In this document: positions 1 through 64,000 of the stretch, in pieces
Layout of the letters: each line of letters begins with the position of its first letter
How positions within the stretch are numbered: position 1 is the stretch's first letter
NCBI GenBank assembly: GCA_965203555.1
Contig: CBDBCY010000004.1
Location: 800,001 to 864,000, forward strand
Length of the DNA: 64,000 nucleotides
Direction of reading: 5' to 3'
Origin: Acidimicrobiia bacterium
Lineage (GTDB): Bacteria; Actinomycetota; Acidimicrobiia; Spongiisociales; ZC4RG35
Made by a program: the position numbers and the translations under genes
Notes under the pieces: generated by a model
What the model was told of the DNA's origin: nothing
The model's database searches: none
The model's input: the letters and a program-made list of their open reading frames with translations, nothing else

Positions 1-156
1 CTGGGTGCCCTAATAGCTACGGCCTTAAATGGCATCCTGTAGCCGTTCTTAGTCCATATATCTGCTTTCTATACCGGCCTTCTCCGTGCCCGGTTTCCAA
101 GCGGGGGTGGCGGCGCACGGTTCAAGCTAAACTCGTAGGAGAAGGGGGATTTCGGA

Positions 157-867
157 GTGCAAACGAGGATAAGCCCGACACCGCTGCCGGTCGAGGAGAC
201 GTTTAGCGAGAAGACCAGGGCGTTCCTCGCTTATGCGCGGAGTCTTCCCCCGATACCGCACGACGACGACCCGAACGGTTGGTTCTCGCAGATAGCCGCT
301 CACTTGAAACGTTCCCCGAGACAACGACTGCAGCGGTGGGCGGCTTATGCTGATAGGTCGTTGCGGTTCGGTTGTGAACCCCGCGGGGAGGAGCATGTTC
401 GGTTTGATCCTGTGCGGGTGTTGCGCACCCTTACGGACCGGGGGGTTGATTTCGTGTTCGTGGGGATGGGCGCTGGGTATGTGCGGGGCGCTCCCTACCC
501 CAGTTACAACACCGATATCACTCCCGGCATGGAGTCGGACAACTTGGCCCGGGTGGAAGAGGTGCTGGAGGTGTTGGAAGCGCGGCCGTTGGAGAGAGAC
601 GAGTGGGGGCCGGTCGAAGAACACACTCTTCCCGGGTACAGGCGGCTGATGACATCGGCGGGGATGGTAAACGTGGTGGATTCTCTTCCCGGGGTGGGCG
701 GTTACGGGAGGGTCAAGACCAAAAGCGACATGGTGGAAGTTGCGGATGGGCTGTCGGTGCGGGTAGCAGCGATGGAGGACGTGATCTGCAGCAAGGAGGC
801 AGTAGGCGAGTTGATCGTCGGGACACCACCCTACGGCCGCATGATGGACGGTGTGGGCTTGTACTGA
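157..867 (+). CDS. Nucleotidyltransferase-like protein (FDP..L..L....VDFV.VG family) with N-terminal extension; possibly frameshifted near its 3' end
   Basis: Motifs FDPVRVLRTL..GVDFVFVG, TDITP..NLARV, VRVAAMEDVICSKEAVG; an alternative frame continues LVLMCKETLAL.. to 935. Confidence 0.55.
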   Translation: MQTRISPTPLPVEETFSEKTRAFLAYARSLPPIPHDDDPNGWFSQIAAHLKRSPRQRLQRWAAYADRSLRFGCEPRGEEHVRFDPVRVLRTLTDRGVDFVFVGMGAGYVRGAPYPSYNTDITPGMESDNLARVEEVLEVLEARPLERDEWGPVEEHTLPGYRRLMTSAGMVNVVDSLPGVGGYGRVKTKSDMVEVADGLSVRVAAMEDVICSKEAVGELIVGTPPYGRMMDGVGLY

Positions 868-910
868 TGTGCAAAGAGACTCTGGCGCTGAAGAACAAGT
901 ACGGCACAAA

Positions 911-1180
911 GTGGAACCTCTCGCCCGGATCTTAGAAACCTTCGCTGCCCACGGGGCGAACGTGGTAGTGATAGGAAACTACGGTGCTCTAATGCAGGGA
1001 GCGCGGGTGGAGACCGAGGACGCTGACATGGCTTATCAACGCACCGAGGAGAACCACCGGCCCACCTCACTCTCCGATGAACCCGGGGCGGTTCACCCGG
1101 AGTGGGGATTGTTTCCCAACCTTTCCCTCGCTTTCATGCTCTTACACCCCGAGGCGGCCTACGGCAACGACCAGATGTGA
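911..1180 (+). pseudogene. Truncated N-terminal fragment of a second nucleotidyltransferase of the same family
   Basis: GTG at 911: VEPLARILETFAAHGANVVVIGNYGALMQGARVETEDADMAY..ENH, after which family similarity stops. Confidence 0.5.
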
Positions 1181-1265
1181 TAGATCAAAACCACCGCATC
1201 CACAGGGCATGACGCCCATACCTTCTCCCCCGCTCCTATCGGAGGTGACGCCACTCGGACACGCC

Positions 1266-2306
1266 TCAGCTTCGGCTTATCGCCCGTTCGTAACATTCTC
1301 GATAGGCGGGACCCACCTGATCCCATGAGAACCGCGCGGCCCGCTCCTGCCCTGCCGCTGACAGGCTCTTTGCAAGCGAAGCATCTCCCAGCACGTCGGC
1401 TACCTGATCCACCATTGCCGGAACGCTTCCTGTGGCGAACAACCTGGCCGCCGGGCCCGCCACGTCCCGGAAGGAGGGAAGGTCGGAGGCGACCACGGCA
1501 CAACCGGCGGTCATTGCCTCCACCAGCACGATCCCGAAACTCTCGCCTCCCAGGTTGGGCGCCACGTAAACCTCCGCAGACCTCAGGTTCCGCTCCTTTA
1601 CCTCCTCGCTGACCCTGCCCAGGAAGACGACACCTTCCGGAGGGTCCGGGCGGGCGGCGCCCATCACCACCAATTCGGCGTGGACGTGACGCACCTTTAT
1701 CTGCGGCCAGGCCTCGAGCAACAGGTCCAGGCCCTTGCGAGGCTCATCCCGCCCCAGGAAGACCACCCGCCCCCTCCGCCGCTCCACCGCGTCCACGCCG
1801 AACGAGACATCAACTCCGTTGGGGATGATCCTCTCCGGACCCCATCCGGGTGCCAATGAACCGGCCGCCAGACGGCTCACCGCCGTCACCATGGTGTCCG
1901 GCCTCTGGAACGACCGTACCCACGGACCCAAGCCACGATACAACCTCCTCACCCAAGCGGGGGGGTCGGCATGAAAGGTCACGACCTTGGGGCCGGGGGC
2001 CCGCAAAGCGGCCACCCCCACCCTGGGCATCAGTGGTTCGTGTACGTGAGTCACCTCTCCCCATCTCATCGCCTCCGCCACCCGGCCCGCAACCCCCGTG
2101 GACAGAGAAATCGGCGCCACCGAACGGTTGGCCCGGACCCGGGTCACCCGCCCCACGGCGGCGCCCTGCTCCCCCGGAGGGAGCAACGGGGCGATCAATC
2201 GAACCTCATCCCCTCGGCTGCGCAGCCAGCCCGCCAGGCCCTGTACCTGTGCCTGGACGCCTCCGTCCCGGGTCAGGTCATAGGGCGATACCAGACAGAC
2301 CCGCAT
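1266..2306 (-). CDS. pimA: GT4 glycosyltransferase, phosphatidylinositol mannosyltransferase PimA-like
   Basis: MRVCLVSPYD..GGVQ, HVHEP, GRDEPRKG, GGESFGIVLVEAM; downstream of pgsA and an acyltransferase. Confidence 0.85.
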   Translation of the reverse strand: MRVCLVSPYDLTRDGGVQAQVQGLAGWLRSRGDEVRLIAPLLPPGEQGAAVGRVTRVRANRSVAPISLSTGVAGRVAEAMRWGEVTHVHEPLMPRVGVAALRAPGPKVVTFHADPPAWVRRLYRGLGPWVRSFQRPDTMVTAVSRLAAGSLAPGWGPERIIPNGVDVSFGVDAVERRRGRVVFLGRDEPRKGLDLLLEAWPQIKVRHVHAELVVMGAARPDPPEGVVFLGRVSEEVKERNLRSAEVYVAPNLGGESFGIVLVEAMTAGCAVVASDLPSFRDVAGPAARLFATGSVPAMVDQVADVLGDASLAKSLSAAGQERAARFSWDQVGPAYRECYERAISRS

Positions 2307-2315
2307 GAACCGAGG

Positions 2316-3194
2316 TCAAATCCGGTCGGAGGGCCAGTTGGGCTGGAGGAGATGCCACTGCTCGGGCGCGACCCTGATCAGGTCCTCGAAAGCGTCGGCC
2401 ATCAGTTGCGCGCCTGCGTGAAGCCTCTCCGACAGGGGTCCTTCCCGGGGTATGGCCAGGGGAGGCTTCAGGACTGCCCGGTAGCGACTCTTCTTTTCGC
2501 AATAGACAGCGACCGGGATCACCGGGCGCCCCGAACGGATCCCCAGCACCAGCGGTCCGGCCGGAAGGGTGGTTTCTTCCCCGAAAAACTGCACCGGGAT
2601 GCCCTTGCCGCTCAAGTCCCGGTCCGAAGGTAGGCAAACGGCGGTTCGACCGGCGAGTTTTCCCTGCAACTCGCCGAGAAGCCCCTTGCGAGCGAACACC
2701 ACCTTAATTCCGGTCAAGGCCCTGACACGCGAAAACCAGTCCCTGATGTAGGAGTTGGCCAGATTCTCGGCCACGGCCACCACCTCGATGTTCATGCCCC
2801 ATACCACCACACCGGCCATCTCCCAATTGCCGAGATGCGGAAGCACCACCACCACACCCCTTCCGTCCCTCAAAGCCCTCTCCAGTAACTCGAAACCCTC
2901 CAGGTCGAATCGGTCCGCTACCCGCTTCACATTGCGGGGTCCGGCCCACAGCGACTCACCCCAGTACCGCCCGTAGCTGGCGAACATCTTTCTCACCGCC
3001 TTGGATCGGCTCCCCAGCGCCATATCCAATCCGGTGCGATTGGCATGTCTTCCCGCCATACGCCGGTGACGGGGAAGAAGCATGGCGGCGATCACCCCGG
3101 CGGCGCCGCCGAATCGTTGCACAACCCACAGCGGCCAAACGTGCATGAACCCGGAAGCCGCTCTCACACCCCAGTAGGCGAGGCGTGCCCTCAC
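2316..3194 (-). CDS. Phosphatidylinositol mannoside acyltransferase (PatA / lipid A acyltransferase family)
   Basis: SYGRYW.E, PHLGNWE, SDRDL, PEQWHLLQPNW; GTG at 3194 overlaps the pgsA stop. Confidence 0.85.
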   Translation of the reverse strand: MRARLAYWGVRAASGFMHVWPLWVVQRFGGAAGVIAAMLLPRHRRMAGRHANRTGLDMALGSRSKAVRKMFASYGRYWGESLWAGPRNVKRVADRFDLEGFELLERALRDGRGVVVVLPHLGNWEMAGVVVWGMNIEVVAVAENLANSYIRDWFSRVRALTGIKVVFARKGLLGELQGKLAGRTAVCLPSDRDLSGKGIPVQFFGEETTLPAGPLVLGIRSGRPVIPVAVYCEKKSRYRAVLKPPLAIPREGPLSERLHAGAQLMADAFEDLIRVAPEQWHLLQPNWPSDRI

Positions 3195-3763
3195 CGCTTC
3201 AGTTCTCTGTACGCAACCGAGAACCGGTGAAGGGCCGACATCCAGCACAGGACGGTCATCGCCCACAACATGGGCTCCACCCACCCGGTGAGCAATCCCA
3301 GCGCGAAAAGGATCACTCTCTCGGCGCGACCTATTAGTCCCCCGGTTCCCTTCAATCCCTCCGCCTCGGCCCGGGCCCGCAGATACGGAATCATCAATGC
3401 GCCGCTCACCGACAGCACCACCAGCATTAGCACCCGTGGTTCGCCGGCCCGGGCAACCGCCAACCCCGAAAAACAAGCCACCTCACCCAGCCGGTCCACC
3501 GAAGCGTCCAGAAACGCTCCCCGTTTTGTAACTTTGTCGGCCGCCCGGGCCAGCGTACCGTCCAGACCGTCGATCGCCGAACCTGCCAAAGCGATCAGCG
3601 ACCCGACCACCAGATACTCAAGTGAAATGATCACCGCTCCCACGATGGTGACCCCCAACCCGAACAGAGTGAGGGCGGCAGGACTGATCCCGCAGCGGTT
3701 CAAGAAGCGGCCGATGGGATCGAGCACCCTTCTCAGGTGAGGGCGTACCCAAATGTCGATCAC
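3191..3763 (-). CDS. pgsA: CDP-alcohol phosphatidyltransferase (phosphatidylinositol phosphate synthase)
   Basis: DGLDGTLAR..GAFLDASVDR signature; operon context. Confidence 0.88.
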   Translation of the reverse strand: MIDIWVRPHLRRVLDPIGRFLNRCGISPAALTLFGLGVTIVGAVIISLEYLVVGSLIALAGSAIDGLDGTLARAADKVTKRGAFLDASVDRLGEVACFSGLAVARAGEPRVLMLVVLSVSGALMIPYLRARAEAEGLKGTGGLIGRAERVILFALGLLTGWVEPMLWAMTVLCWMSALHRFSVAYRELKR

Positions 3764-4028
3764 GGTTCTATCACGCTAGCAATACCTACCTCTATTGGGG
3801 AATCATCATGCCGAACCGGTCAGCAAATTCCACCCTCTTGAATTTAGGTGGAAGTCTGCGGCAAAGCCGACAACCTGCGGCCTCGCAACACCGACAGCCC
3901 GGCCCCGCCATTGTGGATCACCCGCCTGCGAGGCACAGAGCCGGACCCTGACGGCCTGGGCGGGAGGAAACGGTAGGCGCACGGTTCCGCTATCCTGAAT
4001 TCACCTGTTAAATCTCGGAGGAAAGCGT

Positions 4029-6077
4029 TTGTCACCCGATTCGATTCGCACCATTGCCCTGATCGGCCACGGAGGCAGTGGCAAGACTTCCCTGGCTGAA
4101 GCACTTCTCTACACCGCCGGGGTGACCACCCGACTCGGTTCGGTGGACCAGGGCACCACCATCTTGGACCATGAGCCGGAGGAGGAGGAACGCAGGCAAT
4201 CCTTGAACCTCTCGGTGGCCTCCTTCAAGTGGAACGGATGCAAGATCAACCTGATCGATACTCCCGGATACGCCGACTTCTCAGGCGATGCCCGCTCCGC
4301 CATCCGGGTGGCGGACTTGGCACTCTTCGTGGTTTCGGGGGTCGACGGCGTGGAAGTTCAAACCGAGCTGATGTGGAAGGTGGCCGCCGACGAAGGGACT
4401 CCGCGCGCGGTGTTCGTCACCAAGCTCGACCGGGACCGATCCTCCCTCGACCGCACTCTCGCCGAGTTGCGGGACGCCTTTGGAACCGGAATCGCTCCCC
4501 TGGTGATCAACGTGGGACAAGAAGCGAACCTGAGGGGAGTGGCCCGGGTCAGTTCAGGACAGGCAGCACTCTACGAGGAGGGCAACCCCCGGGGCGTCAT
4601 CGCCGCCGAGGCCCCCGAAGAAGTCGCTTCGGTCCTGGAAGAAGCCCACATGGAACTGGTGGAGTCGGTAGTCGAGACAGACGACGACCTGATGGACGCC
4701 TACTTCGAAGGGGAGGAGCCCAGCCAGGAAGTGATCGTCTCCGTCATCCGGGAAGCCATGTTGACCGGAGAACTCTTCCCGGTGCTGGCCGGTTCGTCCA
4801 GCCGACTGATCGGAATAGATGTCCTGGCCGACTTCCTCAAAGTTTTTGCGCCTACCCCGCTGGAGCGATCCGCCCCGCCGCTCGCGGAGGGCGAAATACA
4901 GATATCGGGAGACGGCGGCGCCACTGCCTACGTATTCAAGACGATCGGCGACCCGTACGTAGGGCGTATCTCCATTCTGAGAGTGTTCAGCGGATCTTTC
5001 AAAGCCGACGACCACCTGGAATTGGCCGGGGGGCCGACGGTCAGAGTGAGCAATCTGTTCTTCCTTCAGGGCCGCAACACCGATCCGGCCGCTGAGGTGT
5101 CCTGTGGAGATGTGGCGGCAGTGGCCAAGGTCGACAGGGCCACTACCGGCGCCACCCTGCGGTCGGTGGGGAAAACCGCGGTGGTGCTCCCCGCGGTCTA
5201 CCCGAAGCCGGTCATGGAATTGGCCATCTTCCCACGGTCCACGCAGGATGAGGAGAAGCTCTCCACCGCCCTGCAGCGGGCTGTCGAGGAAGATCCCACC
5301 CTAGCGGTTGAACGCCGGTCTGAAACCGGTGAAACCATCCTGGCAGGACTGGGCGACGTGCACCTGGACGTCACCTTGGCGCGCATCAAACGCAAGTACG
5401 GCGTGGAAGTGGAAACCGCCCTTCCCAGGATCGCCTATCGGGAAACGGTCAAGGGCCGGGCCGCGGCAGAGGGAAAGCACAAGAAACAGACCGGGGGACG
5501 CGGGCAATTCGGCGTGGCTTTCGTGCGTTTTGCTCCCAAGCCCCAGGGCGAAGGCTACGAGTTCATCGACTCCATCAAGGGAGGCGCCATCCCCCGCCAG
5601 TACATTCCGGCGGTCGACAAGGGGATCAGGGAGGCCTTCGCCCGCGGGATTCTGGCCGGTTTTCCGGTCATCGACGTGTCGGCCGAGGTCTACGACGGCA
5701 AGTATCATTCCGTCGACTCCGATGAGTTGTCTTTCCGCATGGCGGGAATCGCCGCCGTACGTTCTGCCGGGTCGGACCTGCGACCGGTCCTGCTGGAGCC
5801 CATCACCCGTCTATCGGTCAAAGTGCCCGAGGAGTACACCGGAGACGTAATAGGTGACATAAACGCAAAACGGGGCCGGGTGTACGGCATGGAGACGGAT
5901 GGATCGCTTCGGGTTATTTCCGCAGAGGTCCCCATGGCGGAGATCCAACGGTACGCGGTCGACCTTCGCTCGATGACCAGTGGACGCGGTACCTTCGAGG
6001 TGGCCTTCGACCACTATTCGGAGATTCCACATCAGGAAGCCCAGAAAGTGATCAGCGCATCCCGGAAGGAAGACTGA
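4029..6077 (+). CDS. fusA2: Elongation factor G-like protein (EF-G2)
   Basis: GHGGSGKT, DTPGYADF, TKLD, KKQTGGRGQF, YHSVDS; divergent from pgsA as in other actinobacteria. Confidence 0.9.
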   Translation: MSPDSIRTIALIGHGGSGKTSLAEALLYTAGVTTRLGSVDQGTTILDHEPEEEERRQSLNLSVASFKWNGCKINLIDTPGYADFSGDARSAIRVADLALFVVSGVDGVEVQTELMWKVAADEGTPRAVFVTKLDRDRSSLDRTLAELRDAFGTGIAPLVINVGQEANLRGVARVSSGQAALYEEGNPRGVIAAEAPEEVASVLEEAHMELVESVVETDDDLMDAYFEGEEPSQEVIVSVIREAMLTGELFPVLAGSSSRLIGIDVLADFLKVFAPTPLERSAPPLAEGEIQISGDGGATAYVFKTIGDPYVGRISILRVFSGSFKADDHLELAGGPTVRVSNLFFLQGRNTDPAAEVSCGDVAAVAKVDRATTGATLRSVGKTAVVLPAVYPKPVMELAIFPRSTQDEEKLSTALQRAVEEDPTLAVERRSETGETILAGLGDVHLDVTLARIKRKYGVEVETALPRIAYRETVKGRAAAEGKHKKQTGGRGQFGVAFVRFAPKPQGEGYEFIDSIKGGAIPRQYIPAVDKGIREAFARGILAGFPVIDVSAEVYDGKYHSVDSDELSFRMAGIAAVRSAGSDLRPVLLEPITRLSVKVPEEYTGDVIGDINAKRGRVYGMETDGSLRVISAEVPMAEIQRYAVDLRSMTSGRGTFEVAFDHYSEIPHQEAQKVISASRKED

Positions 6078-7408
6078 TGCCTACCGAGGACGGCGCCCGA
6101 CTACATTACCGAGGGCAGGAATTGGGACTACCCCTGGTGGCGCCGACCGTGGGAGACTGGGGCATTGACATCTCCCGGCTGAGGGCCGACTTGGGACTGA
6201 TCACCGTGGACCGGGGATTCGGCAACACCTCGCAGAACCCCAGTTCGGTCAGCTTCGTCAACGGCGAACAGGGAACCTTGAGCTACCGGGGCTACCCGAT
6301 CGAAGAGTTGGCCGGCCGGGTTGGTTTCTTGGAGGTGGCCTGGCTGCTCCTGTACGAGGACCTTCCCTCTCCCTCCCAACTCGACCGTTTCGAGGAGGAA
6401 ATCCGGGACTTCTCCGACGTGGGCGATTACATGCAGAGCTTCCTGGAGGCCTTCCCGGAAGAGAGCACTCCCATGGCTACCCTGGCCGCCGGGGTGCTCA
6501 GCATGGTAGGCCGCCATCCCGAGGCCTCCCAGACCAGCAAGCCCGAAATGTGGGAGAGAGCCACCCGCATTCTCCTCGCCGAAATGCCGGTGCTGGCCGC
6601 CCTGATAAACCGCCGATGCCTGGGACTGGACCCCATCGAGATAAGAACCGATCTGCCCTACACCGCTCGGTTCTATCACACCGCAGTGGCTGAGTCGGAG
6701 TCATCTCCTGCTCCCGATCCGCAACGCCTTGCCGTGCTGGAGATGCTGGAGCTTCTCCATAGCGACCACGGACAGAACTGCTCGTCCTCGGCGGTGCAGT
6801 TGGTCGGATCGGGCCGGGCCAGCATCTTCGCCTCGATAGCAGCGGGGATAAACGCCCTGTCGGGTCCTCTCCACGGCGGCGCCAACCAGAGGGTCCTGGG
6901 AATGCTGCAGGAGATCCAGATGGAAGGAGGAGACGTGAGAAAGGCCCTGGATCGGGCAAAGGACCGTTCCGACCCGTTCCGACTCATGGGCTTTGGTCAC
7001 CGGGTATACCGAAACTACGACCCGAGAGCAAGAATCATCAAAGACGCGGCCGCCGAGGTGCTGGCCGGTCTGGGCACGGACGATCCCCTCCTGCAGTTGG
7101 CCCAGGAACTGGAGAATGCGGCATTGGCGGACGAGTACTTCGTAAAGCGCAAGCTTTATCCCAACGTCGACTTCTACTCCGGTTTTCTGTATCGGGCGCT
7201 GGGCTTTCCCACCCAAATGTTCACCGTGCTTTTTGCAATAGGCCGGTTGCCGGGTTGGCTTTCCCACTGGCGGGAGATGGCTTCCGACCCCAAGAGCCGC
7301 ATTTTCCGCCCCCGCCAGGTCTATGTGGGCCGAACCGAACGGAAACTGGAGGACCGCGGCGCAACGACCCGATCTCAGACGGCGGGCGCCTCCAGTTCCT
7401 CTATGTAA
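6077..7408 (+). CDS. gltA: Citrate synthase
   Basis: LSYRGYPI, DHGQNCS, GPLHGGAN, MGFGHRVY, YPNVDFYSG. Confidence 0.95.
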   Translation: MPTEDGARLHYRGQELGLPLVAPTVGDWGIDISRLRADLGLITVDRGFGNTSQNPSSVSFVNGEQGTLSYRGYPIEELAGRVGFLEVAWLLLYEDLPSPSQLDRFEEEIRDFSDVGDYMQSFLEAFPEESTPMATLAAGVLSMVGRHPEASQTSKPEMWERATRILLAEMPVLAALINRRCLGLDPIEIRTDLPYTARFYHTAVAESESSPAPDPQRLAVLEMLELLHSDHGQNCSSSAVQLVGSGRASIFASIAAGINALSGPLHGGANQRVLGMLQEIQMEGGDVRKALDRAKDRSDPFRLMGFGHRVYRNYDPRARIIKDAAAEVLAGLGTDDPLLQLAQELENAALADEYFVKRKLYPNVDFYSGFLYRALGFPTQMFTVLFAIGRLPGWLSHWREMASDPKSRIFRPRQVYVGRTERKLEDRGATTRSQTAGASSSSM

Positions 7409-7866
7409 ACCTCTGAGCACAGTTCACCGTCAGCCCCGTCAATCTCCACCAGGGCACGGCGCAGGGGCGGGCTTTCCGCAGAGTACAGGATCACCTGCCA
7501 GCGGGGCCGAGATCTGATCCCGGTAAAGCTGACCGCCACGGAGGCGTGCCCCACCGCAAACGGCACCTCGCCCGCCGCCACTCTCAAAGCCCCGGCCTGA
7601 TCGAGGGAGAGGGGCCACGACGCCCACCAGTGGTAGGCGGCCATCCCCGTCAACAGGACGACAGAGATCCACAGGCCCGGGGTGGAAAACGCCAATCCTC
7701 CCAAGACGACGGCCGTTCCCAGGTAAACCCACCCGGCCCAACTACGCCGGCGTGGATCCGGAAAGCGGTACGGCCCCACGGCCGCGGCGTCCAAATCGTC
7801 GGGGACCGCCTCGGCCCGGGCCAGGTCGTCCGGGATCACTATCCCGTCTTGTCCCTTGGCGCTCAT
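7375..7866 (-). CDS. Hypothetical membrane protein
   Basis: 163-aa ORF immediately downstream of thrS with two hydrophobic segments; DLDA..VGPYRFPD motif. Confidence 0.65.
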   Translation of the reverse strand: MSAKGQDGIVIPDDLARAEAVPDDLDAAAVGPYRFPDPRRRSWAGWVYLGTAVVLGGLAFSTPGLWISVVLLTGMAAYHWWASWPLSLDQAGALRVAAGEVPFAVGHASVAVSFTGIRSRPRWQVILYSAESPPLRRALVEIDGADGELCSEVYIEELEAPAV

Positions 7867-7872
7867 CGGAGA

Positions 7873-10764
7873 TCAGTCAAACGATCCGCTGGGAGGAAGA
7901 GCTTCCTCGGCCAGTGTCGCGGCGATCTCGACCAGGGGCACAGCTCTTTTCTCTTGCTTTTCTCCGAAGCGGCGCAGTCCCACGGTGTTGTTACTGACAT
8001 CCTGATCGCCCACCACCATCACAACCGGGTGTTTGGCGGTCATTGCTCTCCGTATCTTCTCCCCCAGACGATCCGACGAAGCATCCACCCTGACCCGCAA
8101 ACCCATTGACTGCAGCTTGTCCGCCACCTGTCGCGCATAGTCGAGGTGACGGTCGGCCACCGGGTTGACCGTGACTTGGATCGGCGCCAGCCACATGGGG
8201 AATGCTCCCGCATAGTGTTCCACCAGCACCCCGAAGAACCTTTCTATCGATCCCGCCTTGGCGCTGTGAATCATCACCGGTCTTCGAAAGACATTGTCGG
8301 CGCCGGCGTATTCGAGACCGAAGTTGTCGGGAAGGGCAAAGTCAACCTGGATGGTGGACATCTGCCAGCGTCTCCCGATGGCGTCCCTGACGTGAACGTC
8401 GATCTTGGGCCCGTAGAACGCTCCCTCGCCCTCTGCCACCCGGTGGGATACTTCTCCCTTCTGCAGAGACTCCAGGAGGGCCTCCTCGGCTACCTCCCAC
8501 AACTGGGGATCTCCCACGAATTTGTCTGGTCGGGTGGAGAGATCCGCCTCGAATTCGGAAAACCCGAAGTCCTGCAACCAGCTGAGAACGAAGAGCAGAT
8601 GCATGTCCAATTCAGCCGGCAACTGTTGACGGGTACAGAAGGTGTGGGAGTCGTCCTGGGTGAAACCTCGGGCACGCAACGCACCGTGAATCACTCCCGA
8701 ACGTTCATAGCGATAAACCCCGCCCAATTCCGACAGACGGATCGGCAGGTCCCGGTAGGAGCGACCCCGGCTGCGGTAGATCAGCACATGAAACGGGCAG
8801 TTCATGGGCTTTACCAGGTATTCATCACCGCCGTCCAGAACCATCGGCGGATACATGTTCTCTGAATAGAAGTCAAGGTGACCTGAGGTTTCCCAAAGTT
8901 GGCTACGAGCCAAGTGGGGAGAGAAAACAAACTCAAACCCGAAGCGTTGATGGAGTTGGCGGCTGTGATCTTCCATCAACTTCCTTACCATCCCCCCCTT
9001 GGAATGCCATACCATTAGTCCCGCCCCCAACTGCGGGGGGAAGGAAAACAAGTCCAATGCGGGTCCCAATCTGCGGTGATCCCGTCGCTCGGCTTCTTCC
9101 AGACGGTGCAGATACTCCTTCAAGGCGCGGGGGGACTCCCAAGCCGTTCCATAGATTCTCTGCAATTGCGGTCTGTTCTCATCGCCCCTCCAATAGGCGC
9201 CGGAAGACCGAAGCAGTTTTACAGCTTTGAGTCTTCCAGTGGAAGGTACATGCGGACCGAGACACAAATCAACGAAACCGTCATTTGAGTAAACAGTTAC
9301 TTCCTCTCCTTCCGCCACTTCAGACGAATCGACCGACTCGATGATCTCCAATTTGAAGGGATGTGACCGGAACACTTCCAACGCCTCGGCCCGGCTCATC
9401 GATCTGCGTATGAAAGGCTGATCAGCAGCAATCAACTGATCCATTCTCTCTTCCAGGCGGGACAGGTCTTCGGGCGAGAAAGGCTGATCGATCCCGAAGT
9501 CGTAATAGAAGCCGTCTTCAATGGGAGGGCCGATCGCAAAGGTGGATCCGGGGAAGAGGTCCAGCACCGCCTGAGCGAGCACATGAGCAGCCGAGTGCCG
9601 CATTACGCGCCGACCTTCTTCGGTCCGGTCAGTGACTATCCGAAGTTTTCCGGACCTTCGAAGAGGTCGACCGAGATCCATCAACTCGCCATCAAGCTCG
9701 ACAGCCACTGCCGCTCTGGCCAGCCCAGGCCCGATCCGGCGGGCCAACTCCTGGCCCGTGATACCAGGTTCGCCCGTCCGGAGACTTCCGTCGGGCAATT
9801 CCCACCGAAGCGTCACGTCTCTTTCCTCAACTCGACGTAAAAGGGTACCCGCTCCCGCCGAACTCGAACGCTCATCCAGAGTCAGCAGATAGGAATGGTC
9901 GCTGTGATGATGCCGAAATCCCATGGACCGATACATATTCAGGGCAGCCACATTCCCAGCGTCCACATAGAGAACGCAAGCTCGGGCGTGATGGTAGGTA
10001 TGCATGTGTCTGATGCCCTCCAACAGCAACGCCTTACCCAGACCCATCCGCTGGTATCCCGGCACCACGCCGATCACATAAATCTCCCCGGCTCGGGGAG
10101 AAGGCACCTTGGTCCAACAGAATCCGGCCAGCACCTCGCCGTCCCAGGCCATTCTCAAACCCTCCGAGGAGAACCAGGGACGCCTCCGGCGGCGGTCCAG
10201 ATCATTCAACCTCCAATTCCCGTTCTCCGGGTGGCCGGAAAAGACCCGGTTGTTCCCCTCCAACCAGGCCTCCTCGTCAATCCCTTCCCGAAAACCCCTC
10301 ACCTCTATACCAGGAGGAAACCGCGGTAATGCGACCAGGGGAAGGGGGGCACGCATGTGATGCAACTCGCGTTCCAGGCCAAAGCCTGCCCGCTCAGCGG
10401 CGTCTGCCACCTGTGGAATATAAGCCCACAGGCGGATCCCCGACCCACCTCGGATCTTCACTTCGCGTCGCACGTTCTCCAAGAGTTCGTTAAGGACCGA
10501 CTCCATCCGGTAGTCGGGATGCACCGCCGCTTCCACAGTCCACAATCCCTGGTCTTCCTCAATGAAAGCCAGATACGACACAATTCCGCCGTCACCCTCC
10601 GCCACCAGCCCTGCAGTCTCGGCGCCCATGTCGACCGGAGGCTCCACCAGATAGAAGTGCTTTCGCTCTCCCAAAGCCGGGTGGAGATCGTGTTCCTCAA
10701 TGTCGGCAATCAACTGGCGCAGAGCATCAAGATCGGTCTGCAGATCTACGCTACGCAGGTTCAA
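7873..10764 (-). CDS. thrS: Single ORF: MshD-like mycothiol synthase (tandem GNAT, about aa 1-297) fused in frame to threonine--tRNA ligase (from about 9816)
   Basis: N-part: F..HPE.G.W, PWF..EG, LAGFCWTK, GEIYVIGV, LYVDAGN; C-part: TGS domain, RHSAAH, DLCLGPH, RDHR, KPMNCPFH, AFYGPKID; no stop between them; AAGGAGG 9 nt before TTG 10764. Confidence 0.92.
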   Translation of the reverse strand: MNLRSVDLQTDLDALRQLIADIEEHDLHPALGERKHFYLVEPPVDMGAETAGLVAEGDGGIVSYLAFIEEDQGLWTVEAAVHPDYRMESVLNELLENVRREVKIRGGSGIRLWAYIPQVADAAERAGFGLERELHHMRAPLPLVALPRFPPGIEVRGFREGIDEEAWLEGNNRVFSGHPENGNWRLNDLDRRRRRPWFSSEGLRMAWDGEVLAGFCWTKVPSPRAGEIYVIGVVPGYQRMGLGKALLLEGIRHMHTYHHARACVLYVDAGNVAALNMYRSMGFRHHHSDHSYLLTLDERSSSAGAGTLLRRVEERDVTLRWELPDGSLRTGEPGITGQELARRIGPGLARAAVAVELDGELMDLGRPLRRSGKLRIVTDRTEEGRRVMRHSAAHVLAQAVLDLFPGSTFAIGPPIEDGFYYDFGIDQPFSPEDLSRLEERMDQLIAADQPFIRRSMSRAEALEVFRSHPFKLEIIESVDSSEVAEGEEVTVYSNDGFVDLCLGPHVPSTGRLKAVKLLRSSGAYWRGDENRPQLQRIYGTAWESPRALKEYLHRLEEAERRDHRRLGPALDLFSFPPQLGAGLMVWHSKGGMVRKLMEDHSRQLHQRFGFEFVFSPHLARSQLWETSGHLDFYSENMYPPMVLDGGDEYLVKPMNCPFHVLIYRSRGRSYRDLPIRLSELGGVYRYERSGVIHGALRARGFTQDDSHTFCTRQQLPAELDMHLLFVLSWLQDFGFSEFEADLSTRPDKFVGDPQLWEVAEEALLESLQKGEVSHRVAEGEGAFYGPKIDVHVRDAIGRRWQMSTIQVDFALPDNFGLEYAGADNVFRRPVMIHSAKAGSIERFFGVLVEHYAGAFPMWLAPIQVTVNPVADRHLDYARQVADKLQSMGLRVRVDASSDRLGEKIRRAMTAKHPVVMVVGDQDVSNNTVGLRRFGEKQEKRAVPLVEIAATLAEEALPPSGSFD

Positions 10765-10866
10765 GAGTCATGACCTCCTTTGAATGGACCAATTGAATGG
10801 ACCGAGCGCGGATTGAGCAGACCCTCCAATGGCAAACCCTGAACCATTCCGATCAGCAGGAAAAAG

Positions 10867-10938
10867 TGGGCGCTACTGGGATCGAACCAGTGACCTCTGC
10901 CGTGTGAAGGCAGCGCTCTCCCGCTGAGCTAAGCGCCC
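10867..10938 (-). tRNA. tRNA-Val(CAC)
   Basis: GGGCGCTTAGCTCAG..CTGCC TT CAC AC GGCAG..GGTTCGATCCC; full cloverleaf. Confidence 0.95.
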
Positions 10939-10973
10939 GCTTAAACAGAGAATGGTACCTTGATTACATTCCC

Positions 10974-11369
10974 TCAGGAACGGGTTCGGGCGATACCACT
11001 CTTGCTGAGCACGGCAGCAGCCACACCCATCTCCCGCCATGCCTTATAGGAAATACCCTTACGAGTGGAGTAAGACTTGGCCGCATTGACAAACTCTGCC
11101 TCCAGCGCATTGATATCACCCGGATCTTCCGCGCGACGTTTCTCAGCGTCGATCCGTTGTTGGATCAAGGCAAGTCTCTGTAACTGATCCGACTCGTTCT
11201 CAAGTTTCTCTTGCACTTCTTCCAGTTCCTTTTGAGGCGACTTCCGACGTCCTCGACGCCCTGCCGAGGAGTGCAGGGCCTCCAAATATGCACGCACAGC
11301 CTTCGTCTGGGCTCGGGCTGCGGCTCTCGCTGCCCGCACCTCTGGAGAAAGATTTCTCCGTTTATCCAT
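10974..11369 (-). CDS. Small basic hypothetical protein (possibly nucleic-acid binding)
   Basis: ATG 11369 after a purine-rich SD; AVRAYLEAL..GRRKSP, coiled coil, GISYKAWREMGV. Confidence 0.7.
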   Translation of the reverse strand: MDKRRNLSPEVRAARAAARAQTKAVRAYLEALHSSAGRRGRRKSPQKELEEVQEKLENESDQLQRLALIQQRIDAEKRRAEDPGDINALEAEFVNAAKSYSTRKGISYKAWREMGVAAAVLSKSGIARTRS

Positions 11370-11722
11370 CCACTCTCCCCTTTCGTTGCGAAATTGAGAA
11401 ACAATAGTAGGTGCCTTGACAATCTGCTGCAAACCGTTGGATATTGTTTTACAAGAGCAAGTAATAACCTGTGATCCACTATCTAGAGAATCTCGGCGGA
11501 GTTCTTCTTCCTTTTATGGATAAGTTTCAGAAACCATCTAAGGTTTCCCAACCCTCGCCTTCGGAAAGCGGCAACCAAGTAACTTAGTGCGACACCAATA
11601 CTCCAGTCGACACAAAGGCTGGTCCCAAGAATGCGGTGGTGCCGAGCGATGCCCGCTAGGACTTGACCTAACGAGGCCGGCGCGTCACCCGGTTCGTGGC
11701 ATTACCGGGCGACAAGAAAGAG

Positions 11723-11794
11723 TGGGCCCTAGTGGAATTGAACCACTGACCTCTTCCGTGTCAAGGAAGCGCTCTTCCTCTGAGCTAAGGGCCC
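11723..11794 (-). tRNA. tRNA-Val(GAC)
   Basis: GGGCCCTTAGCTCAG..CTTCC TT GAC AC GGAAG..GGTTCAATTCC. Confidence 0.95.
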
Positions 11795-11815
11795 CATCGA
11801 AAACACCCTTTGCGG

Positions 11816-11887
11816 AGGCGACGTCCGGAATCGAACCGGAGTAACGGGTTTTGCAGACCCGTGCCTAATCCACTCGGCCACGTCGCC
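11816..11887 (-). tRNA. tRNA-Cys(GCA)
   Basis: GGCGACGTGGCCGAGTGG..CGGGT CT GCA AA ACCCG..GGTTCGATTCC. Confidence 0.95.
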
Positions 11888-11920
11888 GCGCTCTTCCACA
11901 TCAGCGGAAAAACCTGGAAG

Positions 11921-11993
11921 AGCGGAAGACGGGGCTTGAACCCGCGACCTCAACCTTGGCAAGGTTGCGCTCTACCAGCTGAGCTACTTCCGC
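11921..11993 (-). tRNA. tRNA-Gly(GCC)
   Basis: GCGGAAGTAGCTCAG..CAACC TT GCC AA GGTTG..GGTTCAAGCCC; Gly-Cys-Val cluster typical of actinobacteria. Confidence 0.95.
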
Positions 11994-12018
11994 GGCTTGC
12001 GACCATTATAACTCGCTT

Positions 12019-12456
12019 TTACCATCCGGTGGACCCGAATCCAGCTTCGCCGCGTTCGGATTCGCTCAAGCGGTCGACAGCAACCAGGCGGATCGCCGGC
12101 ACAGCCACCACCATTAACTGGGCGATACGGTCGCCTCGGGCAAACCTCACGGTCTCCTGCGACAGATTGACCAGAATCACGGACACTTCCCCCCGGTATC
12201 CAGAATCTATCAATCCCGGACTGTTCACAACCCCGATACCAAGCCGGTCAGCCAAACCGCTGCGAGGCAGCACCAATCCCGCATATCCGTCGGGAATGGC
12301 CAGGGCCAAACCAGTCGGCAGCTTTTTGCGTTGCCCGGGCGCCAATTCCACGTCAACAGCGGTGGGAAGATCAAAAGCTGCATCACCCTTATAGGCAATG
12401 GTGGGCAAAAAGGCTTCACCTTCTATTTTTAGGACGCTAATATTGAGGTTCTGCAT
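12019..12456 (-). CDS. dut: dUTP diphosphatase
   Basis: AAFDL, PRSGLA, GLIDSGYRGE, RIAQL, RGEAGFGSTG. Confidence 0.95.
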   Translation of the reverse strand: MQNLNISVLKIEGEAFLPTIAYKGDAAFDLPTAVDVELAPGQRKKLPTGLALAIPDGYAGLVLPRSGLADRLGIGVVNSPGLIDSGYRGEVSVILVNLSQETVRFARGDRIAQLMVVAVPAIRLVAVDRLSESERGEAGFGSTGW

Positions 12457-12548
12457 AGTGGATGTCGGGCGGACACCACCCAAAGTAGGTGCTGTTGCCC
12501 AACCTTGATTTTAGAGTCCAGCGGAGCAAGCCGCGGGGCAAGCATCTC

Positions 12549-13727
12549 ATGCCCAGCAAGCAGCGACGGCCCCTCCCCCGCGTTCGGGAGCACAGCCGCA
12601 AGGCGAGTCACGGCCGTCACGCCACCCTTCTGAGTCCCGACCGCTCAGGACACACCGACCGTCAATCCGTCGATGACACACCCGACCCTAACCGTCTCAC
12701 CGTCAATGACGTCACCACCCCCGTGGGTCCCAAGGCGCCTCGTTCCTCCGGAGTAAACGGGAATGACACCTCCGCCAACGGAACGGCCGGCCATCCTCTC
12801 ACTGCCGCCCCTGACGTGGTTGTTCCCACCGCCAACGGCAGATACAAGGCAACCGAAGAAACCATCCATCACATGTGGCAGATATCGGAGTCCGCCTCCC
12901 CTCACCCCCGTCTACAGCCAAGCCCATTTCATTCGCTACGGCAGATAACCGCCCACCGGACACGTTCCGGCTTGTGGGCCACCCTGGGGTTGGTGGCTCT
13001 GGCGGCGGCAATCACCGTCGCTCTTGTGATGTCTGTAGGAGGTCCGGGACAGGACAACCCCGACGTACGCGCTGCGGTTGGGGACGCCGCCGCCGTAGCC
13101 GCCGGATCCGTGGAAGATAGCCTTGCAACTCTCGAATCCCTTCGAGCCGGAGATTCATTCACGCCAGATCTGGTTTCCTCCATCTCCGCCCTGGGAGATG
13201 CTTCCCGCAATCTGGTGGAGTCGGCTGCGGCCCTCCCCACCGATGATTCCTCTTTGGCCGAGACTCGCATGTTGGCCACCGCCCTTGCCGGTCGCGCCTC
13301 ACGTCTGGGTGAAACCTTTGGAGCGGCTTTCTCGTATCGAGGGCAATTGGGACCGAATCTGACTTTCCCCGATTTGAACGCTCCACTGGAGATCTCCAAC
13401 CTCTCCGAGAACACCACGCTCTTGACAGACTGGCAATTCCGCCTTGAACAGGCGGCCTCCTCTCAGCCCGGCCAACCGCGGCTCTTACAAAACCAGCAGG
13501 CCCTCGAAGCAACATTGCCATACATAGCGGTGCATCGCCAGGCCTACTCCGACGCGGTGGGCAACGGTCAGTTGGAACAGGCCCAAGCAGCCCTGTTACA
13601 AATAGCCTCCCTGGTGTCGGCCATCGAACAGGACTTCGACCGGGCTTACCTTGAGATCGCCGAGATCGCCGAAGCAGAAATAGCCTCCTTGACCGCCGAC
13701 CTTCAGAATCTGATGACAGGGATGTGA
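12549..13727 (+). CDS. Hypothetical single-pass membrane protein with a helical C-terminal domain
   Basis: Long ORF with a disordered N-terminus and TM segment LWATLGLVALAAAITVALV; start uncertain (12489 or 12549). Confidence 0.65.
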   Translation: MPSKQRRPLPRVREHSRKASHGRHATLLSPDRSGHTDRQSVDDTPDPNRLTVNDVTTPVGPKAPRSSGVNGNDTSANGTAGHPLTAAPDVVVPTANGRYKATEETIHHMWQISESASPHPRLQPSPFHSLRQITAHRTRSGLWATLGLVALAAAITVALVMSVGGPGQDNPDVRAAVGDAAAVAAGSVEDSLATLESLRAGDSFTPDLVSSISALGDASRNLVESAAALPTDDSSLAETRMLATALAGRASRLGETFGAAFSYRGQLGPNLTFPDLNAPLEISNLSENTTLLTDWQFRLEQAASSQPGQPRLLQNQQALEATLPYIAVHRQAYSDAVGNGQLEQAQAALLQIASLVSAIEQDFDRAYLEIAEIAEAEIASLTADLQNLMTGM

Positions 13728-14008
13728 AGTACCTGACCGGGTTTCAGGACCTTTGATTGCAACCCGTTCAGCTTTACAAATTCCCTGACCACGACCCGAA
13801 GGTCAGCGCTCTCGGGCGCAAACCGGTCAGCGATTTCCCACAGTGTTTCACCGGGTTGAACCACCACCGATTGTATGTCACGCCTCCCCGGCGCGCTCAC
13901 CGCCTCCTCCTGGAACAGAAGAAGGACTGCGCCGACGACCAACACCAAAAGGAACCCCAAAAGGAGGGCTCTTAGACCTCTCCGAGAATCTGAGTGAATC
14001 GAACGCAT
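13703..14008 (-). CDS. LysM peptidoglycan-binding membrane protein (YneA/ChiZ-like SOS division inhibitor)
   Basis: TM helix plus VVQPGETLWEIA..LNGL..LKPGQVL; divergent from lexA. Confidence 0.85.
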   Translation of the reverse strand: MRSIHSDSRRGLRALLLGFLLVLVVGAVLLLFQEEAVSAPGRRDIQSVVVQPGETLWEIADRFAPESADLRVVVREFVKLNGLQSKVLKPGQVLHIPVIRF

Positions 14009-14060
14009 GTTCGTTATGGTACAGAACATTTGTTCGATTACCAAATCGAACAAATGTTTG
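14000..14060. promoter_or_regulatory. Three LexA (SOS) boxes
   Basis: CGAAC-gcat-GTTCG (14000-14013), AGAAC-attt-GTTCG (14023-14036), CGAAC-aaat-GTTTG (14047-14060); matches Gram-positive GAAC-N4-GTTC. Confidence 0.9.
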
Positions 14061-14095
14061 GATTACCGATCGGTTGAGAGTAGGGTGGTCCAATC

Positions 14096-14731
14096 ATGAA
14101 CCGCCTAACTTCCCGACAGCGTCAAATACTGGATCTCATCAAAGAACGGATTGCCGCCCGCGGTTATCCACCCACTGTGCGAGAGATCGGAGAGGCGGTG
14201 GGTCTGGCCTCGCCCTCCTCCGTTCACGCCCAGATTTCAGCGCTGGTTAAGGCCGGCAGACTTCGTCGGGACCCCTCCAAACCGCGCGCCCTGGTTGTGG
14301 TCGAAAAAAGCCCTGCACCCTCTGCCCCGCTGTCTCCCGACCCCAAGGTCGGTCGATGGATACCCCTGCTGGGGACCATCGCCGCCGGGGACCCCACACT
14401 GGCCGAGGAAAACATCGAAGAGACCATGCATCTACCTGCCCGGCTGGTGGGCAGCGGTGATCTGTTCATGCTGGAAGTGGAGGGAGAATCCATGACCGGC
14501 GCCGGAATACTCCCCGGCGATCTGGTGGTGGTGAGAAAGCAACCTTCCGTGGAGAACGGAGAGATAGCCGCGGTCTTGGTGGACGAGGCCGAAGCAACCG
14601 TCAAAAGGGTGCGTTACCGGTCGGACGGAGGAATTGAACTGTGTTCCGAGAACCCCGACTTTCCGCCCTTCATTCCCGAGCATCCCCGGATTCTGGGCAG
14701 GGTGGTCACGGTGGTTCGCTCTCTCAGGTGA
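14096..14731 (+). CDS. lexA: SOS repressor LexA
   Basis: RGYPPTVREIG, IAAG cleavage site, GESM, EATVKR. Confidence 0.96.
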   Translation: MNRLTSRQRQILDLIKERIAARGYPPTVREIGEAVGLASPSSVHAQISALVKAGRLRRDPSKPRALVVVEKSPAPSAPLSPDPKVGRWIPLLGTIAAGDPTLAEENIEETMHLPARLVGSGDLFMLEVEGESMTGAGILPGDLVVVRKQPSVENGEIAAVLVDEAEATVKRVRYRSDGGIELCSENPDFPPFIPEHPRILGRVVTVVRSLR

Positions 14732-14852
14732 CCCGGCGCCTGCACCGATCGCACTCAACCGGTAACTCTTCCAACTCCGGCAGAACCTTCCTCATCTTTG
14801 AGCGCCCTCGCTCACCGCTGCCGCGTAGCCGGGAATACCTGTCCCAGGGAGA

Positions 14853-15599
14853 TCAACCCATCCACTCCCCGCGATACACCAACCGGGCAGGTCCGGTGAT
14901 CCAAGACGTGCCATCCTCCAACTTCACCTGGGCCAGGCCACCCGCCAAACTGACCTCTACTTCGTCACGGGTGAGACCCTGGGCCAGACCCGCCGAGGCG
15001 GTGGCCACCGCACCGGTCCCGCATGCCGCGGTCTCTCCCACGCCCCTCTCCCACACCCGCATTGATATCCGGAGGGGAGAGTCCACCACTGCCATTTCTA
15101 CATTGACGCCGGCTTCGAACTCCTCTTGCATCGCCTCGGCGGTATTCGCCAAAGCAATCCCATCCAGTGCGTCCACCCAGGTGACCGCATGGGGATTCCC
15201 CACCGACACCAGTTGATATGCCCGATCACCGATCCAGCGTTGCTCCCCTACTTTCACCGGACCCAATTCAGCGGTCACATCGGCCCCTGATACCCGAACC
15301 CTGCGGGGACCCACCGGCGTATCCACTACGAACTCCCGGCTGGTCACCATTCCAAGATCAGTGGCAAGCCGGGCGACACACCGCAAACCGTTACCGCACA
15401 TCTCAGCCGCCGATCCGTCCGCGTTGAAATAGGTCATCTTGACCCGGTCGCCGGTCTTGGAAACCACCAGCACGCCGTCGGCGCCCACCCCTCTGCGCCG
15501 ATCGCAAAGGGCCGCAATCCGGGGAGTGGAAAGCGAGCATGGTCCGGTAACCACCACAAAGTCGTTGCCCAATCCTTCCATTTTCCAGAATCTCATCAC
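14853..15599 (-). CDS. dapF: Diaminopimelate epimerase
   Basis: GLGNDF, AEMCGNG, GNPH, ERGVGETAACGTG. Confidence 0.95.
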   Translation of the reverse strand: MMRFWKMEGLGNDFVVVTGPCSLSTPRIAALCDRRRGVGADGVLVVSKTGDRVKMTYFNADGSAAEMCGNGLRCVARLATDLGMVTSREFVVDTPVGPRRVRVSGADVTAELGPVKVGEQRWIGDRAYQLVSVGNPHAVTWVDALDGIALANTAEAMQEEFEAGVNVEMAVVDSPLRISMRVWERGVGETAACGTGAVATASAGLAQGLTRDEVEVSLAGGLAQVKLEDGTSWITGPARLVYRGEWMG

Positions 15600-15611
15600 T
15601 TAACTCCCTCT

Positions 15612-16499
15612 TCAAACTCCCGAAAACACACTCCAGGCTCTGGCTACCAGTTCATTGGGATCGGAGGACCAAGGCAGCCATTGAATGCGGGGATCGCGAC
15701 GAAAGAAGGTCCGCTGTCTTTTGACCAAAGCCCTGGTGGCCCGTTCCACTTGATGAAAACCTTCCTCCTCGCCCATCTCACCCCTTACCACCGCCAGCAA
15801 CTGACGATAGCCGACTGCCTGCGAGGCCGTGGGACCCATTCGGTCGGCCAGGCCGGCTACCTCATCCAAGAATCCCTGCTGTCGCATCACTTCCAACCGG
15901 ACCGAAATCCGGTCTCCGATCTCGTCTCCGGGATCGAGTCCCACAGCCCGGAAGGGGATCATCGGACGGTAGTTCCGAACGTCGCCTCGGTCAGGTTCCG
16001 CAGCGCGTCGGGAAGGAGTCGCGCCAGTCAGGGCCAGCACTTCAAGGGCGCGGGCCACTCTCCGGGGATTAGCCAGATCCAGATGTCGCCCGGCCTGCCG
16101 ATCGGCGCACAGGAGCCGGTGGCGGGCAACTTCGGGAGTCAGTTGATCCATCTCAGCGCGTATCGCCGGATCGTGGGGAGCAAATATGAGGGGATCTACC
16201 ACTGACCGGAAGTGAAGGCCGGAACCGCCGCACAGAATGAGAGGGACCGTGGAAGCGGCGATAATATTTCTTGCTCTTCTCTGGCACTGCGCCGCGGTAA
16301 AGATCCCTTCGGGATCCACCACGTCGATCAGGTGGTGGGGGACCCGAGCCAGCATTTCGGGCGACGGCTTGGCGGATCCGATGTCCATTTCCCGGTAGAC
16401 CTGCACGGAGTCGACCGAGATGATCTCAGCCCCCAATCTCTCGGCCAACCCCATCGCTACATCGCTCTTGGCAGATGCGGTGGGGCCCACCACCGCCAT
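15612..16499 (-). CDS. miaA: tRNA dimethylallyltransferase
   Basis: GPTASAKS, DSVQVYREMDIGSAKP, KRQRTFF. Confidence 0.93.
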   Translation of the reverse strand: MAVVGPTASAKSDVAMGLAERLGAEIISVDSVQVYREMDIGSAKPSPEMLARVPHHLIDVVDPEGIFTAAQCQRRARNIIAASTVPLILCGGSGLHFRSVVDPLIFAPHDPAIRAEMDQLTPEVARHRLLCADRQAGRHLDLANPRRVARALEVLALTGATPSRRAAEPDRGDVRNYRPMIPFRAVGLDPGDEIGDRISVRLEVMRQQGFLDEVAGLADRMGPTASQAVGYRQLLAVVRGEMGEEEGFHQVERATRALVKRQRTFFRRDPRIQWLPWSSDPNELVARAWSVFSGV

Positions 16500-16507
16500 C
16501 AGCAGGC

Positions 16508-17896
16508 TCAGTACAGCCTCCCCATCAAGTGGTGTCTTCTGGCTATGGTGACCTCCGCCTCCAGAAATGTGCCCGGAGGGAATTCGCCCTTCACATGCAC
16601 GATCTTTCCTCCCCGCGTTCGCGACTTCACCACTTTGGGGTCCTTGCGGGAAGGTCCTTCCACCAGTACTTCCAGCCGCTTTCCCACCATCTCGGCATTC
16701 TTCTCCTCGGAAATCCGGTTTTGAAGTTCCACCAATCTGCGGAAGCGCTGCTTGACGATGCCAGGCTCTATGAACAATTCCGTCATCCCGGCGGCGGCAG
16801 TTCCCGGACGGGGGGAGAAGATGAACATGAAGGCTTGGTCGAAACGAGCCTCAGCAACAACCTCGAGAGTCCTTTCGAAATCGGCTTCCGTCTCTCCGGG
16901 AAACCCCACGATGATGTCGGTCGACACGGTGAGGTCCGCGATGATGCGGCGCGCCATGGCCAGCCGGTCCAGAAAGCGCCTTGCGTTATAGCCTCTATGC
17001 ATCCTGGCCAGAATCCGGTCGCTGCCGCTCTGCAGTGGAAGGTGCAACTGCTCGCACACCGCCTCGGTCTCCGCCATCGCCATCGCCACGTTCTCACGAA
17101 AATCGGCCGGATGGGGGCTGGTGAACCGGATACGGCGGATGCCGTCCACCTCTCCGACACGTCTCAGCAACTCGGCGAAAATGGGGCGACGTCGTCCTCC
17201 CAAAGCCAGATCGCGCCCGTAGGTGTCGATGTTCTGACCCAGCAGGGTCACTTCCAGCACTCCCTCCGAAACCAGTTGTTCCACCTCTCTCACGATCTCT
17301 CCGGGCCTTCGACTCACCTCCGGACCCCGCACTGTGGGAACAATGCAAAAGGTGCAGGTGTTGTTGCATCCAAGCTGTACCGTCACCCAGGCCGAGTGCT
17401 CCACCTCCCGCCGGGTGGGTAGTTGAGAGGGCATGTCATGCAGTGACTCGTAGATCTCCGTAACTCCGCCCCATTCCTGGGCATGATCCAGCAGGTCCAG
17501 TACCCGTCCCAGATTGTGGGTCCCCATCACCACATCCACCCACGGCGCTCTCTCACGGACAATCTGGCGGTCTTTCTGCGCGGCGCAACCTCCCACCACC
17601 AGCATCATGTCAGGCCGTCGGGCCTTGAGCGCCTTCAACTGTCCCAAGTTCCCGTACAGGCGGTTGTCGGCGTTCTCCCTAATGGTGCAGGTGTTTATGA
17701 AGATCACGTCAGCCTGGTCGAGTGAGGAGGCAGGGGCCATGCCATCAGATTCCAACAAGCCGGCGATACGTTCGGAATCATGCTCATTCATCTGGCACCC
17801 GAAAGTGCGGATGAAATAGACCTGCCCCTCTCTTTTGGGCATTCGGTCAGGCTGGTCAACCTTGCGGACCGGCCGGGAAAGCAAGACGGTGCTCAT
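16508..17896 (-). CDS. miaB: tRNA-2-methylthio-N6-dimethylallyladenosine synthase
   Basis: TFGCQMN, GCNNTCTFC radical SAM motif, TRAM tail. Confidence 0.95.
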   Translation of the reverse strand: MSTVLLSRPVRKVDQPDRMPKREGQVYFIRTFGCQMNEHDSERIAGLLESDGMAPASSLDQADVIFINTCTIRENADNRLYGNLGQLKALKARRPDMMLVVGGCAAQKDRQIVRERAPWVDVVMGTHNLGRVLDLLDHAQEWGGVTEIYESLHDMPSQLPTRREVEHSAWVTVQLGCNNTCTFCIVPTVRGPEVSRRPGEIVREVEQLVSEGVLEVTLLGQNIDTYGRDLALGGRRRPIFAELLRRVGEVDGIRRIRFTSPHPADFRENVAMAMAETEAVCEQLHLPLQSGSDRILARMHRGYNARRFLDRLAMARRIIADLTVSTDIIVGFPGETEADFERTLEVVAEARFDQAFMFIFSPRPGTAAAGMTELFIEPGIVKQRFRRLVELQNRISEEKNAEMVGKRLEVLVEGPSRKDPKVVKSRTRGGKIVHVKGEFPPGTFLEAEVTIARRHHLMGRLY

Positions 17897-19431
17897 CGGG
17901 CGTAGTCGGTGTAGCGACTCTCCCTGATGACGGTCACCTCGATTTTGCCCGGATATTGCATCTCCTTTTCGACCCTCCGGGCAATCTGTCGAGCCAGAGC
18001 GCCGGCAGTCAGATCGTCCACCCGCCGCGGGTTGACCAGGACCCTCACCTCCCTGCCCGCCTGGAAGGCATAGGCCTTTGCGACACCATCGTAGGAGGCC
18101 GCAATTCTCTCCAGGTTCTCCAGCTTCTGGGTGTATTGCTCGAACGATTCACGCCGCGCCCCGGGCCGAGCGGCCGACAAGGCATCGGCGGCTTGCACCA
18201 ACACCGCCAAAACAGTGCGCGGGGCCACCTCATTGTGGTGAGCCTCTATCCCGTGCACCACCTCGGGATCCTCTCCCAGCCGCCGGGCTATCTCGGCGCC
18301 GACATGGGCATGGGACCCCTCCAACTTGTGGCTGACCGCCTTGCCGATGTCATGCAGGAGAGCGGCCCGCTTGATCGGAACCGGGTCAACTCCCAGTTCG
18401 CTGGCCAGGAGACCGGCGGCGTGGGCGGACTCTATCAAGTGGTCGAGGACATTCTGACCGTAGGAAGTCCGGTAGCGAAGCTGCCCCAGCAGTTCGATCA
18501 GTTCCGGACGCATCTTGCTCAGGTTGACTTCCAGAAGGGCCGCCTCCCCCGCATCCCGGATGGAGTGGGAGACCTCGGATTCGGCTTTTGCCACCGCCTC
18601 CTCTATGGCGGTCGGGTTGAGACGACCGTCGACTATCAACTTCTCCAAAGCCAACCGGGCCACCTCCCGGCGTATCGGATCGTAGCTATTGAGCATCACC
18701 GCTTCGGGAAGCTTGTCGTCGATGATCAAGCTGACTCCGGTAACGGCCTCGAAGGCACGGATATTGCGGCCCTCCCGGCCGATTATCCGGCCCTTCATAT
18801 GCTCGCTCGGCAGATTGATCACCGTGGAGGTGGCATCCTTCACCACTTGGTGAGACAGGCGCTGCACCACTCCCGCCAGTATTCTCCGTGACCGCCACTC
18901 TGCCTCCTCCCGAGATCTTATCTCGATGTCCCGGATCAACATCATCGCATCGCGCCGCGCTTCATGTTCGACTTTTTCCATGATCTGCTTCCGGGCTTCC
19001 GCCCGATCGAGCCCGGCCAGACGAGTCAGATCACTCCAAGCCTGATCCTCCACTTCCTGGGCTTCGACTCTCAGCCTCTTGGCTTCGACCTCTCTCTCTA
19101 TGAGGAGACGTTCCCGCTCCTCCAGGTTGGCCGACTGCTGATCGAGTCTTTCCTCCCGTTGCATGACTCGCCTCGTGCGAGCTTCTATCGACTCCCTCTG
19201 CCGGGACATCGCCTCTTCTTCGACGGCCCTCCTTTCCTCGGAGCGAACCCGGGACTCCTCTTCGGCCCTGGCCAGGATTCGCTGCGCTTCCAAACGAGCT
19301 TCGGCAACCTTGTCCTCCACGTTGGCGGCGCCGCCCACCCGCACCCTGATCAGGGCAATTATCAACCCGACAATCACCACCACCACTGTGACCGCCAAGG
19401 CCACGATCAGAGCAACTTGACTTACAGGCAT
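17893..19431 (-). CDS. rny: Ribonuclease Y
   Basis: N-terminal TM, coiled coil, KH (KGRIIGREGRNI), HD (LLHDIGK). Confidence 0.95.
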   Translation of the reverse strand: MPVSQVALIVALAVTVVVVIVGLIIALIRVRVGGAANVEDKVAEARLEAQRILARAEEESRVRSEERRAVEEEAMSRQRESIEARTRRVMQREERLDQQSANLEERERLLIEREVEAKRLRVEAQEVEDQAWSDLTRLAGLDRAEARKQIMEKVEHEARRDAMMLIRDIEIRSREEAEWRSRRILAGVVQRLSHQVVKDATSTVINLPSEHMKGRIIGREGRNIRAFEAVTGVSLIIDDKLPEAVMLNSYDPIRREVARLALEKLIVDGRLNPTAIEEAVAKAESEVSHSIRDAGEAALLEVNLSKMRPELIELLGQLRYRTSYGQNVLDHLIESAHAAGLLASELGVDPVPIKRAALLHDIGKAVSHKLEGSHAHVGAEIARRLGEDPEVVHGIEAHHNEVAPRTVLAVLVQAADALSAARPGARRESFEQYTQKLENLERIAASYDGVAKAYAFQAGREVRVLVNPRRVDDLTAGALARQIARRVEKEMQYPGKIEVTVIRESRYTDYAR

Positions 19432-19586
19432 TTATCAGACGAGTTTTCAGAGCCCGAGTTATTGGACAGAGAGCCCCCGAAGGGCAACCCCCCGTATCTC
19501 GGCATGCATTGCGAATAGATCTGCCTCCCATTGTAGAGGGCCGTTCCGCCTGCACAGACCAATTAGCGGTGCATGTCGTAATCGGA

Positions 19587-20639
19587 TCAGGAGGCTGCCG
19601 GACTCCCCATCGCATCCAACACGGCCCGGACCTCGCGATCCGACTCCAGGCCCGGGAGAGTGAACCCGACCTTTTCGTAGACCTTGGCCTGCAACTGCAT
19701 GGCGATCTCGGGGTTTTCGCAAAGGAACTGTTTGACGTTTTCCCTGCCCTGTCCAAGCTGGTCATCGCCCAATGAGAACCACGAACCACTCTTTCGCACC
19801 AACCCCATATCCAAGGCGACATCCAAAAGGCTTCCTTCCCGGGAAATGCCCTTTCCGAACATGATGTCGAACTCGGCCTTGCGGAAGGGGGGCGCCATCT
19901 TGTTCTTGACCACCTTCGCTCTGATCCGGTTACCCACTTCCTGGCCACGGTGCTTGATCGAACCGATACGACGGACATCAACCCGCACCGAGGCGAAGAA
20001 CTTGAGCGCTCGACCCCCGGGCGTGGTCTCCGGCGAACCGAACATGACGCCGATTTTCTCTCGTAATTGATTGATAAAGATGGCGGTGGTCCGGGAACGA
20101 TTCAACGTTCCGGCCAGCTTTCGCAGCGCCTGTGACATCAGGCGAGCCTGAAGACCGACATGCTTGTCCCCCATTTCACCCTCGATCTCCGCCCTGGGAA
20201 CCAGCGCCGCCACCGAGTCGATCACCAGCACATCCAAGGCGCCGGATCGGATCAGCATGTCGGCGATCTCCAGAGCCTGCTCCCCGGTGTCGGGCTGTGA
20301 AATCAGCAACTCGTCCACATCCACTCCCAGGACACCGGCATAGGAGGGATCCAGGCAATGTTCGGCGTCGATGAAAGCCGCTATTCCCCCGTTTCGCTGC
20401 GCCTCGGCTACCACATGTAGGGCCAGAGTCGTCTTACCCGAACTTTCGGGGCCGTATATTTCGACCACCCTTCCCCTGGGCATGCCGCCTATCCCCAGTG
20501 CGACGTCCAAGGACAAGGCGCCGGTGGAGATCACCTCAGGCCTTTGCTGGGCCGACTCCCCCATACGCATCACCGCCCCTTTCCCGTACTGTTTGGTGAT
20601 CTGGCCTACCGCCATCTCCAAAGCTTTTTCCCTGTCCAT
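19587..20639 (-). CDS. recA: Recombinase A
   Basis: [28 protein letters not shown]. Confidence 0.98.
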
Positions 20640-20673
20640 AGGTTGTTCCTTTCTAGTGAACGGCTATAGAACA

Positions 20674-20696
20674 AAGCTATAGAACCGCTGTGACAA
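20674..20696 (-). promoter_or_regulatory. RecA-NDp / PafBC-type promoter of recA
   Basis: Minus strand TTGTC-acagcggttcta-TAGCTT = TGTC-N12-TAnnnT. Confidence 0.7.
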
Positions 20697-20771
20697 AACT
20701 ATATAAACGTGCTTCGAATGCGAGAGCTTTTCAAATGGTTCGGACCTGATATTTTCCCAAACAATGATAAA

Positions 20772-20785
20772 CGAACATGTGTTCG
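20772..20785. promoter_or_regulatory. LexA SOS box upstream of recA
   Basis: CGAAC-atgt-GTTCG, a perfect match. Confidence 0.88.
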
Positions 20786-20838
20786 ATATCCAAGTATTAT
20801 GCGCAAACGGTCTGCCGCTTCCCTCAATCGCCCGCTCC

Positions 20839-21399
20839 TCAACCCAGAAAAACCCGCTCCATCACCTCATAGCGAGGAGGTCCTCCGCCCAAATGACTCC
20901 GAAACACCGTCACCTCGCTGACCGTCATCTCCACCTCCGCCGACGGCGCCGAGGCCACCATGGCTCGCAAATCCTGCGGAGGACGGAGCCGGGAGAGGGT
21001 CAGGTGCGCCGAGAAAGGACGCTCCGGCAATCGCAATCCGGCGCCTTTCACCGCTTCTGCCACCCCGGCGGCCAAGGCCGAAAGCGATTCGGCGCCCCTT
21101 GACACCCCCACCCATAACACTGACGCCCTACTGGCGCGTGGGAAGGTTCCCAGCCTTCCGAACCGGCAACGGAAGGCATCTCCCAGCGGCGCCTCGGTGA
21201 GACGGTGCAACATCACTTCAAACCTGTCTGTGGGGGTATCCCCCAGAAACCACAGGGTCATGTGCCAATTCCGGGGAGGTGTGATGCGACCCGGCAGTTT
21301 GGCGCCGCCCGCCATTCTCATCACCCGGCGGCTCAGAATCTGCCGAGCCTCGGACGTGAGATCCACCGCCAGGAAGATCCGGCCTACCGATTCCACCAT
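20839..21399 (-). CDS. thpR: RNA 2',3'-cyclic phosphodiesterase
   Basis: Two HxT motifs (HMTL, HLTL); RIFLAV. Confidence 0.9.
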   Translation of the reverse strand: MVESVGRIFLAVDLTSEARQILSRRVMRMAGGAKLPGRITPPRNWHMTLWFLGDTPTDRFEVMLHRLTEAPLGDAFRCRFGRLGTFPRASRASVLWVGVSRGAESLSALAAGVAEAVKGAGLRLPERPFSAHLTLSRLRPPQDLRAMVASAPSAEVEMTVSEVTVFRSHLGGGPPRYEVMERVFLG

Positions 21400-22637
21400 T
21401 TCCCACTTATGCCGAGGCGCGCCAGATGGAGGGCGGCGGTGGTGGCGTAAGTGCGCACCCTTTCCCGGTCGCCAGGCATCCGGAGTCTGCGGGTGGCCGC
21501 TGCATCGGGGGTGGCCACTCCCACATAAACCACTCCCACCGGTTCTTCGGTCGGCGCCGGTCCGGCGGATCCGGTTATTCCCACTCCCACATCCACCCCC
21601 AAGGCGCGGCAGGCGCCCTCCGCCATCTCCCGGGCCGTGGAGGCGGACACCACCCCGTCGGCCAGCACATCGGCGCCCACCCCCAGCAGTTCTTTCTTGA
21701 GATCGGTTGCGTAACTCACCACCGACCCTCGGAACACCCGAGAGGCGCCCGGGGTGGAGGTGATCCGGGCGGCCACCATACCGGCGGTCATGGACTCGGC
21801 GGTTCCGATAGTCCAGTTCCGCTCTTCCAGCATCTCAAGCAAACGGCGCTCTATGGTCTGATCATCGAAACCGAACACCGCCCACCCCAAGCGCCGGCAA
21901 ACCTCCTGGCTGACAGGTGCGATCATCCTCTCCGCGGTCGCTTCGTCGGCCGCCTTGGCGGTGATTCGGACCTTGATCTCCCCCGAGGAGGCAAGATAGG
22001 CCAGACTGGGATTCTCCGAGCCATGGTACAGGTCCTCCAACAATTCGGCGGTTCGCGACTCCGACCTTCCCCAGGTCCTGACCACCCTGCTGACCAGCGT
22101 CTCCGAGACTCCCGATGCTTGTCTGAGCCGGGGAATCACCTCACCGGTGACCAGTCCCACCATCTCCATGGGCACCCCGGGCACAGCAAAAATCCACTTG
22201 CCGTGGTGAGAGAGAGCCAGACCGGGAGCGGTTCCCTTCGGGTTGTGGATCAGTTCCGCGCCCTGCGGATACTCTGCCTGACGCAGGTTGCTGACCGGCA
22301 TCTCCCACCCCCTTTCTGCGAACCGTGCCCTCAGGATCTCCGCCCACTCATCGCTGTACCGCATGGGTCGCCCCGTCACTGCGCAAATCGCCTCCCGGGT
22401 GATATCATCAGGAGTCGGCCCGATTCCCCCCGTGATGATCACCGCATCGGCCCTTGTCAACGCCGCGGCGATCGCCGCCTCCATTCTCTGCGGATTGTCA
22501 CCCACGGTCACCTGGTAATGGGCGTCGTGTCCCTCCGCGGCCAGGATCTCTCCGATGGTGGCCGCGTTGCCATTGACGATCTGTCCCAAAAGCAATTCGG
22601 TTCCCACCGTTATCACTTCCACGATCATCGGCGGCAC
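21384..22637 (-). CDS. cinA: Competence/damage-inducible protein CinA (NMN deamidase fusion)
   Basis: GTELLLGQ, GGIGPTPDD, AESMTAG, GITGSAGP. Confidence 0.93.
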   Translation of the reverse strand: MPPMIVEVITVGTELLLGQIVNGNAATIGEILAAEGHDAHYQVTVGDNPQRMEAAIAAALTRADAVIITGGIGPTPDDITREAICAVTGRPMRYSDEWAEILRARFAERGWEMPVSNLRQAEYPQGAELIHNPKGTAPGLALSHHGKWIFAVPGVPMEMVGLVTGEVIPRLRQASGVSETLVSRVVRTWGRSESRTAELLEDLYHGSENPSLAYLASSGEIKVRITAKAADEATAERMIAPVSQEVCRRLGWAVFGFDDQTIERRLLEMLEERNWTIGTAESMTAGMVAARITSTPGASRVFRGSVVSYATDLKKELLGVGADVLADGVVSASTAREMAEGACRALGVDVGVGITGSAGPAPTEEPVGVVYVGVATPDAAATRRLRMPGDRERVRTYATTAALHLARLGISGKWWNR

Positions 22638-23539
22638 CCCTCCCGGACGGCGCCGGGAAGCGGGACTGGGTGAGGATTGCCCCGAAGGCCCAAGTGTGTC
22701 CGGTATCCGGCCGCCCGGGCGGCGTCCACCACTTCAGCTCTTCCCCAGGCCACCTCACCGACTCGGTGACCGTCACTGGCCAGGGTGACCGGTATTCCCG
22801 CCTGTCGGAACATCTGCAGGAAAGCGGGAGACGGATAGACCTCTCGGGCCGGGTTGCGCAAGCCCTGGCTGGAAATCTCCACCGCCCAGCCTCGGGCGGC
22901 AGCCGCCTCCACCACCTTCCGATAGAGGTGGAGAGGCTCTCGGGCAGGCCGGTACCCGTATTTCTTGCACAGATCGACATGGGCCACCACATCGGCAATC
23001 CCCGATCCGATCATCTCGACCACCAACTCCAAATACTGTTCCCAGGACTCCTCAACCCCTCTTCGCTCGAACTCCCCGGCGCATTCGGAAGTGTCGATCG
23101 CCCAACTGCCCACCCAGTGGACCGCTCCGAGAAGAAAGTCCCAGGGATAGGGCGACAGCAACTCGGCGACGGCTTCCTCGGTCCCCGGTATGAAATCCAC
23201 CTCCAGCCCCAGCAGCACCGGCATCCCCTGCTCCTTGGCGGCCAGTACGGCCTCCACATATTGCTCGATCCGAAAGACCCGGTCAAGTTCCACCATCCGG
23301 GCTGTAAAGTCGGCAAGCCCGGCGGGGGCTGCGGCGGTCGGGTCGGATTCCCAGAACCGGCCCAGGACCGGTTCGGACTCCTTGAATCGATAAAGATGCT
23401 CGGTGAATCCCAACTCCGACACACCCCGAGCCGCTCCCGCCTCGCAGTACCGGTCTATCCGCTGCAGAGGAAAACCATCGGGAATCGGATCCGAGGCATT
23501 TTGACGATGGGGATAGAGGTGCAAGTGATAATCAGACAT
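22625..23539 (-). CDS. PHP-family histidinol-phosphatase (HisJ/HisK-like)
   Basis: DYHLH, GFTEH, GLEVD, GAVH, AHVD, ASDGH. Confidence 0.8.
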   Translation of the reverse strand: MSDYHLHLYPHRQNASDPIPDGFPLQRIDRYCEAGAARGVSELGFTEHLYRFKESEPVLGRFWESDPTAAAPAGLADFTARMVELDRVFRIEQYVEAVLAAKEQGMPVLLGLEVDFIPGTEEAVAELLSPYPWDFLLGAVHWVGSWAIDTSECAGEFERRGVEESWEQYLELVVEMIGSGIADVVAHVDLCKKYGYRPAREPLHLYRKVVEAAAARGWAVEISSQGLRNPAREVYPSPAFLQMFRQAGIPVTLASDGHRVGEVAWGRAEVVDAARAAGYRTHLGLRGNPHPVPLPGAVREGCRR

Positions 23540-23565
23540 GAGCGACCACCCGCGGAGCAAGCGCC

Positions 23566-23847
23566 CTAATGTCGGACTGCCTCCACCAATGCCTGTAGCG
23601 GACCGGGTCCCACCGCATCAGCCAGATGGCTCCACACCCCGTCGGGGATCGGCTCATCCCGCTCCAACATTCCGGCGGCCAGGTCCACCGCATCGGCCAA
23701 ACCAACATAGATCCCGGTCTGATCCCTGTCCAAAGCGGTGGAAACCGCCATTCGGGCAGAGACGGGATCGCCCCTTCCCAGCGCTTCGATAGCCCGCTCC
23801 GCAGCAGTCAGCGCCTGGCGCTGCAGCCGTCCGGGGTTTCGCATCAC
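23566..23847 (-). CDS. Hypothetical protein
   Basis: 93-aa helical ORF overlapping the stop of the upstream gene. Confidence 0.6.
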   Translation of the reverse strand: MMRNPGRLQRQALTAAERAIEALGRGDPVSARMAVSTALDRDQTGIYVGLADAVDLAAGMLERDEPIPDGVWSHLADAVGPGPLQALVEAVRH

Positions 23848-24908
23848 ACTTCCCGGAACAGGTACGGTCGCAACACGTCCATGCGCCGCTCGATCTCGTC
23901 GGGATACAGATACCAGAGCATGGCGGCCACGGTGGACAGCAGGGGGTTGCCGTCCTGGGGAGTGAATGCAAAGCCCACTACCTGCACCCCGTCCCGGACG
24001 GTCAAGGTCGGCGCCGCCACCACCGCGTGAGAAAGAATCCTGCCATAGTATCCGTGGTCCCTGCCGAAAGAGAACACCTGGTTCGCCGAACTGCGGTAGG
24101 TCACCGCCACCCGGGAGTTGGCGTGGAAGCGATCCATTACTTCTTCCCTGGTGATCTCCCTGTCCAAAGTGATGGAGAAATGCAGGGTGTGCATGTATTG
24201 CGTGTTGAGTTTTATCGCCGATGAATGCAGGCGCAGATCATGTCCGAGGGTGGAGAACAGCTTGTGCGCGTCACGGGCGTGGTGAGTGCCGAACCTGCCA
24301 TCCCTGTGGGCGTCCACGGTGGGACTGGCCACGAATCTGCGATCCTGGCTGATGTCGTTGGCCCTGCGGATGCACAGGAACTCGCCGTTGTCGAGGTGGG
24401 AACGGCCATCGGGGTCCATGGCCAGACTTTGGATCATGGCCGAGATGTTGTGGGTGTTGCAGGAGACGATGTGGAGGTACCGGTCCCGTTCGGGGTTCAA
24501 GACGGCGTCGTTGATCCCCCGGGCATACATCTTTCCAAACCCGAATTCCGACCCTTGTGCCAGAAACCCGCGGGGGCCTGACAGGGACTCGTAGAACTCG
24601 GTTTTGTTCTGGTTGCCGGCCGGGGTGCAGTCGATCACCACCGAAGCCCGTTCCAAGGCTTCCAGCTTCTCATATTTGGGACTGTGACCCAGAGCCTGGA
24701 ACTCGAGGCGACGGTCTTCATCCACGGCCAGCATGGCGCCTCTGCGGACCAGATCATCAACCTTGCCGCGTTCGGCCAGCATGGGGGTCCGCTTGTGGAA
24801 GGTCACTTCATCCAGACCAAAAGCTTCCCGATTGTCCGCCAACAAACCGATCAGGGGCTCGCCGATCGTGCCGGTGCCCACTACATGGGCGATCATGCTC
24901 TCTGCCAA
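23844..24908 (-). CDS. Type II (archaeal-like) glyceraldehyde-3-phosphate dehydrogenase-like protein
   Basis: GTGTIG Rossmann loop, [15 protein letters not shown] catalytic Cys, RRAND, THHARD, YMHTLH. Confidence 0.65.
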
Positions 24909-25047
24909 GAATCTCTCCTCGAAGCGCCGTCATGTCAAGGGTAACCCGTCAGTTCTGCTTTCCCCGGAGGAAAACCTCGACCCGCCGGTTCACGTCCGAA
25001 GTCGACCGTTCCACTATCCTTCGGTATCGCCTCACCCACCGGAGTAC

Positions 25048-26463
25048 ATGACCGCCCCCCAGACCCTTTTCGAAAAAGTGTGGAACCGCCATTTGGTGAG
25101 GGAGACCGAAGGCGAGCCGGCCCTGCTTTACATCGACCTGCACCTGGTGCATGAGGTCACCTCTCCACAGGCTTTCGACGGTCTCCGCTTGGCCGGTCGG
25201 TCGGTGAGAAGGCCGGATTTGACACTGGCCACCATCGATCACGGGGTGCCCACCACCGGTCGCGCTCTGGGAATCCGAGACCCTCTCTCAAAAAAGCAGA
25301 TCGACGCCCTGGTCGCCAATTGCGCCGAATTCGGTATCACGCTGTATGGATTGGAGGATCCCCGCCAGGGCATAGTGCACGTGATCGGTCCCGAACAGGG
25401 CGTAACCCAGCCGGGAATGACCATCGTATGTGGAGACTCCCATACGTCCACCCATGGCGCCTTCGGAGCGCTGGCTTTCGGGATCGGGACTTCCGAAGTG
25501 GAACATGTCCTCGCCACCCAGAGTCTCCCCCAGCCCCGACCGCGTTCGATGGCCATCACCATCGAGGGAGACCTTCCGGTCGGCGTGACCGCCAAGGACA
25601 TAATCCTGGGGATCATCGCCAGGATCGGAACGGCAGGCGGCCAGGGTCATGTCGTCGAGTACCGGGGATCGGCCATAGAGGGACTCTCCATGGAGGGACG
25701 GATGACCGTGTGCAACATGTCCATCGAGGCCGGCGCCCGGGCCGGGATGATCGCCCCCGACGACGTCACCTTCTCCTACCTGCAGGGGCGTCCCCACGCC
25801 CCTCGCGGAGCACTCTGGGAGAGGGCACTGGAGGAGTGGAGATCGCTGCCGACCGATCCGGGCGCGGAGTTCGACACCGAGGTGAGGATCGAGGCGGCGG
25901 ACCTGCGACCTTATGTCTCCTGGGGCACCAACCCCGGACAGACCTCGGCGGTCACCGATCAAATCCCCTCTCCCGACGACTTTGAAGACCCGCTGGAACG
26001 GGACTCCACTATGAGGGCCCTTGCCTACATGGACCTGCAACCCGGCACCCCCATTACCGAGATCACCATCGACCGGGTCTTTTTGGGATCCTGCACGAAC
26101 GCCCGCATCGAGGATCTCCGCACCGCCGCCGCCATTGTCTCCGGCAACAGGGTTCATCCCAATGTCTCCGCCATGGTCGTTCCGGGGTCAGGACTGGTCA
26201 AGCAACAAGCCGAGACCGAGGGTCTGGACCTCATCTTCAGGGACGCCGGATTCGAGTGGCGCGACGCCGGGTGCTCAATGTGCCTGGGTATGAATCCCGA
26301 TATCCTGATGCCGGGCGAACGCTGCGCCTCGACCTCCAATCGCAATTTCGAAGGCCGCCAGGGACAGGGTGGGCGGACCCACCTGGTCTCTCCGGCTATG
26401 GCCGCGGCGGCAGCGGTGTCGGGCAGGTTCGTCGACATCCGGGAGTGGGAGACCGGCGGATGA
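25048..26463 (+). CDS. leuC: 3-isopropylmalate dehydratase large subunit
   Basis: [40 protein letters not shown]. Confidence 0.97.
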
Positions 26464-27065
26464 AATCTGTTTCCGTAATAACCGGCGCCATGCTTCCCCT
26501 GCCACGCGCCAACGTGGACACCGATCAAATCATGCCCAAGCAATTCCTCAAGCGGGTGGAACGGACCGGATACGGACAGTACCTGTTCTGGGACTGGAAG
26601 CGGACTCCCGGTGGGGATCCGGATCCGCAGTTTCCCCTCAATCAGCCCCAGTACGCCAAAGCGAAAGTCCTGGTGGCCGGACCCAACTTCGGCTGCGGAT
26701 CCTCGCGGGAACACGCTCCCTGGGGATTGCAGGACTGGGGCTTCGAGGCAGTGATCGCTCCGTCCCTGGCCGACATTTTCCGCACCAATTGCACCAAGAT
26801 CGGACTGTTGCCCATTCAGCTACCGTCCCCGGAGATTGAGACTTTGACTACCCTCGCCCAACGCCACCCCGACAGCCTGGTCACCATCGACCTGGAGGAT
26901 CAGACAGTCGAGGCGCCCGGCGTCTCCGCCCACTTCGACATGGATCCCTTTACCAAGTGGCGAATGCTCAACGGCTATGACGACATCGGACTCACTCTCC
27001 GCCACACCGCCGACATTGACGCATTCGAGCGCAGCCGGCCCTCCCACCTGCCCTCACTCCGGTAA
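26460..27065 (+). CDS. leuD: 3-isopropylmalate dehydratase small subunit
   Basis: [18 protein letters not shown]; ATGA overlap with leuC. Confidence 0.97.
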
Positions 27066-27069
27066 GGCC

Positions 27070-27630
27070 GTGGAAGAGCTGCGCAAGAGAATCCTGGAGG
27101 CCGGGAGGGTCGAGTCCCAGTTGGTGATCGTGGACAGTTTCCTCAATCACCGCACCGACCCCGAGCTGATGACCAAGGTGGGGTATTGGTTGGCTGAACG
27201 ACTGGGAGACTTCGATGTGGCGGTCACCGCCGAAGCATCCGGGATTCCGGCGGCTTTTGCCACCGCCCGGGCGGCGGGAAAGCATTTCATCTATGCCAAG
27301 AAACAAAACCGTCGGCTCGATCCGCAATTGCACCTGATCCGGCAGATCAGTTCCCCCACCAAGGGTGGTACGACCTGGATCACCATTCGCAAGGAACTGC
27401 TGGGACAGGGAAAGAACGTGGTGATTGTGGACGATTTTCTTTCCCGGGGACGTACCGCCGAGGCTCTCGGTTCCATGATCGAAGAGTCCGGAAACCGGTT
27501 GAAGGGGTTCGGCTTCGTAATAGAGAAGACCTTCACCGGCGGGCGGTCCCTGCTTGAAGAGAATGGATGGAAGGTCGAGTCGGCCGCCATCATCGATTCG
27601 ATCGAGGACAACCGGATCATCGTTCGGTGA
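27070..27630 (+). CDS. xpt: Xanthine phosphoribosyltransferase
   Basis: VDSFLNH, TAEASGI, IVDDFL. Confidence 0.85.
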   Translation: MEELRKRILEAGRVESQLVIVDSFLNHRTDPELMTKVGYWLAERLGDFDVAVTAEASGIPAAFATARAAGKHFIYAKKQNRRLDPQLHLIRQISSPTKGGTTWITIRKELLGQGKNVVIVDDFLSRGRTAEALGSMIEESGNRLKGFGFVIEKTFTGGRSLLEENGWKVESAAIIDSIEDNRIIVR

Positions 27631-27693
27631 TTGCCGATAGAAACTGAAAAGCACTAGCCTCAACTTCACGTACTCATTGCAAGGGAGCCCTCA

Positions 27694-28080
27694 ATGGCAG
27701 TGAAATTCCTAAGCCCTGAATGGCTGGCAGAAGTAACCACCGCCCTGGAAAACCACCAAGGTTTCCAAGACGCGGCCCGAGGCATAGAAATGGGTATCCA
27801 GTTCAATGTGCTGGACGCACCCTTCGGTGACACCGGTTATCACCTGGTGATCACCCCGCAGGCTGTCACCATCGCCCTCGGCCTCCGTGAAGATCTCGAT
27901 ATCACCATCAACCAGAACTACGAGACCGCCACGGCCATCATGAGGGGAGACCTCAATGTTCAGGCGGCGTTTATCACCGGCAAGATCAAGGTGTCGGGCA
28001 ATCTGGCCAAACTCATGGTCCATCGGGCCGGAGTGGAGCAGTGGCTGGAGGCAGTGAGCCATATAGAGGTCGACTACTAG
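27694..28080 (+). CDS. SCP2 sterol-binding domain protein
   Basis: FLSPEW..AFITGKIKVSGNLAKLM. Confidence 0.85.
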   Translation: MAVKFLSPEWLAEVTTALENHQGFQDAARGIEMGIQFNVLDAPFGDTGYHLVITPQAVTIALGLREDLDITINQNYETATAIMRGDLNVQAAFITGKIKVSGNLAKLMVHRAGVEQWLEAVSHIEVDY

Positions 28081-28131
28081 AGGACTCCGACCCTGTCCTG
28101 CTGATCTTTCTCCCGGCTATCACCGGGTTGC

Positions 28132-29118
28132 TCAGACCATCCCCATTTCGACGACGGTGTCACGCTCTTTCACCAGTTCCGCGATCGACCGGTCGATCCT
28201 CTCCCGCGAAAAGTCGCCGTGCTCCAGTCCTTGCACGATCTCCCACTTTCCGTCCCGGGTCCGGCAGGGAAAGGAAGCGCACAATCCCTCGGGTACCCCG
28301 TAGGACCCGTCGGAGATCACCGCCATGCTCACCCAGTCATCGGCCGCAGTCCCCAACACCCAGTCGTGGATGTGGCCGACCGCCGCGTTGGCGGCCGAGG
28401 CAGCCGATGACTTGCCCCGGGCCTTGATGATGGCAGTGCCCCGTCCGGCCACCGTTGGGATAAAATTGTTCTCCACCCAGTCGTGATTTCCCACTACCTC
28501 GTAGGCGTTGCGGCCGCCTATTTCGGCGTGAAAGAGATCGGGATACTGCGTGGCGGAGTGATTCCCCCACACACTCATTTTCTTCACCATGCTGAAAGGT
28601 TGGCCTACCCGGTTGGCCACTTTGGCGATCGCCCGGTTGTGGTCGAGGCGAGTCATAGCGGTGATCTGGGCAGGGTCGATGTTCTTGGCGTTGGCGGCAG
28701 TGATGAAAGCGTTGGTGTTGGCCGGGTTACCGACCACCAGCACCTTCACATCGGGATCGGCGGCTTCCGATATCGCACGCCCCTGCTGAGAGAAGATCCG
28801 GCCGTTGGCCTCCAACAGATCGGCCCTTTGCATGTGCGCCATTCGCGGCATGGCGCCCACCAGCAACGCCACATCGGTGTCTGCGAAAGCCTGCTCTACG
28901 TCGGTGGTCAGCACCATGCCCTTCAGCAGGGGAAAAGCGCAGTCCTCCAACTCCATCGCCACGCCCTCCAAGGCCGGAAATCCGGGCACGATCTCCAGAA
29001 GCTGCAAGATCACCGGCTGGTCCGGTCCCAGCATCTCGCCGGCGGCTATCCGGAACAACAAGCTGTACCCGATCTGGCCGGCGGCGCCCGTTACGGTTAC
29101 CCGTTGCGGTCGACTCAT
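28132..29118 (-). CDS. mdh: Malate dehydrogenase
   Basis: [32 protein letters not shown]. Confidence 0.96.
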
Positions 29119-29276
29119 GAATCAATTCCCTTCTCGATAACCGGCTGACTGCCAGCACCAATGCTAAATGAAATCCGGCCGGGTAATCAATCCGCGGTGG
29201 GTTTTGATAGGCGAGGTCAAGTGGCCGGTTTCAATGGTGTGCTGTCTCTATCCTCGTCATTTCCGCGAGCGCGCTT

Positions 29277-30734
29277 TCAGGTGGAAAGCCTGGACAGGGC
29301 GTCCCTCAACCTTTCCAATGTCCTGTCTTTTCCCAAAGCAGCCAGTGACTCGAAGAGAGGAGGGCTGATAGAGGATCCGGTGACCGCCACCCGGACCGGT
29401 TGGAACCCTTTCCCGGCGCTGATCCCCATCTCGCTGATCAGATTACGCAGAGTCTGCTCCACGGTTTCGGTCCGCCAATCACCCAACGTCGCCAATGCGC
29501 CGATCGCCCCGGCAAGCACGTCACCTACCCCCTGCTTTCTCATTACCCTGCGCCACGACCGCGGGTGGTATTCGATCTGGTCCGACAACAGAAAACCAAG
29601 TTGGGGACCCACCTCCGACAGCAGTTTCACCCTCTCCTGGACGAGCGGGAGCACCGGACCGGTCTTCTCCCAGACCGCATCCGGAAGCGGGGCTCTCACG
29701 AATTCCTCGGCATAGGGCCGGGCGCGTGCTGAGAACTCGGATGTGGTGATACGGTTCCGTATGTACTCGCCGTTCATCCATTCCAGCTTCACCGGATCGA
29801 ACACGGCAGGACTGGAAGAAACATCCGCCAGGTCGAATGCTTCCACTGCCTCCCGGGGACTGAAGATGGTGACCTCCGGACCGATCGACCATCCCAGCAG
29901 CGACAGATAGTTGAACAGGGCCTCGGGCAGGAATCCCTTGCGCCGGTATTCACCCACATCGGTGGCGCCGTGACGCTTGGAGAGCTTGCGGCCATCCTGG
30001 CCGTGGAGGAGCGGAAGGTGGGCGTAGACCGGCTCGGGCGCCGACATCGCCCTGGTCAGCTGGATGTGGCGGGGCGTGGAGGGAAGGATGTCCTCCCCAC
30101 GCGCCACGTGGGTTATCTCATAGTCCACGTCGTCCACGGTGGACGCCAGGTGGTAGGTGGGAGATCCGTCGCTTCGTAGAATGATAAAGTCGTCGATCAC
30201 CCGGTGGTCGAAGCGAACCTCCCCTCTCACCATATCGGTGAAGACCGTCACCCCCGGGCGCGGCATACGGAATCTGATTACATGCCGTTCCCCCCTTGCA
30301 AGACGTTGCTCGACCTCCCCGGCTTCCAAAGACCTGCACCGTCCGTCGTATCCTGGCGGACGTCCCGCCCTCTGAGCCTCTTTTCGGCGCTCCGCCAGTT
30401 CTTCGGGGCTGCAAAAGCACCGGTAGGCGGTTCCATCTTCCACCAGTCGAGCCGCCACTTCCCGGTAGCGACCGAAGCGTCCGCTCTGCCGATACCGGCC
30501 GTGCGCACCGCCCACTTCCACTCCCTCATCCCAGTCGAGCCCCAGCCATCGAAGACCCTCCAGGATCTTTGCTTCGAATTCGGAAGTGGAACGTCGCCGG
30601 TCGGTGTCATCCACCCGTACGATGAAAACACCCTCGTGGCGGCGGGCATAGAGCCAGTTGAACAGGGCGGCGCGGGCGGTGCCGACATGCAGCAGTCCGG
30701 TCGGAGAGGGCGCCACCCGCAGACGGGGAGTCAT
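29277..30734 (-). CDS. gltX: Glutamate--tRNA ligase
   Basis: APSPTG..HVG, KLSKR. Confidence 0.95.
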   Translation of the reverse strand: MTPRLRVAPSPTGLLHVGTARAALFNWLYARRHEGVFIVRVDDTDRRRSTSEFEAKILEGLRWLGLDWDEGVEVGGAHGRYRQSGRFGRYREVAARLVEDGTAYRCFCSPEELAERRKEAQRAGRPPGYDGRCRSLEAGEVEQRLARGERHVIRFRMPRPGVTVFTDMVRGEVRFDHRVIDDFIILRSDGSPTYHLASTVDDVDYEITHVARGEDILPSTPRHIQLTRAMSAPEPVYAHLPLLHGQDGRKLSKRHGATDVGEYRRKGFLPEALFNYLSLLGWSIGPEVTIFSPREAVEAFDLADVSSSPAVFDPVKLEWMNGEYIRNRITTSEFSARARPYAEEFVRAPLPDAVWEKTGPVLPLVQERVKLLSEVGPQLGFLLSDQIEYHPRSWRRVMRKQGVGDVLAGAIGALATLGDWRTETVEQTLRNLISEMGISAGKGFQPVRVAVTGSSISPPLFESLAALGKDRTLERLRDALSRLST

Positions 30735-31483
30735 TCTCTCACCACCGGATTCACCAGCGCCCCGATCCCCTCGATCCGCACCTCCATGATCTCCCCCGGG
30801 TATGCAGGTCCTCCACCGTTGGTGGTGCCCGTCAGGATCACATCCCCGGGAAGGAGAGTCATCACGGAAGAGACGTAGGAGACGAGTTCACCCGGACCGT
30901 AAACCATCTCGGAAGAAAATGCCGACTGTCGCAGGTCATCATCGATCAGGCACTCCACCGGATGCTGCTCCAGCGGATCGAATTCGGTCTCGATCATCGG
31001 TCCCAGCGGGCAAAAGGTGTCGAATCCCTTGGCGCGCGTCAAGTGCTCGGGTCCGCCCATCAGATCAGGCAACCCAACATCGTTGGCGGCCGTGTAACCC
31101 AGAATGTAGGCGCCGGCATCCTCCACCCTGACGTGACGGGCGATCCGGCCGATAATCACCGCCAACTCGGCTTCATAGCTCACCGCCGAGGTCATCGCAG
31201 GCACAACTACCCCGGCGCCGGGACCCACCAGGGAAGTAGTGGGCTTCAAGAACAGATAGGGCTCGACAGGCTGATAGTCGTCCGGGTCGGCGTGGTTGCC
31301 GCCCACCCCGATCACCTTGGTGGGCAGCACCGGCGACAACACCCTTATCTCATCCCAGCCCAGCATCACTTCGGTGGGCTCCCAGACCACAAACGGAGAA
31401 CCTTCGTACAGGGTGACTCCTTCGATCTCGGCCACACCGTAGGCGATGTCGTCTCCGTAGCGAAACCGGACGATCTTTACCAA
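30731..31483 (-). CDS. Fumarylacetoacetate hydrolase family protein
   Basis: YEAELAV, ANDV, KGFDTFCPLGP, GDVILTGT; precedes gltX as in other actinobacteria. Confidence 0.9.
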   Translation of the reverse strand: MVKIVRFRYGDDIAYGVAEIEGVTLYEGSPFVVWEPTEVMLGWDEIRVLSPVLPTKVIGVGGNHADPDDYQPVEPYLFLKPTTSLVGPGAGVVVPAMTSAVSYEAELAVIIGRIARHVRVEDAGAYILGYTAANDVGLPDLMGGPEHLTRAKGFDTFCPLGPMIETEFDPLEQHPVECLIDDDLRQSAFSSEMVYGPGELVSYVSSVMTLLPGDVILTGTTNGGGPAYPGEIMEVRIEGIGALVNPVVRE

Positions 31484-31489
31484 GGAGAT

Positions 31490-31969
31490 TCAGTCCAGGT
31501 CGGCAATCGCAGACCGCGCAGCACCCGGTGACAGGCCGAGAAGTTCGTCGCCGATCTCCTCCGCCGCGGCGGCCCCGGGCACCGGCTCATGTCGTGACTT
31601 CTTGAGCCAGCGACGACGGCGCTGGCTCGCGGGACCTGAGGCTGCGTCCTCGAACCCCAACAGGATCCGCGCCACCTCCAAGTCCTCCGGAACCGGCGCC
31701 CGTCCGAACAGGGAAGCCCGGGCAGACATCAGGGTCACCAACACCGGTTCGGCCTGACTCTCCTCTTCAGAAAGGCCGACCTGCCGGACAATCCGGTACG
31801 CCCAACCGGTGTCCGGCCCCGGGCGCCCGAACAGACCCCCGGGGGATACCTGATGGGGAGCGGTGATCATTCCCGGCCGGTCGGGACGCCATCGAGCCGG
31901 CGCCGCCGGGGTCAGAACCGCGCGTGGAAGGTCCTGGTCAGGTGGATCTATGTTGGGCTGGCGAGTCAT
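31490..31969 (-). CDS. Hypothetical protein
   Basis: 159-aa ORF in operon; GRPGPDTGWA and RASLFGRAP motifs. Confidence 0.65.
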   Translation of the reverse strand: MTRQPNIDPPDQDLPRAVLTPAAPARWRPDRPGMITAPHQVSPGGLFGRPGPDTGWAYRIVRQVGLSEEESQAEPVLVTLMSARASLFGRAPVPEDLEVARILLGFEDAASGPASQRRRRWLKKSRHEPVPGAAAAEEIGDELLGLSPGAARSAIADLD

Positions 31970-31994
31970 CTACGCAGAAGCAGCCGTCGGCCAC

Positions 31995-32909
31995 TTACAC
32001 ATATTCGAGCCAGTGTTCCAACTCCGCATCCCTCCCGGAAACAAGGCGCTGGAACAGTTCCTGGGCCCGACGGGTGACCGGCCCCGGACGACCGGCCCCT
32101 ATTGGACGGCTATCGATCTCTCGTACCGGAGTCACCTCCGCCGCGGTTCCGGTGAAAAACACCTCATCTGCATTGAAAAGATCACCCCTGGTGAGAGTTG
32201 CCTCCCGGATTTCCACACCGTCGCGGGTCAGCAGGGTCATCACCGTGTCTCTGGTGATTCCATCCAGTATTCCGGAGGCCACCGGGGGTGTGAAGACCAC
32301 CCCGTCCCGTACCACGAACACGTTCTCGCCGCTGCCCTCGGAGACGTTTCCATCGGAGTTGAGCAACAGGGCCTCCTCGTATCCGTTGCTGATCGCCTCC
32401 ATCTTGGCCATCACGCTGTTGAGGTATTGCCCGCAACCCTTGGCCACCGGAACGAATGCCGCCGAACTGATCCGTCGCCACGAAGACACTCCCACCCGGA
32501 TTCCGTTCAATACTCCTTCCTCTCCCAGATATGCACCCCATCTCCAAGCCGCAATGGCCGTGTGCGGGGTGGCGCCGGACGGATTGAGGCCGATGGCGCC
32601 CAGCCCGTAGTAGGAGATGGGACGGATGTATCCAGACTCCAGCCCATTGTCTCTCATTACTGTCTTGCAGGCGTCTACCAATTCTTCCACCGAGTATTCG
32701 AGGGGGACGCGGTAGGCCCGGGCGGAACGGTGGAGCCGCTCAATGTGCTCCGTAAGCCGGAAGACAGCCGTTCCTTTATCGGTCTCATACGCCCGGATTC
32801 CCTCGAACACTCCGGTTCCGTAATGAAGGGAGTTGCTCAGCACGTGAACGGTGGCATCGTCCCAAGCGACGAGTTCCCCGTCCATCCATATATAAAGTGA
32901 GGGTTCCAT
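31995..32909 (-). CDS. ilvE: Branched-chain amino acid aminotransferase
   Basis: LHYGTGVFEGIRAY, EGSGEN, LDGITR, GTAAEV. Confidence 0.95.
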   Translation of the reverse strand: MEPSLYIWMDGELVAWDDATVHVLSNSLHYGTGVFEGIRAYETDKGTAVFRLTEHIERLHRSARAYRVPLEYSVEELVDACKTVMRDNGLESGYIRPISYYGLGAIGLNPSGATPHTAIAAWRWGAYLGEEGVLNGIRVGVSSWRRISSAAFVPVAKGCGQYLNSVMAKMEAISNGYEEALLLNSDGNVSEGSGENVFVVRDGVVFTPPVASGILDGITRDTVMTLLTRDGVEIREATLTRGDLFNADEVFFTGTAAEVTPVREIDSRPIGAGRPGPVTRRAQELFQRLVSGRDAELEHWLEYV

Positions 32910-33007
32910 CGCCCCTAGTTTGGCACATTCGGCGCTGCGTTTATCCGCACATTCCCCCAAAGGCCCTCCCATTTTGATGATATAGGAGCTCGGTACGCTT
33001 CACACAG

Positions 33008-33451
33008 ATGCGAAAACGGATTGCCTCCCTGTTCGGAGTGGGTCTCTTCCTGAACAGAATGCGGGGCTCCGACTCGGGATCGGGCACATTGGGAGCAGCG
33101 GTAGGACTGGCTGCAGCCTTGGCGGTCGGGGTACTGGGATGGGAGGCGCAGGCCTTGCTGGCCACGGCTGCGGCAGGGGTTTCCGTCTGGAGTTCGCACC
33201 CTTTCACCGATGATCCGGGCTGGGTAGTCATCGACGAAGCAGCCGGCGCGGCGCTGGCGGTCATCGGACTGGATCTCCCCGGGGCCGTGGCGGGATGGGT
33301 GATGTTCCGGCTTGTGGACATCTACAAGATCTTTCCCGGGATGAAATGGGCCGAACGTCTCCCGGGAGGGTGGGGCGTCACCGGCGACGACCTGGTAGCG
33401 GGAGGATACGGCTTGGCGGTTGGTTGGATCGTCCAACTCTGGCTGGGCTGA
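33008..33451 (+). CDS. pgpA: Phosphatidylglycerophosphatase A family protein
   Basis: SGTLG, DPGWVVIDE, FRLVDIYK, GGWGVTGDDLVAG. Confidence 0.85.
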   Translation: MRKRIASLFGVGLFLNRMRGSDSGSGTLGAAVGLAAALAVGVLGWEAQALLATAAAGVSVWSSHPFTDDPGWVVIDEAAGAALAVIGLDLPGAVAGWVMFRLVDIYKIFPGMKWAERLPGGWGVTGDDLVAGGYGLAVGWIVQLWLG

Positions 33452-33867
33452 TCGCAGTCTGTCATCCCAACCCCGTACCCACTTGCGGACGAGGTCGCGA
33501 TATTTTTCTTTGAGAAATCGTTGTGTAATGGTTGAAGTCTGTCTCAGGCCCGGTGCATATTGAATAGACAAACATGATTGCGGTCCGGACCGTGGTCATC
33601 AGATCGGTCTTGTTCTTGGTCGAGACGCTGGTTTGACAGTGTCCCCGAGGGCGGACTATCTAGCCGACAACTGATTATGTTTCGGGTTCGGACAGGCCTG
33701 CGCCTGTTCGCGCCTTTTGTGACGGTCAGGAGGCGGCGGGTCGGGAGGGGAAACCCAAAATAGGAGGGTGATGCCGCGGGGCAAGAGTGGGAAAACCGGA
33801 TGGCAGGGGACCGGTGGCGGGTGGAGGATGGCGTCCCGGGTGGGAAGAGTCGGGGGAAGTGGTCTGT

Positions 33868-35115
33868 TTATTTTCGTTGTTTTATGGTGGGTCGGCGTTT
33901 GCGGGAGTAGCGGCTGTTGGGTCGGCGTTTGCGGGGGTAGCGGTGGGAGGTGTTTTGGCGGGATGGGCGTCCCCATTGGGTGGGTGGTCGGCGGAGGGTG
34001 TATCTTCCTGCTGGTGACTGGTGTACTGTCCAGTCGTTGTCGTGTACTTTGTGGTGGCATCTGCTGCACAGCAGGACGAGGTTGTCGATGTTGGTGGGGC
34101 CTCCGTCGGCCCAGTGGATGATGTGATGCGCCTGGCACCAGGCGGCTTTCGCTCCGCACCCGACACAGTGTTTGTCCCGGGCGATGAGCGCGGCGCGTTG
34201 GGCCGGGTTGGCTTTGCGTCGGGCCCGTCCCAGATCCAGGGGTATCGAAGACCCCGAGAAGATGGCGGGCAGGACCTGCGCGTCACACGCCAGGTGGCGC
34301 AATGCCCGGGCGGGGATGGGGGTTCCATCGGACAGACGGGCATTTTTCAGTTGTTGACCGATAGTGTCGTAATCGGCGATCAGCAACAACCGCACATCCT
34401 GGGAACGGCCGTCTTTTCCCTCCCGAGTAAGAAGTTTGGATAGGGCGTCGGCCATTCTCTGTCCCGATGTGGCCCGGTTCCGGGGGTCTTCTTTGTGCCA
34501 TAGTTGTTTCATCATGTGTGACACGGCCGTTTCGACCCGAGCGCCGGTGACCGGATCGAACCTCCCGTAAAGGACGGTCATCCCGTCGTCTTGGTCGGTG
34601 GTGATCCTGGCGAACCGCCGCGACCGCTGATGCTCTAACTTCGACACACCATCATCTCGGGCACGCTGTTGTTCGTGTTTGCGGACCGTCGCCGCGAACT
34701 TGTCAGGAGACTGGGAACGAGCATCGTCCAGCAGTTCGTCTTCTGCTATGGTTCCCCGCTGGTTGGCACCGGCGATGATCCGCGCGTTGTCGTGGGAGAT
34801 CTCACCTTTGCGTAACCCTTTTCGCGTTTTTGGTAGTTCTTCCAATGCTTTGGCGGTTTCTACTTCTGACCGTGCTTTCCGACGGCCCAGCAGACCGTCG
34901 GTTTGCAACACCGTTTCTACCACCTCGGTGCCTTCCCGGCGGCGCAACTCCGACACAATCTCGGCGCGGATCGCCGCTGCCTGGTTCTGAACGCGGACAG
35001 TGGACTTCAACCGCTGGCGCAACTGCTCCAACGAAGCCTCCGAAACCGGCAAAGAAGGCACCAACAAACGCACCCGGTTGGTCACGGATGTTCCGTTCAC
35101 GTCTTTTCTGTTCAT
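33868..35115 (-). CDS. DUF222 / 13E12-family HNH endonuclease
   Basis: ACDA..LDLGR, RDKHCVGC, CQAHHIIHWADGGPTNIDNLVLLCSRCHHKVH. Confidence 0.85.
   Translation of the reverse strand: MNRKDVNGTSVTNRVRLLVPSLPVSEASLEQLRQRLKSTVRVQNQAAAIRAEIVSELRRREGTEVVETVLQTDGLLGRRKARSEVETAKALEELPKTRKGLRKGEISHDNARIIAGANQRGTIAEDELLDDARSQSPDKFAATVRKHEQQRARDDGVSKLEHQRSRRFARITTDQDDGMTVLYGRFDPVTGARVETAVSHMMKQLWHKEDPRNRATSGQRMADALSKLLTREGKDGRSQDVRLLLIADYDTIGQQLKNARLSDGTPIPARALRHLACDAQVLPAIFSGSSIPLDLGRARRKANPAQRAALIARDKHCVGCGAKAAWCQAHHIIHWADGGPTNIDNLVLLCSRCHHKVHDNDWTVHQSPAGRYTLRRPPTQWGRPSRQNTSHRYPRKRRPNSRYSRKRRPTIKQRK
33888..33943. repeat. 30-bp near-perfect tandem repeat in the HNH gene tail
   Basis: TGGGTCGGCGTTTGCGGGRGTAGCGG at 33888 and 33918; encodes RYxRKRRP twice. 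Confidence 0.85.
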
Positions 35116-35122
35116 AGATACC

Positions 35123-35145
35123 AGTATGCACCAGGGGTGTGACAA
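35123..35145 (-). promoter_or_regulatory. RecA-NDp / PafBC-type promoter, likely giving a leaderless HNH mRNA
   Basis: TTGTC-acacccctggtg-CATACT ending 7 nt before ATG 35115; shares TTGTCACA with the recA promoter. Confidence 0.6.
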
Positions 35146-35279
35146 ACAATGCCATATATCACTAAGTTGTTAAAAGAAACACTATATGGGAAGGTCAGCT
35201 TGGCGGTTGGATGGATCGCCCGACTTCGGCTAGTCTGATCGCAAGCCACCGGGCAACCAAGCTTCCACGGAGAGCGACG

Positions 35280-36080
35280 ATGACCGACTACCTATTCGAT
35301 GCCGACACCCGTCACGCCTTGACTTCGGTCGGCGCCGGCGAGTTCACCGCCAAGGTCAGTTCCCACTGGAACATAGGAGGAGTGCCCAACGGTGGATTCT
35401 CGATGGCCCTGTGTCTCGCCGCTGCCATTCGGGAAGTCCCCCATACCGATCCCCTCTCCATGAGCACTCACTTCCTGGGGAAGACCATACCTGGCGAGGC
35501 AGCCATTCGGTGTCGGGTACTCAAGCGAGGTCGCAGTCTCTCGGTGACAGCGGTTGATCTCGTCCAGGGCGAACGGGTAACCATCAACTCTGTTATCACC
35601 TGGGGGGATCTGTCCAAGTTCACAGGACCCGACGGACCGCCCCTACCGCCGCCGGACCTTCCGGCCGAAGCGGACATGCGCAGGGGTTTCCAAATGACGC
35701 CGGATTCGTCTTTCACCGAGAAATTCGACTATCTGATGCCCCACGACATAGCTCAGGGGGCCTCGGGCAGACCCACCGGCAGGGCACAGGCGAAGGGTCG
35801 GATGCGATTTGCGGACGGCCGCCCACCGGACCTGCTTTCCATGCCGCTGATCGCCGATGGTTTCCCGCCCGCCATCTTCCAACTCGGACACTACGGATGG
35901 GCGCCCACCCTAGAACTCACCATCCACTTCCGCGCCCGCCCGTGCCCGGGCTGGCTGACCGTCGATCAACGCGCCCGCCACCTCGTGAACGGCACCTTCG
36001 AAGAGGATTGCAACATCTGGGACTCCGACGGCAACCTGGTCGCCATGTCCCGCCAACTAGGCCGAACTCTGACCGGATAA
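35280..36080 (+). CDS. Acyl-CoA thioesterase family (double hot-dog fold)
   Basis: WNIGGVPNGG, ADGFPP, PTLELTIH, LVAMSRQ. Confidence 0.85.
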   Translation: MTDYLFDADTRHALTSVGAGEFTAKVSSHWNIGGVPNGGFSMALCLAAAIREVPHTDPLSMSTHFLGKTIPGEAAIRCRVLKRGRSLSVTAVDLVQGERVTINSVITWGDLSKFTGPDGPPLPPPDLPAEADMRRGFQMTPDSSFTEKFDYLMPHDIAQGASGRPTGRAQAKGRMRFADGRPPDLLSMPLIADGFPPAIFQLGHYGWAPTLELTIHFRARPCPGWLTVDQRARHLVNGTFEEDCNIWDSDGNLVAMSRQLGRTLTG

Positions 36081-36143
36081 GACCAAGGGGATTCAAAGAG
36101 CGGGTTTTCACACCTTTTGTCTCCTACTGCTTACAATGGCCTC

Positions 36144-37277
36144 ATGTTCAGGGAAAAGATCACGGAGCATGGACGGCGGGTTGAGACATTGCTCAAGGAC
36201 TTTCCGGAAATCAAAAAACTCGAGGCCGCCACCAAAAACAGTCTGATCGAACCTCTTCTCCGGTGTCTTGGCTATGACACCGGCCATCCTCAACAGGTTG
36301 CACTGGAGGCGCTCACGGAACTTGGCGAAAGAATCGATTATGTGCTGACCGGAGAGGCAAACGTCAAGATTGCAGTCGAAGCGAAGAAAGCCGGAAATCC
36401 GCTGTCCGTAAAGGAGACAAACCAACTGCGGTCTTACTTCACCTTCTCTGAAGCAGTGGCAGGCGTTCTGACCAACGGCATCGACGTCTGGCTCTTCACT
36501 GATCTGGACAAGGCCAACGTGATGGACGCCGAGCCCTATCTAATGGTGGACACCCGCAATGTCACTGATAACGACACATTCCATCTGGAAACGCTGACAA
36601 GAAGCCAAGTGAGCCAAACTGCTATTCACGAACAGGCTCAGAGGGAGCGGTACAGAATACTGATCAACAAGATTGTGACCCAAGAGTTGGGCACCCCTTC
36701 CCAAGAATTTCTCAGGATGGTCGGCAAGAAGGCCGAGATAAAGCCACTTACCAAAGCCACCCTTGAGTCTATAAAACCTCTGGTAGCCGAAGCTATCGAC
36801 CAAAGCCGGGGAGTCACCATCCCTTCCAACACAAAACCATCGCCGCCTGCAGGGCTAGATCCCAAACCTCCATCCCCCACTCCGCCAGCCTCCCCTCCTG
36901 CTAAGGACCCTCCCGAACTCGGACCTGGGAAAAGCCTACTTAACACTGTCCAGATTCAAAGAGCGACGCTGTTCGGGGAGGTTCTTCCTGCGAAGAGCTA
37001 CAGACAGATGCTGCTAGCCGTGGTTGCCGAACTCCAGGCACGGCATCCAAACGAATTCCCGGACCGAGTCCGCAATAAGGACTTCAAGGGAAGACAATGG
37101 TGGTTCATTAGTAGGGATCAGAGCGACCTTAGCCCAAAACTCTCGAAAGCCAAGGTGGGTGAGTATTACGTTAATACAAATTTCAGCAGACTAGGATCGA
37201 TTAAGCAGGCCCACCGATTCCTGATCGCCTTTGGCTACGGTGTCAAAGCGTTAGAAATCCGGACATCTGACGACTGA
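36144..37277 (+). CDS. HsdR_N-like restriction endonuclease domain, Pro-rich linker and SeqA-C-like C-terminal domain
   Basis: ATKNSLIEPLL..LGYD, IDY..VEAKK, QLRSY, GVLTNG; tail HPNEF..KGRQWWFIS..YYVNTNFS; lower GC than flanks. Confidence 0.7.
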   Translation: MFREKITEHGRRVETLLKDFPEIKKLEAATKNSLIEPLLRCLGYDTGHPQQVALEALTELGERIDYVLTGEANVKIAVEAKKAGNPLSVKETNQLRSYFTFSEAVAGVLTNGIDVWLFTDLDKANVMDAEPYLMVDTRNVTDNDTFHLETLTRSQVSQTAIHEQAQRERYRILINKIVTQELGTPSQEFLRMVGKKAEIKPLTKATLESIKPLVAEAIDQSRGVTIPSNTKPSPPAGLDPKPPSPTPPASPPAKDPPELGPGKSLLNTVQIQRATLFGEVLPAKSYRQMLLAVVAELQARHPNEFPDRVRNKDFKGRQWWFISRDQSDLSPKLSKAKVGEYYVNTNFSRLGSIKQAHRFLIAFGYGVKALEIRTSDD

Positions 37278-37289
37278 TCCACCAGACCG

Positions 37290-38483
37290 CTAGCCAACGT
37301 ATCTTGAGGCTTCGGTGGCTGGATCACCGATTGGCCTCCAGGCAAAAGCCTCCAGATAGGGGTTAGGGGTTCCTTCGATTGCATCTGCAATCAGACCGCC
37401 CAAGACGGGACCGAACTTGAAGCCGTGGCCGCTGCCGCCGCTGGCAACCGTCAAACCTTCAACCTCGGGATGTTGGCTGATCAGGAAGTTTCCGTCCCAG
37501 GTGTCCGTGTAGACACACATCTTCAGGGCATGAAGCGGGGCATCCGCCAGAACTGGCAGGGAGTGCGACAGAAAGTCCCGGCAATGGGCGACGTCTTCAT
37601 CTCCGGGCGGAACGCGCGGTGCGTCCGCAGACACAGAATACCCGGGCCCATGGACGCCGATCTTGACTACCCCCTCCCGGTTGGCGGGGAAACCGTACCA
37701 GCCGGTGGTGGCGATGTCTGCACCCCAGGGCGGAAATAGAGGAGGTCGGAAAGGCTCCGGGTCGGCCGGCTCGAAATAGAGGATCGGCTGGCCGGACAGT
37801 CGAAGGAAACCGTTCAGCTCCGGAAGAAGCGAGGGAGTCCACACTCCGGCCGCCACTACCACATGATCAGCCTTGATCTCCGTCCCGTCCTCGGTGACCA
37901 CCCCCGAGACACCCCCACTTCCCACACTTATCGACGACACCACCGCCGTCCTCAAACCGATTCCCCTAGCCGTGGCATCCCGTGCCAACAGGGCAACTAC
38001 CGATCCTGCCTCCGCCCACCCTCCCCTCTGATTGAAATAGCCGTCGACGTAGTAGTCGGAATTCCATCCGGGATACCGGGAAGCTATCTCCGGTGACCCC
38101 AGCCTCTGCAACGAAAAACCCTCCTCGGAGAGAGTACGGTAGGAGTCACCCTCGAATCCCTCCTCCTCCAACGGCCTGCTACTAAGGAATAAAAGACCGT
38201 CCTGGTGATACAGGTCCCGTCCCCAGTGCGCATTCCACCGGCGCCAACCGTCAATGGCTTCATTGGCCAGACGACAGTGCAACCGATCGTTCCCGTAGTC
38301 CGTCCTTACCATCCGGCTCACGTCATTGGAAGCCGCCGAGGGATGCGGTATGGGACCGGCGTTGACTACGGTGACCTGGTATCCCCTATCCGCCAACTCC
38401 AATGCCCCGGCCAGGCCAAAGATGCCCGCGCCGACCATGACAACCGTTCGTCCACGAGCGGTAATCGAGGAAGAGTATCCCAT
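37290..38483 (-). CDS. FAD-dependent oxidoreductase (monomeric sarcosine / fructosyl-amine oxidase family)
   Basis: GAGIFG, ASNDVSRMVR, CVYTDT, GGSGHGFKF. Confidence 0.85.
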   Translation of the reverse strand: MGYSSSITARGRTVVMVGAGIFGLAGALELADRGYQVTVVNAGPIPHPSAASNDVSRMVRTDYGNDRLHCRLANEAIDGWRRWNAHWGRDLYHQDGLLFLSSRPLEEEGFEGDSYRTLSEEGFSLQRLGSPEIASRYPGWNSDYYVDGYFNQRGGWAEAGSVVALLARDATARGIGLRTAVVSSISVGSGGVSGVVTEDGTEIKADHVVVAAGVWTPSLLPELNGFLRLSGQPILYFEPADPEPFRPPLFPPWGADIATTGWYGFPANREGVVKIGVHGPGYSVSADAPRVPPGDEDVAHCRDFLSHSLPVLADAPLHALKMCVYTDTWDGNFLISQHPEVEGLTVASGGSGHGFKFGPVLGGLIADAIEGTPNPYLEAFAWRPIGDPATEASRYVG

Positions 38484-38485
38484 GG

Positions 38486-39940
38486 CTAGGACCAGGTAAT
38501 CATGGCCACGGCAGTGGTGCTGGCATACAGAACCCGGCCTTCACCGGCGGCGCTGAGGAACATCCCGTTGGCGACTCTCGACCCGGTCGCCACCCTGTCG
38601 AGCAAGGCGCCGCTGGCAATGTCCACCACCACCAAGTCGTCAGATGGGGGGCCTCCCTCGGCGCTCACGTGGAAGTCGTTTATGACCAACTCGCCGGACT
38701 CGGGATAGACCACCGGTTGCATGGACGGTCTCACATCAAGGTGCCATGCAACTTTCATGTCAGTGCCGCCGTTCCGGGAAGAGCACTCGATACCCGCCAA
38801 ACCACCGTTCACCGAGTCCCAGGCTATAGCCATATCCAATCCCGGCTTGACCTGTGGTACGTGGACCGGAGGTGCGATAATGCCTCCCCCCGGCGTACCG
38901 AACGGCTCAATCGCTCCCCAGTCCTGGTCAGAAGTGAGGCTCACTCGGAACAAGCGCTGCGCTCCCGACCATGGCGCGGGGCGCCGCCACGAGAGTCTTC
39001 TGCCCGGAGAGACGCTGAACCGGCCGTTGGGCTCGGTGCCGTGAATGGCCCGGACGGACTCGATGTCCCCGCAATCCATGATCCAGCAGTGACCCGCAGA
39101 GAGACAACAATCCCAGGAAAGACCGAACTCACCGTTGAGCCGGCGGTAACGCGGCCGCCAAGTGCGGTCAATCTCCAGACCGCACCCACTGCCGTAGCCC
39201 AAAGAGCCGGCACCGTTGAAGTCAGCCACGACCAACCGCCAGACGTGCTCGGTCCCGGGGACGTAAATCAACTCCGTCTGCACACCGTCGATCTCAACCA
39301 GGTCGGCTGCGATCCGGCCCATCGATCCCTCCGGCAGCACCAGTGGTTCGCCCACCAACTCGAGCGACTCCGGTTCCAGCCGGGTGAGAGTGGTGCCTCC
39401 CTGTCCTTCCAGCCGCAGGTCCTTGGTGACTATGGTTCCATCCCGCAGCGCCAGCATTCCGTTGTGCGAGCGGTCGACGGGAAGCCGACGCTCAGCCAAG
39501 ACCGACAGGTCGAGGGGGTCGAGCTTGTGCAGGTAAGAGCCGTTGACGCTGTAGATGGCACCGTTGGCGTGGGCCAGTATCGATCCGCACCACACATGAC
39601 TCCCGCAGGGAAGCCGAGGCGATACAGCTTCCGGCTCAAGCGCATCGACACCGGACCCACCCTCGCTCAGGTCGAGACGCTCCACCCACCCGTGGGGCTC
39701 GGGACCGCTGAAGGCCGGCATCGTCCCGCCCAGGTACCATTCACCCGGCGCCCGCTCCACGAACATCACGTTCCAGCGACCGTTCAGCCGAGTCACTACC
39801 GAAGCGGACCGGGAAGCGGCATCCAAACGTCCCACGGCAGCCTTTTGCCGCCGGTTCCCGCCGCATTCCGCCGGCCATGGAGATGGCCAGTAGCCATCCC
39901 GCCCACCCGGTCGCCCTTCCAGGCGGTCCAGGGCCGTCAC
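38486..39940 (-). CDS. Hypothetical protein, probably beta-propeller-like
   Basis: 484-aa ORF co-oriented with and abutting the oxidase; repeated strand-like motifs. Confidence 0.65.
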   Translation of the reverse strand: MTALDRLEGRPGGRDGYWPSPWPAECGGNRRQKAAVGRLDAASRSASVVTRLNGRWNVMFVERAPGEWYLGGTMPAFSGPEPHGWVERLDLSEGGSGVDALEPEAVSPRLPCGSHVWCGSILAHANGAIYSVNGSYLHKLDPLDLSVLAERRLPVDRSHNGMLALRDGTIVTKDLRLEGQGGTTLTRLEPESLELVGEPLVLPEGSMGRIAADLVEIDGVQTELIYVPGTEHVWRLVVADFNGAGSLGYGSGCGLEIDRTWRPRYRRLNGEFGLSWDCCLSAGHCWIMDCGDIESVRAIHGTEPNGRFSVSPGRRLSWRRPAPWSGAQRLFRVSLTSDQDWGAIEPFGTPGGGIIAPPVHVPQVKPGLDMAIAWDSVNGGLAGIECSSRNGGTDMKVAWHLDVRPSMQPVVYPESGELVINDFHVSAEGGPPSDDLVVVDIASGALLDRVATGSRVANGMFLSAAGEGRVLYASTTAVAMITWS

Positions 39941-40057
39941 CGTTCCATAGCCTCCTGTCTGACGGTCATCGCAAGTCCAGGCTACCCGCCGGTGGCGGAA
40001 CTCCGTTCCACCGCCCCCTTCCGGAGGTCGATCCCGTGCCGAAGCGGACCCTTGTGT

Positions 40058-40957
40058 TCAGGCTGTTGTTGCCGGAACACCGTCCTGCAGTTGTTTCTTT
40101 TTCTTCTTCTTGGTCCTTGACCCCGGCTGGGGGACATATAGATCGGGAACGAAGGCCTGTTCGGTGATGGGCGGACGGATGTATTCATCGCCGCTCTGTC
40201 GAGCCGGCAGGCTGAGTTCCGGAACTTCCACATTGTGATAGGGGATGCTGCTCAGCAGATGGCTGATGCAGTTGAGCCGTGCCCGGCGTTTGTCGTCGGC
40301 ATTCACCACGTTCCAGCGACAATCGATGATGTCGGTGTGTACGAACATGTCGTCCTTCGCCCTGGAATAGTCGATCCAGCGCTTCCTTGACTCCAGGTCC
40401 ATCGGGCTCAGCTTCCACCGCCGCCGGGGATCCGTGAGCCGGGCTTGAAAACGGCTCTCCTGCTCCTCGTCGCTCACGGAGAACCAGTACTTGATGATCT
40501 GGATGCCGGAACGGATCAGCATACGTTCGAACTGTGGGCAGGACACCAGGAACTCCTGATACTCCTGCTCGGTACAGAATCCCATCACCCGCTCCACGCC
40601 GGCCCGGTTGTACCAGCTGCGGTCGAAGAGCACCATCTCGCCCGCAGCGGGCAAGTGTGTCACATAGCGCTGGAAATACCACTGGGTCTTCTCACGCTCG
40701 GTGGGCACCCCGAGAGCCACCACCCGACAAACACGGGGATTCAGTCTCTCAACGATCCGCTTTATCACTCCCCCCTTGCCGGCCGCGTCCCGACCCTCGC
40801 AAATCACCAGGACTTTGAGTCCCCGGTTGACAATCCATCTTTGAAGCATCGCCAACTCTTCCTGCAGTCTGCGCAACTCTCGTTCGTAATACCTCCGCTC
40901 GAGCCTTCCCTTTGCTGTGTAGTTGGGTGGGCTCACTGAGGAATACATCCCGTTCAT
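40058..40957 (-). CDS. ppk2: Polyphosphate kinase 2
   Basis: EGRDAAGKGG, FDRSWYNRAGVE, WKLSPMD. Confidence 0.95.
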   Translation of the reverse strand: MNGMYSSVSPPNYTAKGRLERRYYERELRRLQEELAMLQRWIVNRGLKVLVICEGRDAAGKGGVIKRIVERLNPRVCRVVALGVPTEREKTQWYFQRYVTHLPAAGEMVLFDRSWYNRAGVERVMGFCTEQEYQEFLVSCPQFERMLIRSGIQIIKYWFSVSDEEQESRFQARLTDPRRRWKLSPMDLESRKRWIDYSRAKDDMFVHTDIIDCRWNVVNADDKRRARLNCISHLLSSIPYHNVEVPELSLPARQSGDEYIRPPITEQAFVPDLYVPQPGSRTKKKKKKQLQDGVPATTA

Positions 40958-41106
40958 TCTTCTCTCCTCTCGCCGGCTGCGTCGTCTCCCGTCGGCTAGA
41001 AGGGGGCTTTACCTGTCGCTGTCGGAGAGTAACACCAGGCGGCACTTCAACCTGCCGGGACGGGGGTTTTTTTGACGAGCCGGTTACAGCACGAATCCAT
41101 GGCCTT

Positions 41107-41736
41107 CTATGGATCCGTGATCTCCAATCCCCAGCTAATCCACCCATCGGCGTTCGTGCGGGCGAACAACTCGATCTTGCTCTGCGAAGGAAACATTTCT
41201 TCGATCCTGCTCCGGACTTCCTCGGGCTTCTGCGAGTGCGGGCCTCGTGCGCTGCGAACCATCTGACGAACATTTCTCGCCCCCCGAGGCGTCGGGATTC
41301 GACCCTTCTTGAAAACCAGGCAGAGTTCACATTGGCTGAGGGTGTAGAAACCCGGGTTCACTCTTACCTTGTCCCATACGAAGGCAACCGTCGCCCACTT
41401 GAACCCCCAGGACTTTCCCAGTTCCACAGCCTGGTCAAGGTGAGGATTGGTAGTCCACATGAACAACAGGCAGTCGTCGGCAGCGATGGAGGGAACTCCC
41501 AGTTTCTTGAGATCGGAGAGCTTGACCGTGGGATAGTGCCGGACGGCGCCTCCGGTGTCGCCCGATCCCACTCCGGCGTGCTGGAGTTGCCCCCGGTAGT
41601 CCCAGGGTGGATCGGCATAGATAATCGCGAATCTCTGATCGGGGAGCCCAGGGAACATTTGCTCGGTTCCGATGTCAACACCTACCTGCTTGTCTTGGGA
41701 CCCGACCCTCTCCACGCGGGCTGATCGCCGAGACAC
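41107..41736 (-). CDS. MT-A70 family adenine methyltransferase
   Basis: IIYADPPW, LLFMW, HSQKPEE, IELFAR..WG.E. Confidence 0.9.
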   Translation of the reverse strand: MSRRSARVERVGSQDKQVGVDIGTEQMFPGLPDQRFAIIYADPPWDYRGQLQHAGVGSGDTGGAVRHYPTVKLSDLKKLGVPSIAADDCLLFMWTTNPHLDQAVELGKSWGFKWATVAFVWDKVRVNPGFYTLSQCELCLVFKKGRIPTPRGARNVRQMVRSARGPHSQKPEEVRSRIEEMFPSQSKIELFARTNADGWISWGLEITDP

Positions 41737-41811
41737 GGCGTCTCAGCCCTGACAACATTAATGCCGACCGACGTTGTTCACCTCACCTTCCCTGCCTGGC
41801 TCGGCGTTTGC

Positions 41812-42891
41812 TCAACCGGCCCGCATCGGCATGACCAGATTCCAGACTCGCGCACAGTGGGGGTCGGCGACAAGTACCGGCTTGGGCCGGGCCAGCGGAT
41901 CTTCTGCAAACCTGATCTCCACCTGATCGGAGACCAGGTTCGCCAGAGCGTCCGCCAGGAACAACGAGTTGAAACGCATAGTCAATTCCTCTGGCAACGC
42001 CGCATGATGGGCATCCACGGATCCGCTCACCATCCCGATCGGCGATTTCGCAACGAACTCAATTCCCGATGTTGAGAAAACCAGCTTGGCGGGTGCCGGT
42101 GACTTTCGGTCCAGCGCCACGACTCTGGAGGTGAGTTCGGAGAGGGGGGCTCGGGCACAAACGACGCGACCCTCCCAGGGAGGGGACCAGCCCCGGTAGC
42201 GTGGATAGTCAGATCGGTCGCACACGATCCCCATCTTGCCCAGCTTCTCGACCTCGAACCACACATAGCCCTCTTCCAACCACACCCGGTACACCGAAGC
42301 CTTTCCAAATGCCCGCAGCATCCTCTTGATCAGACGGACGTTCACCGAGAATGTCCCGTGACCCGGGATTCCCGACAAGTCACGCACCGCCAGCCGGAAG
42401 GTGTCGGAGGCAACCAGCCGCATGGTCCCGTCCGTCTCATCGAATCGCACCGAGCCGAATATCGGATGGTTGTCGGTGGCGGCCGCCGGAATCACACCAC
42501 CCAGGGACGATCTCATAAGCTCTCCATCGATGGGGTCTGCGGTATCTTCAGGCTCCGGTAATACGACTCCGCACAGTTCGTCCTGTTCGGCCAGGACAAC
42601 CCTGGCGCCCCCGCCGGTAAAAGCTATCCCTTCCTCTGCCCGTTCCATGGTGACCGCGCCGGCAGGAAGCGACTTGACCACCGAGACGATCTGTCGCAGC
42701 ATCACCTCGGCTGCCCCGTCCCGATCCACTGCCGCGTCCACTTTGGCCACAAAGACCACGTTCCTTCCAACGGCCACCAATTCCAGTCTCCCCGAATCCG
42801 CCGTCAGCACCAGGGGCGCCGTCGAACCGGCCCCGGTAGAGAGTCTCCGCAGAGCGCTGTTGAGTTGGTGACGCTCCAAGGTTGCCTTCAT
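41812..42891 (-). CDS. Divergent DNA polymerase III beta-clamp paralog
   Basis: 359 aa; LVASDTFRLA, DYPRY, RFNSLFLADAL, terminal LVMPMR; not in a dnaA/recF context. Confidence 0.8.
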   Translation of the reverse strand: MKATLERHQLNSALRRLSTGAGSTAPLVLTADSGRLELVAVGRNVVFVAKVDAAVDRDGAAEVMLRQIVSVVKSLPAGAVTMERAEEGIAFTGGGARVVLAEQDELCGVVLPEPEDTADPIDGELMRSSLGGVIPAAATDNHPIFGSVRFDETDGTMRLVASDTFRLAVRDLSGIPGHGTFSVNVRLIKRMLRAFGKASVYRVWLEEGYVWFEVEKLGKMGIVCDRSDYPRYRGWSPPWEGRVVCARAPLSELTSRVVALDRKSPAPAKLVFSTSGIEFVAKSPIGMVSGSVDAHHAALPEELTMRFNSLFLADALANLVSDQVEIRFAEDPLARPKPVLVADPHCARVWNLVMPMRAG

Positions 42892-43181
42892 ATCCCCGCT
42901 CCTTGCTTGAGATCCAACAATGACCTGACGCCCCGCCCCGGTTGGTGTCCCCGTTCAAAAAGCGCTTAACCATTGCATACAGTTGTTATCTCCTTTCACT
43001 ATGCGGACACTGCTTCATCCGGTGGCATCGCAGGCATCACGGTTTTTCCCAAACCGGGTCCCTTTTTTGCCACTGTCCGGACCTGCAGTCCTCACATCCG
43101 GCCAGACGGCAACCCTCTCCGGTTGTGGGCCGGCGATGGCAAGGGGCGGTGGGCAGCCGTCCCCTCAGATGCGCCTTGAGA

Positions 43182-43880
43182 TCAACTTTCGGCGCTTGGA
43201 TCCCTGGGGAGCTTTTCGAATCGACGCCGGGTCGCCAGCAGACCGACTGCACCCATCACCACCCCGGCCAGATACCACCACGTCCAGTGGGACCAGGCCC
43301 CCACCGACCAAAGGGGCGTCACCAGCCGGACCGCCGAAGCCCATCCCAGACCCGCGGCGGCGCTGCCGCCCTCCCACCGCAGGGGCCTCCACCACAGCAA
43401 TACCGCCCCGGCGGCCAACAATATCGAGACGTAGACGCCTACGGGATGCCGGAGAAGGTCGCTTCCTTGCAGAGGCATCGCCCACCACAGATCCGACGGG
43501 GACCCCAGACAGGATCCCTGCCACCAACATCCCCCTTCCCACACCGCCAACCCGGCCAGAACCGCCGGAACCAGGTGGTCCAGACGTCTCAACAGGTCCG
43601 ATCGACAAGTCCAGGCCAGATAACCGACAGCGGCTATGGCGGCGGGAACCGGCGCGACACCACCCCGGATGAAGACCAGTTCCATCGGAGGGGCCAGCAG
43701 GTCAATACCCTCCGCCAATACGTAGGACAGGCGTCCTGCCGCCATCCCGACCAGGACCGCTCCGAGCAGATCGCTGAACGGTTGCGTGGAACCCGGCGGA
43801 GAATGCCGTCTCGATGCCCACAGTACCAAAGCGGCGACGACCATCGCCCCCAAGGCCCGCAGTACCAGAGTGAAGTCCAC
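43182..43880 (-). CDS. Prolipoprotein diacylglyceryl transferase-like membrane protein
   Basis: GRLSYVL, IRGG, GC...SCLG, WAM..RHPVGVY. Confidence 0.6.
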   Translation of the reverse strand: MDFTLVLRALGAMVVAALVLWASRRHSPPGSTQPFSDLLGAVLVGMAAGRLSYVLAEGIDLLAPPMELVFIRGGVAPVPAAIAAVGYLAWTCRSDLLRRLDHLVPAVLAGLAVWEGGCWWQGSCLGSPSDLWWAMPLQGSDLLRHPVGVYVSILLAAGAVLLWWRPLRWEGGSAAAGLGWASAVRLVTPLWSVGAWSHWTWWYLAGVVMGAVGLLATRRRFEKLPRDPSAES

Positions 43881-43993
43881 CTCAGCCCTTCATCGTGCCA
43901 GTCTCGGCAGTTCAGCACCTTTCCACAACGTTCGTTCGAACGTCCCGAACTCAAAAAACAACAGGTGGTTTAGCAGCTTGGACTGTCCGGTGG

Positions 43994-44488
43994 TCATCCC
44001 AGACGGGAGAGTTCGTCGGTCCACAGGTTGAGAATGTTCTCATCGATGATTCCCCGGTGAACGTTGAGCACGTCACCCGCCGAATCGGTGAACACGGTGA
44101 AGGGAATCCCAAACGCCCCGTAATGCTCCCTCATGGAACCGCCGTCGGCCAGATAGTTTTGGAAGAGGATCCCGAAGGACTCCATGAAGTCGAAGGCGTC
44201 GGCGGCCGTGTCGTCCACCGCCACCCCGATGAAGCGCACCCGGTCGCCATACTCTTCATGAGCCCGCCGCAACACCGGGGCCTCCGCCCGGCACGGTCCG
44301 CACCACGAGGCCCAGAAGTTCACCACCGCCGCCCCACCGGAGGACAGCTCCACGGTCAACTCCTCGGGAGTGATCCAGTTCAAACTGTCCGGCACGGTGG
44401 CTGCCACCGTTTCCGGGTCGCTCCCGCCGCCACACGAAACAGCCAGCAGGCCCAGCAGCACGCCCAGTATCACAGTTTTACGCTTCAT
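43994..44488 (-). CDS. TlpA-family thiol:disulfide oxidoreductase lipoprotein
   Basis: Lipobox AVSC; VNFWASWCGPCRAE. Confidence 0.9.
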   Translation of the reverse strand: MKRKTVILGVLLGLLAVSCGGGSDPETVAATVPDSLNWITPEELTVELSSGGAAVVNFWASWCGPCRAEAPVLRRAHEEYGDRVRFIGVAVDDTAADAFDFMESFGILFQNYLADGGSMREHYGAFGIPFTVFTDSAGDVLNVHRGIIDENILNLWTDELSRLG

Positions 44489-44651
44489 CGCCAATCCATC
44501 GCCAATCCGATGTTATGTGCCCCACCGGGTCTGCGCATCTGTTTCCTCCCCCTCAAGAACCCTTCAGGGGTAAACGGGAATAAGCCGGCGCCCGGCTCGT
44601 CTACAATTGCGTGGGCGAACCGGACCACCTCCGGCTCCCCATCCTCTCCTT

Positions 44652-44725
44652 TCCGGGGTAGCTCAATTCGGCAGAGCGGCGGGCTGTTAACCCGAAGGTT
44701 GTGGGTTCGAGTCCCACCCCCGGAG
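44652..44725 (+). tRNA. tRNA-Asn(GTT)
   Basis: TCCGGGGTAGCTCAA..CGGG CT GTT AA CCCG..GGTTCGAGTCCC. Confidence 0.95.
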
Positions 44726-44860
44726 CTGATAATACAGGTATTTGCCCAGGTCAGAGGACCTTTAGGTCTAATCCGACATCACTTGTGGCATCTACTGGCC
44801 CCGATGATTCATGGGTGGGAATCCCAGCTTGGTGCAGCATAGGCAGGGGTGGGACCAAGT

Positions 44861-44977
44861 GATGAGTACTTGTCGATAGACGACATCATCACATCCAAAG
44901 AAAAAGCAGGCCGAGAAAAGGACCGGCTTACTCTGCCCGAGTTGCGACGCTTCCGAGACGAACAGCCACGTTCCTGA
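44861..44977 (+). pseudogene. C-terminal relic of a nucleotidyltransferase (same family as 157..867)
   Basis: Manual translation DEYLSIDDIITSKEKAGREKDRLTLPELRRF..; no N-terminal part upstream. Confidence 0.6.
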
Positions 44978-45156
44978 ACCAAAAGTTCATTTTATGTGGG
45001 GAGTATTCGCGGAGCCAGGGCGAAACGCGCGGCGTTTTTGGGATGGGTCTGCTTTCGCAGGCACTATTGCGGCGTTTCAGTGACTTTGGGCAACCCAGTC
45101 AATTGCGTGTCTGCCGGGGTTCCCGAAAGAGATGGGACCGCGGCAGGACGGAGGCC

Positions 45157-45576
45157 CTACTCTTCCATGTTTATAACTATGTTGTCCGGTCCGCGGGCCA
45201 GGAACTGTTCCGACGGTACGTCGTAGGGATTTTCCTCGATGTGCCACATGTGGGCAGGCACGAACAGAAAGTCGCCTGGTCCGGCCTCTACCCATTCCTT
45301 GAAGTCCTCGCCATAGTAGACCCGGACGTGGCCGGAAATGACGTAGGCGGCGGTCTCGGCCTCACCGTGCATGTGGGGCGGACCCGTGTGATTGGGCTCT
45401 GAGGTGACCGTGCCGAACCAGATCTTGCTGGCTCCTACCGCTGCCGCGTCGATTGCGGGACGGCGGATCAGGCCGGGAGTCTGTGCCGTGTCGCTTGGCG
45501 GCCGGGTGCCGGGGACCACCATCGGGACGGTGCCGGGGACCACCATCGGGACTATGAGCTCAGTCTTCGCTTCCAA
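45157..45576 (-). CDS. Cupin domain protein
   Basis: HMHGEAET, GDFLFVPAHMWHIEEN; GAGGAGG before TTG. Confidence 0.85.
   Translation of the reverse strand: MEAKTELIVPMVVPGTVPMVVPGTRPPSDTAQTPGLIRRPAIDAAAVGASKIWFGTVTSEPNHTGPPHMHGEAETAAYVISGHVRVYYGEDFKEWVEAGPGDFLFVPAHMWHIEENPYDVPSEQFLARGPDNIVINMEE
45505..45552. repeat. Perfect 24-bp tandem duplication, in frame (VPMVVPGT twice)
   Basis: GGTGCCGGGGACCACCATCGGGAC at 45505 and 45529. Confidence 0.95.
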
Positions 45577-45750
45577 GGTTGGCCTCCTCGTTGGCGTGTG
45601 CGCCGCGACCGACGCGGGGTTACCGTATGTTCGCTTCGATGGTTAGTTTACGGGCACTCGCCGCACAGGTTGTGAGAATGCGCCGTGAATATGCGGATGG
45701 TGGCGACAAGGGGGCGGGTCAAATGTTGGTCGGTATTCGCGATCGACCGA

Positions 45751-46602
45751 TCACACGTCGTCTCCCGGGTTTATTGACTGCTTGCCAAGTTGCGGCCAGG
45801 CGGCAGGCGCGGCGGCCTTGGCGAGCCGTTGTTCTATGGGCAAACGGTCGTCCCAGTAGTAGGCAATAAGACGCATGCCGTTGGTACCGTCGGACTCCTC
45901 GGACGCGAGCCACACCGCGGGCCCGTTCATCACCTCCGGCCGCATGAGGATCGCCCGCCCCACCGCGATGTCATCGGGAATGACGTGTGTGTCGGTCTCG
46001 CCGCCGGGGACAAGTACGTTGGCGGTTACTCCGGTCCCCTCCAATTCGCGGGACATGAGAGCAACAAGCGCCTCGTGGCTTGCCTTGGATGGACCGTAGG
46101 GGCACATGCCCGGCCGGTACATGGTGTCGACGCTGGTCGTGACGCCGATTATCCGGCCCCATCCCTGATCGAGCATGTGGCCCACTGCCGCCCGGGCCAT
46201 GAAGAACGATCCGCTGGAGTTGACAGCGATTATCCTGCTCCACGTCTCGGGAGTGATGTCCCAGAACTTGGGAACATTACCGCCGGCGAGGTCCGCAAGG
46301 TGGATCGTTCCAGCGTTGTTGATGAGCACGTGGAGCCCGCCGAGCCCGTCTATCGTCTTGCGGACAGCGTCCTCCACGCTTTCGGGGTCTGCGATGTCGC
46401 AGACCAAGTCCAAGACACAGTCGTCCCCACCGGCCGCCCGCACCTCGCCTGCGGACTGCTCCAGCCACTCCTCGTTGATGTCCAGCATCGCCACGCGTGC
46501 CCCGGCCTGCACCAGGGCAAACGTCATGGCGCGGCCCATGCCGATGGGGCTGCCGGCACCGGTAACGATTGCCACTTTTCCGTTTAGCGGTTTGTGTTGC
46601 AT
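45751..46602 (-). CDS. SDR family oxidoreductase
   Basis: TGAGSPIGMG, NNAG, YGPSK. Confidence 0.9.
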   Translation of the reverse strand: MQHKPLNGKVAIVTGAGSPIGMGRAMTFALVQAGARVAMLDINEEWLEQSAGEVRAAGGDDCVLDLVCDIADPESVEDAVRKTIDGLGGLHVLINNAGTIHLADLAGGNVPKFWDITPETWSRIIAVNSSGSFFMARAAVGHMLDQGWGRIIGVTTSVDTMYRPGMCPYGPSKASHEALVALMSRELEGTGVTANVLVPGGETDTHVIPDDIAVGRAILMRPEVMNGPAVWLASEESDGTNGMRLIAYYWDDRLPIEQRLAKAAAPAAWPQLGKQSINPGDDV

Positions 46603-47002
46603 GTCGACTTCTCAGTTCGTGTGCGTACTCGAATACTTGACTTGCCGTCACCGATGTTCAAGAAAAGGCGTCCAAAGGGCCACCGACGGAATTGGCAATA
46701 ATCAGTCTACGAGGTTGGAATAGCAGCGACCCAGCCCAGTCTCGTATTCTGGACGCATGTGTCTCATCCCGTCCCGGATCAGAGGCACTTTCCGCGTCAA
46801 ACCCCCAACAACCCCACATCCCCTTCGGTGGACTCAGGATTACCGTTCCCGAGCATCGGCACTCAGGCGGTAGTGAAGACCACAAGTGATACCGCGAGCA
46901 TGATCCGGCATTTTGAGCAGGGTAAACGGAGGTTGCCGAATCTCGACGGTAGGCGGCCCGCTCGGAACTCAGCACCCGGTTCTGGCTGTGACGGCCCTTA
47001 CC

Positions 47003-48070
47003 TCAGGCAGAAGCCGGTCGGTAGGAGTCCATGTAGACCTCTTTGCCCTCGCGGGAGGAATCGTAGATGGCCATGATGATGGCCAGCGGCACCCGGGCGT
47101 CCTCTCCCGTGAGGATCGGATCACGGTCTTCCCGGATTGCATCCACCATGTCCTGTAGTTGGATCCGGTGGCGGCTCTGCGGATAGTCCCACGGATCGTC
47201 GATGTCGGTTAACTCGAAGCTTTGCTCCACATCCACGCGGCCCTGATCGCCTTTCACGTCCCACAGAAGGAACTTATCGTATTGGGCGTTGGCGACTACG
47301 GTGCCGTTGTCTCCGTGAAGTTCCAATCGGGACTTCAGAGCGGTCCGGACCGAGGAAGTGCTTTCGATGATCCCGATGGCGCCACTCTCAAAGGTAACGA
47401 CGGCGGTGGCAGTGTCTTCGATCTCGATGTCGTGTACCTGCGTGGCCACCCGGCCCATCACCGACCGCACTGGTCCCATCAGGTATTGCAGCAGATCGAT
47501 GATGTGGATCGACTGGGTCATCAGGCAACCCCCGCCCTCGAGCGTCTTGGTGCCTCGCCAGGCTGCGGAGTTGTAGTATGCGGTAGTCCGGCTCGACTTG
47601 TCGATGGCGTCACTCAGGAACACTCGTCCCAGCCGCCCGGAATCCACGGCCTCTTTGAGGGTGCGGGCTACCACCCCAAAGCGCATCTGGAATATCACTC
47701 CGAGCTTGGTGTTGTTCGCCCGGCAAACACCGATCATCCGGTCAGCCCTCTCCAGATTGATCTCGATCGGCTTTTCCACCAGCGCGTGCTTTCCGGCGTT
47801 GGAAGCGGCGATGGTGACGTCGGCATGAAGGCCGCTTGGAACTGACACGATCACTACATCGACGTCTTCATGTTCCACCAACTGACGGTAATCGGTGAAC
47901 CAGTGTCTCACATCGTTTGCCCTAGCGAAGCCGCTGACGTTGGCCTCGTTCCGGCTGCAAACCGCAACCAACTCACCGCCTTCGACGTATTCCATTTCCT
48001 TGGCCATGAAGCCACCCGACATCCCGGTCCCTACCAGGCCGAAACCGATCTTTTCGTTTCTCACCGTCAT
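47003..48070 (-). CDS. Gfo/Idh/MocA family oxidoreductase
   Basis: GTGMSG, GKHALVEKP, GGGCLMTQSIHIID. Confidence 0.9.
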   Translation of the reverse strand: MTVRNEKIGFGLVGTGMSGGFMAKEMEYVEGGELVAVCSRNEANVSGFARANDVRHWFTDYRQLVEHEDVDVVIVSVPSGLHADVTIAASNAGKHALVEKPIEINLERADRMIGVCRANNTKLGVIFQMRFGVVARTLKEAVDSGRLGRVFLSDAIDKSSRTTAYYNSAAWRGTKTLEGGGCLMTQSIHIIDLLQYLMGPVRSVMGRVATQVHDIEIEDTATAVVTFESGAIGIIESTSSVRTALKSRLELHGDNGTVVANAQYDKFLLWDVKGDQGRVDVEQSFELTDIDDPWDYPQSRHRIQLQDMVDAIREDRDPILTGEDARVPLAIIMAIYDSSREGKEVYMDSYRPASA

Positions 48071-48363
48071 CGCCGCCCTTCTCTGGGAGGAGTGTTACTC
48101 GAGGGGCTGTAGATCATCCGACCAACGCCCCATCCTAATTCTGTCTTTGTCGAACAGTCCGAAATCTACTCAGAGTCCCATACCGTGTCAAGGGTTCTGG
48201 TTGGGCAGCGGCCTACCAGGTTCCGGCGGCGCGAAAAACGCCTGCTGGAAATCGGCGCGAGCACGAACCGGTGTGGCGGACACTCTCCGATGAATGAAAC
48301 GAACGATCGAGCCCTGTTTTCGATGGGAGTACCAAGTCGGCAAGACCCATACACTCGGGGCGA

Positions 48364-49029
48364 GTGATCCAATCCTCCGCTTCCCCCTCCCCGACCACCC
48401 CCTTGGTGGAATTGGTCGATCTCTCCGTTTCGTTGGGCGGGGTCCGAGTACTTTCGGATTGCCGACTCACACTCCATCCCGGTGAGTGCCTGGGGGTGGC
48501 AGGACCAAACGGCGCCGGGAAATCGACGCTGCTGGCCACGGTAGCCACCTTCATCTCCCCCGCCGAGGGCGCCGGAACGGTCATGGGGGTTCCCCTCGGT
48601 ACACCCCGAACCCCGGCGGTACGCTCCCGGATCGGATGGTCCGGGCATCTCCCCGCCCTTTATCCCGACCTGACTCTTGGCGAGAACCTGACCATGGCCG
48701 CCCGGTTGAGTGGCCGCTCCGCCAACGACGGAGATCGCGCCCTCCAGAAGGTGGGATTGGGACGGGCTCGCAATATACGTGTGGAGAGGTGCTCCAACGG
48801 AATGAAACGAAGAGCCGACCTGGCCCGGTTACTGATCGGCCGGCCGCGCCTGGTGCTGCTCGACGAACCCGACGCCGGCCTGGACCGGGACGCCGCTTCG
48901 ATCATCACCCACTTGATCAGTAGAACCACCAGCCGGGGCGGCGGCGTGCTGTGCGTCTCCCACGATGCCGCCCGATTGTCGGGCTGGGCAGACCGGGTGG
49001 TGGAGATCAGGGAGGGAAGGATCAGATGA
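48364..49029 (+). CDS. ccmA: Heme ABC exporter ATPase CcmA
   Basis: GPNGAGKS, CSNGMKRR, LLDEP; operon context. Confidence 0.85.
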   Translation: MIQSSASPSPTTPLVELVDLSVSLGGVRVLSDCRLTLHPGECLGVAGPNGAGKSTLLATVATFISPAEGAGTVMGVPLGTPRTPAVRSRIGWSGHLPALYPDLTLGENLTMAARLSGRSANDGDRALQKVGLGRARNIRVERCSNGMKRRADLARLLIGRPRLVLLDEPDAGLDRDAASIITHLISRTTSRGGGVLCVSHDAARLSGWADRVVEIREGRIR

Positions 49030-49703
49030 CGGCCGGTTTCTGGAGGTCCGCATCAATCATTGCCCTGCGCGATCTCCGGGTTGAGATTCGAAGCGGAGAA
49101 GCTCTGTCGGTGGTCTTTCCGTTCGCGGTCGTAGCCACCTGGGTGGTGCCCCTGGCGACCGACGCCTCCCGGAGTTTGCTCAGGGATCTGGCTGCTCCCG
49201 TCTACTGGCTGATCTTTCTGCTGTTCGGAATGATGATCGTTTTCCGGCAGACCGCGGTGGAGACATCGGACCAAAGGCGCGTGCTGGCGCTGACGGGCCT
49301 TGACCCGGCTGCCCGGTTCGCAGGCCGCTCAGCAGCGTCGGCACTGATCCTGGTCCCGATATCGGGGACGCTGGTCTTTCCGATCATCGTGCTCTACGAC
49401 TACCGGCCTCCGTCGGGAACGATCCTGATGGTCCCAGTGATCATCCTCGCCGCGGCAGGAATATCCATGTTGGGGACCTTGGCCGCAGATGTAACCGTGG
49501 GATTGAGGGCCCGCACCAGCCTCGCCCCCCTGCTGATGGCGCCCTTGGCCGCTCCCCTCCTGATGGGCGCTTCCCAGGCCCTGGAAAGCTTGATCGCCGA
49601 ACGCGGTATCATCATCTGGGTACTGGTGCTGGTTATCGCTGACCTGGGGTTGGCCGCCGCCGGAGTCATGTCGGCCCGGGCCTTGGAGGAAATCGCTCTG
49701 TGA
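49026..49703 (+). CDS. ccmB: Heme exporter permease CcmB
   Basis: RDLRVEIRS, multiple TM segments, LAPLLMAPL. Confidence 0.85.
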   Translation: MTAGFWRSASIIALRDLRVEIRSGEALSVVFPFAVVATWVVPLATDASRSLLRDLAAPVYWLIFLLFGMMIVFRQTAVETSDQRRVLALTGLDPAARFAGRSAASALILVPISGTLVFPIIVLYDYRPPSGTILMVPVIILAAAGISMLGTLAADVTVGLRARTSLAPLLMAPLAAPLLMGASQALESLIAERGIIIWVLVLVIADLGLAAAGVMSARALEEIAL

Positions 49704-50404
49704 AAAAGAAGGTTCTCGCCACCCTGACCGTCCTGGCGTTGGCGGCGGGTCTGGCCACTGCATTCACCTCACCCCCCGACGTCTTGCAGGGTGACTTCGT
49801 TCGGATCCTCTACATTCACGTTCCTTCAGCCTGGTTGGCTTTTCTGGCCTTCGGAGTCACTGCGGTGGGAAGCATCGGGTGGCTGTTCACCCACCGGATG
49901 GGTTGGGACCGGGTGGCTGAGGCGTCTGCGGAGACGGGCGTGCTCTTCACGGCCGTCGCCCTGGCCACCGGGATGATCTGGGGAAAGCCGGTCTGGGGCA
50001 CTTACTGGGATTGGGGTGACGCACGATTGGCCACCACCGCCCTGATGTTCTTCGTCTACCTGGGCTACCTGGCACTGCGTCGCACCACGTCCGACCCCTA
50101 CCGTCAGGCCCGTCGTTCATCGGTATTGGGAGCGGTGGCGGTCGTGCAGGTGCCGCTGGTCTATTTTTCGGTGAAACTGTGGCGCACCCTCCACCAGGGT
50201 CTCACCATCCGCCCCGACGGCATCCAAATGGACGGCGCCATGGTCACGGCACTGCTGGCGAACCTGGGAGCTTTCACCTTGCTTTACCTGACTCTGATCA
50301 GCTTCCGGACCGAACTGGCCCGACTTGAGAAAGCTGTTCACGAATCGCAGGTCTCGGTCCAAAACCGTGTCACCGTCCCCCAACTGGGTAAAGCAGAAGC
50401 GTGA
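49700..50404 (+). CDS. ccmC: Heme exporter CcmC
   Basis: YIHVPSAW, WGKPVWGTYWDWGDARL (WWD domain), WRTLHQ. Confidence 0.92.
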   Translation: MKKKVLATLTVLALAAGLATAFTSPPDVLQGDFVRILYIHVPSAWLAFLAFGVTAVGSIGWLFTHRMGWDRVAEASAETGVLFTAVALATGMIWGKPVWGTYWDWGDARLATTALMFFVYLGYLALRRTTSDPYRQARRSSVLGAVAVVQVPLVYFSVKLWRTLHQGLTIRPDGIQMDGAMVTALLANLGAFTLLYLTLISFRTELARLEKAVHESQVSVQNRVTVPQLGKAEA

Positions 50405-50511
50405 ACGCCGGTTGGGTATGGGCAGCGTATCTTGCCACGGGCCTGATCCTGGCGGGCTACGTTCTCCGCCTGGTGGTCCGGTGGCGGAGGGCGACCGGTC
50501 GCCGCGACTGA
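50401..50511 (+). CDS. ccmD: CcmD-like small membrane protein (absent from the ORF track)
   Basis: GTGA overlap with ccmC and TGATG overlap with ccmE; MNAGWVWAAYLATGLILAGYVLRLVVRWRRATGRRD. Confidence 0.75.
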   Translation: MNAGWVWAAYLATGLILAGYVLRLVVRWRRATGRRD

Positions 50512-50918
50512 TGAAGGTACGCCGCTGGCCGTTTTTGATCTCGGCGGGGGTGGCCATCCTGATAGCCGGCTTCTTCCTGGTGCAGAACATCGGCAACGAC
50601 CTGGTCTACTACCTCACTCCCCACGAAGCCGTGACCCAGCGCGCCGACTTCACCGACGGCCGGCGCTTCCGGTTGGCGGGCGTCGTGGTGGAGGGGTCGC
50701 TGCGGGAAGGTAGCGATCCGCTCAGGTTCGAACTCACCGATGGCGCTTCCACCATTTCCGTCCTTCTCACCGACACCCCTCCTCTCCTGTTCGACGAGGA
50801 TGTGAACGTGCTGCTGGACGGGGCTTGGCAAGATGATCACTATCGGGCGGACGGGGCACTTGTATCCCATGATGAGAATTACGAGGCCCCTCCGGTGACC
50901 GGCGTCTCGGAACCCTGA
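50511..50918 (+). CDS. ccmE: Heme chaperone CcmE
   Basis: LVYYLTP, RFRLAGVVVEGS, SHDENY (HxxxY). Confidence 0.9.
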   Translation: MKVRRWPFLISAGVAILIAGFFLVQNIGNDLVYYLTPHEAVTQRADFTDGRRFRLAGVVVEGSLREGSDPLRFELTDGASTISVLLTDTPPLLFDEDVNVLLDGAWQDDHYRADGALVSHDENYEAPPVTGVSEP

Positions 50919-52966
50919 TGCTCTCCTTCTCCGGAACCCTGGCGGTGTGGGCGGCGCTGTTCGGCGCGGCCTGGCTGACATTGACGGCTTGGCAGGCGGC
51001 CAGGCGGCGCTCTTTCTCCGTAGCCGTTCTCCGTAGGCCGATGCTGACCATGGTCCTGGCTGCCGTGGCCGCCATGGTGGTCCTGCTCGCCGCCCTGCTG
51101 GCCAACGATTTCACTGTCTCCTACGTGGCGAACCACCATTCCCGACATACCCCTTTTCCCTTCAACATCGCCACTGCCTGGGCGGCTCTGGAGGGCTCTA
51201 TAGTGCTCTGGGGGCTGGTGCTGGCCGGTTATGCCTACTTCGTCTGGCGACGAGCCACCACCAGAAGTGGGCAGCCGGACGCCTTGGACTGGGGCGCCCT
51301 GGCTGCTATCGCAGCGGTGGGGGTGTTCTTCTTCGGATTGATGGCTACGGTGGGCAATCCCTTCGAGGTGTGCGTGGAGGCCACCTCCCGCTCCTGCGCC
51401 GTCTCCAGCGCCATACCCTTCTCCCCGGCGGTGGGGCCTGCTGACGGCGCCGGCCCCAACCCGCTCTTGCAGAACCATATCTTGATGGCTATTCACCCAC
51501 CGCTTCTCTACCTGGGCTACGTGGGAATGACCGTTCCCTTCGCCTATGGCGTCGCCGCCCTGGCCCTGCGCCGACCCGGTTCGGAGTGGCTGCGCCGAAG
51601 CGGCATGTGGACCAGGATCAGCTGGGTGTTTCTCACCGCCGGCATCACCCTGGGCGCCTGGTGGGCTTACGAGGTGTTGGGCTGGGGAGGGTATTGGGCG
51701 TGGGACCCGGTGGAGAACGCCTCTTTCATGCCCTGGCTGGTCGCCACCGCCTTCCTGCATTCCTCCCTGGTGCAGGAGCGCAGAGGAATGTTGGAGGCGT
51801 GGAATTTCGTGCTGGTGATCGGAACCTTCTCCTTGACCATCCTCGGCACTTTCCTTACCCGTTCCGGAGTGATCGCTTCGGTCCATTCCTTCACCCAGTC
51901 GGCGATCGGCCCGGCGCTTTTGGGATTCCTGGTGGTGGTGGTGGTGGGCTCGTTCACTTTGTTCGCGGCGCGCGCCCAGTTGATCTCCTCACCTCCCCGG
52001 TTGGAGTCCCTTTCCAGTCGGGAGGGGAGTTTCCTGCTCAACAACCTGCTCTTGACTGTGTATGCAATGGTGGTGCTGACCGGCACCATCTATCCGCTGG
52101 TGCTGGAAGCCTTCACCGGTTCTGAGGTGGGAGTGGGGAGGCCCTTCTTTGATCGTCTGGCCGTTCCCATCAGCTTTGCCCTGTTGCTGGCGATGGGTTT
52201 GGGACCCGCCCTCCCCTGGCGGGTGGCCCGGCCCAAAATAGTGTGGCCCCGGATACATCTTCCCCTCCAAGTGGCGTTGGGAGTCGCAGCGGTGGTGGTG
52301 ATGACCGCCACCGCGATCGGCTATGTGGTGCTGGCGGTGCTGGCGGGCAGCTGGGTGGTGGCGGTGGCTGCCTATCGCCTCTGGGCCCAGGCCCGTCGGA
52401 TCGCCGGATCCAGAGGAACGGCGGTTCACAGGCAGTTGGGAAGAGTCGTCCGGTCCGATCGAGGGTTCTGGGGAGGCCAGGTGGCTCACGCCGGGGTGGC
52501 GTTGGCGGCGGTGGCCATCGCCACCACCGCCAACCTGGGGCAAACCCTGGACCGGGTGGAGCTGACGCCCGGGGACCGGGTCGAGTTTGCCGGGTACCAG
52601 TTGCTCCACACCGGCGTGGACACTGCCAGGACGCCAAACCGTCTCACCAGTTCCGCCGCCGTGCAGGTCTGGAAGGACGACGCATTGCAGGGACTGGCGA
52701 GACCTTCCCTGAGCCAATTCGAGACCTCGGCTCTGCCGATTGCCACTCCCGGGATACATCGCACCTTCAAAGAGGACCTCTACCTGAGCCTGACCCGCAT
52801 CGACGAGCAGGGCATCACCCTGCGGGCGGCCACCGCTCCCCTCCAATGGGTGCTGTGGGTGGGCGGCCTGCTCTGCGCGGCGGGAGGTCTCTATTCGCTG
52901 GTGGGACGGAACCGTCGCCGGTCCGCCTCCCCGGCCCGGATGAAGGGACCCCGCCCGCGTGGATGA
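50918..52966 (+). CDS. ccmF: Cytochrome c heme lyase CcmF
   Basis: WAALEGS, NPLLQ..HPPLLY, WAYEVLGWGGYWAWDPVEN, SVHSF. Confidence 0.95.
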   Translation: MLSFSGTLAVWAALFGAAWLTLTAWQAARRRSFSVAVLRRPMLTMVLAAVAAMVVLLAALLANDFTVSYVANHHSRHTPFPFNIATAWAALEGSIVLWGLVLAGYAYFVWRRATTRSGQPDALDWGALAAIAAVGVFFFGLMATVGNPFEVCVEATSRSCAVSSAIPFSPAVGPADGAGPNPLLQNHILMAIHPPLLYLGYVGMTVPFAYGVAALALRRPGSEWLRRSGMWTRISWVFLTAGITLGAWWAYEVLGWGGYWAWDPVENASFMPWLVATAFLHSSLVQERRGMLEAWNFVLVIGTFSLTILGTFLTRSGVIASVHSFTQSAIGPALLGFLVVVVVGSFTLFAARAQLISSPPRLESLSSREGSFLLNNLLLTVYAMVVLTGTIYPLVLEAFTGSEVGVGRPFFDRLAVPISFALLLAMGLGPALPWRVARPKIVWPRIHLPLQVALGVAAVVVMTATAIGYVVLAVLAGSWVVAVAAYRLWAQARRIAGSRGTAVHRQLGRVVRSDRGFWGGQVAHAGVALAAVAIATTANLGQTLDRVELTPGDRVEFAGYQLLHTGVDTARTPNRLTSSAAVQVWKDDALQGLARPSLSQFETSALPIATPGIHRTFKEDLYLSLTRIDEQGITLRAATAPLQWVLWVGGLLCAAGGLYSLVGRNRRRSASPARMKGPRPRG

Positions 52967-53393
52967 CCAACCGACCGTCAAGCGGCGTCTCCGGCGGCTC
53001 TCCCCCCTGGTCACGGTAGGGCTGGGGATCTTCATACTGGTCTCGGTCGTAAACGCCGACCCTATAGCTCAAGACCGTTCCGAGCGCCTGGGAAAACAGG
53101 TGCGCTGCCCGGCCTGCGAAGGGGAATCCATAGCCGAGTCGCCCAGTTCCTACGCAGCCGACATGATGACCTACGTGCGTGAACTGATAGACGGGGGGCT
53201 GTCCGACCGGCAAGTCTTGGACCGGTTGATGGCGTCATACCCGGATTCCCAGTTACTCGATCCTCCGCTGAGAGCCGGCACTGTTCTGTTGTGGCTTGTT
53301 CCCGCCGCCGCCTTGCTGGCCGGTGCGGGCCTGGCCGTATCCCGCCTCCGCAGGCGGCCGATCTTCTGGCCGGATGGAGATCCCGGTGAGTGA
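52959..53393 (+). CDS. ccmH: CcmH
   Basis: VRCPACEGESIAES, LLWLVP. Confidence 0.9.
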   Translation: MDDQPTVKRRLRRLSPLVTVGLGIFILVSVVNADPIAQDRSERLGKQVRCPACEGESIAESPSSYAADMMTYVRELIDGGLSDRQVLDRLMASYPDSQLLDPPLRAGTVLLWLVPAAALLAGAGLAVSRLRRRPIFWPDGDPGE

Positions 53394-54174
53394 GGAATCC
53401 AAGTGGCAGCGGCGATTCGACCAGGCCTCCCGGGATCTGGAAGAGTTGGAACTGCAGCTCGCCCAGGGTGAGATACCCGCGTCAACCGGTAGGAGACTGC
53501 AAGAGACATACCGGGAGGAGATGGAGGAGGCCCGGCGCGGCATTGGGGATGCAACACCAGGAGTGGACCCCGACTCGGCGCCTGCCGGGGAGGACGTCCG
53601 GTCCACGGGATTCTGGAACCAGGGAAGGATCTTGGTGGCGGTCATTCTGGCGGCCGCCGCCTTGGCGTTGGTGGTTTCAGTGGGTTGGTTCGCCCGGCCC
53701 GAACAGCAGGTCGCTTCCGACCAGGAGTTCGATCCGTCCAGTTATTCCAACGAGACCATGGAGGCGGTGATCGCCGCCAACGCCGATCACCCCCGGATAA
53801 ACGGGATGCGCCTGGCCCTGGCAGCGCGGTATTTCCAGGCGGGAGAATTCTCGGGCGCCTTTGCCCATTACCGGGAAGTATTGGAACGCGACCCGCTCCC
53901 CGGCGAGGAGGCCGAGGCTTTGAGACGCCTGGGTTGGATGGCCTGGGCGGGTTCGGGAGAAGTTCAGTTGGCCGTCGAGACCCTGGACCGGTCCCTGGTC
54001 GTGGTCCCAAACCACCCCCAGACCCTCTATTTCAAGGCCATTGTCCTCTGGTGCGGCGCCGGACAGCATCAGGAGGCTGTTCCGCTATTGGAACGAGTTG
54101 TCGAAGCTCTGCCCGCCGAGACCGAAGTCGTCGCCGAACTGGCCGCCGCCCGGGAGGGAGAAACGTGTCGGTGA
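53386..54174 (+). CDS. TPR membrane protein (CcmI/CycH-like)
   Basis: RDLEELE..GEI, TM helix, TPR-like helices; position in the ccm operon. Confidence 0.75.
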   Translation: MSEESKWQRRFDQASRDLEELELQLAQGEIPASTGRRLQETYREEMEEARRGIGDATPGVDPDSAPAGEDVRSTGFWNQGRILVAVILAAAALALVVSVGWFARPEQQVASDQEFDPSSYSNETMEAVIAANADHPRINGMRLALAARYFQAGEFSGAFAHYREVLERDPLPGEEAEALRRLGWMAWAGSGEVQLAVETLDRSLVVVPNHPQTLYFKAIVLWCGAGQHQEAVPLLERVVEALPAETEVVAELAAAREGETCR

Positions 54175-54725
54175 GTTACAAGCCCGGCCGGGCGGTGATG
54201 GCTCTTGCGGCACTGGTGGTGGTCTCGACTGCGGTTGTCGCCGGGGTTTTTGCCTCCCGACTCTCAAACGACCCCCTATCAACCCCCTCACCGCTGATCG
54301 GCAGGCAGTCACCCATCTTGACCCTTCCGTTCCTGGACGGATCGGGGGAACTCGCCATCCCGGATCCCGAGGCCGAGGTGACCATCATCAACTTCTTTGC
54401 ATCCTGGTGCCTGGAGTGCCGGGTGGAGCATGCCGATCTGATGGCGGTGGCCGATGCCTTCTCCGGGGCGGGAGTCCGACTGGTCCAGATCGCCTACCAG
54501 GATCGCACCACAGACGCCATCGCCTTCGTCAACGAGATGGGAGTTTCACCCCTGGTCGGCTACGTTTCCGACCCCGGCAGTCGCGCAGCCATCTCATTCG
54601 GGGTTTTCGGGGTGCCGGAGACTTACGTCATCGGACCGGACGGCACGGTTACGGAAAGGATCACCGGACCGACCACCGCCCTGCAGTTGGGTGAACAGAT
54701 AGACCGCGTGCTGGGCGCCGGGTAG
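54171..54725 (+). CDS. ccmG: CcmG/DsbE thioredoxin
   Basis: SPLIG, INFFASWCLECRVEH, GVFGVPETYVI. Confidence 0.88.
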   Translation: MSYKPGRAVMALAALVVVSTAVVAGVFASRLSNDPLSTPSPLIGRQSPILTLPFLDGSGELAIPDPEAEVTIINFFASWCLECRVEHADLMAVADAFSGAGVRLVQIAYQDRTTDAIAFVNEMGVSPLVGYVSDPGSRAAISFGVFGVPETYVIGPDGTVTERITGPTTALQLGEQIDRVLGAG

Positions 54726-54748
54726 CCGGTGAACCAGGCAACCGTTCC

Positions 54749-56143
54749 CTACGGGATCAACTCGAATAGCACTCCCGGCGGTGGGGCCTGGGTCAGGTCT
54801 CTGCCGCCCACGCCCATCAGGTGGCGGTCAAAAAACGAGACCAGGTAACGGTCGACGATGGCAAAGACCTGAGCCGCGGGCATGGAACCTCGCAACCCGA
54901 ACCAACCTCCCACCGGGGAGATCGCCGGCGCCGCGGTCAGATCGCTGTGTACGGTGTTTTCGATCCCAATCCAGTAGGTGCGCCGGTTGCTGCGTTCCAC
55001 CAGACCCCTCAGCACCCCGTCATTCTCCAGTTCTCGCCAAGGGTCGGACCGAATGAACATGGAAGGCACATCCAGTTCTGTCGAGAGTTCCGAGGCGGTG
55101 ATCGGCTCGACCCACCCGTCCAGGGAGGCCACAACCCGACACCTGGTATCTACCAGACAGGTCCTGACTGCCGCTCCTCCGCCGAGAGAGTGACCGTAGA
55201 TTCCCAGGCGTTCCATATCTGCAATCCCCGCCAATGATCCGAATGGTCCGCTCACCCCCTCTTCCAAGCCGGCGATGACCATCAAGAGATCATCAGAGTA
55301 GGTCTGCAGAATCCTTATCGCCGCTACTTCGAACGCATCATCGCCTACTTCGTCCAGATCGGGAAGCGCATCGGGATCCAATCCGACCACCTCCCCGTCC
55401 GGAAATACCGTGGCCACCGACCCGTAAGTGTGGTCGACTGATATGACCAGGTACCCGTGGCTGGCCAGGGACTCCATTTGGTGCACTGCCGCGTTGCGGA
55501 ACAGTCGCCATCCGTGTGAATAGAGAATGACCGGGATCTTTCCCTGATAGGGCAGGGCTTGCTCGTAACTGTGAGCGCCCGTATAGCGGGTGTGATCGAG
55601 AAGGAAGCCCGGGATGCCCAGGGTTTCGGCCAGAGCCGGTCCCACTACTTCCAAGTCCTCGATCCAGGGACTGAGCGGTTCGGCATCCCCTGATACTCGA
55701 CCGGGATACCAGACCTGCACCATCACTCGCCGGAATTCGCCAGGATTGGCCCCGTAGTCCTCGAGTCGATCATCGCTGCGGATCTCAAAGCTGCGGGTGG
55801 CAATCTGATAGGGTCCGGTCGGCGGAGGCATTTCCACGATGGGCAGGGCCCACAGCGGAATGATCACCAGCATGATTCCGACCACACCCAAGACCGCCCT
55901 GCGGATACGCTGGTAGGACTCCAGCCGTCTCTCACCGGCCAGCAGATCACCCAGTGCCATCCCGAGGGCCACTGCGTACAAACCCCACAGTTGCCACCGG
56001 AATCCCTCCACCAGAAACTGCATCGACCCACAGGCCGACAGCACCACCGCCACCACCCCTCTGGGGAGCCGCTTGCCCTCCAACGCCGGCCAGATGATGG
56101 CCAGTACACAGGTCCCGGTAAGCAGTACCTCCCAGAGTCTCAT
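54749..56143 (-). CDS. Membrane-anchored alpha/beta hydrolase (PAF-acetylhydrolase-like)
   Basis: VQVWYP, YSHG, LASHGY..DH, GHSLGG, LDGW. Confidence 0.85.
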   Translation of the reverse strand: MRLWEVLLTGTCVLAIIWPALEGKRLPRGVVAVVLSACGSMQFLVEGFRWQLWGLYAVALGMALGDLLAGERRLESYQRIRRAVLGVVGIMLVIIPLWALPIVEMPPPTGPYQIATRSFEIRSDDRLEDYGANPGEFRRVMVQVWYPGRVSGDAEPLSPWIEDLEVVGPALAETLGIPGFLLDHTRYTGAHSYEQALPYQGKIPVILYSHGWRLFRNAAVHQMESLASHGYLVISVDHTYGSVATVFPDGEVVGLDPDALPDLDEVGDDAFEVAAIRILQTYSDDLLMVIAGLEEGVSGPFGSLAGIADMERLGIYGHSLGGGAAVRTCLVDTRCRVVASLDGWVEPITASELSTELDVPSMFIRSDPWRELENDGVLRGLVERSNRRTYWIGIENTVHSDLTAAPAISPVGGWFGLRGSMPAAQVFAIVDRYLVSFFDRHLMGVGGRDLTQAPPPGVLFELIP

Positions 56144-56200
56144 GAAACCTCAGTCACGTCCGTTGGAACCAGGAACCGTGACGGACCGGTTACCGAGTGT

Positions 56201-57055
56201 TCAGCCCGATACGGAAAGCAGCTCTTCGATGGCGCTCCTCAGGGAAGATTCACCCTGAGCACCGAACAGCGTCTGGACAATGGTCTTGTCGGCGCCGACC
56301 AGAACGGTCACCGGCTGGTAACCGACTCCATAGGCCGAAAAGATCCGCTCCTCCTGGTCCAGGCCCCACTTCACTGCTCCGCTGGTCAAAAGCTGCCCGG
56401 CTCTTTGTGAGGTGTCCGACAGGCCGGCCTTCCAGGCCGGAGCCACGAATGCCACACGATCCTGGTACTCGGTCGCCAGTTGATCCACGACGGGCAACTC
56501 CCGTCGACAAGCCGGTCACCACTCGGCCCAAAACACCAGGTAGACAGGCCGCGGTTCGGCAGAAAGGGTGAAGGTTCCACCGTTTCCCAACTCCAAGGTG
56601 AAATCGGGTGCGCCTGGACGATCATGAGCCTCGGTCGTGGTGGTCGTGGGAGCAGCCGTAGAAGTGGTAGTGATCGCCCCAGTGGTTGTCGGGGGTTGGG
56701 TGGTGGGAGCGGCAGTCGTGGTGGCGACAGTGTCCTCGTCGGTCACAACCGCCACCGTGGTGGTGACGTCCGTGTCAACCTCCTCAGCCGCCGTCGTCTC
56801 TGCTGCCACCGTGTTCGTGGTTACCGCCCCGCTGGTCGGCGCCGGATCGTTGTCGCCCAAAGCGGGATCCTCAACCCCTGAAGAAGGTTCCTCCACCGGC
56901 TGGTCCAAGGTCGACTGGGTGGTTGGCGCGGCACCGGCGCTTTCGATCTGTGGGTCCGTATCTTCCGAACCACATGCGCTCCACACCAGTCCGCAAAGTA
57001 CCCAGACAGCCAACCTCACCCGGCCAGGGGGTTGGGAAGGCTTTGTGCGGCTCAT
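56201..57055 (-). CDS. Predicted selenoprotein: TlpA-like thioredoxin lipoprotein with U-P-A-C motif (in-frame UGA at 56516-56518), 284 aa
   Basis: Lipobox WSAC, Thr-rich linker, APDFTL..VFWAEW-TGA-PACRRELP continuing in frame into 56201..56497. Confidence 0.85.
56488..56506 (-). promoter_or_regulatory. SECIS-like hairpin
   Basis: CGACGGG-AGTTG-CCCGTCG starting 9 nt after the UGA. Confidence 0.65.
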
Positions 57056-57651
57056 CAGGCGTCAGCCAACAGGGTGTCGAGGACCTCCCGGATCGCATCG
57101 GGGTTCCTGGCTCCGCGCCAAGTGGAGACCAGGGAGCCGTCGGCCGCGATGATCGCCCCGGCCGGCTGTCCTCCCACACCGTAGGCGGCGAAAACCTCCT
57201 GCTTTCCATCCAACCCCCACAGGACCTTCCCTGAAGGCAACAGACGATCTGCAACCTGGGTGGTATCTTCCAAACTCGACTTCCAGGCCGGCGCCACCAC
57301 CACGACCCTCCCTTCGTATTCCCCGGCCAACTGGTCGAAAGCGGGCAACTCCCGCCTACAGGTAGGTCACCACTCAGCCCAAAAGATCATAAGGACCGGG
57401 GTGGTCTGGTCCGAAAGAGCGAACGTCCCGCCATCGGCCAACTGCAATGTGAAATCGGGCGCCGGCGGCCCGAGAAGTTCATCCGTGGTTGTCGGGGTCG
57501 TGGTTGCAACTGTGGTTTCGGGAGAGCTGGTCACCGCGGCGACGGCCTCCGCCGGTTCACTGCTGTCCGAACCCCCGCCCCCGCAGGAGGATACGACCAA
57601 ACCAATCAGCAACAATACGGCTGTCCAAGACCAGCGCCCGCCGCGATTCAT
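57055..57651 (-). CDS. Predicted selenoprotein: TlpA-like thioredoxin lipoprotein with U-P-T-C motif (in-frame UGA at 57367-57369), 198 aa
   Basis: Lipobox VSSC, APDFTL..IFWAEW-TGA-PTCRRELP continuing in frame into 57055..57348; TGATG coupling to the next gene. Confidence 0.85.
57339..57357 (-). promoter_or_regulatory. SECIS-like hairpin
   Basis: AGGCGGG-AGTTG-CCCGCTT starting 9 nt after the UGA. Confidence 0.65.
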
Positions 57652-57738
57652 GTGAAAAAGTATAGGTGAAAGACGGTCTTTACACCGCGGGTGAAAGTGC
57701 TCACCGGATTTGCGCCGGTGGCGCCCGCCCTGGGTTCT

Positions 57739-58749
57739 TCACGTACTGCTGAGTTCGATTACCTGGTCGAGCACCTGTTCCGCCGCTCCCGAATCAATAG
57801 ACCTTGCCGCCATACGGGCCCCATCCGTCGCCGTTTCCGCCAACCCGGCCACCATCAGCGTCGCAGCCGCGTTGGCCACCGCCGCGTCCCGGCGGGGACC
57901 GACCTCACCGGCCAACACGGACCGGAGCATCATGGCGTTGCGGCGGGCGTCTCCTCCTATCAGTTCGGAAACATCAGAAGACGCCAGACCGAAGTCATCG
58001 GGGGTGAACACGATCGGTGTAACCTCGCCGCCCGCCAATTCGAAGCCCCTGGTGGGGCCTGAGACCGACACTTCATCCAACCCGTCGTCGGCATGGATCA
58101 CCAATGCCCGCTCCGTCCCGAGACGGGAAAGCACTCCGATCATCCGCTCCGCCATCCGGCTGTCGTAAACGCCGATCAGTTGACGAGTGGCGCCTGCCGG
58201 ATTGGTGAGCGGCCCCAGAAAATTGAAAACGGTGGGTATCCCCAATTGACGCCGGATCGGAACCACATACTTCATGGCCGGGTGGTACCGGGGAGCAAAG
58301 AAGAACCCGAATCCGGCCTCCCTAACCATCTCGGCGGTTTGTTCCGGCGCAAGTTCGATGCCCATTCCCAGGGCTTCCAATACATCCGCCGATCCGCACT
58401 TCGAGGAAGCCGACCGGTTTCCGTGCTTCGCCACTTTGGCACCGGCTCCCGCTGCGATCAGGGCGGCGGTAGTGGAGATGTTGAAAGTGCCGGAGCGATC
58501 TCCTCCGGTCCCGGCCGTGTCCACCACCGGCTCCCCTATCGATACCCTGACGCCCACGGCCCGCATGGTCTCGACCAGGCCGGCCATCTCATCGGTGGTT
58601 TCACCCTTGATTCGAAGCGAGACCAAAAAAGCAGACGTCTGAGCCGCGGTGGCCTGTCCGCTCATGATGTCATTCAGGGCCGCCCGGGCCTGCTCCCGGC
58701 TCAAGTCCTCCCCGGCCGTCAGCTTTCCGAGTACATCAGCCCAGTTCAT
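57739..58749 (-). CDS. trpD: Anthranilate phosphoribosyltransferase
   Basis: DTAGTGGD, NIST, KHGNR, GSADVLE, DGLDE. Confidence 0.96.
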   Translation of the reverse strand: MNWADVLGKLTAGEDLSREQARAALNDIMSGQATAAQTSAFLVSLRIKGETTDEMAGLVETMRAVGVRVSIGEPVVDTAGTGGDRSGTFNISTTAALIAAGAGAKVAKHGNRSASSKCGSADVLEALGMGIELAPEQTAEMVREAGFGFFFAPRYHPAMKYVVPIRRQLGIPTVFNFLGPLTNPAGATRQLIGVYDSRMAERMIGVLSRLGTERALVIHADDGLDEVSVSGPTRGFELAGGEVTPIVFTPDDFGLASSDVSELIGGDARRNAMMLRSVLAGEVGPRRDAAVANAAATLMVAGLAETATDGARMAARSIDSGAAEQVLDQVIELSST

Positions 58750-58763
58750 AGCCTGTTAGTCCC

Positions 58764-59396
58764 TCAGGCGTCGACCGAGTCGGTACGCGCCACCTTGGTA
58801 ACCAGCCAGGCCACAGCCCCGCCGACCAAAGGCGCCACGATGTACAGCCAGATGCCGCTCAGGTCGCCGGCCACCACCGCCGGGCCCAGCGATCGAGCCG
58901 GGTTTACCGAAGCCCCGGAGATGGGTATTCCTGCCAAATGGATAGCGACCAGCGCCAGTGAGATCACCACCCGGGCGTGGCTGAGACCCTGGCTTCCCAC
59001 CACCATGATCACCAACACAAAGGCGCCGGTTAGGATGATCTCGGCGCCGAAGGCGGGACCGGTGTCTCCGAAGGTGTTCATAGTGTCGGCTACGGCATCC
59101 GATCCCTTCATGGCCAGCACGGCCAGCGACGCCAGAACCGCACCGATGACCTGGGCGATCCAGTACCCGATCATGTCAGCGGTGCTGAGGGCGCCGCCCA
59201 ACCGCATCGCCAGGCTAACCGCGGGATTGAAGTGTCCTCCGGAAATGTGACCTACCGAATAAAGGGCGATGAGCAGCGCCAGTCCGAATCCGAATCCCAC
59301 GATCAGCAGGTTCCCACCTGAAGAGAGGGCAGCCATCGACCCTATTGCCACCAGAATGAAAGTGCCGATCAACTCGGCGATATACGACTGCTTCAT
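58764..59396 (-). CDS. Aquaporin (MIP family)
   Basis: SGGHFNPAV and SVNPARS (two NPA motifs). Confidence 0.93.
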   Translation of the reverse strand: MKQSYIAELIGTFILVAIGSMAALSSGGNLLIVGFGFGLALLIALYSVGHISGGHFNPAVSLAMRLGGALSTADMIGYWIAQVIGAVLASLAVLAMKGSDAVADTMNTFGDTGPAFGAEIILTGAFVLVIMVVGSQGLSHARVVISLALVAIHLAGIPISGASVNPARSLGPAVVAGDLSGIWLYIVAPLVGGAVAWLVTKVARTDSVDA

Positions 59397-59483
59397 ATTG
59401 TTCTCCTCCAGGCTATGCGATCAACATCGTAAAACTCTACCCTTCTCGGCTAACAGGATCCGGGTCATCGCTGAAACGGGAAG

Positions 59484-59879
59484 GTGACAAGCTTGAGAAT
59501 TCCTAGCGTCCGATTGCGAGCCTTGGTATTGGGCACGGCCGTGGGACTCCTGGCGGTGGCGTTCGTCACCCTCGTCGAGTGGTGGCTGGGCGCCCTGGGC
59601 TGGGAACTCTTCCCGGGTTTCGGCAGCGCAGACAGCCGGGGGGGCGGCGCCGTGGGGGGATTGGTGGCGGGGGTGCTGGTCGGCGGGTGGGTGTCAGGAC
59701 GGTCCGTCTCCCTGCAACAACGCTTCCACGGCTCCGTAACGGGGCTGGCAATAGTCGCAGTCCTGGTAATGCTGGCCGCCACCGGAGGCGCCAACGTCAC
59801 GATTTCCCAGGTGCTGCCGGCGGCATTGCTGGGAGTCGTCCTCGGCGGACTCACCGGATGGTGGGCCGGACGCCGATGA
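59484..59879 (+). CDS. Hypothetical 4-TM membrane protein
   Basis: Gly-rich hydrophobic ORF between the aquaporin and rnpB. Confidence 0.6.
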   Translation: MTSLRIPSVRLRALVLGTAVGLLAVAFVTLVEWWLGALGWELFPGFGSADSRGGGAVGGLVAGVLVGGWVSGRSVSLQQRFHGSVTGLAIVAVLVMLAATGGANVTISQVLPAALLGVVLGGLTGWWAGRR

Positions 59880-59962
59880 ACAGAGCCCTGCGGAGACCGG
59901 GAGACTCGGCAGGTCAAACCGCTGGAAGGGCACCGGATTTGTGACATAACATACAAAGCAAA

Positions 59963-60339
59963 GAGCGAGTTCGCCGGGTGACCGCGGGCGTAGGGTAAAA
60001 CCGAGGCTTGAGGAAAGTCCGGACTCCACAGGGCAGGGTGCTGGGTAACGCCCAGGCGGGGCGACCCGACGGAAAGTGCCACAGAGAACAGACCGCCGAT
60101 GGCTCTTGACCAGAGAGCACAGGCAAAGGTGAAACGGTGGTGTAAGAGACCACCAGCGCGCCGGGTAACCGGGGCGGCTGGTAAACCCCACCCGGAGCAA
60201 GGCTAAGCAGGGACGCGGCGGCCCATCGAATCGTCCCGGGTGAGCCGCACGAGGTCGCCGGCGACGGCGATCCCAGATGGATGGTCACCGGGGGCCGGAA
60301 ACGGTCCCCACAGAATCCGGCTTACAGGCGAACTCGTTC
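59963..60339 (+). ncRNA. rnpB: RNase P RNA (type A)
   Basis: GAGGAAAGTCCGGACTCC, GGAAAGTGCCACAGA, ACAGAATCCGGCTTA; terminal helix CGAGTTCGCC/GGCGAACTCG. Confidence 0.97.
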
Positions 60340-60381
60340 TCATCCTGTTTTCGAACCGGTGACCGAGACCTGCCATTCCTT

Positions 60382-61194
60382 TCAGGTGACCGCGATCTCT
60401 ATTCTGCAATGGTCGCTTGGTCCCCACTCTTCAACACCGTTCAGGGCCCGTACTTCTACGGAGTCCGCCATGCCCTGTGAGGCGAACACGTAATCAATCT
60501 GGTCTCTCGCCGTGGCGGGGGATTCCCCGATTCTCTGGTAGGTGGGAACGTTCAGGCTGTCCTCCGGCAACCAGGTCGGCCAGGGATCGGCCTGCCGTCC
60601 GTGAGGATGCTGTGGCCCGACCAGAGGAAGCCCAATGGCCTCCATGCGCTCGAAGACAGTGTCGCTGCGCCGTTTCCAGTAGTCGTTCCCTCCGTAGCCA
60701 TGCCAGACGGTGAGATCACCCGCCGCCACGATGCGGTGTCCCCTCTGTTTCCCTATCAGCAGCGACAGGTCAGAGATGATCCGATGCACGGAAGCGTCGA
60801 CTATGTACATCTTGCCTACGGATCGATAGACCTTGTCGTATGCCGCGCAGATCGAGGCGGCGATGAACGGTGTCACGCCCGGTCCGGAAACGATAGCGGC
60901 CGCAATGGCTCCTGGTTGACTCTCAACGAAGTCGCCTCCCCGCGCCTCGGTAATCGGCACGGGCTCCAGCCATTCCACCTGAATCCGATCGGAGAGCTTC
61001 ACGACGGCCGCCCGCGAGAACCTGTATCCATCGGCGTCATGGAACGGCGCCGGGTCCACCTCAACCTGCCCAGCCACATCATCAGGCGGCAGGTTCGTCT
61101 CCTGTAAGAGTGCAACGTCCGCCTCGCAACCGAGCAGGAACCGCCAAGCGGCACGTCTACGTGCGATGTTCCAGCAGACGATCTTCACTGTCAT
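60382..61194 (-). CDS. Endonuclease/exonuclease/phosphatase family protein
   Basis: IVCWN, ALLQE, AAGD, QIDYVF, PSDHC. Confidence 0.85.
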   Translation of the reverse strand: MTVKIVCWNIARRRAAWRFLLGCEADVALLQETNLPPDDVAGQVEVDPAPFHDADGYRFSRAAVVKLSDRIQVEWLEPVPITEARGGDFVESQPGAIAAAIVSGPGVTPFIAASICAAYDKVYRSVGKMYIVDASVHRIISDLSLLIGKQRGHRIVAAGDLTVWHGYGGNDYWKRRSDTVFERMEAIGLPLVGPQHPHGRQADPWPTWLPEDSLNVPTYQRIGESPATARDQIDYVFASQGMADSVEVRALNGVEEWGPSDHCRIEIAVT

Positions 61195-61306
61195 GCTAGG
61201 CACCTGCCAGTGCGAAACTGGTGCGATCGGCAGGAACACCCCTCGAAGGCGACTTCAGCGGAACCTGCCACTTGCACTGGGAACGGCTCGTCCACTTCCT
61301 GCTTCC

Positions 61307-61477
61307 CTACCAGAAACGAACCTGGAGTCGGTCCCCAACTCCTTCGCAAGCCGCCCACTCTCGAATGAAACCTACCAGTTCAGCCAAAGTGTCAGCTCCA
61401 CCGGTGAACCCAAGGTCTCCCTCGGCCCACCAAAGCGCGCCTTGATCACGATTCAGGTGAACGCGAACGGTGTACAT
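61307..61477 (-). CDS. Small HicB-like protein or fragment (56 aa, absent from the ORF track)
   Basis: MYTVRVHLNRDQGALWWAEGDLGFTGGADTLAELVGFIREWA..; GAAGG upstream. Confidence 0.45.
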   Translation of the reverse strand: MYTVRVHLNRDQGALWWAEGDLGFTGGADTLAELVGFIREWAACEGVGDRLQVRFW

Positions 61478-61622
61478 CAGAAGCCTTCTTTCATAAGGGC
61501 ATGCAAAGCAGTTATTTCTTTGCCTAACTAATGGCTGATCCTGTTCAGCAGGTCAAAGACCTTCTGGCCTTCAAGACTGGGAATCTCGAGACTAGCACCA
61601 GATTCGACTTTGAACGGTCCAT

Positions 61623-62888
61623 TCAGGATGCGAGGTAACGCAGAGCGGCCAACGCATAGATCCGGGAGGCTTCGTAAACTCCGGTGGCCGCCAAGTGTTC
61701 GTTGGGAGCGTGTGCCCGTGGCAGGTATCCCGGGCCGAAGGCCGCAACCGAGGGAATCCCGGCCGTGGCCTGGAAGCTGTAGGCGTCGGTGGCGCCGGGG
61801 AAGATGGCAGGTTCCAGTTCTTTTCCCAGCACATGGGAAGTGGCATGCCGGATTGCGCTCACCACCGGATGATCGAAAGGAATCTCGGTGGCGGGAACCC
61901 CTCCCTCGATTGTCAGCTTCGCCCGGAGCCGGGGATTGGCCGCCATGGCGTCATCCAGGAAACGTTGGATGTCGGCCCTGACGCTCTCGACAGTCATCCC
62001 AGGTGTCAACCGTATGTCGCAGGCGAACCACCCGTTTCCCGGGTAGACCCCATAGAAGACCCCTGATTCCGACATGACGCCCACATTGACAGTGGGACCG
62101 GGTCCCCCCAAATGGTGCGGTTCGTAAGTCAGGTAGCTCTTCATCCGAGTGTGCATCCGCTGGATGAGCCAGGCCATCTCCACCGTGGCGTTCACCGGGT
62201 CGAACCGATCGGAAACGCTGGAATGCATCTGCGTCCCGATGACCTCTATCTTGACCAGGGCAGCGCCCCGGGAGACCACACCGATGTTCTCCCATTCCGA
62301 AACCACTCCGCATGGCTCCCCGATTATGGCCGCGTCTGCATCCAGGTAGCCTTGTCCGGCCATCCACTTGGAGCCCAGGTTCGAACCGGCTTCCTCGTCG
62401 GCGGTGAACACCAACTGGAGTTCCCCCGACCACCCCGACACTCGGGACACAGCCGCCCCCGCGTACACCATGGCGGCCACCGCCACCTTCATGTCCCCCG
62501 AACCGAGACCGTACAGGTTGCCGTCCCGGACCACCGGATCCCATGGATCTGTCTCCCAACGAGCCATGTCGCCCGCCGGTTTGGTATCGAGATGTCCGGA
62601 CAGGACCAGCGTGGGACCGTCGCCGGGGCCGGGAATCCTCACTATCAGATTGGGACGTCCCACCACCTGCGCCAACTCGGTTATGTCCGTGATCCCCAAT
62701 CGCTCCAGCCGCTGCATCACCACCTCCGCCACCGCCACTTCCCCGCCGGGAGGATTGGGACTGGGAGTGGCGATCAGTTCCCGGGCAAACGCCAACTGTT
62801 CTTCGGCGGTTTCCTCCAAGAAGGAAAGTACATCGATTTCGGAAGCGGTCAGATCAGCCACGACCAAAACATTAGCCGTCTGTGGCAA
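61623..62888 (-). CDS. M20 family metallo-hydrolase (ArgE/DapE-like)
   Basis: SGHLDT, GLGSGDMK, DEE, GEP, GATD, AHAPNE. Confidence 0.9.
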   Translation of the reverse strand: MPQTANVLVVADLTASEIDVLSFLEETAEEQLAFARELIATPSPNPPGGEVAVAEVVMQRLERLGITDITELAQVVGRPNLIVRIPGPGDGPTLVLSGHLDTKPAGDMARWETDPWDPVVRDGNLYGLGSGDMKVAVAAMVYAGAAVSRVSGWSGELQLVFTADEEAGSNLGSKWMAGQGYLDADAAIIGEPCGVVSEWENIGVVSRGAALVKIEVIGTQMHSSVSDRFDPVNATVEMAWLIQRMHTRMKSYLTYEPHHLGGPGPTVNVGVMSESGVFYGVYPGNGWFACDIRLTPGMTVESVRADIQRFLDDAMAANPRLRAKLTIEGGVPATEIPFDHPVVSAIRHATSHVLGKELEPAIFPGATDAYSFQATAGIPSVAAFGPGYLPRAHAPNEHLAATGVYEASRIYALAALRYLAS

Positions 62889-62924
62889 TGGGGCCAGTAA
62901 TCGAAGACTCTCGGATGCAGGTCT

Positions 62925-64000
62925 CTAAAGTCGTCGGGAACCACAAAACGGCAGATCGGTCACCTCAGTCTCTCGAGGTCCGGTCGGATGGTCAGCCGTC
63001 AGCACCGTGCCGGTCCGGTTGTGGGGAACATCAACCAGGGCCAAGCCGATGTTGCGTTCCAACCGGGGCGAATAGGCCGCCGCCCGGACCGTTCCCACCG
63101 CCTGGGAACCCAGCATGATCGGCCAGGGGTGCTCCAAACCACCAACATGATTTCCTTCGATCCACAAACCCACCAGTTGTCTGCTCAGCCCGGCGGATCG
63201 CTTGCGTATCAGGGCATCCCTGCCAATGAAATCGACACCCGAGTCCAGATCCAGGAATCTGTCCAGTCTCGCCTCAAAGGGATCAACATCGTCAGGAGTG
63301 TCACCCCGGTAGGACAACAGAAAACTCTCTATGCGCTCGGCGTTGTTGGGAGCGCCCGGGATGATGCCATGCAGTTCTCCCGCCCCGGCCACCAGTCGCC
63401 ACAGGTCAGACCCCCGGTCTCGATCGAGCAGGTACACCTCAAAGCCCCCCTGCTTGGACCATCCGGCCCGGCCCACCCACACCGGAATTCCTTCCACCGT
63501 GGTTGCCCGGTATCTGAAGAAACCCAGATCGCGCACCCATTCCCCCAGCAGATCCGCCATCACTTTCTCCGCCAGGGGACCCTGGACCGCCAACGGGTAT
63601 ACGTCAGGAATGGTTACCCTCACATCCAGTCCGCGTTCGGCCCCCACCGCCCTGCACCAGTACACCATGTCACTGTCAGCCAGGGACAGCCACCACCGGT
63701 CGGTGTCCACTCTCAAAGCCAGCGGGTCGTTCATGAGACGACCGCTGTGATCAACCATCGGGGCGTACTTGGCTTGACCCACCGCCACATTCGACAGGTC
63801 CCGGCACACCACTGCCTGGGCCAGCGTGCCGGCATCCGGACCGGACAGCTCCACCTGCACCTGGCAGGCGACATCCCACATCACCACCCCGTCGATGAGC
63901 CGCCAATACTCAGCGACCTCGTCCCCGTAGGACACGGGCAGGAGCATGTGGTTGTACACCGAGAAGCGCTTCGCCCCCGCCGCCACCGTGCAATCGAAGA
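62925..64000 (-). CDS. GcvT-family aminomethyltransferase, DmdA-like (5' end probably outside the window)
   Basis: YNHMLLP, WDVA, NDP, WWLSLADSD, AVQGP, GWSKQGGFEVY, PNNAERIES. Confidence 0.8.
   Translation of the reverse strand, partial: FDCTVAAGAKRFSVYNHMLLPVSYGDEVAEYWRLIDGVVMWDVACQVQVELSGPDAGTLAQAVVCRDLSNVAVGQAKYAPMVDHSGRLMNDPLALRVDTDRWWLSLADSDMVYWCRAVGAERGLDVRVTIPDVYPLAVQGPLAEKVMADLLGEWVRDLGFFRYRATTVEGIPVWVGRAGWSKQGGFEVYLLDRDRGSDLWRLVAGAGELHGIIPGAPNNAERIESFLLSYRGDTPDDVDPFEARLDRFLDLDSGVDFIGRDALIRKRSAGLSRQLVGLWIEGNHVGGLEHPWPIMLGSQAVGTVRAAAYSPRLERNIGLALVDVPHNRTGTVLTADHPTGPRETEVTDLPFCGSRRL

Follow-up and report, generated by a model that had tools for sequence, protein, structure and literature searches.

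A recent loss of the mshD stop codon in one actinobacterial species associated with sponges and corals has probably joined an MshD-like tandem GNAT to threonyl-tRNA synthetase (ThrRS), and both a 963-aa fusion and an ordinary 647-aa ThrRS are probably made. The arrangement gives the impression of a chance event in evolution and not of a protein built for two functions.

Domain Composition of the Fused Open Reading Frame

We identified a single uninterrupted open reading frame (ORF) of 963 aa, with a TTG start and a TGA stop, on the minus strand at positions 7873–10764 of the window (the whole stretch of DNA that was analysed; 64,000 nucleotides). This ORF encodes an MshD-like tandem GNAT (residues 1–297; 9874–10764, minus strand), a linker of 19 aa with the sequence LDERSSSAGAGTLLRRVEERD (residues 298–316; 9817–9873, minus strand), and a complete ThrRS (residues 317–963), which corresponds to a stand-alone thrS reading frame of 647 aa plus stop (7873–9816, minus strand). 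Pfam placed a GNAT domain at residues 189–283, TGS at 323–378, tRNA_SAD at 489–538, the class II core at 645–851, and the anticodon-binding domain at 863–953. The ORF listing, Pfam, and NCBIfam thus agree with the preliminary description, which had reported one 963-aa ORF composed of an MshD-like tandem GNAT, a linker of about 20 aa, and a whole ThrRS. Profile scans of the genome found its sole MshD-type gene and its sole thrS both inside this ORF; because the two HMM matches exceed their curated cut-offs and lie in one frame, the pairing of these domains is not due to chance.

The GNAT half matched TIGR03448 (mycothiol_MshD) over residues 11–292 with 198.4 bits in the protein scan and 202.1 bits in the genome scan (curated cut-off of 163.1 bits), and the alignment covered nearly the whole length of the profile (positions 10–294 of 294). 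Among PDB sequences, the mycothiol synthase of M. tuberculosis was the best match (2c27/1ozp; E = 2.3e-28). An AF2 model of residues 1–400 presented a mean pLDDT of 86.8 (about 90 in the GNAT half), with both domains predicted confidently, and a Foldseek search with this model ranked 1ozp first (E = 2.9e-26, TMt = 0.84, 30% identity) and 2c27 second; the model has the two-GNAT-domain fold of the solved M. tuberculosis enzyme. The acetyl-CoA binding motif of GNAT proteins is Q/R-x-x-G-x-G/A, and the C-terminal GNAT domain carries it as QRMGLGKA, aligned with QRRGLGQM of 2c27.

The ThrRS half matched TIGR00418 (thrS) with 647.4 bits over residues 389–953 (cut-off of 383.65), and the four domains (TGS, SAD, class II core, and anticodon-binding) were all present in the expected order. 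This was the single thrS match above cut-off in a 95%-complete genome, as for a sole-copy housekeeping gene. The editing-site motifs of ThrRS, HxxxH and CxxxH, are read in the translation as HSAAH and CLGPH; the latter lies in the editing-site stretch DLCLGPH noted earlier for this ORF, and the column of the editing Cys is conserved in the alignment consensus FVDLCxGPH. The ThrRS half is 82–91% identical to the stand-alone ThrRS of relatives, and ThrRS relatives in databases are mostly 643–667 aa long; a start at GTG 9816 gives 647 aa. Both halves are under purifying selection: compared to the nearest relative, G008, dN/dS was 0.17 for mshD and 0.054 for thrS, while the three other pairs yielding a value for mshD gave 0.10–0.14. 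Variants within the species included five synonymous and two non-synonymous changes in the mshD part.

The Junction in Contigs of Four Studies

Four runs, each from a different study (X1, X3, X4, and X6) and one of which (X1) may be the source of the analysed stretch itself, gave contigs that cross the junction with no gap and no stop over the region compared (9300–10400; 9304–10133 for X6). These contigs presented 0 (X1), 6 (X3), 8 (X4), and 7 (X6) substitutions, and none of the 12 variant sites (nine synonymous and three non-synonymous) created a stop, in Logan contigs that represent a consensus at a depth of about 6–12 and may hide minority alleles. The three further studies, which are coral, sponge, and marine metagenomes, carry the fused frame at 99.3–99.5% identity, suggesting that the frame is at least tolerated and that a benefit is possible. 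Metatranscriptome run X8, which comes from the sample of X3, presented a 0.05 share of sampled words.

An assembly or sequencing artefact, by which a one-base error in the G-rich linker stretch would falsely join two genes, is hardly credible. The genome is in four contigs, from which long reads are inferred, and the linker has G runs; moving the frame by one base would bring mshD to a stop at a TGA that overlaps GTG 9816. However, the contigs of the three further studies differ by six to eight substitutions and yet present no gap. The earlier concern that reads might show an indel or stop near the junction is thus not borne out, as neither appears in the contigs of the four studies.

Gene Arrangement in Related Genomes

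In all 15 congeneric genomes that cover the junction, mshD is a separate gene lying immediately ahead of thrS, with a stop or a different frame at the junction in each; the fusion is therefore present in 1 of 16 genus genomes. The mshD stops of these congeners are located before a -10-like element, between this element and the ribosome-binding site, inside this site, or at a position overlapping or abutting the thrS start, with overlap in several congeners. In G007 and G006, mshD is already in the thrS frame, with one TGA or TAG in between. The preliminary description had proposed a comparison of separate versus fused mshD and thrS in related genomes and had cautiously suggested that the linker may be an old intergenic region whose stop was lost, so that a fusion would be made alongside a stand-alone ThrRS; the separate genes in 15/15 assessable congeners and the aligned thrS signals (see below) support this reading.

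In a 401-genome sample of the class, matches spanning both genes were found, among the best 150 of 653 matches, only in the present genome (G000; no stop), G007 (one TGA), and G401 (two TGA). No fused MshD-ThrRS appeared in the best 120 of 3760 matches from a set of 5.8 billion proteins or in the best 150 of 2797 matches from a representative set of 1.84 billion, and the four long proteins whose N-terminus is MshD-like gave none either; a distant fused form could lie outside the matches listed for these two sets and for the class sample. A scan of GTDB species genomes gave five loci matching both halves, all five as separate ORFs. A recurring fused architecture, as of an established bifunctional protein, was thus seen in 0 of 15 congeners and in none of the matches listed, and no paper found mentions “mycothiol synthase” together with “threonyl-tRNA synthetase”.

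Long open frames upstream of thrS in G271 (960 aa), G109 (1022 aa), G185 (960 aa), G341 (945 aa), G082 (899 aa), and G276 (1418 aa) were rejected as fusions; judged by eye from the translations, their upstream parts look like non-coding high-GC open frame, and inside these frames tblastn matched nothing but thrS, with the MshD-like matches of three loci located in another frame. G030 and G401 were also rejected; their mshD and thrS share a frame, with stops between the two. Across the class, the gene just upstream of thrS is MshD-like in the order of this species and MshC-like in other (sister) orders.

Linker Origin and Surviving thrS Signals

The linker DNA contains three elements that align with the thrS signals of relatives. 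The first, TACCCT (9842–9847, minus strand), is a -10-like hexamer of the TANNNT type that is identical in 16/16 genus loci, whichever frame mshD uses there; a TANNNT hexamer is found at equal distance in 30 of 34 loci (expected 0.00–0.09 per locus), and TACCCT is thus a putative thrS promoter element. The second, GAGGAAAG (9821–9828, minus strand), is a Shine-Dalgarno-like site for an internal thrS start and aligns with GAGGAG of nearly all relatives; with its flanking bases it reads GAGGAAAGAG on the minus strand at 9828–9819. The present GAGGAA is weaker by one base than the GAGGAG of relatives, and a variant in run X4 (9823 T>C) turns it into GAGGAG. The third, an in-frame GTG (9814–9816, minus strand), aligns with the thrS start (ATG, GTG, or TTG) of 15 congeners and is the ancestral start codon. 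An early reading of this stretch had placed a -10-like TACCCT and a Shine-Dalgarno-type sequence before the in-frame GTG 9816; both are indeed found there.

Judged from the junction alignment of the 16 genus loci, the linker combines what was once the 3′ tail of mshD with DNA from ahead of thrS, both of them read today in the frame of thrS. Its conservation is at the nucleotide level across shifting frames, not at the peptide level. Residues 301–314 presented pLDDT values below 50 in the AF2 model, which predicts a flexible or disordered linker and suggests that the two enzymes probably act independently.

A simple sigma-70 scan, which seeks TTGACA/TATAAT, unlike TACCCT, found no promoter at the junction, and a terminator pattern scan found nothing there; one terminator-like hairpin (10101–10083) sits inside coding sequence, and three matches were found versus 4.0 expected from shuffles. 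An Rfam scan of 7000–12600 (E up to 1) gave four tRNAs plus one sub-threshold chance match, and the junction matched neither a leader nor a riboswitch of a known type. Upstream of the fused ORF, an AAGGAGG Shine-Dalgarno sequence (10774–10780, minus strand) is located 9 nt ahead of the TTG, and a tRNA-Val(cac) gene (10866–10938, minus strand) is located 102 nt upstream of the ORF.

In this lineage of Acidimicrobiia, the route to the present arrangement probably began with an MshD-like tandem-GNAT gene that immediately preceded thrS on one strand and had an evolutionarily loose 3′ end; small indels and stop loss in the present species would then have brought mshD into frame with thrS and left no stop between them. 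From TTG 10764, with its strong AAGGAGG site, ribosomes would read through into thrS and produce the 963-aa MshD-linker-ThrRS, which would now be the sole source of the GNAT enzyme. Because TACCCT, GAGGAAAG, and GTG 9816 survive in the linker, synthesis of the normal 647-aa ThrRS most likely continues, either on a shorter mRNA or through an internal translation start, and this ThrRS could dimerise with the fusion. It is unlikely that the internal start and promoter are dead and that the fusion is the sole product, leaving all ThrRS with a 316-residue N-terminal extension: while the Shine-Dalgarno sequence is weakened to GAGGAA, ribosomes already elongating from AAGGAGG upstream could mask the internal start, and eukaryotes tolerate N-terminal extensions on ThrRS-type enzymes (PMC6794377, in the part available), the -10-like hexamer, Shine-Dalgarno sequence, spacing, and GTG have all been preserved and line up with their counterparts in relatives, and a strain variant restores GAGGAG.

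Mycothiol Pathway Context

The genome scan did not recover a set of MshA, MshB, and MshC above cut-off for the supply of Cys-GlcN-Ins. The MshA-like match (423 bits; cut-off of 462.5) and the MshB-like match (207 bits; cut-off of 224) were both below cut-off, and the sole CysRS/MshC-type gene is cysS (468 bits to cysS and 289 bits to MshC, with a cut-off of 485 for the latter). An MshC-like gene above cut-off was found in 0 of 41 family genomes, and none was found in any sampled family of the order to which this species belongs. As no MshC-like gene was found, canonical mycothiol synthesis is doubtful, and the product of the GNAT half may be something other than canonical mycothiol. Literature searches on mycothiol, Acidimicrobiia, and mshC returned no title or abstract on mycothiol genes in this class.

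The missing MshC, together with a 3′ end of mshD that is unstable within the genus, could indicate a decaying GNAT half, with mshD made dispensable by the loss of MshC in the order, the stop loss representing early decay, and the extension being useless ballast. However, the HMM match is full-length and above cut-off, the GNAT fold is predicted with confidence, the mshD dN/dS values and within-species variants (see above) point to constraint, and an mshD-like gene is retained throughout the order without MshC, making decay very improbable. The retention of an MshD-like GNAT under purifying selection beside thrS, without MshC, might suggest that this protein acts with ThrRS; there is a slight chance that it is no longer a mycothiol synthase and instead acts on the threonyl/aminoacyl product or on ThrRS itself, with the fusion as an extreme form.

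An adaptive bifunctional enzyme, in which the GNAT is tethered to ThrRS and, for example, guards or modifies an oxidation-sensitive editing Cys or acetylates the threonyl/aminoacyl product, is also quite improbable. Consistent with such an enzyme, a mycothiol-pathway gene is located just upstream of thrS throughout the class, several congeners have an mshD stop overlapping the thrS start, and the fused frame is retained in the contigs of four studies; in addition, the editing-site Cys of E. coli ThrRS (C182) is oxidised by H2O2, according to the available part of PMC4041444, and the corresponding CxxxH stretch is present here. However, the fusion was found in one genus genome of 16 and nowhere else among the matches listed, the linker is reused upstream DNA that is conserved as nucleotides rather than as a peptide and is predicted to be disordered, and mycothiol may be absent, as no MshC-like gene was found. 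The one-species distribution and the missing MshC-like gene thus lend no support to the bolder proposal of the preliminary description, a link of mycothiol/acetyl-CoA redox metabolism to the ThrRS editing Cys.

Significance and Comparison with Known Systems

A recent stop loss, if correct, provides a clean natural snapshot of the origin of a bifunctional gene, in which the stop of the upstream gene drifts over the promoter and ribosome-binding site of the next gene and then vanishes, without loss of the signals by which the downstream gene is itself expressed; intermediate states are kept by congeners, including the two genomes in frame with one stop. For annotators, “bifunctional GNAT/ThrRS” would here be a species-specific label. 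Unless the GNAT cooperates with ThrRS, the case is of modest biological importance, and the better lead may be the presence of a mycothiol-pathway gene beside thrS across the class, with MshD but without MshC in the order of this species.

The mshD-thrS pair of congeners shares its gene order, strand, TACCCT, Shine-Dalgarno site, and start codon with the locus described here; however, all 15 congeners keep a stop and the present species has none. M. tuberculosis MshD (Rv0819; 1ozp, 2c27) is likewise a tandem GNAT of about 300 residues, whereas the GNAT described here has no stop codon and runs on into ThrRS, and its substrate may differ, as no MshC-like partner was found in the present genome. 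Ordinary bacterial ThrRS has the same four domains and a length similar to that obtained from GTG 9816; here, in contrast, 316 further codons ahead of it are open in frame and link it to a second enzyme. Fungal ErdS (AspRS plus a DUF2156 aminoacyl-tRNA transferase), as described in the available part of PMC8913301, also represents an aminoacyl-tRNA synthetase covalently joined to a GNAT-superfamily domain; in ErdS-type fusions, which are maintained throughout a clade, the GNAT-fold domain uses the aminoacyl-tRNA that its partner makes, whereas the fusion described here contains an acetyl-CoA-type MshD domain and is limited to one species. DUF2156 was not found in the fused ORF, in which the GNAT-type Pfam matches were Acetyltransf_1/7/10/9 and FR47 only. 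Finally, the N-terminal extensions of eukaryotic ThrRS-like proteins resemble the present case in that sequence is added before the ThrRS N-terminal domain and the canonical function is kept, but these extensions are, in the part of PMC6794377 available, interaction modules rather than a second enzyme.

A Single ORF Containing MshD-Like and ThrRS Domains

Positions 7873–10764 on the minus strand constitute a single ORF of 963 codons in the ORF listing of the window; it starts with TTG and has an AAGGAGG site 9 nt ahead of this start. The encoded protein combines a mycothiol-synthase-type tandem GNAT (residues 11–292; NCBIfam TIGR03448, 198.4 bits, cut-off 163.1), a linker peptide (LDERSSSAGAGTLLRRVEERD), and a complete threonine-tRNA ligase (residues 389–953; NCBIfam TIGR00418, 647.4 bits, cut-off 383.65), for which Pfam matches include a TGS domain (residues 323–378), tRNA_SAD (489–538), the class II core (645–851), and the anticodon-binding domain (863–953). 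Details quoted in a preliminary description, made from the sequence alone, were all located as given there, including the linker, a −10-like TACCCT (9847–9842), a ribosome-binding site GAGGAAAGAG (9828–9819), and an in-frame GTG (9816–9814), these three on the minus strand, as well as the DLCLGPH motif in the ORF translation. The sole ThrRS gene and the sole MshD-type gene of this 3.4-Mb, 95%-complete genome (G000) are both contained in this ORF. An out-of-frame ATG (10769–10771, minus strand), located 2 nt past the AAGGAGG, begins a mini-ORF of six codons (MTLEPA-stop) overlapping the TTG start; spacing to the AAGGAGG favours the TTG over this ATG as the start of the fused ORF.

A tRNA cluster lies upstream on the same strand, beginning with tRNA-Val(cac) (10866–10938), 102 nt before the start of the fused ORF, and continuing with Val(gac), Cys(gca), and Gly(gcc) (11722–11993); a 152-aa ORF without a Pfam match (10974–11432) is located between these tRNAs. 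A 163-aa ORF (7375–7866, minus strand) starts 6 nt past the thrS stop and may be co-transcribed with thrS; its sole Pfam match, MauE-like, is weak and sub-threshold (21 bits, cut-off 27). The flanking genes are ordinary and encode citrate synthase (6077–7408, plus strand; Pfam, 392 bits) and dUTPase (12019–12483, minus strand; Pfam, 110 bits). Database names, sample types, and a Candidatus Spongiisociaceae relative show that the organism belongs to the Acidimicrobiia, is uncultured, and lives in association with sponges or corals.

The Junction in Independent Contigs

Contigs of sequencing runs from four studies, i.e., X1 (perhaps the source of the window itself), X3 (coral metagenome), X4 (sponge metagenome), and X6 (marine metagenome), were aligned over positions 9300–10400. 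In every run, a single contig spans the junction without gaps (in X6, over 9304–10133), and substitutions relative to the window number 0, 6, 8, and 7, respectively; the 12 variant sites comprise nine synonymous and three non-synonymous changes and no stops. One X4 variant (9823 T>C), a synonymous change when read in the fused frame, converts the ribosome-binding site to GAGGAG. The preliminary description had proposed a check of support around the junction, and the four runs show neither an indel nor a stop there. The uninterrupted frame is thus a property of the species, present in several places, rather than an assembly slip, at the level of consensus contigs with a depth of approximately 6–12, in which a minority allele could be hidden.

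Relatives with Separate mshD and thrS Genes

We searched 40 related genomes, among which the genus is represented by 16 other species genomes, 15 of them covering the junction (G011, with a C-terminal thrS fragment only, was left out). The comparison of relatives that had been suggested showed that, in 15/15 of these congeners, thrS is immediately preceded on its own strand by an MshD-like gene that is separate from it. In the junction alignment, the mshD stop falls into four classes of location. It precedes TACCCT in G008, G001, G014, G003, G010, G013, and G015; in G007 (one TGA, in frame with thrS) it follows TACCCT but precedes the ribosome-binding site; in G016 it is within the ribosome-binding site; and in G004, G012, G002, G005, G009, and G006 it overlaps or abuts the start codon of thrS, with G006 having an in-frame TAG immediately ahead of the ATG. 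The nearest relative, G008, has a ThrRS that is 92% identical and an MshD that ends in ...LTLDAS-stop; at this stop position, G000 has a sense codon, and the two differ in net length by one base. G000 is thus the endpoint of a continuum in which the mshD 3′ tail shifts back and forth over the region preceding thrS. Elsewhere in the order, in its other families, mshD and thrS are adjacent or 1–3 kb apart and always separate; these counts take in two unpublished genomes (G027 and G038), on which alone no conclusion is based.

A search with residues 201–420 against 401 genomes of the class yielded, among the best 150 of 653 matches, three that span the junction, with no stops (G000), one TGA (G007), and two TGA (G401); matches of this kind rank at the top by score. 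The best 120 matches of the whole protein in a 5.8-billion protein collection were all stand-alone ThrRS (617–685 aa, covering 63–69% of the query); the MshD-like N-terminal region was found in only four proteins of 529–1686 aa, none with aaRS domains. A HMMER search with residues 251–400 against 1.84 billion representatives returned nothing spanning both sides among the best 150 matches, and a pattern scan of GTDB species genomes found five loci matching both halves, all as separate ORFs. No paper naming both "mycothiol synthase" and "threonyl-tRNA synthetase" was found among the papers searched; MshD-ThrRS is not an established domain architecture.

Candidate thrS Signals in the Linker

A GTACCCT...GAGGAG...start block is kept at the nucleotide level in 16 genus loci, across which mshD reads it in differing frames or not at all. 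In 30 of 34 loci (29 of 33 genomes), including genera in which mshD is not adjacent to thrS, the start of thrS is preceded at 25–40 nt by a TANNNT hexamer (TACCCT, TACGCT, TAGCCT, or TACGAT), with a chance expectation of 0.00–0.09 per locus among related, non-independent genomes. TANNNT is the −10 consensus of actinobacterial promoters, and the element may thus be read, from its conservation, as a candidate thrS promoter. The GTG at 9816 is aligned with the thrS start of every congener, and initiation there gives a 647-aa protein, most database relatives having 643–667 aa. The separate congener genes and the conserved thrS signals in the linker support the cautious reading of the preliminary description, i.e., an old upstream region with a lost stop. 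Several other genera, in the family and in the order (loci L023, L026, L028, L032, L034, L035, L039, and L040), share a second conserved element, (C)AGGCTAGC/T, which comes after the −10-like hexamer at approximately 15–35 nt from the start of thrS and may represent a leader or operator of thrS; the window's genus lacks it and has TGTCGAGTGAGGAG at the same place.

State of the Two Halves and Mycothiol Pathway Context

In the comparison with G008 (dS ~0.78), the GNAT part had a dN/dS (Nei-Gojobori) of 0.17 and ThrRS one of 0.054; more distant pairs gave similar ratios at near-saturated dS. In sequence searches (2c27/1ozp, E 2.3e-28) as well as in fold comparison (1ozp, TMt 0.84), the top match of the GNAT part was mycothiol synthase of M. 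tuberculosis. The alignment to 2c27 stops four residues short of the 2c27 C-terminus, which places the natural MshD end at approximately residue 297–300 of the fusion. Residues 1–400 were modelled with AlphaFold2 on a checked alignment, giving pLDDT values of ~90 in the GNAT domains, 85–91 in TGS, and <50 at residues 301–314, which points to two domains on a flexible tether.

Each half is an ordinary family member by sequence and fold, except that the MshD pathway context fails on MshC. G000 has MshA-like (423 bits) and MshB-like (207 bits) genes just under their cut-offs (462.5 and 224, respectively); a profile search found no MshC-like gene, the sole CysRS/MshC-type candidate being cysS (C4:372957–374375; 468 bits with the cysS model, 289 bits with the MshC model, cut-off 485). 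No MshC exceeded the cut-off in the 41 genomes of the family, a count that takes in one unpublished genome (G437); CysRS-type matches were single in 39, two fragments in one, and absent in one. MshC-like genes (400–446 bits) were present in 51/121 class genomes, all of other orders; the families sampled from the order of the window had none (f1, 0/13; f9, 0/5; f2, 0/3; f12, 0/5; f5, 0/1; f6, 0/1), so that this order keeps MshD without MshC.

Coordinate comparison showed at least eight genomes in which an MshC-like gene precedes thrS by no more than approximately 600 nt: G092 (C4:2091140–2092719), G111 (C205:5787–7374), G126 (C7:9228–10776), G063 (C1:1726033–1727700), G121 (C7:31394–33020), G058 (C30:772–2322), G100, and G122. 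In 5/5 of those checked (G092, G111, G126, G063, and G121), MshD is located elsewhere. In the six genomes listed with coordinates, the MshC-like gene is the immediate upstream neighbour of thrS, a position that the MshD-like gene occupies in the window's order. As either gene is found upstream of thrS in different orders, a mycothiol-pathway gene beside thrS appears to be a class-wide habit. Mainly because of this neighbourhood and of MshD without MshC, there is a small but real probability that the GNAT works with ThrRS.

Probable Stop Loss and Comparison with Known Systems

We read this locus as two neighbouring genes at an early stage of fusion, brought about by the loss of a stop codon. 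Ribosomes from the TTG at 10764 would meet no stop and would produce MshD-linker-ThrRS, presumably the sole form in which the cell now has the GNAT enzyme. Ordinary ThrRS is most likely still produced from the promoter-like element, ribosome-binding site, and GTG that have been kept; since ThrRS is a dimer, mixed dimers of the two forms would be possible. We infer these protein products from the observed DNA, and likewise neutrality: the fusion seems to be tolerated and not favoured by selection. Its value lies in being a documented evolutionary intermediate of gene fusion.

The preliminary description had also raised a possible redox link between the GNAT and the ThrRS editing cysteine; it was correct that this cysteine in E. 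coli ThrRS is oxidised by H2O2 (PMC4041444), but nothing here links the two. The fusion also differs from described fusions of an aaRS to a GNAT-fold domain, such as ErdS, in which the second domain uses the aminoacyl-tRNA (PMC8913301), and from the N-terminal extensions of eukaryotic ThrRS (PMC6794377).

Follow-up and report, generated by a model that had tools for sequence, protein, structure and literature searches.

Introduction

The SECIS element of the E. coli fdhF type carries a GGUC-containing apical loop, which is read by SelB. A general description of such elements is provided by the bSECIS model used by bSECISearch, which, as summarized in a 2026 review (PMC13188914), allows an upper stem of 4-16 bp and an apical loop of 3-9 nt, asks for a G in loop position 1 or 2 that is usually followed by G or U, and sets a spacing of 16-37 nt between UGA and loop and an MFE of -7.5 kcal/mol or lower. 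Among the proteins that depend on selenocysteine (Sec), UxxC TlpA-like selenoproteins are tabulated as 'thiol-disulfide isomerase-like', cd02966, in the same review (PMC13188914). They date from the Sargasso Sea study (PMC1088965), and the GOS study reported many Trx-like and Prx-like UxxC families (PMC2398784).

Here, we analyzed a window, i.e. the whole stretch of 64,000 nucleotides under study (C4:800001-864000), from an Acidimicrobiia MAG (3.42 Mb, 4 contigs, 62% G+C, 95% complete), in which two tandem genes, A and B, each display an in-frame UGA followed by a hairpin. All four published features, namely loop and stem size, loop G, spacing and MFE, are found in both hairpins. They are located in the coding region just 3' of the Sec-UGA and possess a 5-nt loop on a 6-7-bp stem with G at loop position 2 followed by U. 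They do not differ in kind from the model; their spacing lies at the minimum of its range and the loop A-G-U-U-R is near-invariant in the A/B family. Like the fdhF type, they are stem-loops that follow the UGA and contain G-U in the loop. The fdhF loop type also occurs, as GGUCU, in the FdhA, AhpD-like and WAxxUGC genes of the present genome, whose elements are presumably read by the same SelB as those of genes A and B. However, the first loop base in genes A and B is A instead of G, no bulged U is evident, and the conserved part consists of the 19-nt hairpin only. Moreover, their loop starts at +17, which is 2-4 nt closer to the UGA than in the GGUCU elements of the same genome (+19 to +21).

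At the protein level, genes A and B resemble the TlpA/ResA UxxC selenoproteins in the Redoxin/AhpC-TSA fold, in Sec as first residue of the CxxC motif and in the existence of Cys homologues. Their motif FWAEW-U-PxC differs from that of the 'ResA-like WAxxUGC' family NF041054, and within the genomes searched, their subfamily is confined to a single order of Acidimicrobiia. The BSepDB paper mentions neither TlpA, isomerase-like, Actinobacteria nor Acidimicrobi, and a search of the literature on selenoproteins and Acidimicrobiia returned no title on the A/B family, which may be catalogued in figures or supplements outside that search. We regard the element as a regular bSECIS and its genes as a new subfamily within a selenoprotein class that is already known.

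Gene organization and selenocysteine machinery

The coordinates of both genes, their UGA codons and their hairpins are collected in Table 1, together with the loops of the other Sec genes in the same genome.

Table 1. Positions of genes A and B and of their recoding features in the window, followed by hairpin loops of further Sec genes of the genome
Feature	Coordinates	Strand	Description
Gene B	57055..57651	-	198-residue ResA/TlpA-like thioredoxin-fold protein; lipoprotein-type signal (…VVSSC); active site FWAEW-U-PTC
Gene A	56201..57055	-	284-residue paralogue of gene B; lipoprotein-type signal (…VWSAC); Thr/Pro-rich long linker; active site FWAEW-U-PAC
In-frame UGA, gene B	57367..57369	-	Predicted selenocysteine; aligns with first Cys of CxxC; TGA kept in homologues, with protein similarity on both sides
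In-frame UGA, gene A	56516..56518	-	Predicted selenocysteine
SECIS-like hairpin, gene B	57339..57357	-	AGGCGGG (57357-57351), loop AGTTG (57350-57346), CCCGCTT (57345-57339)
SECIS-like hairpin, gene A	56488..56506	-	CGACGGG (56506-56500), loop AGTTG (56499-56495), CCCGTCG (56494-56488)
SelD			GGUGC loop at +33
FdhA			GGUCU loop at +19
AhpD-like gene			TIGR01926, 137.4 bits (cut-off 81.8); GGUCU loop at +19
WAxxUGC ResA-like gene			259 bits, below cut-off of 300; GGUCU loop at +21
UGSC-2			AGUGU loop at +19
UGSC-1			AGUUG loop at +19; other reading frame (tgG-AGT-TGc)
Two further ResA-like genes			AGUUC loops at +35
SelL-related/Prx-like gene			4-bp GGCC-AGUU-GGCC stem only

Gene B stops with the TGA at 57057-57055, which is followed by a second in-frame TGA, and the ATG of gene A (57055-57053) overlaps this stop by one base (TGATG). 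The two proteins are 54% identical and share the motif FWAEW-U-PxC-RRELP when the internal TGA is read as U. Both score above the Pfam gathering thresholds of AhpC-TSA (PF00578, 26 bits; gene B 54.7, gene A 40.4 bits) and Redoxin (PF08534, 26.6 bits; gene B 52.5, gene A 41.4 bits). The nearest NCBIfam models are ResA, TlpA and DsbE, all scoring far under their curated cut-offs. Genes A and B reach 51.5 and 51.6 bits, respectively, with the ResA subfamily NF002854 (cut-off 170) as well as 27.3 and 32.9 bits with the WAxxUGC_long family NF041054 (cut-off 300), hence, they were filed neither as ResA proper nor as members of the WAxxUGC family. The lipobox-like sequences …SSC and …SAC in genes B and A, respectively, were read by eye.

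Standard gene calling ends gene A at 56516, resulting in a 179-aa ORF, while the protein similarity extends for approximately 100 residues beyond the TGA. The motif FWAEW-U-PxC aligns with FWAEW-C-PxC in three Cys orthologues (L053, L083, L100) and with WASWC-xPC in distant paralogues, as expected for a UxxC protein. Searching with the gene B domain identified homologues in related genomes that contain exactly one TGA, with the similarity crossing it. A tandem duplication of the UxxC subfamily is seen in the genus of the window.

Regarding the neighborhood, frames for ccmA, ccmB, ccmC, ccmE, ccmF, a TPR protein and a CcmG-like Cys thioredoxin are situated at 48364-54725 on the plus strand and converge on genes A/B. 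A trpD-type gene lies upstream and a PAF-acetylhydrolase-like hydrolase downstream of the gene pair. In several relatives, a Cys thioredoxin-fold frame occurs within about 2 kb of the Sec genes.

The genome encodes the machinery for Sec insertion. A tRNA-Sec was found by ARAGORN and by Rfam RF01852 (78.7 bits, gathering score 47), and the genes selA (348 bits) and selD (379.8 bits, with one in-frame TGA of its own) were detected. The selB gene is represented by a 605-aa frame directly beside selA that scores 281.9 bits with TIGR00475 (cut-off 242.25) and includes SelB-wing_3 (60.6 bits); SelB-wing_2 (PF09106) was undetected in this selB.

Hairpin structure and conservation

The 9-nt spacer between UGA and stem reads CCGGCTTGT in gene A and CCTACCTGT in gene B. 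The first-pass annotation of this DNA had described a hairpin at identical spacing in both genes, with the stem beginning 9 nt past the UGA and the loop at +17, which is confirmed in both cases. Its description of the differences between the two copies also proved accurate: the outer pairs change from C-G to A-U, from G-C to G-U and from A-U to G-C without loss of pairing, and a synonymous CGA/AGG switch at Arg is found beside the Val/Ala replacement (GTC vs GCT). As isolated 19-nt molecules, the gene A hairpin folds with 7 bp at -11.6 kcal/mol and the gene B hairpin at -10.3 kcal/mol, for which RNAfold pairs only 6 positions. A transcription terminator or attenuator was ruled out, since a T run is absent and the element resides inside a conserved reading frame.

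The identical spacing does not represent two independent observations, because genes A and B inherited a common hairpin as paralogues, which later diverged by compensatory changes. Moreover, the folding of 66-nt windows around the hairpins showed no advantage over dinucleotide shuffles (z -0.50 and +1.06), and among 300,000 random genome positions, 443 have a 7-bp stem (G-U allowed) and a 5-nt loop at the same fixed offset. The sequences of A and B alone are thus weak evidence, and the case for more than chance is based on comparative data. Rfam returned no family for positions 56100-57700 on either strand at E up to 10, only five chance-level matches.

For this comparison, a class-wide sample was searched with the gene B domain, which gave a match in 59 of 301 genomes, all belonging to the order of the window. 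A separate contig search for related loci returned only four. Three were close orthologues with Sec, whose MAGs are unclassified or assigned to Acidimicrobiia, and the fourth was a distant Cys homologue from Dehalococcoidia. Scanning 94 loci for every [WFY]-[*/C]-x-x-C site with open flanks resulted in 122 rows, among them 107 with the context FWA[ED]W (104 with TGA, 3 with TGC). From the remaining 15 rows, 12 distant WASWC-type Cys paralogues were kept as control and three spurious frames were dropped. The 104 Sec homologues correspond to 101 distinct 48-mers from 82 loci of one order.

The hairpin is widely conserved in this set. At least six contiguous pairs in the register of genes A and B were found in 94 of the 104 Sec homologues (seven pairs in 53, six in 41), and the 16-nt distance from UGA to loop (9 unpaired plus 7 stem positions) was the same in both genes and in all 104 homologues, whose alignment is gapless. 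The loop reads AGUUG in 89 and AGUUA in 11 cases, with one each of AGUUU, AGCUU, AGCUC and AAAUG; accordingly, G occupies position 2 in 103 and U position 3 in 101 of the 104 sequences. The ten homologues with fewer than six pairs in this register include five copies of a third paralogue (KRQLP) showing only a shifted CGGC-AGUU-GCCG stem, two that share CCAGG-AGUUG-CCUG, and one with GCGGG-N6-CCCGC as alternative.

Covariation was scored on the ungapped alignment A1 of the 101 distinct rows, using shuffle and slide controls with 500 shuffles. The 7-pair helix is formed in 89.5% of the cells compared to 80.9% in column shuffles, none of which reached the observed value, and sliding the 3' partner lowered pairing to 37-66%. 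Cells changed on both sides numbered 80, where 27.5 would be expected and no shuffle out of 500 came as high, and they were distributed over five of the seven pairs; since the sequences are related, the shuffle control overstates the significance, and many of these changes are inherited rather than independent events. Pair 14-30 appears as G-C (49), A-U (40), C-G (4), G-U (4) or unpaired (4), and pair 15-29 as A-U (52), G-C (22), G-U (20) or unpaired (7). Column 14 holds the second base of codon +4, which distinguishes Arg from Gln/Lys, and column 30 is the synonymous third position of codon +9; conversely, column 15 is a synonymous third position, whereas column 29 decides between Val and Ala. 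Hence, synonymous sites track replacements in another codon, a pattern that is not predicted by protein selection alone. Whole stems have also been exchanged, as in GCAAAGG/CCUUUGC (L103), GCGCGGG/CCCGCGC (L118) and CGACAGG/CCUGUCG (L082).

The outermost pair is present in just 52 of the 101 distinct rows, RNAalifold unaided recovers only a 5-pair core, and the innermost G-C pairs 18-26 and 19-25 never covary. The caveat raised at the outset, that the core also codes for R-E-L-P, is justified: stem and loop encode the conserved C-R-R-E-L-P, which together with the two invariant pairs implies that the sequence conservation is partly due to the protein.

The codon choice within the element deviates from the usage in long ORFs of the window's genome. 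Leu at +7 is encoded by TTG in 89, TTA in 11 and CTN in 2 cases (TTR in 100 of 102), while TTG and TTA account for 15.1% and 1.2%, respectively, in the genome. Similar biases were observed for Arg at +5 (CGG 96, AGG 1; genome CGG 30.5%), Glu at +6 (GAG 98, GAA 1; genome GAG 59%) and Pro at +8 (CCC in 93 of 104; genome 36.6%), and GTG, with 42% in the genome, is nearly missing at codon +9 (2 cases).

Comparison with cysteine orthologues

The three Cys orthologues L053, L083 and L100 originate from the genomes G024, G219 and G098, respectively. Their residues stay similar to those of the Sec proteins (NKELPVI, RLELPIV and NVEMPII), but their contiguous pairs are reduced to 2, 1 and 3, their loops read AGCUG, AGCUG and AGAUG, and the Leu +7 position is occupied by CTG or ATG. 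The 12 distant Cys paralogues show 1-3 contiguous pairs. As residues are kept while pairs are lost, the hairpin tracks the UGA and not the protein motif. This comparison had been set beforehand as the test on which the SECIS reading could fail, and the hairpin passed it, because it is not kept in the three orthologues and 12 distant paralogues.

In a tree obtained by a quick search with SH-aLRT support only and rooted by the distant Cys paralogues, the 107-row family forms one clade (SH-aLRT 99), in which the Cys forms are nested at two places. The Cys form of G098 and the Sec gene of G162 are sisters (SH-aLRT 94), and those of G024 and G219 group together (SH-aLRT 90). This topology is consistent with two independent Sec-to-Cys switches within the Sec clade, i.e. 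the three orthologues of the Cys control represent two events. No SelB-wing_3 was detected in G024 or G098, which are 95% and 97% complete, respectively, but the domain is present in G219 and in both genomes with Sec genes that were checked.

Other selenoprotein genes of the genome

The genome contains at least 11 Sec genes, i.e. genes A and B plus at least nine more (Table 1). From the two UGSC-family genes, one scores above (138.8 bits) and the other below (71.6 bits) the cut-off of NF041046 (125). In 10 of the 11 genes, a stem of 5 bp or more carries a loop that begins with A/G-G-U at +17 to +35, and loops starting with AGU occur in six of the 11, in unrelated proteins and other frames. Orthologues of UGSC-1 were confined to the same genus and are near-identical around the hairpin, hence, they are uninformative on covariation. 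The 4-bp hairpin in the Prx-like gene is restricted to one genus, AGCU stands at this place in other genera, and an alternative GCCAG-N9-CUGGC fold exists.

The element had initially been proposed as a lineage-specific SECIS that could be used to mine the selenoproteome of the genome. The first half of this proposal, that it is a SECIS, is strongly supported by the Sec machinery, the covariation and the Cys control, whereas its second half has only weak support, because the hairpin satisfies the published general bSECIS model and is thus not lineage-specific in kind. As a mining tool, the literal pattern also fell short: TGA-N9-7bp-AGTT[GA]-7bp has three exact occurrences in the 3.4-Mb genome, genes A and B and one false site with a stop 13 codons on, and therefore recovers 2 of at least 11 Sec genes. 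Seven control triplets in place of TGA gave 0-1 matches each.

Generalizing the rule to a stem of at least 5 bp and a loop of 4-6 nt starting A/G-G-U at +14 to +36 captured 10 of the 11 Sec genes, but it also matched about 2.2% of the 90,897 TGAs (552 AGU-starting, 0.61%; 1,492 GGU-starting, 1.64%), and a looser rule of similar kind matched 2,982 of them; consequently, such rules are useful only with a coding filter. Combined with one, the looser rule pointed to UGSC-2 and the AhpD-like gene. A hairpin-first genome scan with weakly filtered read-through frames returned 236 candidates, mostly noise, and a scan with a stricter best-frame filter returned 423, many of which were adjacent same-frame genes. 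The scans became informative only once they were combined with redox motifs or the loop rule.

Discussion

Collectively, the data indicate that each hairpin is very probably a bacterial SECIS located inside the reading frame for a UxxC thiol-disulfide oxidoreductase. This interpretation is based on the hairpin anatomy, the Sec machinery, the selection on stem and loop at the RNA level and the loss of the hairpin wherever Sec was replaced by Cys. The C-terminal winged-helix domains of SelB, which bears GTP and Sec-tRNA(Sec), would bind the 6-7-bp G+C-rich stem and the A-G-U-U-G loop, beginning 16 nt past the UGA, as the ribosome nears this codon. The binding would bring Sec-tRNA(Sec) to the A site, where UGA would then be decoded as selenocysteine instead of terminating translation. 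The predicted product resembles ResA/TlpA, carries U-x-x-C in its active site and is probably membrane-anchored and outward-facing.

Alternatively, the hairpin might be functional as RNA without binding SelB, acting by ribosome pausing or on mRNA stability and either aiding the recoding indirectly or serving another purpose. The comparative data reveal structural selection rather than the identity of the binding partner, and the spacing of 16 nt lies at the lower limit of the published range, both of which leave some room for such an element. However, the hairpin occurs exclusively together with a UGA codon, its loop carries G-U at positions 2-3 as expected from the bSECIS model, and A/G-G-U loops at similar distance in 10 of 11 Sec genes from unrelated families indicate one shared reader. 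Hence, we regard a function apart from SelB as improbable.

Even less probable is an origin of the hairpin as mere by-product of the codon conservation for C-R-R-E-L-P-V-V, i.e. an RNA structure without function. The core GGG-AG..-CCC indeed falls in the R-E-L-P codons, its Glu and Pro are conserved in Cys homologues too, and the two inner pairs are invariant. Nevertheless, Cys orthologues with R/K-x-E-L-P form no hairpin and use CTG for Leu, and this contrast between Cys and Sec genes largely refutes the by-product explanation. Furthermore, the codon choice of the Sec genes is strongly off the genome usage, and synonymous sites covary with replacements elsewhere (CGA CAG…CCT GTC in L082; GCA AAG…CCT TTG C in L103). 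Finally, it is hardly credible that the TGAs are true stops or disrupting mutations (split genes, pseudogenes) or reassigned to a standard amino acid, with the hairpin being irrelevant, because, despite the standard gene call that stops at 56516, TGA stands at the catalytic position in 104 homologues from many genera with both flanks conserved, tRNA-Sec and selA/B/D are present, and reassignment is rejected by the end of gene B in TGA TGA, which marks TGA as stop in this genome.

Taking the hairpins as SECIS elements, one further suggestion concerns their reader. The pentaloop is near-invariant at the shortest spacing allowed by the model, and AGU loops occur in 6 of 11 Sec genes, hence, SelB of this Acidimicrobiia order could possess a second preferred loop class, A-G-U-U-N, beside the classical GGUCU, although we consider this rather unlikely at present. 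Regarding the physiological function, the products of genes A and B are probably outward-facing, lipid-anchored UxxC reductases of the membrane. They may plausibly take part in cytochrome c maturation, in its thiol-reducing branch, because ccm genes adjoin the pair and Cys thioredoxin-fold frames lie near the Sec genes of relatives; their substrate may come from this pathway.

The hairpins of genes A and B leave the accepted picture of selenocysteine decoding unchanged. Gene callers cut both genes at the UGA, hence, the enzymes look truncated or split in MAG annotation, and recognizing the SECIS restores two full-length UxxC thiol-disulfide oxidoreductases beside a cytochrome c maturation operon. 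The family also represents a natural experiment, in which approximately 100 Sec genes with compensatory stem changes stand next to two Sec-to-Cys switches with decaying hairpin, and it shows how one set of codons can serve both a protein motif and an RNA signal. If AGUU loops are read specifically by SelB of this order, the calling of selenoproteins in Acidimicrobiia MAGs would be sharpened by combining a lineage-tuned SECIS descriptor with a coding filter, and the 19-nt hairpin would be among the most compact natural SECIS elements.

Tandem Sec paralogues and their neighbourhood

In some genomes of the genus the tandem arrangement of predicted Sec genes is extended to three paralogues (loci L037:650-2721, L039, L041, L043 and L045). 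The third copy carries the active-site segment UPVC-KRQLP, and the 7-bp stem of genes A and B is replaced there by a register-shifted stem of 4-5 bp, CGGC-AGUU-GCCG. Furthermore, short frames without TGA are located between the tandem Sec paralogues of two relatives, G005 and G002 (table). Their similarity to the query, the domain of gene B, is confined to its residues 40-139, downstream of the Sec position. These frames may represent 5'-truncated copies or diverged third paralogues.

The two Sec genes of the window are convergent with a gene cluster for cytochrome c maturation of the System I type. It encodes an ABC ATPase, CcmB, a CcmC-like protein, CcmE, CcmF and a TPR protein, and also contains a CcmG-like Cys thioredoxin frame with the motif WCLEC. 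Several relatives have a Cys thioredoxin-fold frame no more than about 2 kb from their Sec genes. Gene A itself is characterized by an unusually long linker spanning lipobox to thioredoxin domain; the wide spread of orthologue open-frame lengths (196-531 aa) suggests that the length of this linker varies among orthologues.

Features located in the window, the relatives and the rest of the genome
Feature	Location	Strand	Remark
System I cytochrome c maturation cluster	window 48364-54725	+	
Thr/Pro/Ala-rich low-complexity linker	window 56627-56990	-	gene A residues ~23-143
Short frame without TGA	G005:C2:2551756-2552055		query residues 40-139
Short frame without TGA	G002:C1:736847-737140		query residues 40-139
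selD	L019		outside window
FdhA	L062		outside window
UGSC family, two genes	L060, L133		outside window
AhpD-like	L134		outside window
WAxxUGC ResA-like	L063		outside window
SelL-related/Prx-like	L061		outside window
ResA-like, two genes	L064		outside window

The selenoprotein trait and the dual use of TGA

At least 11 selenoprotein genes are predicted in the genome by a rough coding filter, a list that is probably incomplete, and only genes A and B fall inside the window. The hairpins found 3' of the other Sec codons display the loops GGUCU, AGUGU, AGUUG or AGUUC. The Cys form occurs in three genomes; in two of them, G024 (locus L053) and G098 (L100), the SelB wing_3 domain was undetected. SelB is retained in the third, G219 (L083), so that losing the whole trait does not account for the change from Sec to Cys in G219.

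Gene B ends with two successive in-frame TGA codons (window 57052-57057, minus strand), the first of which overlaps the ATG of gene A by one base (TGATG). Since TGA occurs inside the gene as well as at its end, one codon serves as both Sec and stop.

Follow-up and report, generated by a model that had tools for sequence, protein, structure and literature searches.

Tandem Thioredoxin-Fold Lipoprotein Genes with a Conserved In-Frame UGA, Probable Selenoprotein Genes of Acidimicrobiia

Introduction

The UxxC redox motifs that the first-pass annotation of the present locus took to be typical of bacterial selenoproteins are indeed a known type, catalogued since 2006–2008 (PMC1794560, PMC2398784, PMC13188914). 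The thioredoxin-fold types named in the accessible parts of these sources are the 'Thiol:disulfide interchange protein' (PF13098), the 'Prx-like thiol:disulfide oxidoreductase' (PF00578) and the 'Redoxin family protein' (PF08534). As described there, selenocysteine (Sec) stands where CxxC has its first Cys, the UGA is directly followed by a SECIS element, and there are homologues with Cys. The hosts given for the thiol:disulfide interchange protein are Geobacter and Syntrophus, and the GOS families are unassigned marine reads. A further selenoprotein family that resembles ResA is NF041054 of NCBIfam, the 'ResA-like WAxxUGC motif-containing protein', with WA at the start of its motif.

Among the Cys-containing relatives, ResA (Bacillus), CcmG/DsbE (E. 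coli and others) and TlpA are extracytoplasmic reductases of cytochrome c maturation. A second group of thioredoxin-like proteins, exported or anchored by a lipid, comes from Gram-positive bacteria: DsbF and DsbE (1lu4) of M. tuberculosis and the S. pneumoniae proteins Etrx1/Etrx2 (4hqs, 2yp6), which bear the PDB title 'exposed lipoprotein thioredoxin'. The Etrx proteins serve as donors to a surface methionine sulfoxide reductase.

On selenoproteins in Acidimicrobiia, the one relevant item that our literature search returned was a preprint on Actinomarina (order Actinomarinales, likewise of this class), whose accessible text reports selA, selB, selC and selD in all 84 complete genomes (10.64898/2026.04.03.716425). 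The word 'thioredoxin' is absent from its text; its supplementary lists, like those of the catalogue papers, may include the family described here.

Results

The DNA analysed (the window) is a stretch of 64,000 nt, positions 800,001–864,000 of contig CBDBCY010000004.1 of the Acidimicrobiia bacterium GCA_965203555.1. Under translation table 11, the open reading frame (ORF) track shows four fragments on the minus strand, two for each of two neighbouring genes, called A and B here (Table 1). As the first-pass annotation had read it, FWAEW is followed in both genes by TGA exactly at the position of the attacking Cys. This is the single in-frame TGA of each gene, and 103–104 open codons lie beyond it. 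Read-through gives a protein of 198 aa with the motif FWAEW-U-PTC-RRELP for gene A and one of 284 aa with FWAEW-U-PAC-RRELP for gene B. Pfam matches to AhpC-TSA, Redoxin and Thioredoxin cross the TGA in both (for example Redoxin, gene A residues 61–185), which bears out the claim that the frame runs on to complete the fold. The TGATG through which the tandem genes were proposed to be coupled lies at 57057-57053, where the stop of gene A shares one base with the ATG of gene B. The thioredoxin domains of A and B share 55% identity over 135 aa. Within the window TGA serves as the ordinary stop, at the end of 30 of the 41 Pfam-supported ORFs, so UGA is not reassigned genome-wide. We consider it highly probable that genes A and B are two intact, translationally coupled Sec thioredoxin lipoprotein genes.

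Table 1. Coordinates of the features of the locus, numbered from the first letter of the window.
Feature	Position	Strand	Remarks
Gene A N-terminal fragment	57367..57651	-	94 aa, C-terminus FWAEW; table 11
Gene A C-terminal fragment	57055..57348	-	97 aa; table 11
Gene B N-terminal fragment	56516..57055	-	179 aa, C-terminus FWAEW; table 11
Gene B C-terminal fragment	56201..56497	-	98 aa; table 11
Gene A	57055..57651	-	198 codons + TGA stop 57057-57055; read-through translation, Pfam across TGA, model
Gene A proposed Sec codon UGA, U95	57367..57369	-	first Cys of CxxC, directly before helix alpha-1
Gene A lipobox V-S-S-C (Cys23)	57583..57594	-	canonical; read from sequence
Gene A thioredoxin-fold (TlpA/ResA-like) domain	57058..57471	-	residues 61-198; Pfam, model, structure matches
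Gene A SECIS-like hairpin	57339..57357	-	7 bp stem, 5-nt loop AGUUG, loop start 16 nt past UGA
Gene B	56201..57055	-	284 codons + TGA stop 56203-56201; read-through translation, Pfam
Gene B proposed Sec codon UGA, U180	56516..56518	-	translation, family alignment
Gene B lipobox-like W-S-A-C (Cys28)	56972..56983	-	W at position -3 atypical; read from sequence
Gene B thioredoxin-fold domain	56204..56620	-	about residues 146-284; Pfam, paralogue alignment
Gene B SECIS-like hairpin	56488..56506	-	7 bp stem, loop AGUUG
alpha/beta-hydrolase (PAF-AH-like)	54749..56143	-	58 nt past gene B; Pfam; hydrophobic N-terminal stretch in translation
System I cytochrome c maturation cluster	48364..54725	+	convergent: ccmA, ccmB, ccmC, ccmE, ccmF, ccmH, TPR (ccmI-like), Cys-type ccmG-like
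ccmG-like, Cys-type, motif WCLEC	about 54210-54725	+	last gene of ccm operon
Cys paralogous thioredoxin lipoprotein (WCGPC)	43994..44494	-	27% identical to gene A
lgt	43182-43880		just downstream of WCGPC paralogue

The product of gene A is predicted to begin with a signal peptide and lipobox, from which a short Thr/Pro/Ala linker leads to the thioredoxin-fold domain; in gene B the linker would be about 115 residues long and rich in Thr/Pro/Ala/Glu. Judged by motif, both products appear to begin with a basic and hydrophobic N-terminus that leads to a lipobox Cys. The lipoboxes that had been noted in both genes hold in full for gene A, with its canonical VSSC, and in part for gene B, where WSAC is atypical at position −3; gene B orthologues have LGAC or LGGC at this site. 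A lipobox-like motif occurs in 39 of the 50 family genes among the matches listed, and the window carries an lgt gene. The Sec thioredoxins would thus leave the cytoplasm and be tethered by a lipid to the outer side of the membrane.

The window proteins score above the Pfam cut-offs for PF00578 and PF08534. Among the named NCBIfam families, the scores lie below the curated cut-offs for ResA (51.6 against 170 bits), TlpA (38.2 against 230), StoA (37.7 against 210) and DsbE (35.3 against 123). By their sequences, genes A and B belong to the TlpA-like superfamily, yet to none of these four families. Membership of NF041054 was also rejected, since that model demands 300 bits and the two genes score 32.9 and 27.2; both motifs begin with WA, but WAEW-U-P-x-C differs from WAxxUGC. 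The AlphaFold model of gene A has a mean pLDDT of 92–98 per 10-residue block over residues 61–198, and in it U95 immediately precedes helix 96–111. This agrees with the description of the TlpA-like superfamily, a thioredoxin fold that has additional N-terminal strands, a central insert and its redox centre where helix alpha-1 begins. P163, in the loop opposite the active site, occupies the cis-Pro position of thioredoxin folds and is invariant in a 15-sequence alignment. A structure search with this model gave its best matches to DsbF (3ios), ResA (1st9 and 4nmu), DsbE (1lu4), Etrx1/2 and CcmG; target-normalised TM-scores (TMt) for these are 0.77–0.90. DsbF 3ios ranks first (E 1e-12, TMt 0.89), ResA 1st9 superposes with a TMt of 0.90 and an rmsd of 1.6 Å, and CcmG 2b1k gives 0.77; the best sequence match is Etrx 4hqs (E 7e-13). 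Sequence and model together place each product in the TlpA/ResA/DsbE class of thioredoxin-fold thiol-disulfide oxidoreductases, with a UGA-encoded attacking residue.

With ResA, CcmG and TlpA, the two products would share tethering to the outer face of the membrane, a W-C-x-x-C-type centre and ccm adjacency. They differ in having Sec for Cys, a lipobox anchor rather than a transmembrane helix, and genes outside the ccm operon. DsbF, DsbE and Etrx resemble them in export or lipid anchoring, but all of these are Cys proteins and the identity is 24–32%. Compared by description with the accessible catalogue entries for UxxC selenoproteins, genes A and B appear to stand apart as a lipoprotein subfamily of Acidimicrobiia with the signature FWAEW-U-P-x-C-RRELP ... 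VAPAWK, synteny by ccm and one to three tandem copies.

A census of the family yielded at least 38 related genome loci, mostly titled Acidimicrobiia, in addition to the window, and at least 50 family genes; the sampled relatives include L015 (OY762464.1), L020 (OZ244163.1) and L034 (CBDCBK010000010.1), from near-complete genomes. The first-pass annotation had asked whether homologues have Cys or a conserved TGA at the site: among the matches listed, the codon is TGA in 45 of the 50 genes (33 loci and the window) and TGC or TGT in the other five (one each at L008, L017, L031, L032 and L035). The first-pass annotation had thought duplicated, surface-anchored Sec thioredoxins unusual for an actinobacterium; within Acidimicrobiia the Sec form is the rule, at 33 of the 38 loci listed. 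The TGA aligns with the first Cys of the CxxC motif in the Cys-type relatives and in the window's own paralogue, where the codon is TGC. In 49 of the 50 genes listed, the frame stays open for 102–122 codons past the site, and in 49 no further in-frame stop occurs between −30 and +100 codons around it. The Sec forms among these matches terminate with TGA (27), TAG (15) or TAA (3).

Selection downstream of the UGA is purifying. For the 100 codons downstream, 390 pairs gave a median dN/dS of 0.18, with synonymous sites close to saturation; for the 30 codons upstream, the median of 311 pairs was 0.10. Set against their nearest orthologues, the window genes give 0.12–0.29. Relaxed selection past the UGA, named beforehand as a sign against Sec recoding, is not seen. 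The loci listed carry one to three copies in tandem, and the best explanation is that gene B is the orthologue of the gene that occurs once in most sampled Acidimicrobiia and gene A is a lineage-specific tandem duplicate.

Each window gene can form a SECIS-like hairpin shortly after the UGA. The two stems differ at two pairs, both by compensatory double changes. All 45 TGA genes among the matches listed have a 7-bp hairpin with the loop AGUU(G/A) 16 nt past the UGA; the loop is AGUUG in 40 of them and AGUUA in five. The 19-nt core folds to this hairpin (≥5 pairs, 5-nt loop) in 42 of the 45, with a median minimum free energy (MFE) of −10.6 kcal/mol and values of −7.5 or lower in 41, both window genes included. 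Across the 45-gene alignment of related and hence non-independent sequences, 91.4% of cells are paired (36–70% with the partners slid), five of the seven stem pairs show double changes, and the covariation score was matched by none of 500 shuffles. The hairpin lies inside conserved coding sequence (RRELP), so protein constraint explains part of its conservation. It is absent from all five Cys-form genes listed, even though these retain the peptide motif. Likewise, all 45 Sec forms among these matches encode the Leu of the loop by UUG or UUA, whereas all five Cys forms use CUN at that codon; in the window genes, UUG and UUA together make up 22% of Leu codons.

The published model of the bacterial SECIS, as accessible, has a loop of 3–9 nt, a stem of 4–16 bp, G among the first two nucleotides of the loop, a distance of 16–37 nt from the UGA and an MFE of −7.5 kcal/mol or lower (PMC13188914). 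The predicted hairpin falls within these constraints and is a putative SelB site. Rfam returned no SECIS or tRNA-Sec family, either in the whole window at gathering thresholds or in 56100-57750 at E ≤ 10; five weak matches in the latter region belong to unrelated families and were put down to chance. According to the accessible text of the Actinomarina preprint, Rfam covers bacterial SECIS elements poorly (10.64898/2026.04.03.716425). A covariance model built from the 45 hairpins and run against the window and the 38 loci recovered those 45 only, plus two weak matches, one to a Cys form (E 0.42) and one other (E 0.45); it includes coding sequence and is thus too specific for the SECIS of other genes.

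The conserved UGA, the open frame and the hairpin do not identify the inserted residue. The UGA could be recoded to Cys by a tRNA(Sec)-like tRNA(Cys) with a SelB-like factor, or to Trp or Cys by near-cognate decoding, and the products would still be full-length and CxxC-type. SelB-dependent Cys insertion has been described. The searches for Sec machinery also lean this way: selA, selB and selD were not found among 82 of the window's 127 ORFs of ≥150 aa (Pfam, E ≤ 1e-8), and ARAGORN found five ordinary tRNAs and no tRNA-Sec in the window, and no tRNA of any kind at the 38 family loci listed. We nevertheless regard recoding to another residue as improbable. The site aligns with a catalytic Cys, and exchange of Sec and Cys is the rule for UxxC selenoproteins in the accessible catalogue text. 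For Cys, a UGY codon would suffice, as in the five Cys orthologues that lost the hairpin, and the accessible text of the preprint reports Sec machinery for Actinomarina, a genus of this class (10.64898/2026.04.03.716425).

Nonsense-inactivated pseudogenes, with the four fragments as decaying remnants, would likewise explain why table 11 interrupts each gene and why Sec machinery was not seen in the window. We judge this very unlikely. The same codon, TGA, stands at the site in 45 genes from 33 other genomes and the window among the matches listed, 49 of the 50 genes have no other stop near it, the downstream dN/dS is about 0.18, the changes in the hairpin are compensatory, and the two paralogues are only 55% identical yet both keep the TGA. 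The preference for Sec recoding over pseudogenisation expressed in the first-pass annotation is thus supported by the conserved TGA, the open frame, the low dN/dS and a covarying hairpin found in the TGA forms only.

Equally slight is the chance that the UGA terminates and that a downstream piece starts at the UUG of the hairpin loop to make a split thioredoxin, or that the N-terminal lipopeptide is functional alone. Gene callers do start C-terminal pieces at that UUG (MPA.D...). According to the model, however, the break would part the U/C-x-x-C centre from helix alpha-1, between strand 86–91 and helix 96–111. The C-terminal piece has no export signal, the hairpin would mask the proposed start codon, and the Cys orthologues are single polypeptides with CUN instead of UUG at that codon. 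A sequencing or assembly error, or a strain polymorphism, has nothing in its favour beyond the one-base distance between TGA and TGC/TGT and can be dismissed, as the TGA recurs in 33 independently assembled loci among the matches listed and twice in the window.

In most of the 38 loci listed, the gene order is MIP-(trpD)-Sec gene(s)-hydrolase, convergent with ccmG...ccmA. At 34 of the 38, the hydrolase follows the Sec gene(s). Four of the five Cys-type loci share this synteny; the fifth, L032, is 3.2 kb long and too short to tell. The Sec genes sit outside the ccm operon on the opposite strand and so do not have the operon position of a CcmG. The window yielded no electron donor of the CcdA/DsbD type, and no msr gene was seen beside its Sec genes. 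A scan of 54500-59600 for promoters and terminators gave no promoter-like site and four terminator-like sites (3.3 expected).

Elsewhere in the window, a GC3-based scan for other genes with in-frame TGA gave three candidates, which we judged to be an ordinary stop between neighbouring genes, an antisense frame and a frame over the RNase P RNA region. As the scan also missed genes A and B, its negative outcome carries little weight. A frameshifted aconitase was weighed as a reading of the ORFs 24733-26463 and 26256-27065 and set aside for a simpler one, adjacent leuC and leuD.

Discussion

Comparison across the family suggests how Sec would be inserted: the hairpin 16 nt past the UGA would be the bacterial SECIS through which SelB and Sec-tRNA(Sec) act, and the UGA would be read as selenocysteine. 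By analogy with the family, the selenolate would attack a disulfide of the substrate, and the second Cys would resolve the selenenylsulfide. The enzyme may then be re-reduced by a CcdA/DsbD-type carrier that brings electrons through the membrane. The leading candidate for the substrate is the thiol pathway of cytochrome c maturation, given the conserved position of the genes beside the ccm operon; this link comes from the neighbourhood alone, and a Cys-type ccmG is already part of the ccm operon. As an alternative, the proteins may act in the repair of oxidised surface proteins.

For the history of the family we can offer a tentative proposal, which we hold to be possible but rather doubtful. 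Sec would be the ancestral and prevailing state of this lipid-anchored oxidoreductase across Acidimicrobiia, in fixed synteny by the System I ccm genes; one clade would have reverted to Cys, losing the SECIS, and one lineage, that of the window, would have amplified the gene to two or three tandem Sec copies. In the outgroup-rooted maximum-likelihood tree, the Cys forms make up one clade (support 99/97) nested among the Sec forms. The approximately unbiased (AU) test did not reject a tree that groups all Sec forms (p 0.41). One locus, L038, was left out of both trees because of an extra stop. A 2026 review, in its accessible part, calls the direction from Sec to Cys rare in bacteria.

Thioredoxin-fold selenoproteins of the UxxC type are already known; genes A and B add a member and no new category, and the known kinds of bacterial selenoproteins stay unchanged. 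Gene calling makes two meaningless fragments of each Sec thioredoxin gene, a splitting that had been anticipated and is found in the public protein sets of several genomes, where N-terminal pieces stop at FWAEW and C-terminal pieces start at the loop UUG (Leu). Full-length proteins given as WCPTC are also present in the public sets and may be either true Cys forms or Sec proteins entered with C; one of these, P0017, matches the TGA locus L012 over the compared stretch. As no NCBIfam model reaches its cut-off, the family is likely mis-annotated across Acidimicrobiia.

Recognising the family gives a corrected annotation and marks its carriers as probable Sec users. It also provides a well-defined SECIS variant with at least 45 natural examples and matched Cys controls. 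Furthermore, it points to a selenium-dependent step in the thiol redox chemistry of the cell envelope, beside cytochrome c maturation. If Sec is ancestral here, the family would be a main reason why Acidimicrobiia keep their Sec machinery, and there would be a selenol-based part of extracytoplasmic cytochrome c biogenesis or of surface redox repair in these bacteria.

Results

Under the standard code, the minus strand at 56201-57651 yields the same four ORF fragments that the first-pass annotation had reported. Reading through TGA joins them into two genes, A and B, and the read-through translation agrees with the earlier description: in both, TGA follows FWAEW at the first-Cys site of CxxC and the frame continues. 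The noted TGATG coupling is a one-base overlap between the stop of gene A and the ATG of gene B, and the terminal stop of both genes is likewise TGA. Pfam matches to AhpC-TSA, Redoxin and Thioredoxin span the TGA in each gene, and the domains of A and B share 55% identity across 135 residues. Both N-termini carry a basic and hydrophobic signal and then the lipobox Cys claimed earlier (VSSC in gene A; WSAC, atypical at position -3, in gene B).

Features of the window and third gene copies in related loci
Feature	Position	Strand	Remarks
GNAT and threonyl-tRNA synthetase ORF	7873-10764	minus	963 codons, one frame
Aconitase and Aconitase_C ORFs	24733-27065	plus	two overlapping ORFs, different frames
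DUF222/HNH endonuclease gene	33868-35145	minus	
MT-A70 methyltransferase	41107-41736	minus	
Weak DNA polymerase III beta-like ORF	41812-42891	minus	C-terminal domain match only
lgt, prolipoprotein diacylglyceryl transferase	43182-43880	minus	directly after 43994-44494
Cys-type thioredoxin lipoprotein	43994-44494	minus	WCGPC; third thioredoxin lipoprotein of the window
Gene B	57055..56204	minus	284 codons; TGA is codon 180 in FWAEW-U-PAC-RRELP
Gene A	57651..57058	minus	198 codons; TGA is codon 95 in FWAEW-U-PTC-RRELP
Bacterial class A RNase P RNA	59966-60340	plus	280 bits; 2.3 kb away from genes A and B
System I cytochrome c maturation (ccm) cluster		plus	ccmA, B, C, E, F, H, TPR gene, Cys-type ccmG-like gene (WCLEC)
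Third tandem Sec copy	L013 ~9002; L027 ~8960; L030 ~8987; L001 ~9499		upstream of the gene A orthologue

Species-representative genomes were scanned with the family alignment. At least 80 loci were listed, and the best 38 (L001-L038; E 1e-35 to 1e-68) were taken as the family; the matches listed below these were generic Cys thioredoxins at E 1e-14 or weaker. FWAEWCP, one of the two patterns searched, presumably had its Cys back-translated as TGY and would then miss TGA; if so, the sample leans to Cys forms. The best 38 of at least 80 listed loci and the window together hold at least 50 family genes. Among these matches, the UGA kept in both window paralogues recurs as TGA at the catalytic codon of 45 of the 50 genes (33 loci and the window), and five (L008, L017, L031, L032 and L035) have TGC or TGT. 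Past this codon, all but one of the 50 (L038) keep an open frame of 102-122 codons. The 45 Sec forms end in TGA (27), TAG (15) or TAA (3). L019 is titled Acidobacteriota and L037 Gammaproteobacteria, yet both show the full Acidimicrobiia-type synteny (MIP, Sec gene, hydrolase, ccm) and their genes nest within the family tree; these contigs are probably mis-binned or mislabelled.

Selection was estimated as pairwise Nei-Gojobori dN/dS for 416 Sec-form pairs at 60-97% identity. With synonymous sites close to saturation, the median is 0.18 over the 100 codons downstream of the UGA (390 usable pairs) and 0.10 over the 30 codons before it (311 usable pairs). The window genes give 0.12-0.29 downstream against their nearest orthologues. 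Selection after the UGA is purifying. On this sequence evidence, three other readings of the TGA are excluded. Pseudogenes are ruled out by the conserved TGA, the open frames and the low downstream dN/dS, which upholds the earlier preference for Sec recoding over pseudogenisation. Assembly error is ruled out by the recurrence of TGA in 33 other loci among the matches listed. TGA ends 30 of the 41 Pfam-supported ORFs of the window; as the usual stop there, it has not been reassigned by a changed genetic code.

A hairpin folds just past the UGA in both genes. Columns 13-31 after the UGA allow a 7-bp stem in each of the 45 Sec forms, with the loop AGUUG in 40 and AGUUA in five. Across this alignment, 91.4% of the cells are paired, against 36-70% with the partners slid by 1-3 columns. 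Changes on both sides occur in five of the seven stem pairs, and none of 500 shuffles reached the observed covariation score. The stems of genes A and B differ by full compensatory changes at two pairs, one of which involves a synonymous Arg codon switch. The loop Leu codon is UUG or UUA in 45/45 Sec forms and CUN in the five Cys forms; UUG plus UUA account for 22% of the Leu codons of the window genes. The Cys-type orthologues are the clearest internal control: they retain the peptide motif R/K/L-E-L-P and have no stable hairpin, with core MFE values of -1.2 to -5.4 kcal/mol (n=5) against a Sec-form median of -10.6 kcal/mol (n=45).

By its predicted fold, the hairpin fits the bacterial SECIS model as outlined in PMC13188914 (a loop of 3-9 nt with G at one of its first two positions, a stem of 4-16 bp, a distance of 16-37 nt to the UGA and an MFE no higher than -7.5 kcal/mol). 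Its spacing of 16 nt is the lower limit of that range, and 41 of the 45 cores reach the MFE value. The four that fall short are L026 and the third tandem copies in L013, L027 and L030; in these third copies the hairpin is shifted to a 4-5 bp variant that has the loop AGUU, and E is changed to Q. Rfam gave no family matching the hairpin in the whole window or, at E <= 10, in 56100-57750.

What is wrongly called as the start of each C-terminal fragment (57348 and 56497, minus strand) is the UUG Leu codon of the SECIS-like loop, and UUG-started fragments are also found among matching public proteins (P0016, P0018-P0020, P0022). Standard annotation does split such genes, as anticipated; ORF finders and public protein sets both carry these pieces. 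A C-terminal tail, …SGSNSFSIGSA…PG, is present in some orthologues and absent from gene A of the window.

Gene A was modelled with AlphaFold from a 15-sequence alignment; residues 61-198 are confidently predicted (block-mean pLDDT 92-98) and residues 1-60 are disordered. U95 directly precedes the helix 96-111. The best Foldseek matches in the PDB are M. tuberculosis DsbF (3ios) and Bacillus ResA (1st9, 4nmu), followed by M. tuberculosis DsbE (1lu4), pneumococcal Etrx1/2 and CcmG; by sequence, 4hqs and 4evm match best. NCBIfam has no dedicated model for either protein, and the nearest (ResA, TlpA, StoA, DsbE) are all far under cut-off. Neither protein belongs to the WAxxUGC selenoprotein family of NCBIfam. 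On these matches and missed cut-offs, we place the predicted proteins in the TlpA-like superfamily of extracytoplasmic thiol-disulfide oxidoreductases, in none of its named families. Of the 50 family genes (among the matches listed and the window), 39 have a lipobox-like motif, and the window includes an lgt gene.

Genes A and B are convergent to the ccm cluster. An alpha/beta-hydrolase gene with a hydrophobic N-terminal stretch lies downstream on the same strand, and trpD and a MIP channel gene lie upstream. The arrangement MIP/trpD, Sec gene(s), hydrolase, ccm is repeated in most of the best 38 loci, the hydrolase being matched in 34. Of the five Cys-type loci, four share it, and L032 is not long enough to judge; from this common synteny, the Cys and Sec genes are orthologues. 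In most of the related loci listed, the counterpart of the Cys-type thioredoxin gene at 43994-44494 stands first in the ccm operon; in the window it is followed by lgt instead. No CcdA/DsbD-type gene was found in the subset of window ORFs that was scanned (82 at E <= 1e-8 and 14 more at E <= 1e-3).

In a maximum-likelihood tree, 49 domains (all but that of L038) form three groups. Gene B belongs to a starred clade of 8, which lies with 30 further genes, nearly all the sole copy found in their locus, inside a starred group of 38. Gene A is in a separate starred clade of 11 that includes the third copies. Among the best 38 loci listed, gene A-type copies occur only in L001, L013, L015, L027, L030, L034 and the window. 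The window has two copies only; the third, found in four relatives, is more diverged (U-P-V-C-K-R-Q-L-P ... LAPAVQS). The five Cys forms make one clade (99/97). Rooting with 19 Cys-type paralogues nests it among the Sec forms, and the AU test does not reject an alternative tree that groups all Sec forms (p 0.41). A single Sec/Cys switch, in either direction, would be enough to account for these data.

Elsewhere in the window, the ORF at 7873-10764 encodes a GNAT acetyltransferase domain (189-283) and then a complete ThrRS (SAD 489-538, core 645-851, anticodon domain 863-953); it is a real fusion or an over-long ORF. Adjacent leuC and leuD are the simplest reading of 24733-27065, for which a frameshifted aconitase was set aside. 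The DUF222/HNH, MT-A70 and polymerase III beta-like genes may mark mobile or accessory DNA.

Discussion

No selA, selB, selC or selD was found in the window (82 ORFs at Pfam E <= 1e-8; ARAGORN and Rfam for RNA), and no tRNA-Sec in the 38 family loci. Actinomarina (Actinomarinales), of the same class, is described in a preprint as having the full Sec machinery in all 84 complete genomes (10.64898/2026.04.03.716425), which makes the Sec-decoding trait plausible, not proven, for the window organism. As in known bacterial Sec decoding, SelB and Sec-tRNA(Sec) would bind the hairpin and insert Sec. By analogy with TlpA/ResA-type reductases, the lipoproteins would act as selenol/thiol reductases on the outer face of the membrane and be recycled by a membrane electron carrier. 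Synteny points to the cytochrome c maturation pathway as the leading candidate for the substrate, at somewhat short of even chances; the remaining weight goes to repair of surface proteins or some other redox role in the envelope.

Selenoproteome catalogues, in the parts accessible, list UxxC thioredoxin-fold selenoproteins of the kinds 'thiol:disulfide interchange protein', 'Prx-like thiol:disulfide oxidoreductase', 'Trx-like' and 'Redoxin family' (PMC1794560, PMC2398784, PMC13188914). Among the papers found on selenoproteins in Acidimicrobiia or Acidimicrobiales, only the Actinomarina preprint was relevant, and 'thioredoxin' is absent from its text. Set against these sources, genes A and B are a distinct Acidimicrobiia lipoprotein subfamily within the already known UxxC selenoproteins and introduce no new principle. 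They offer a clean, well-controlled case with annotation value, and they may connect selenium with cytochrome c biogenesis in the envelope.
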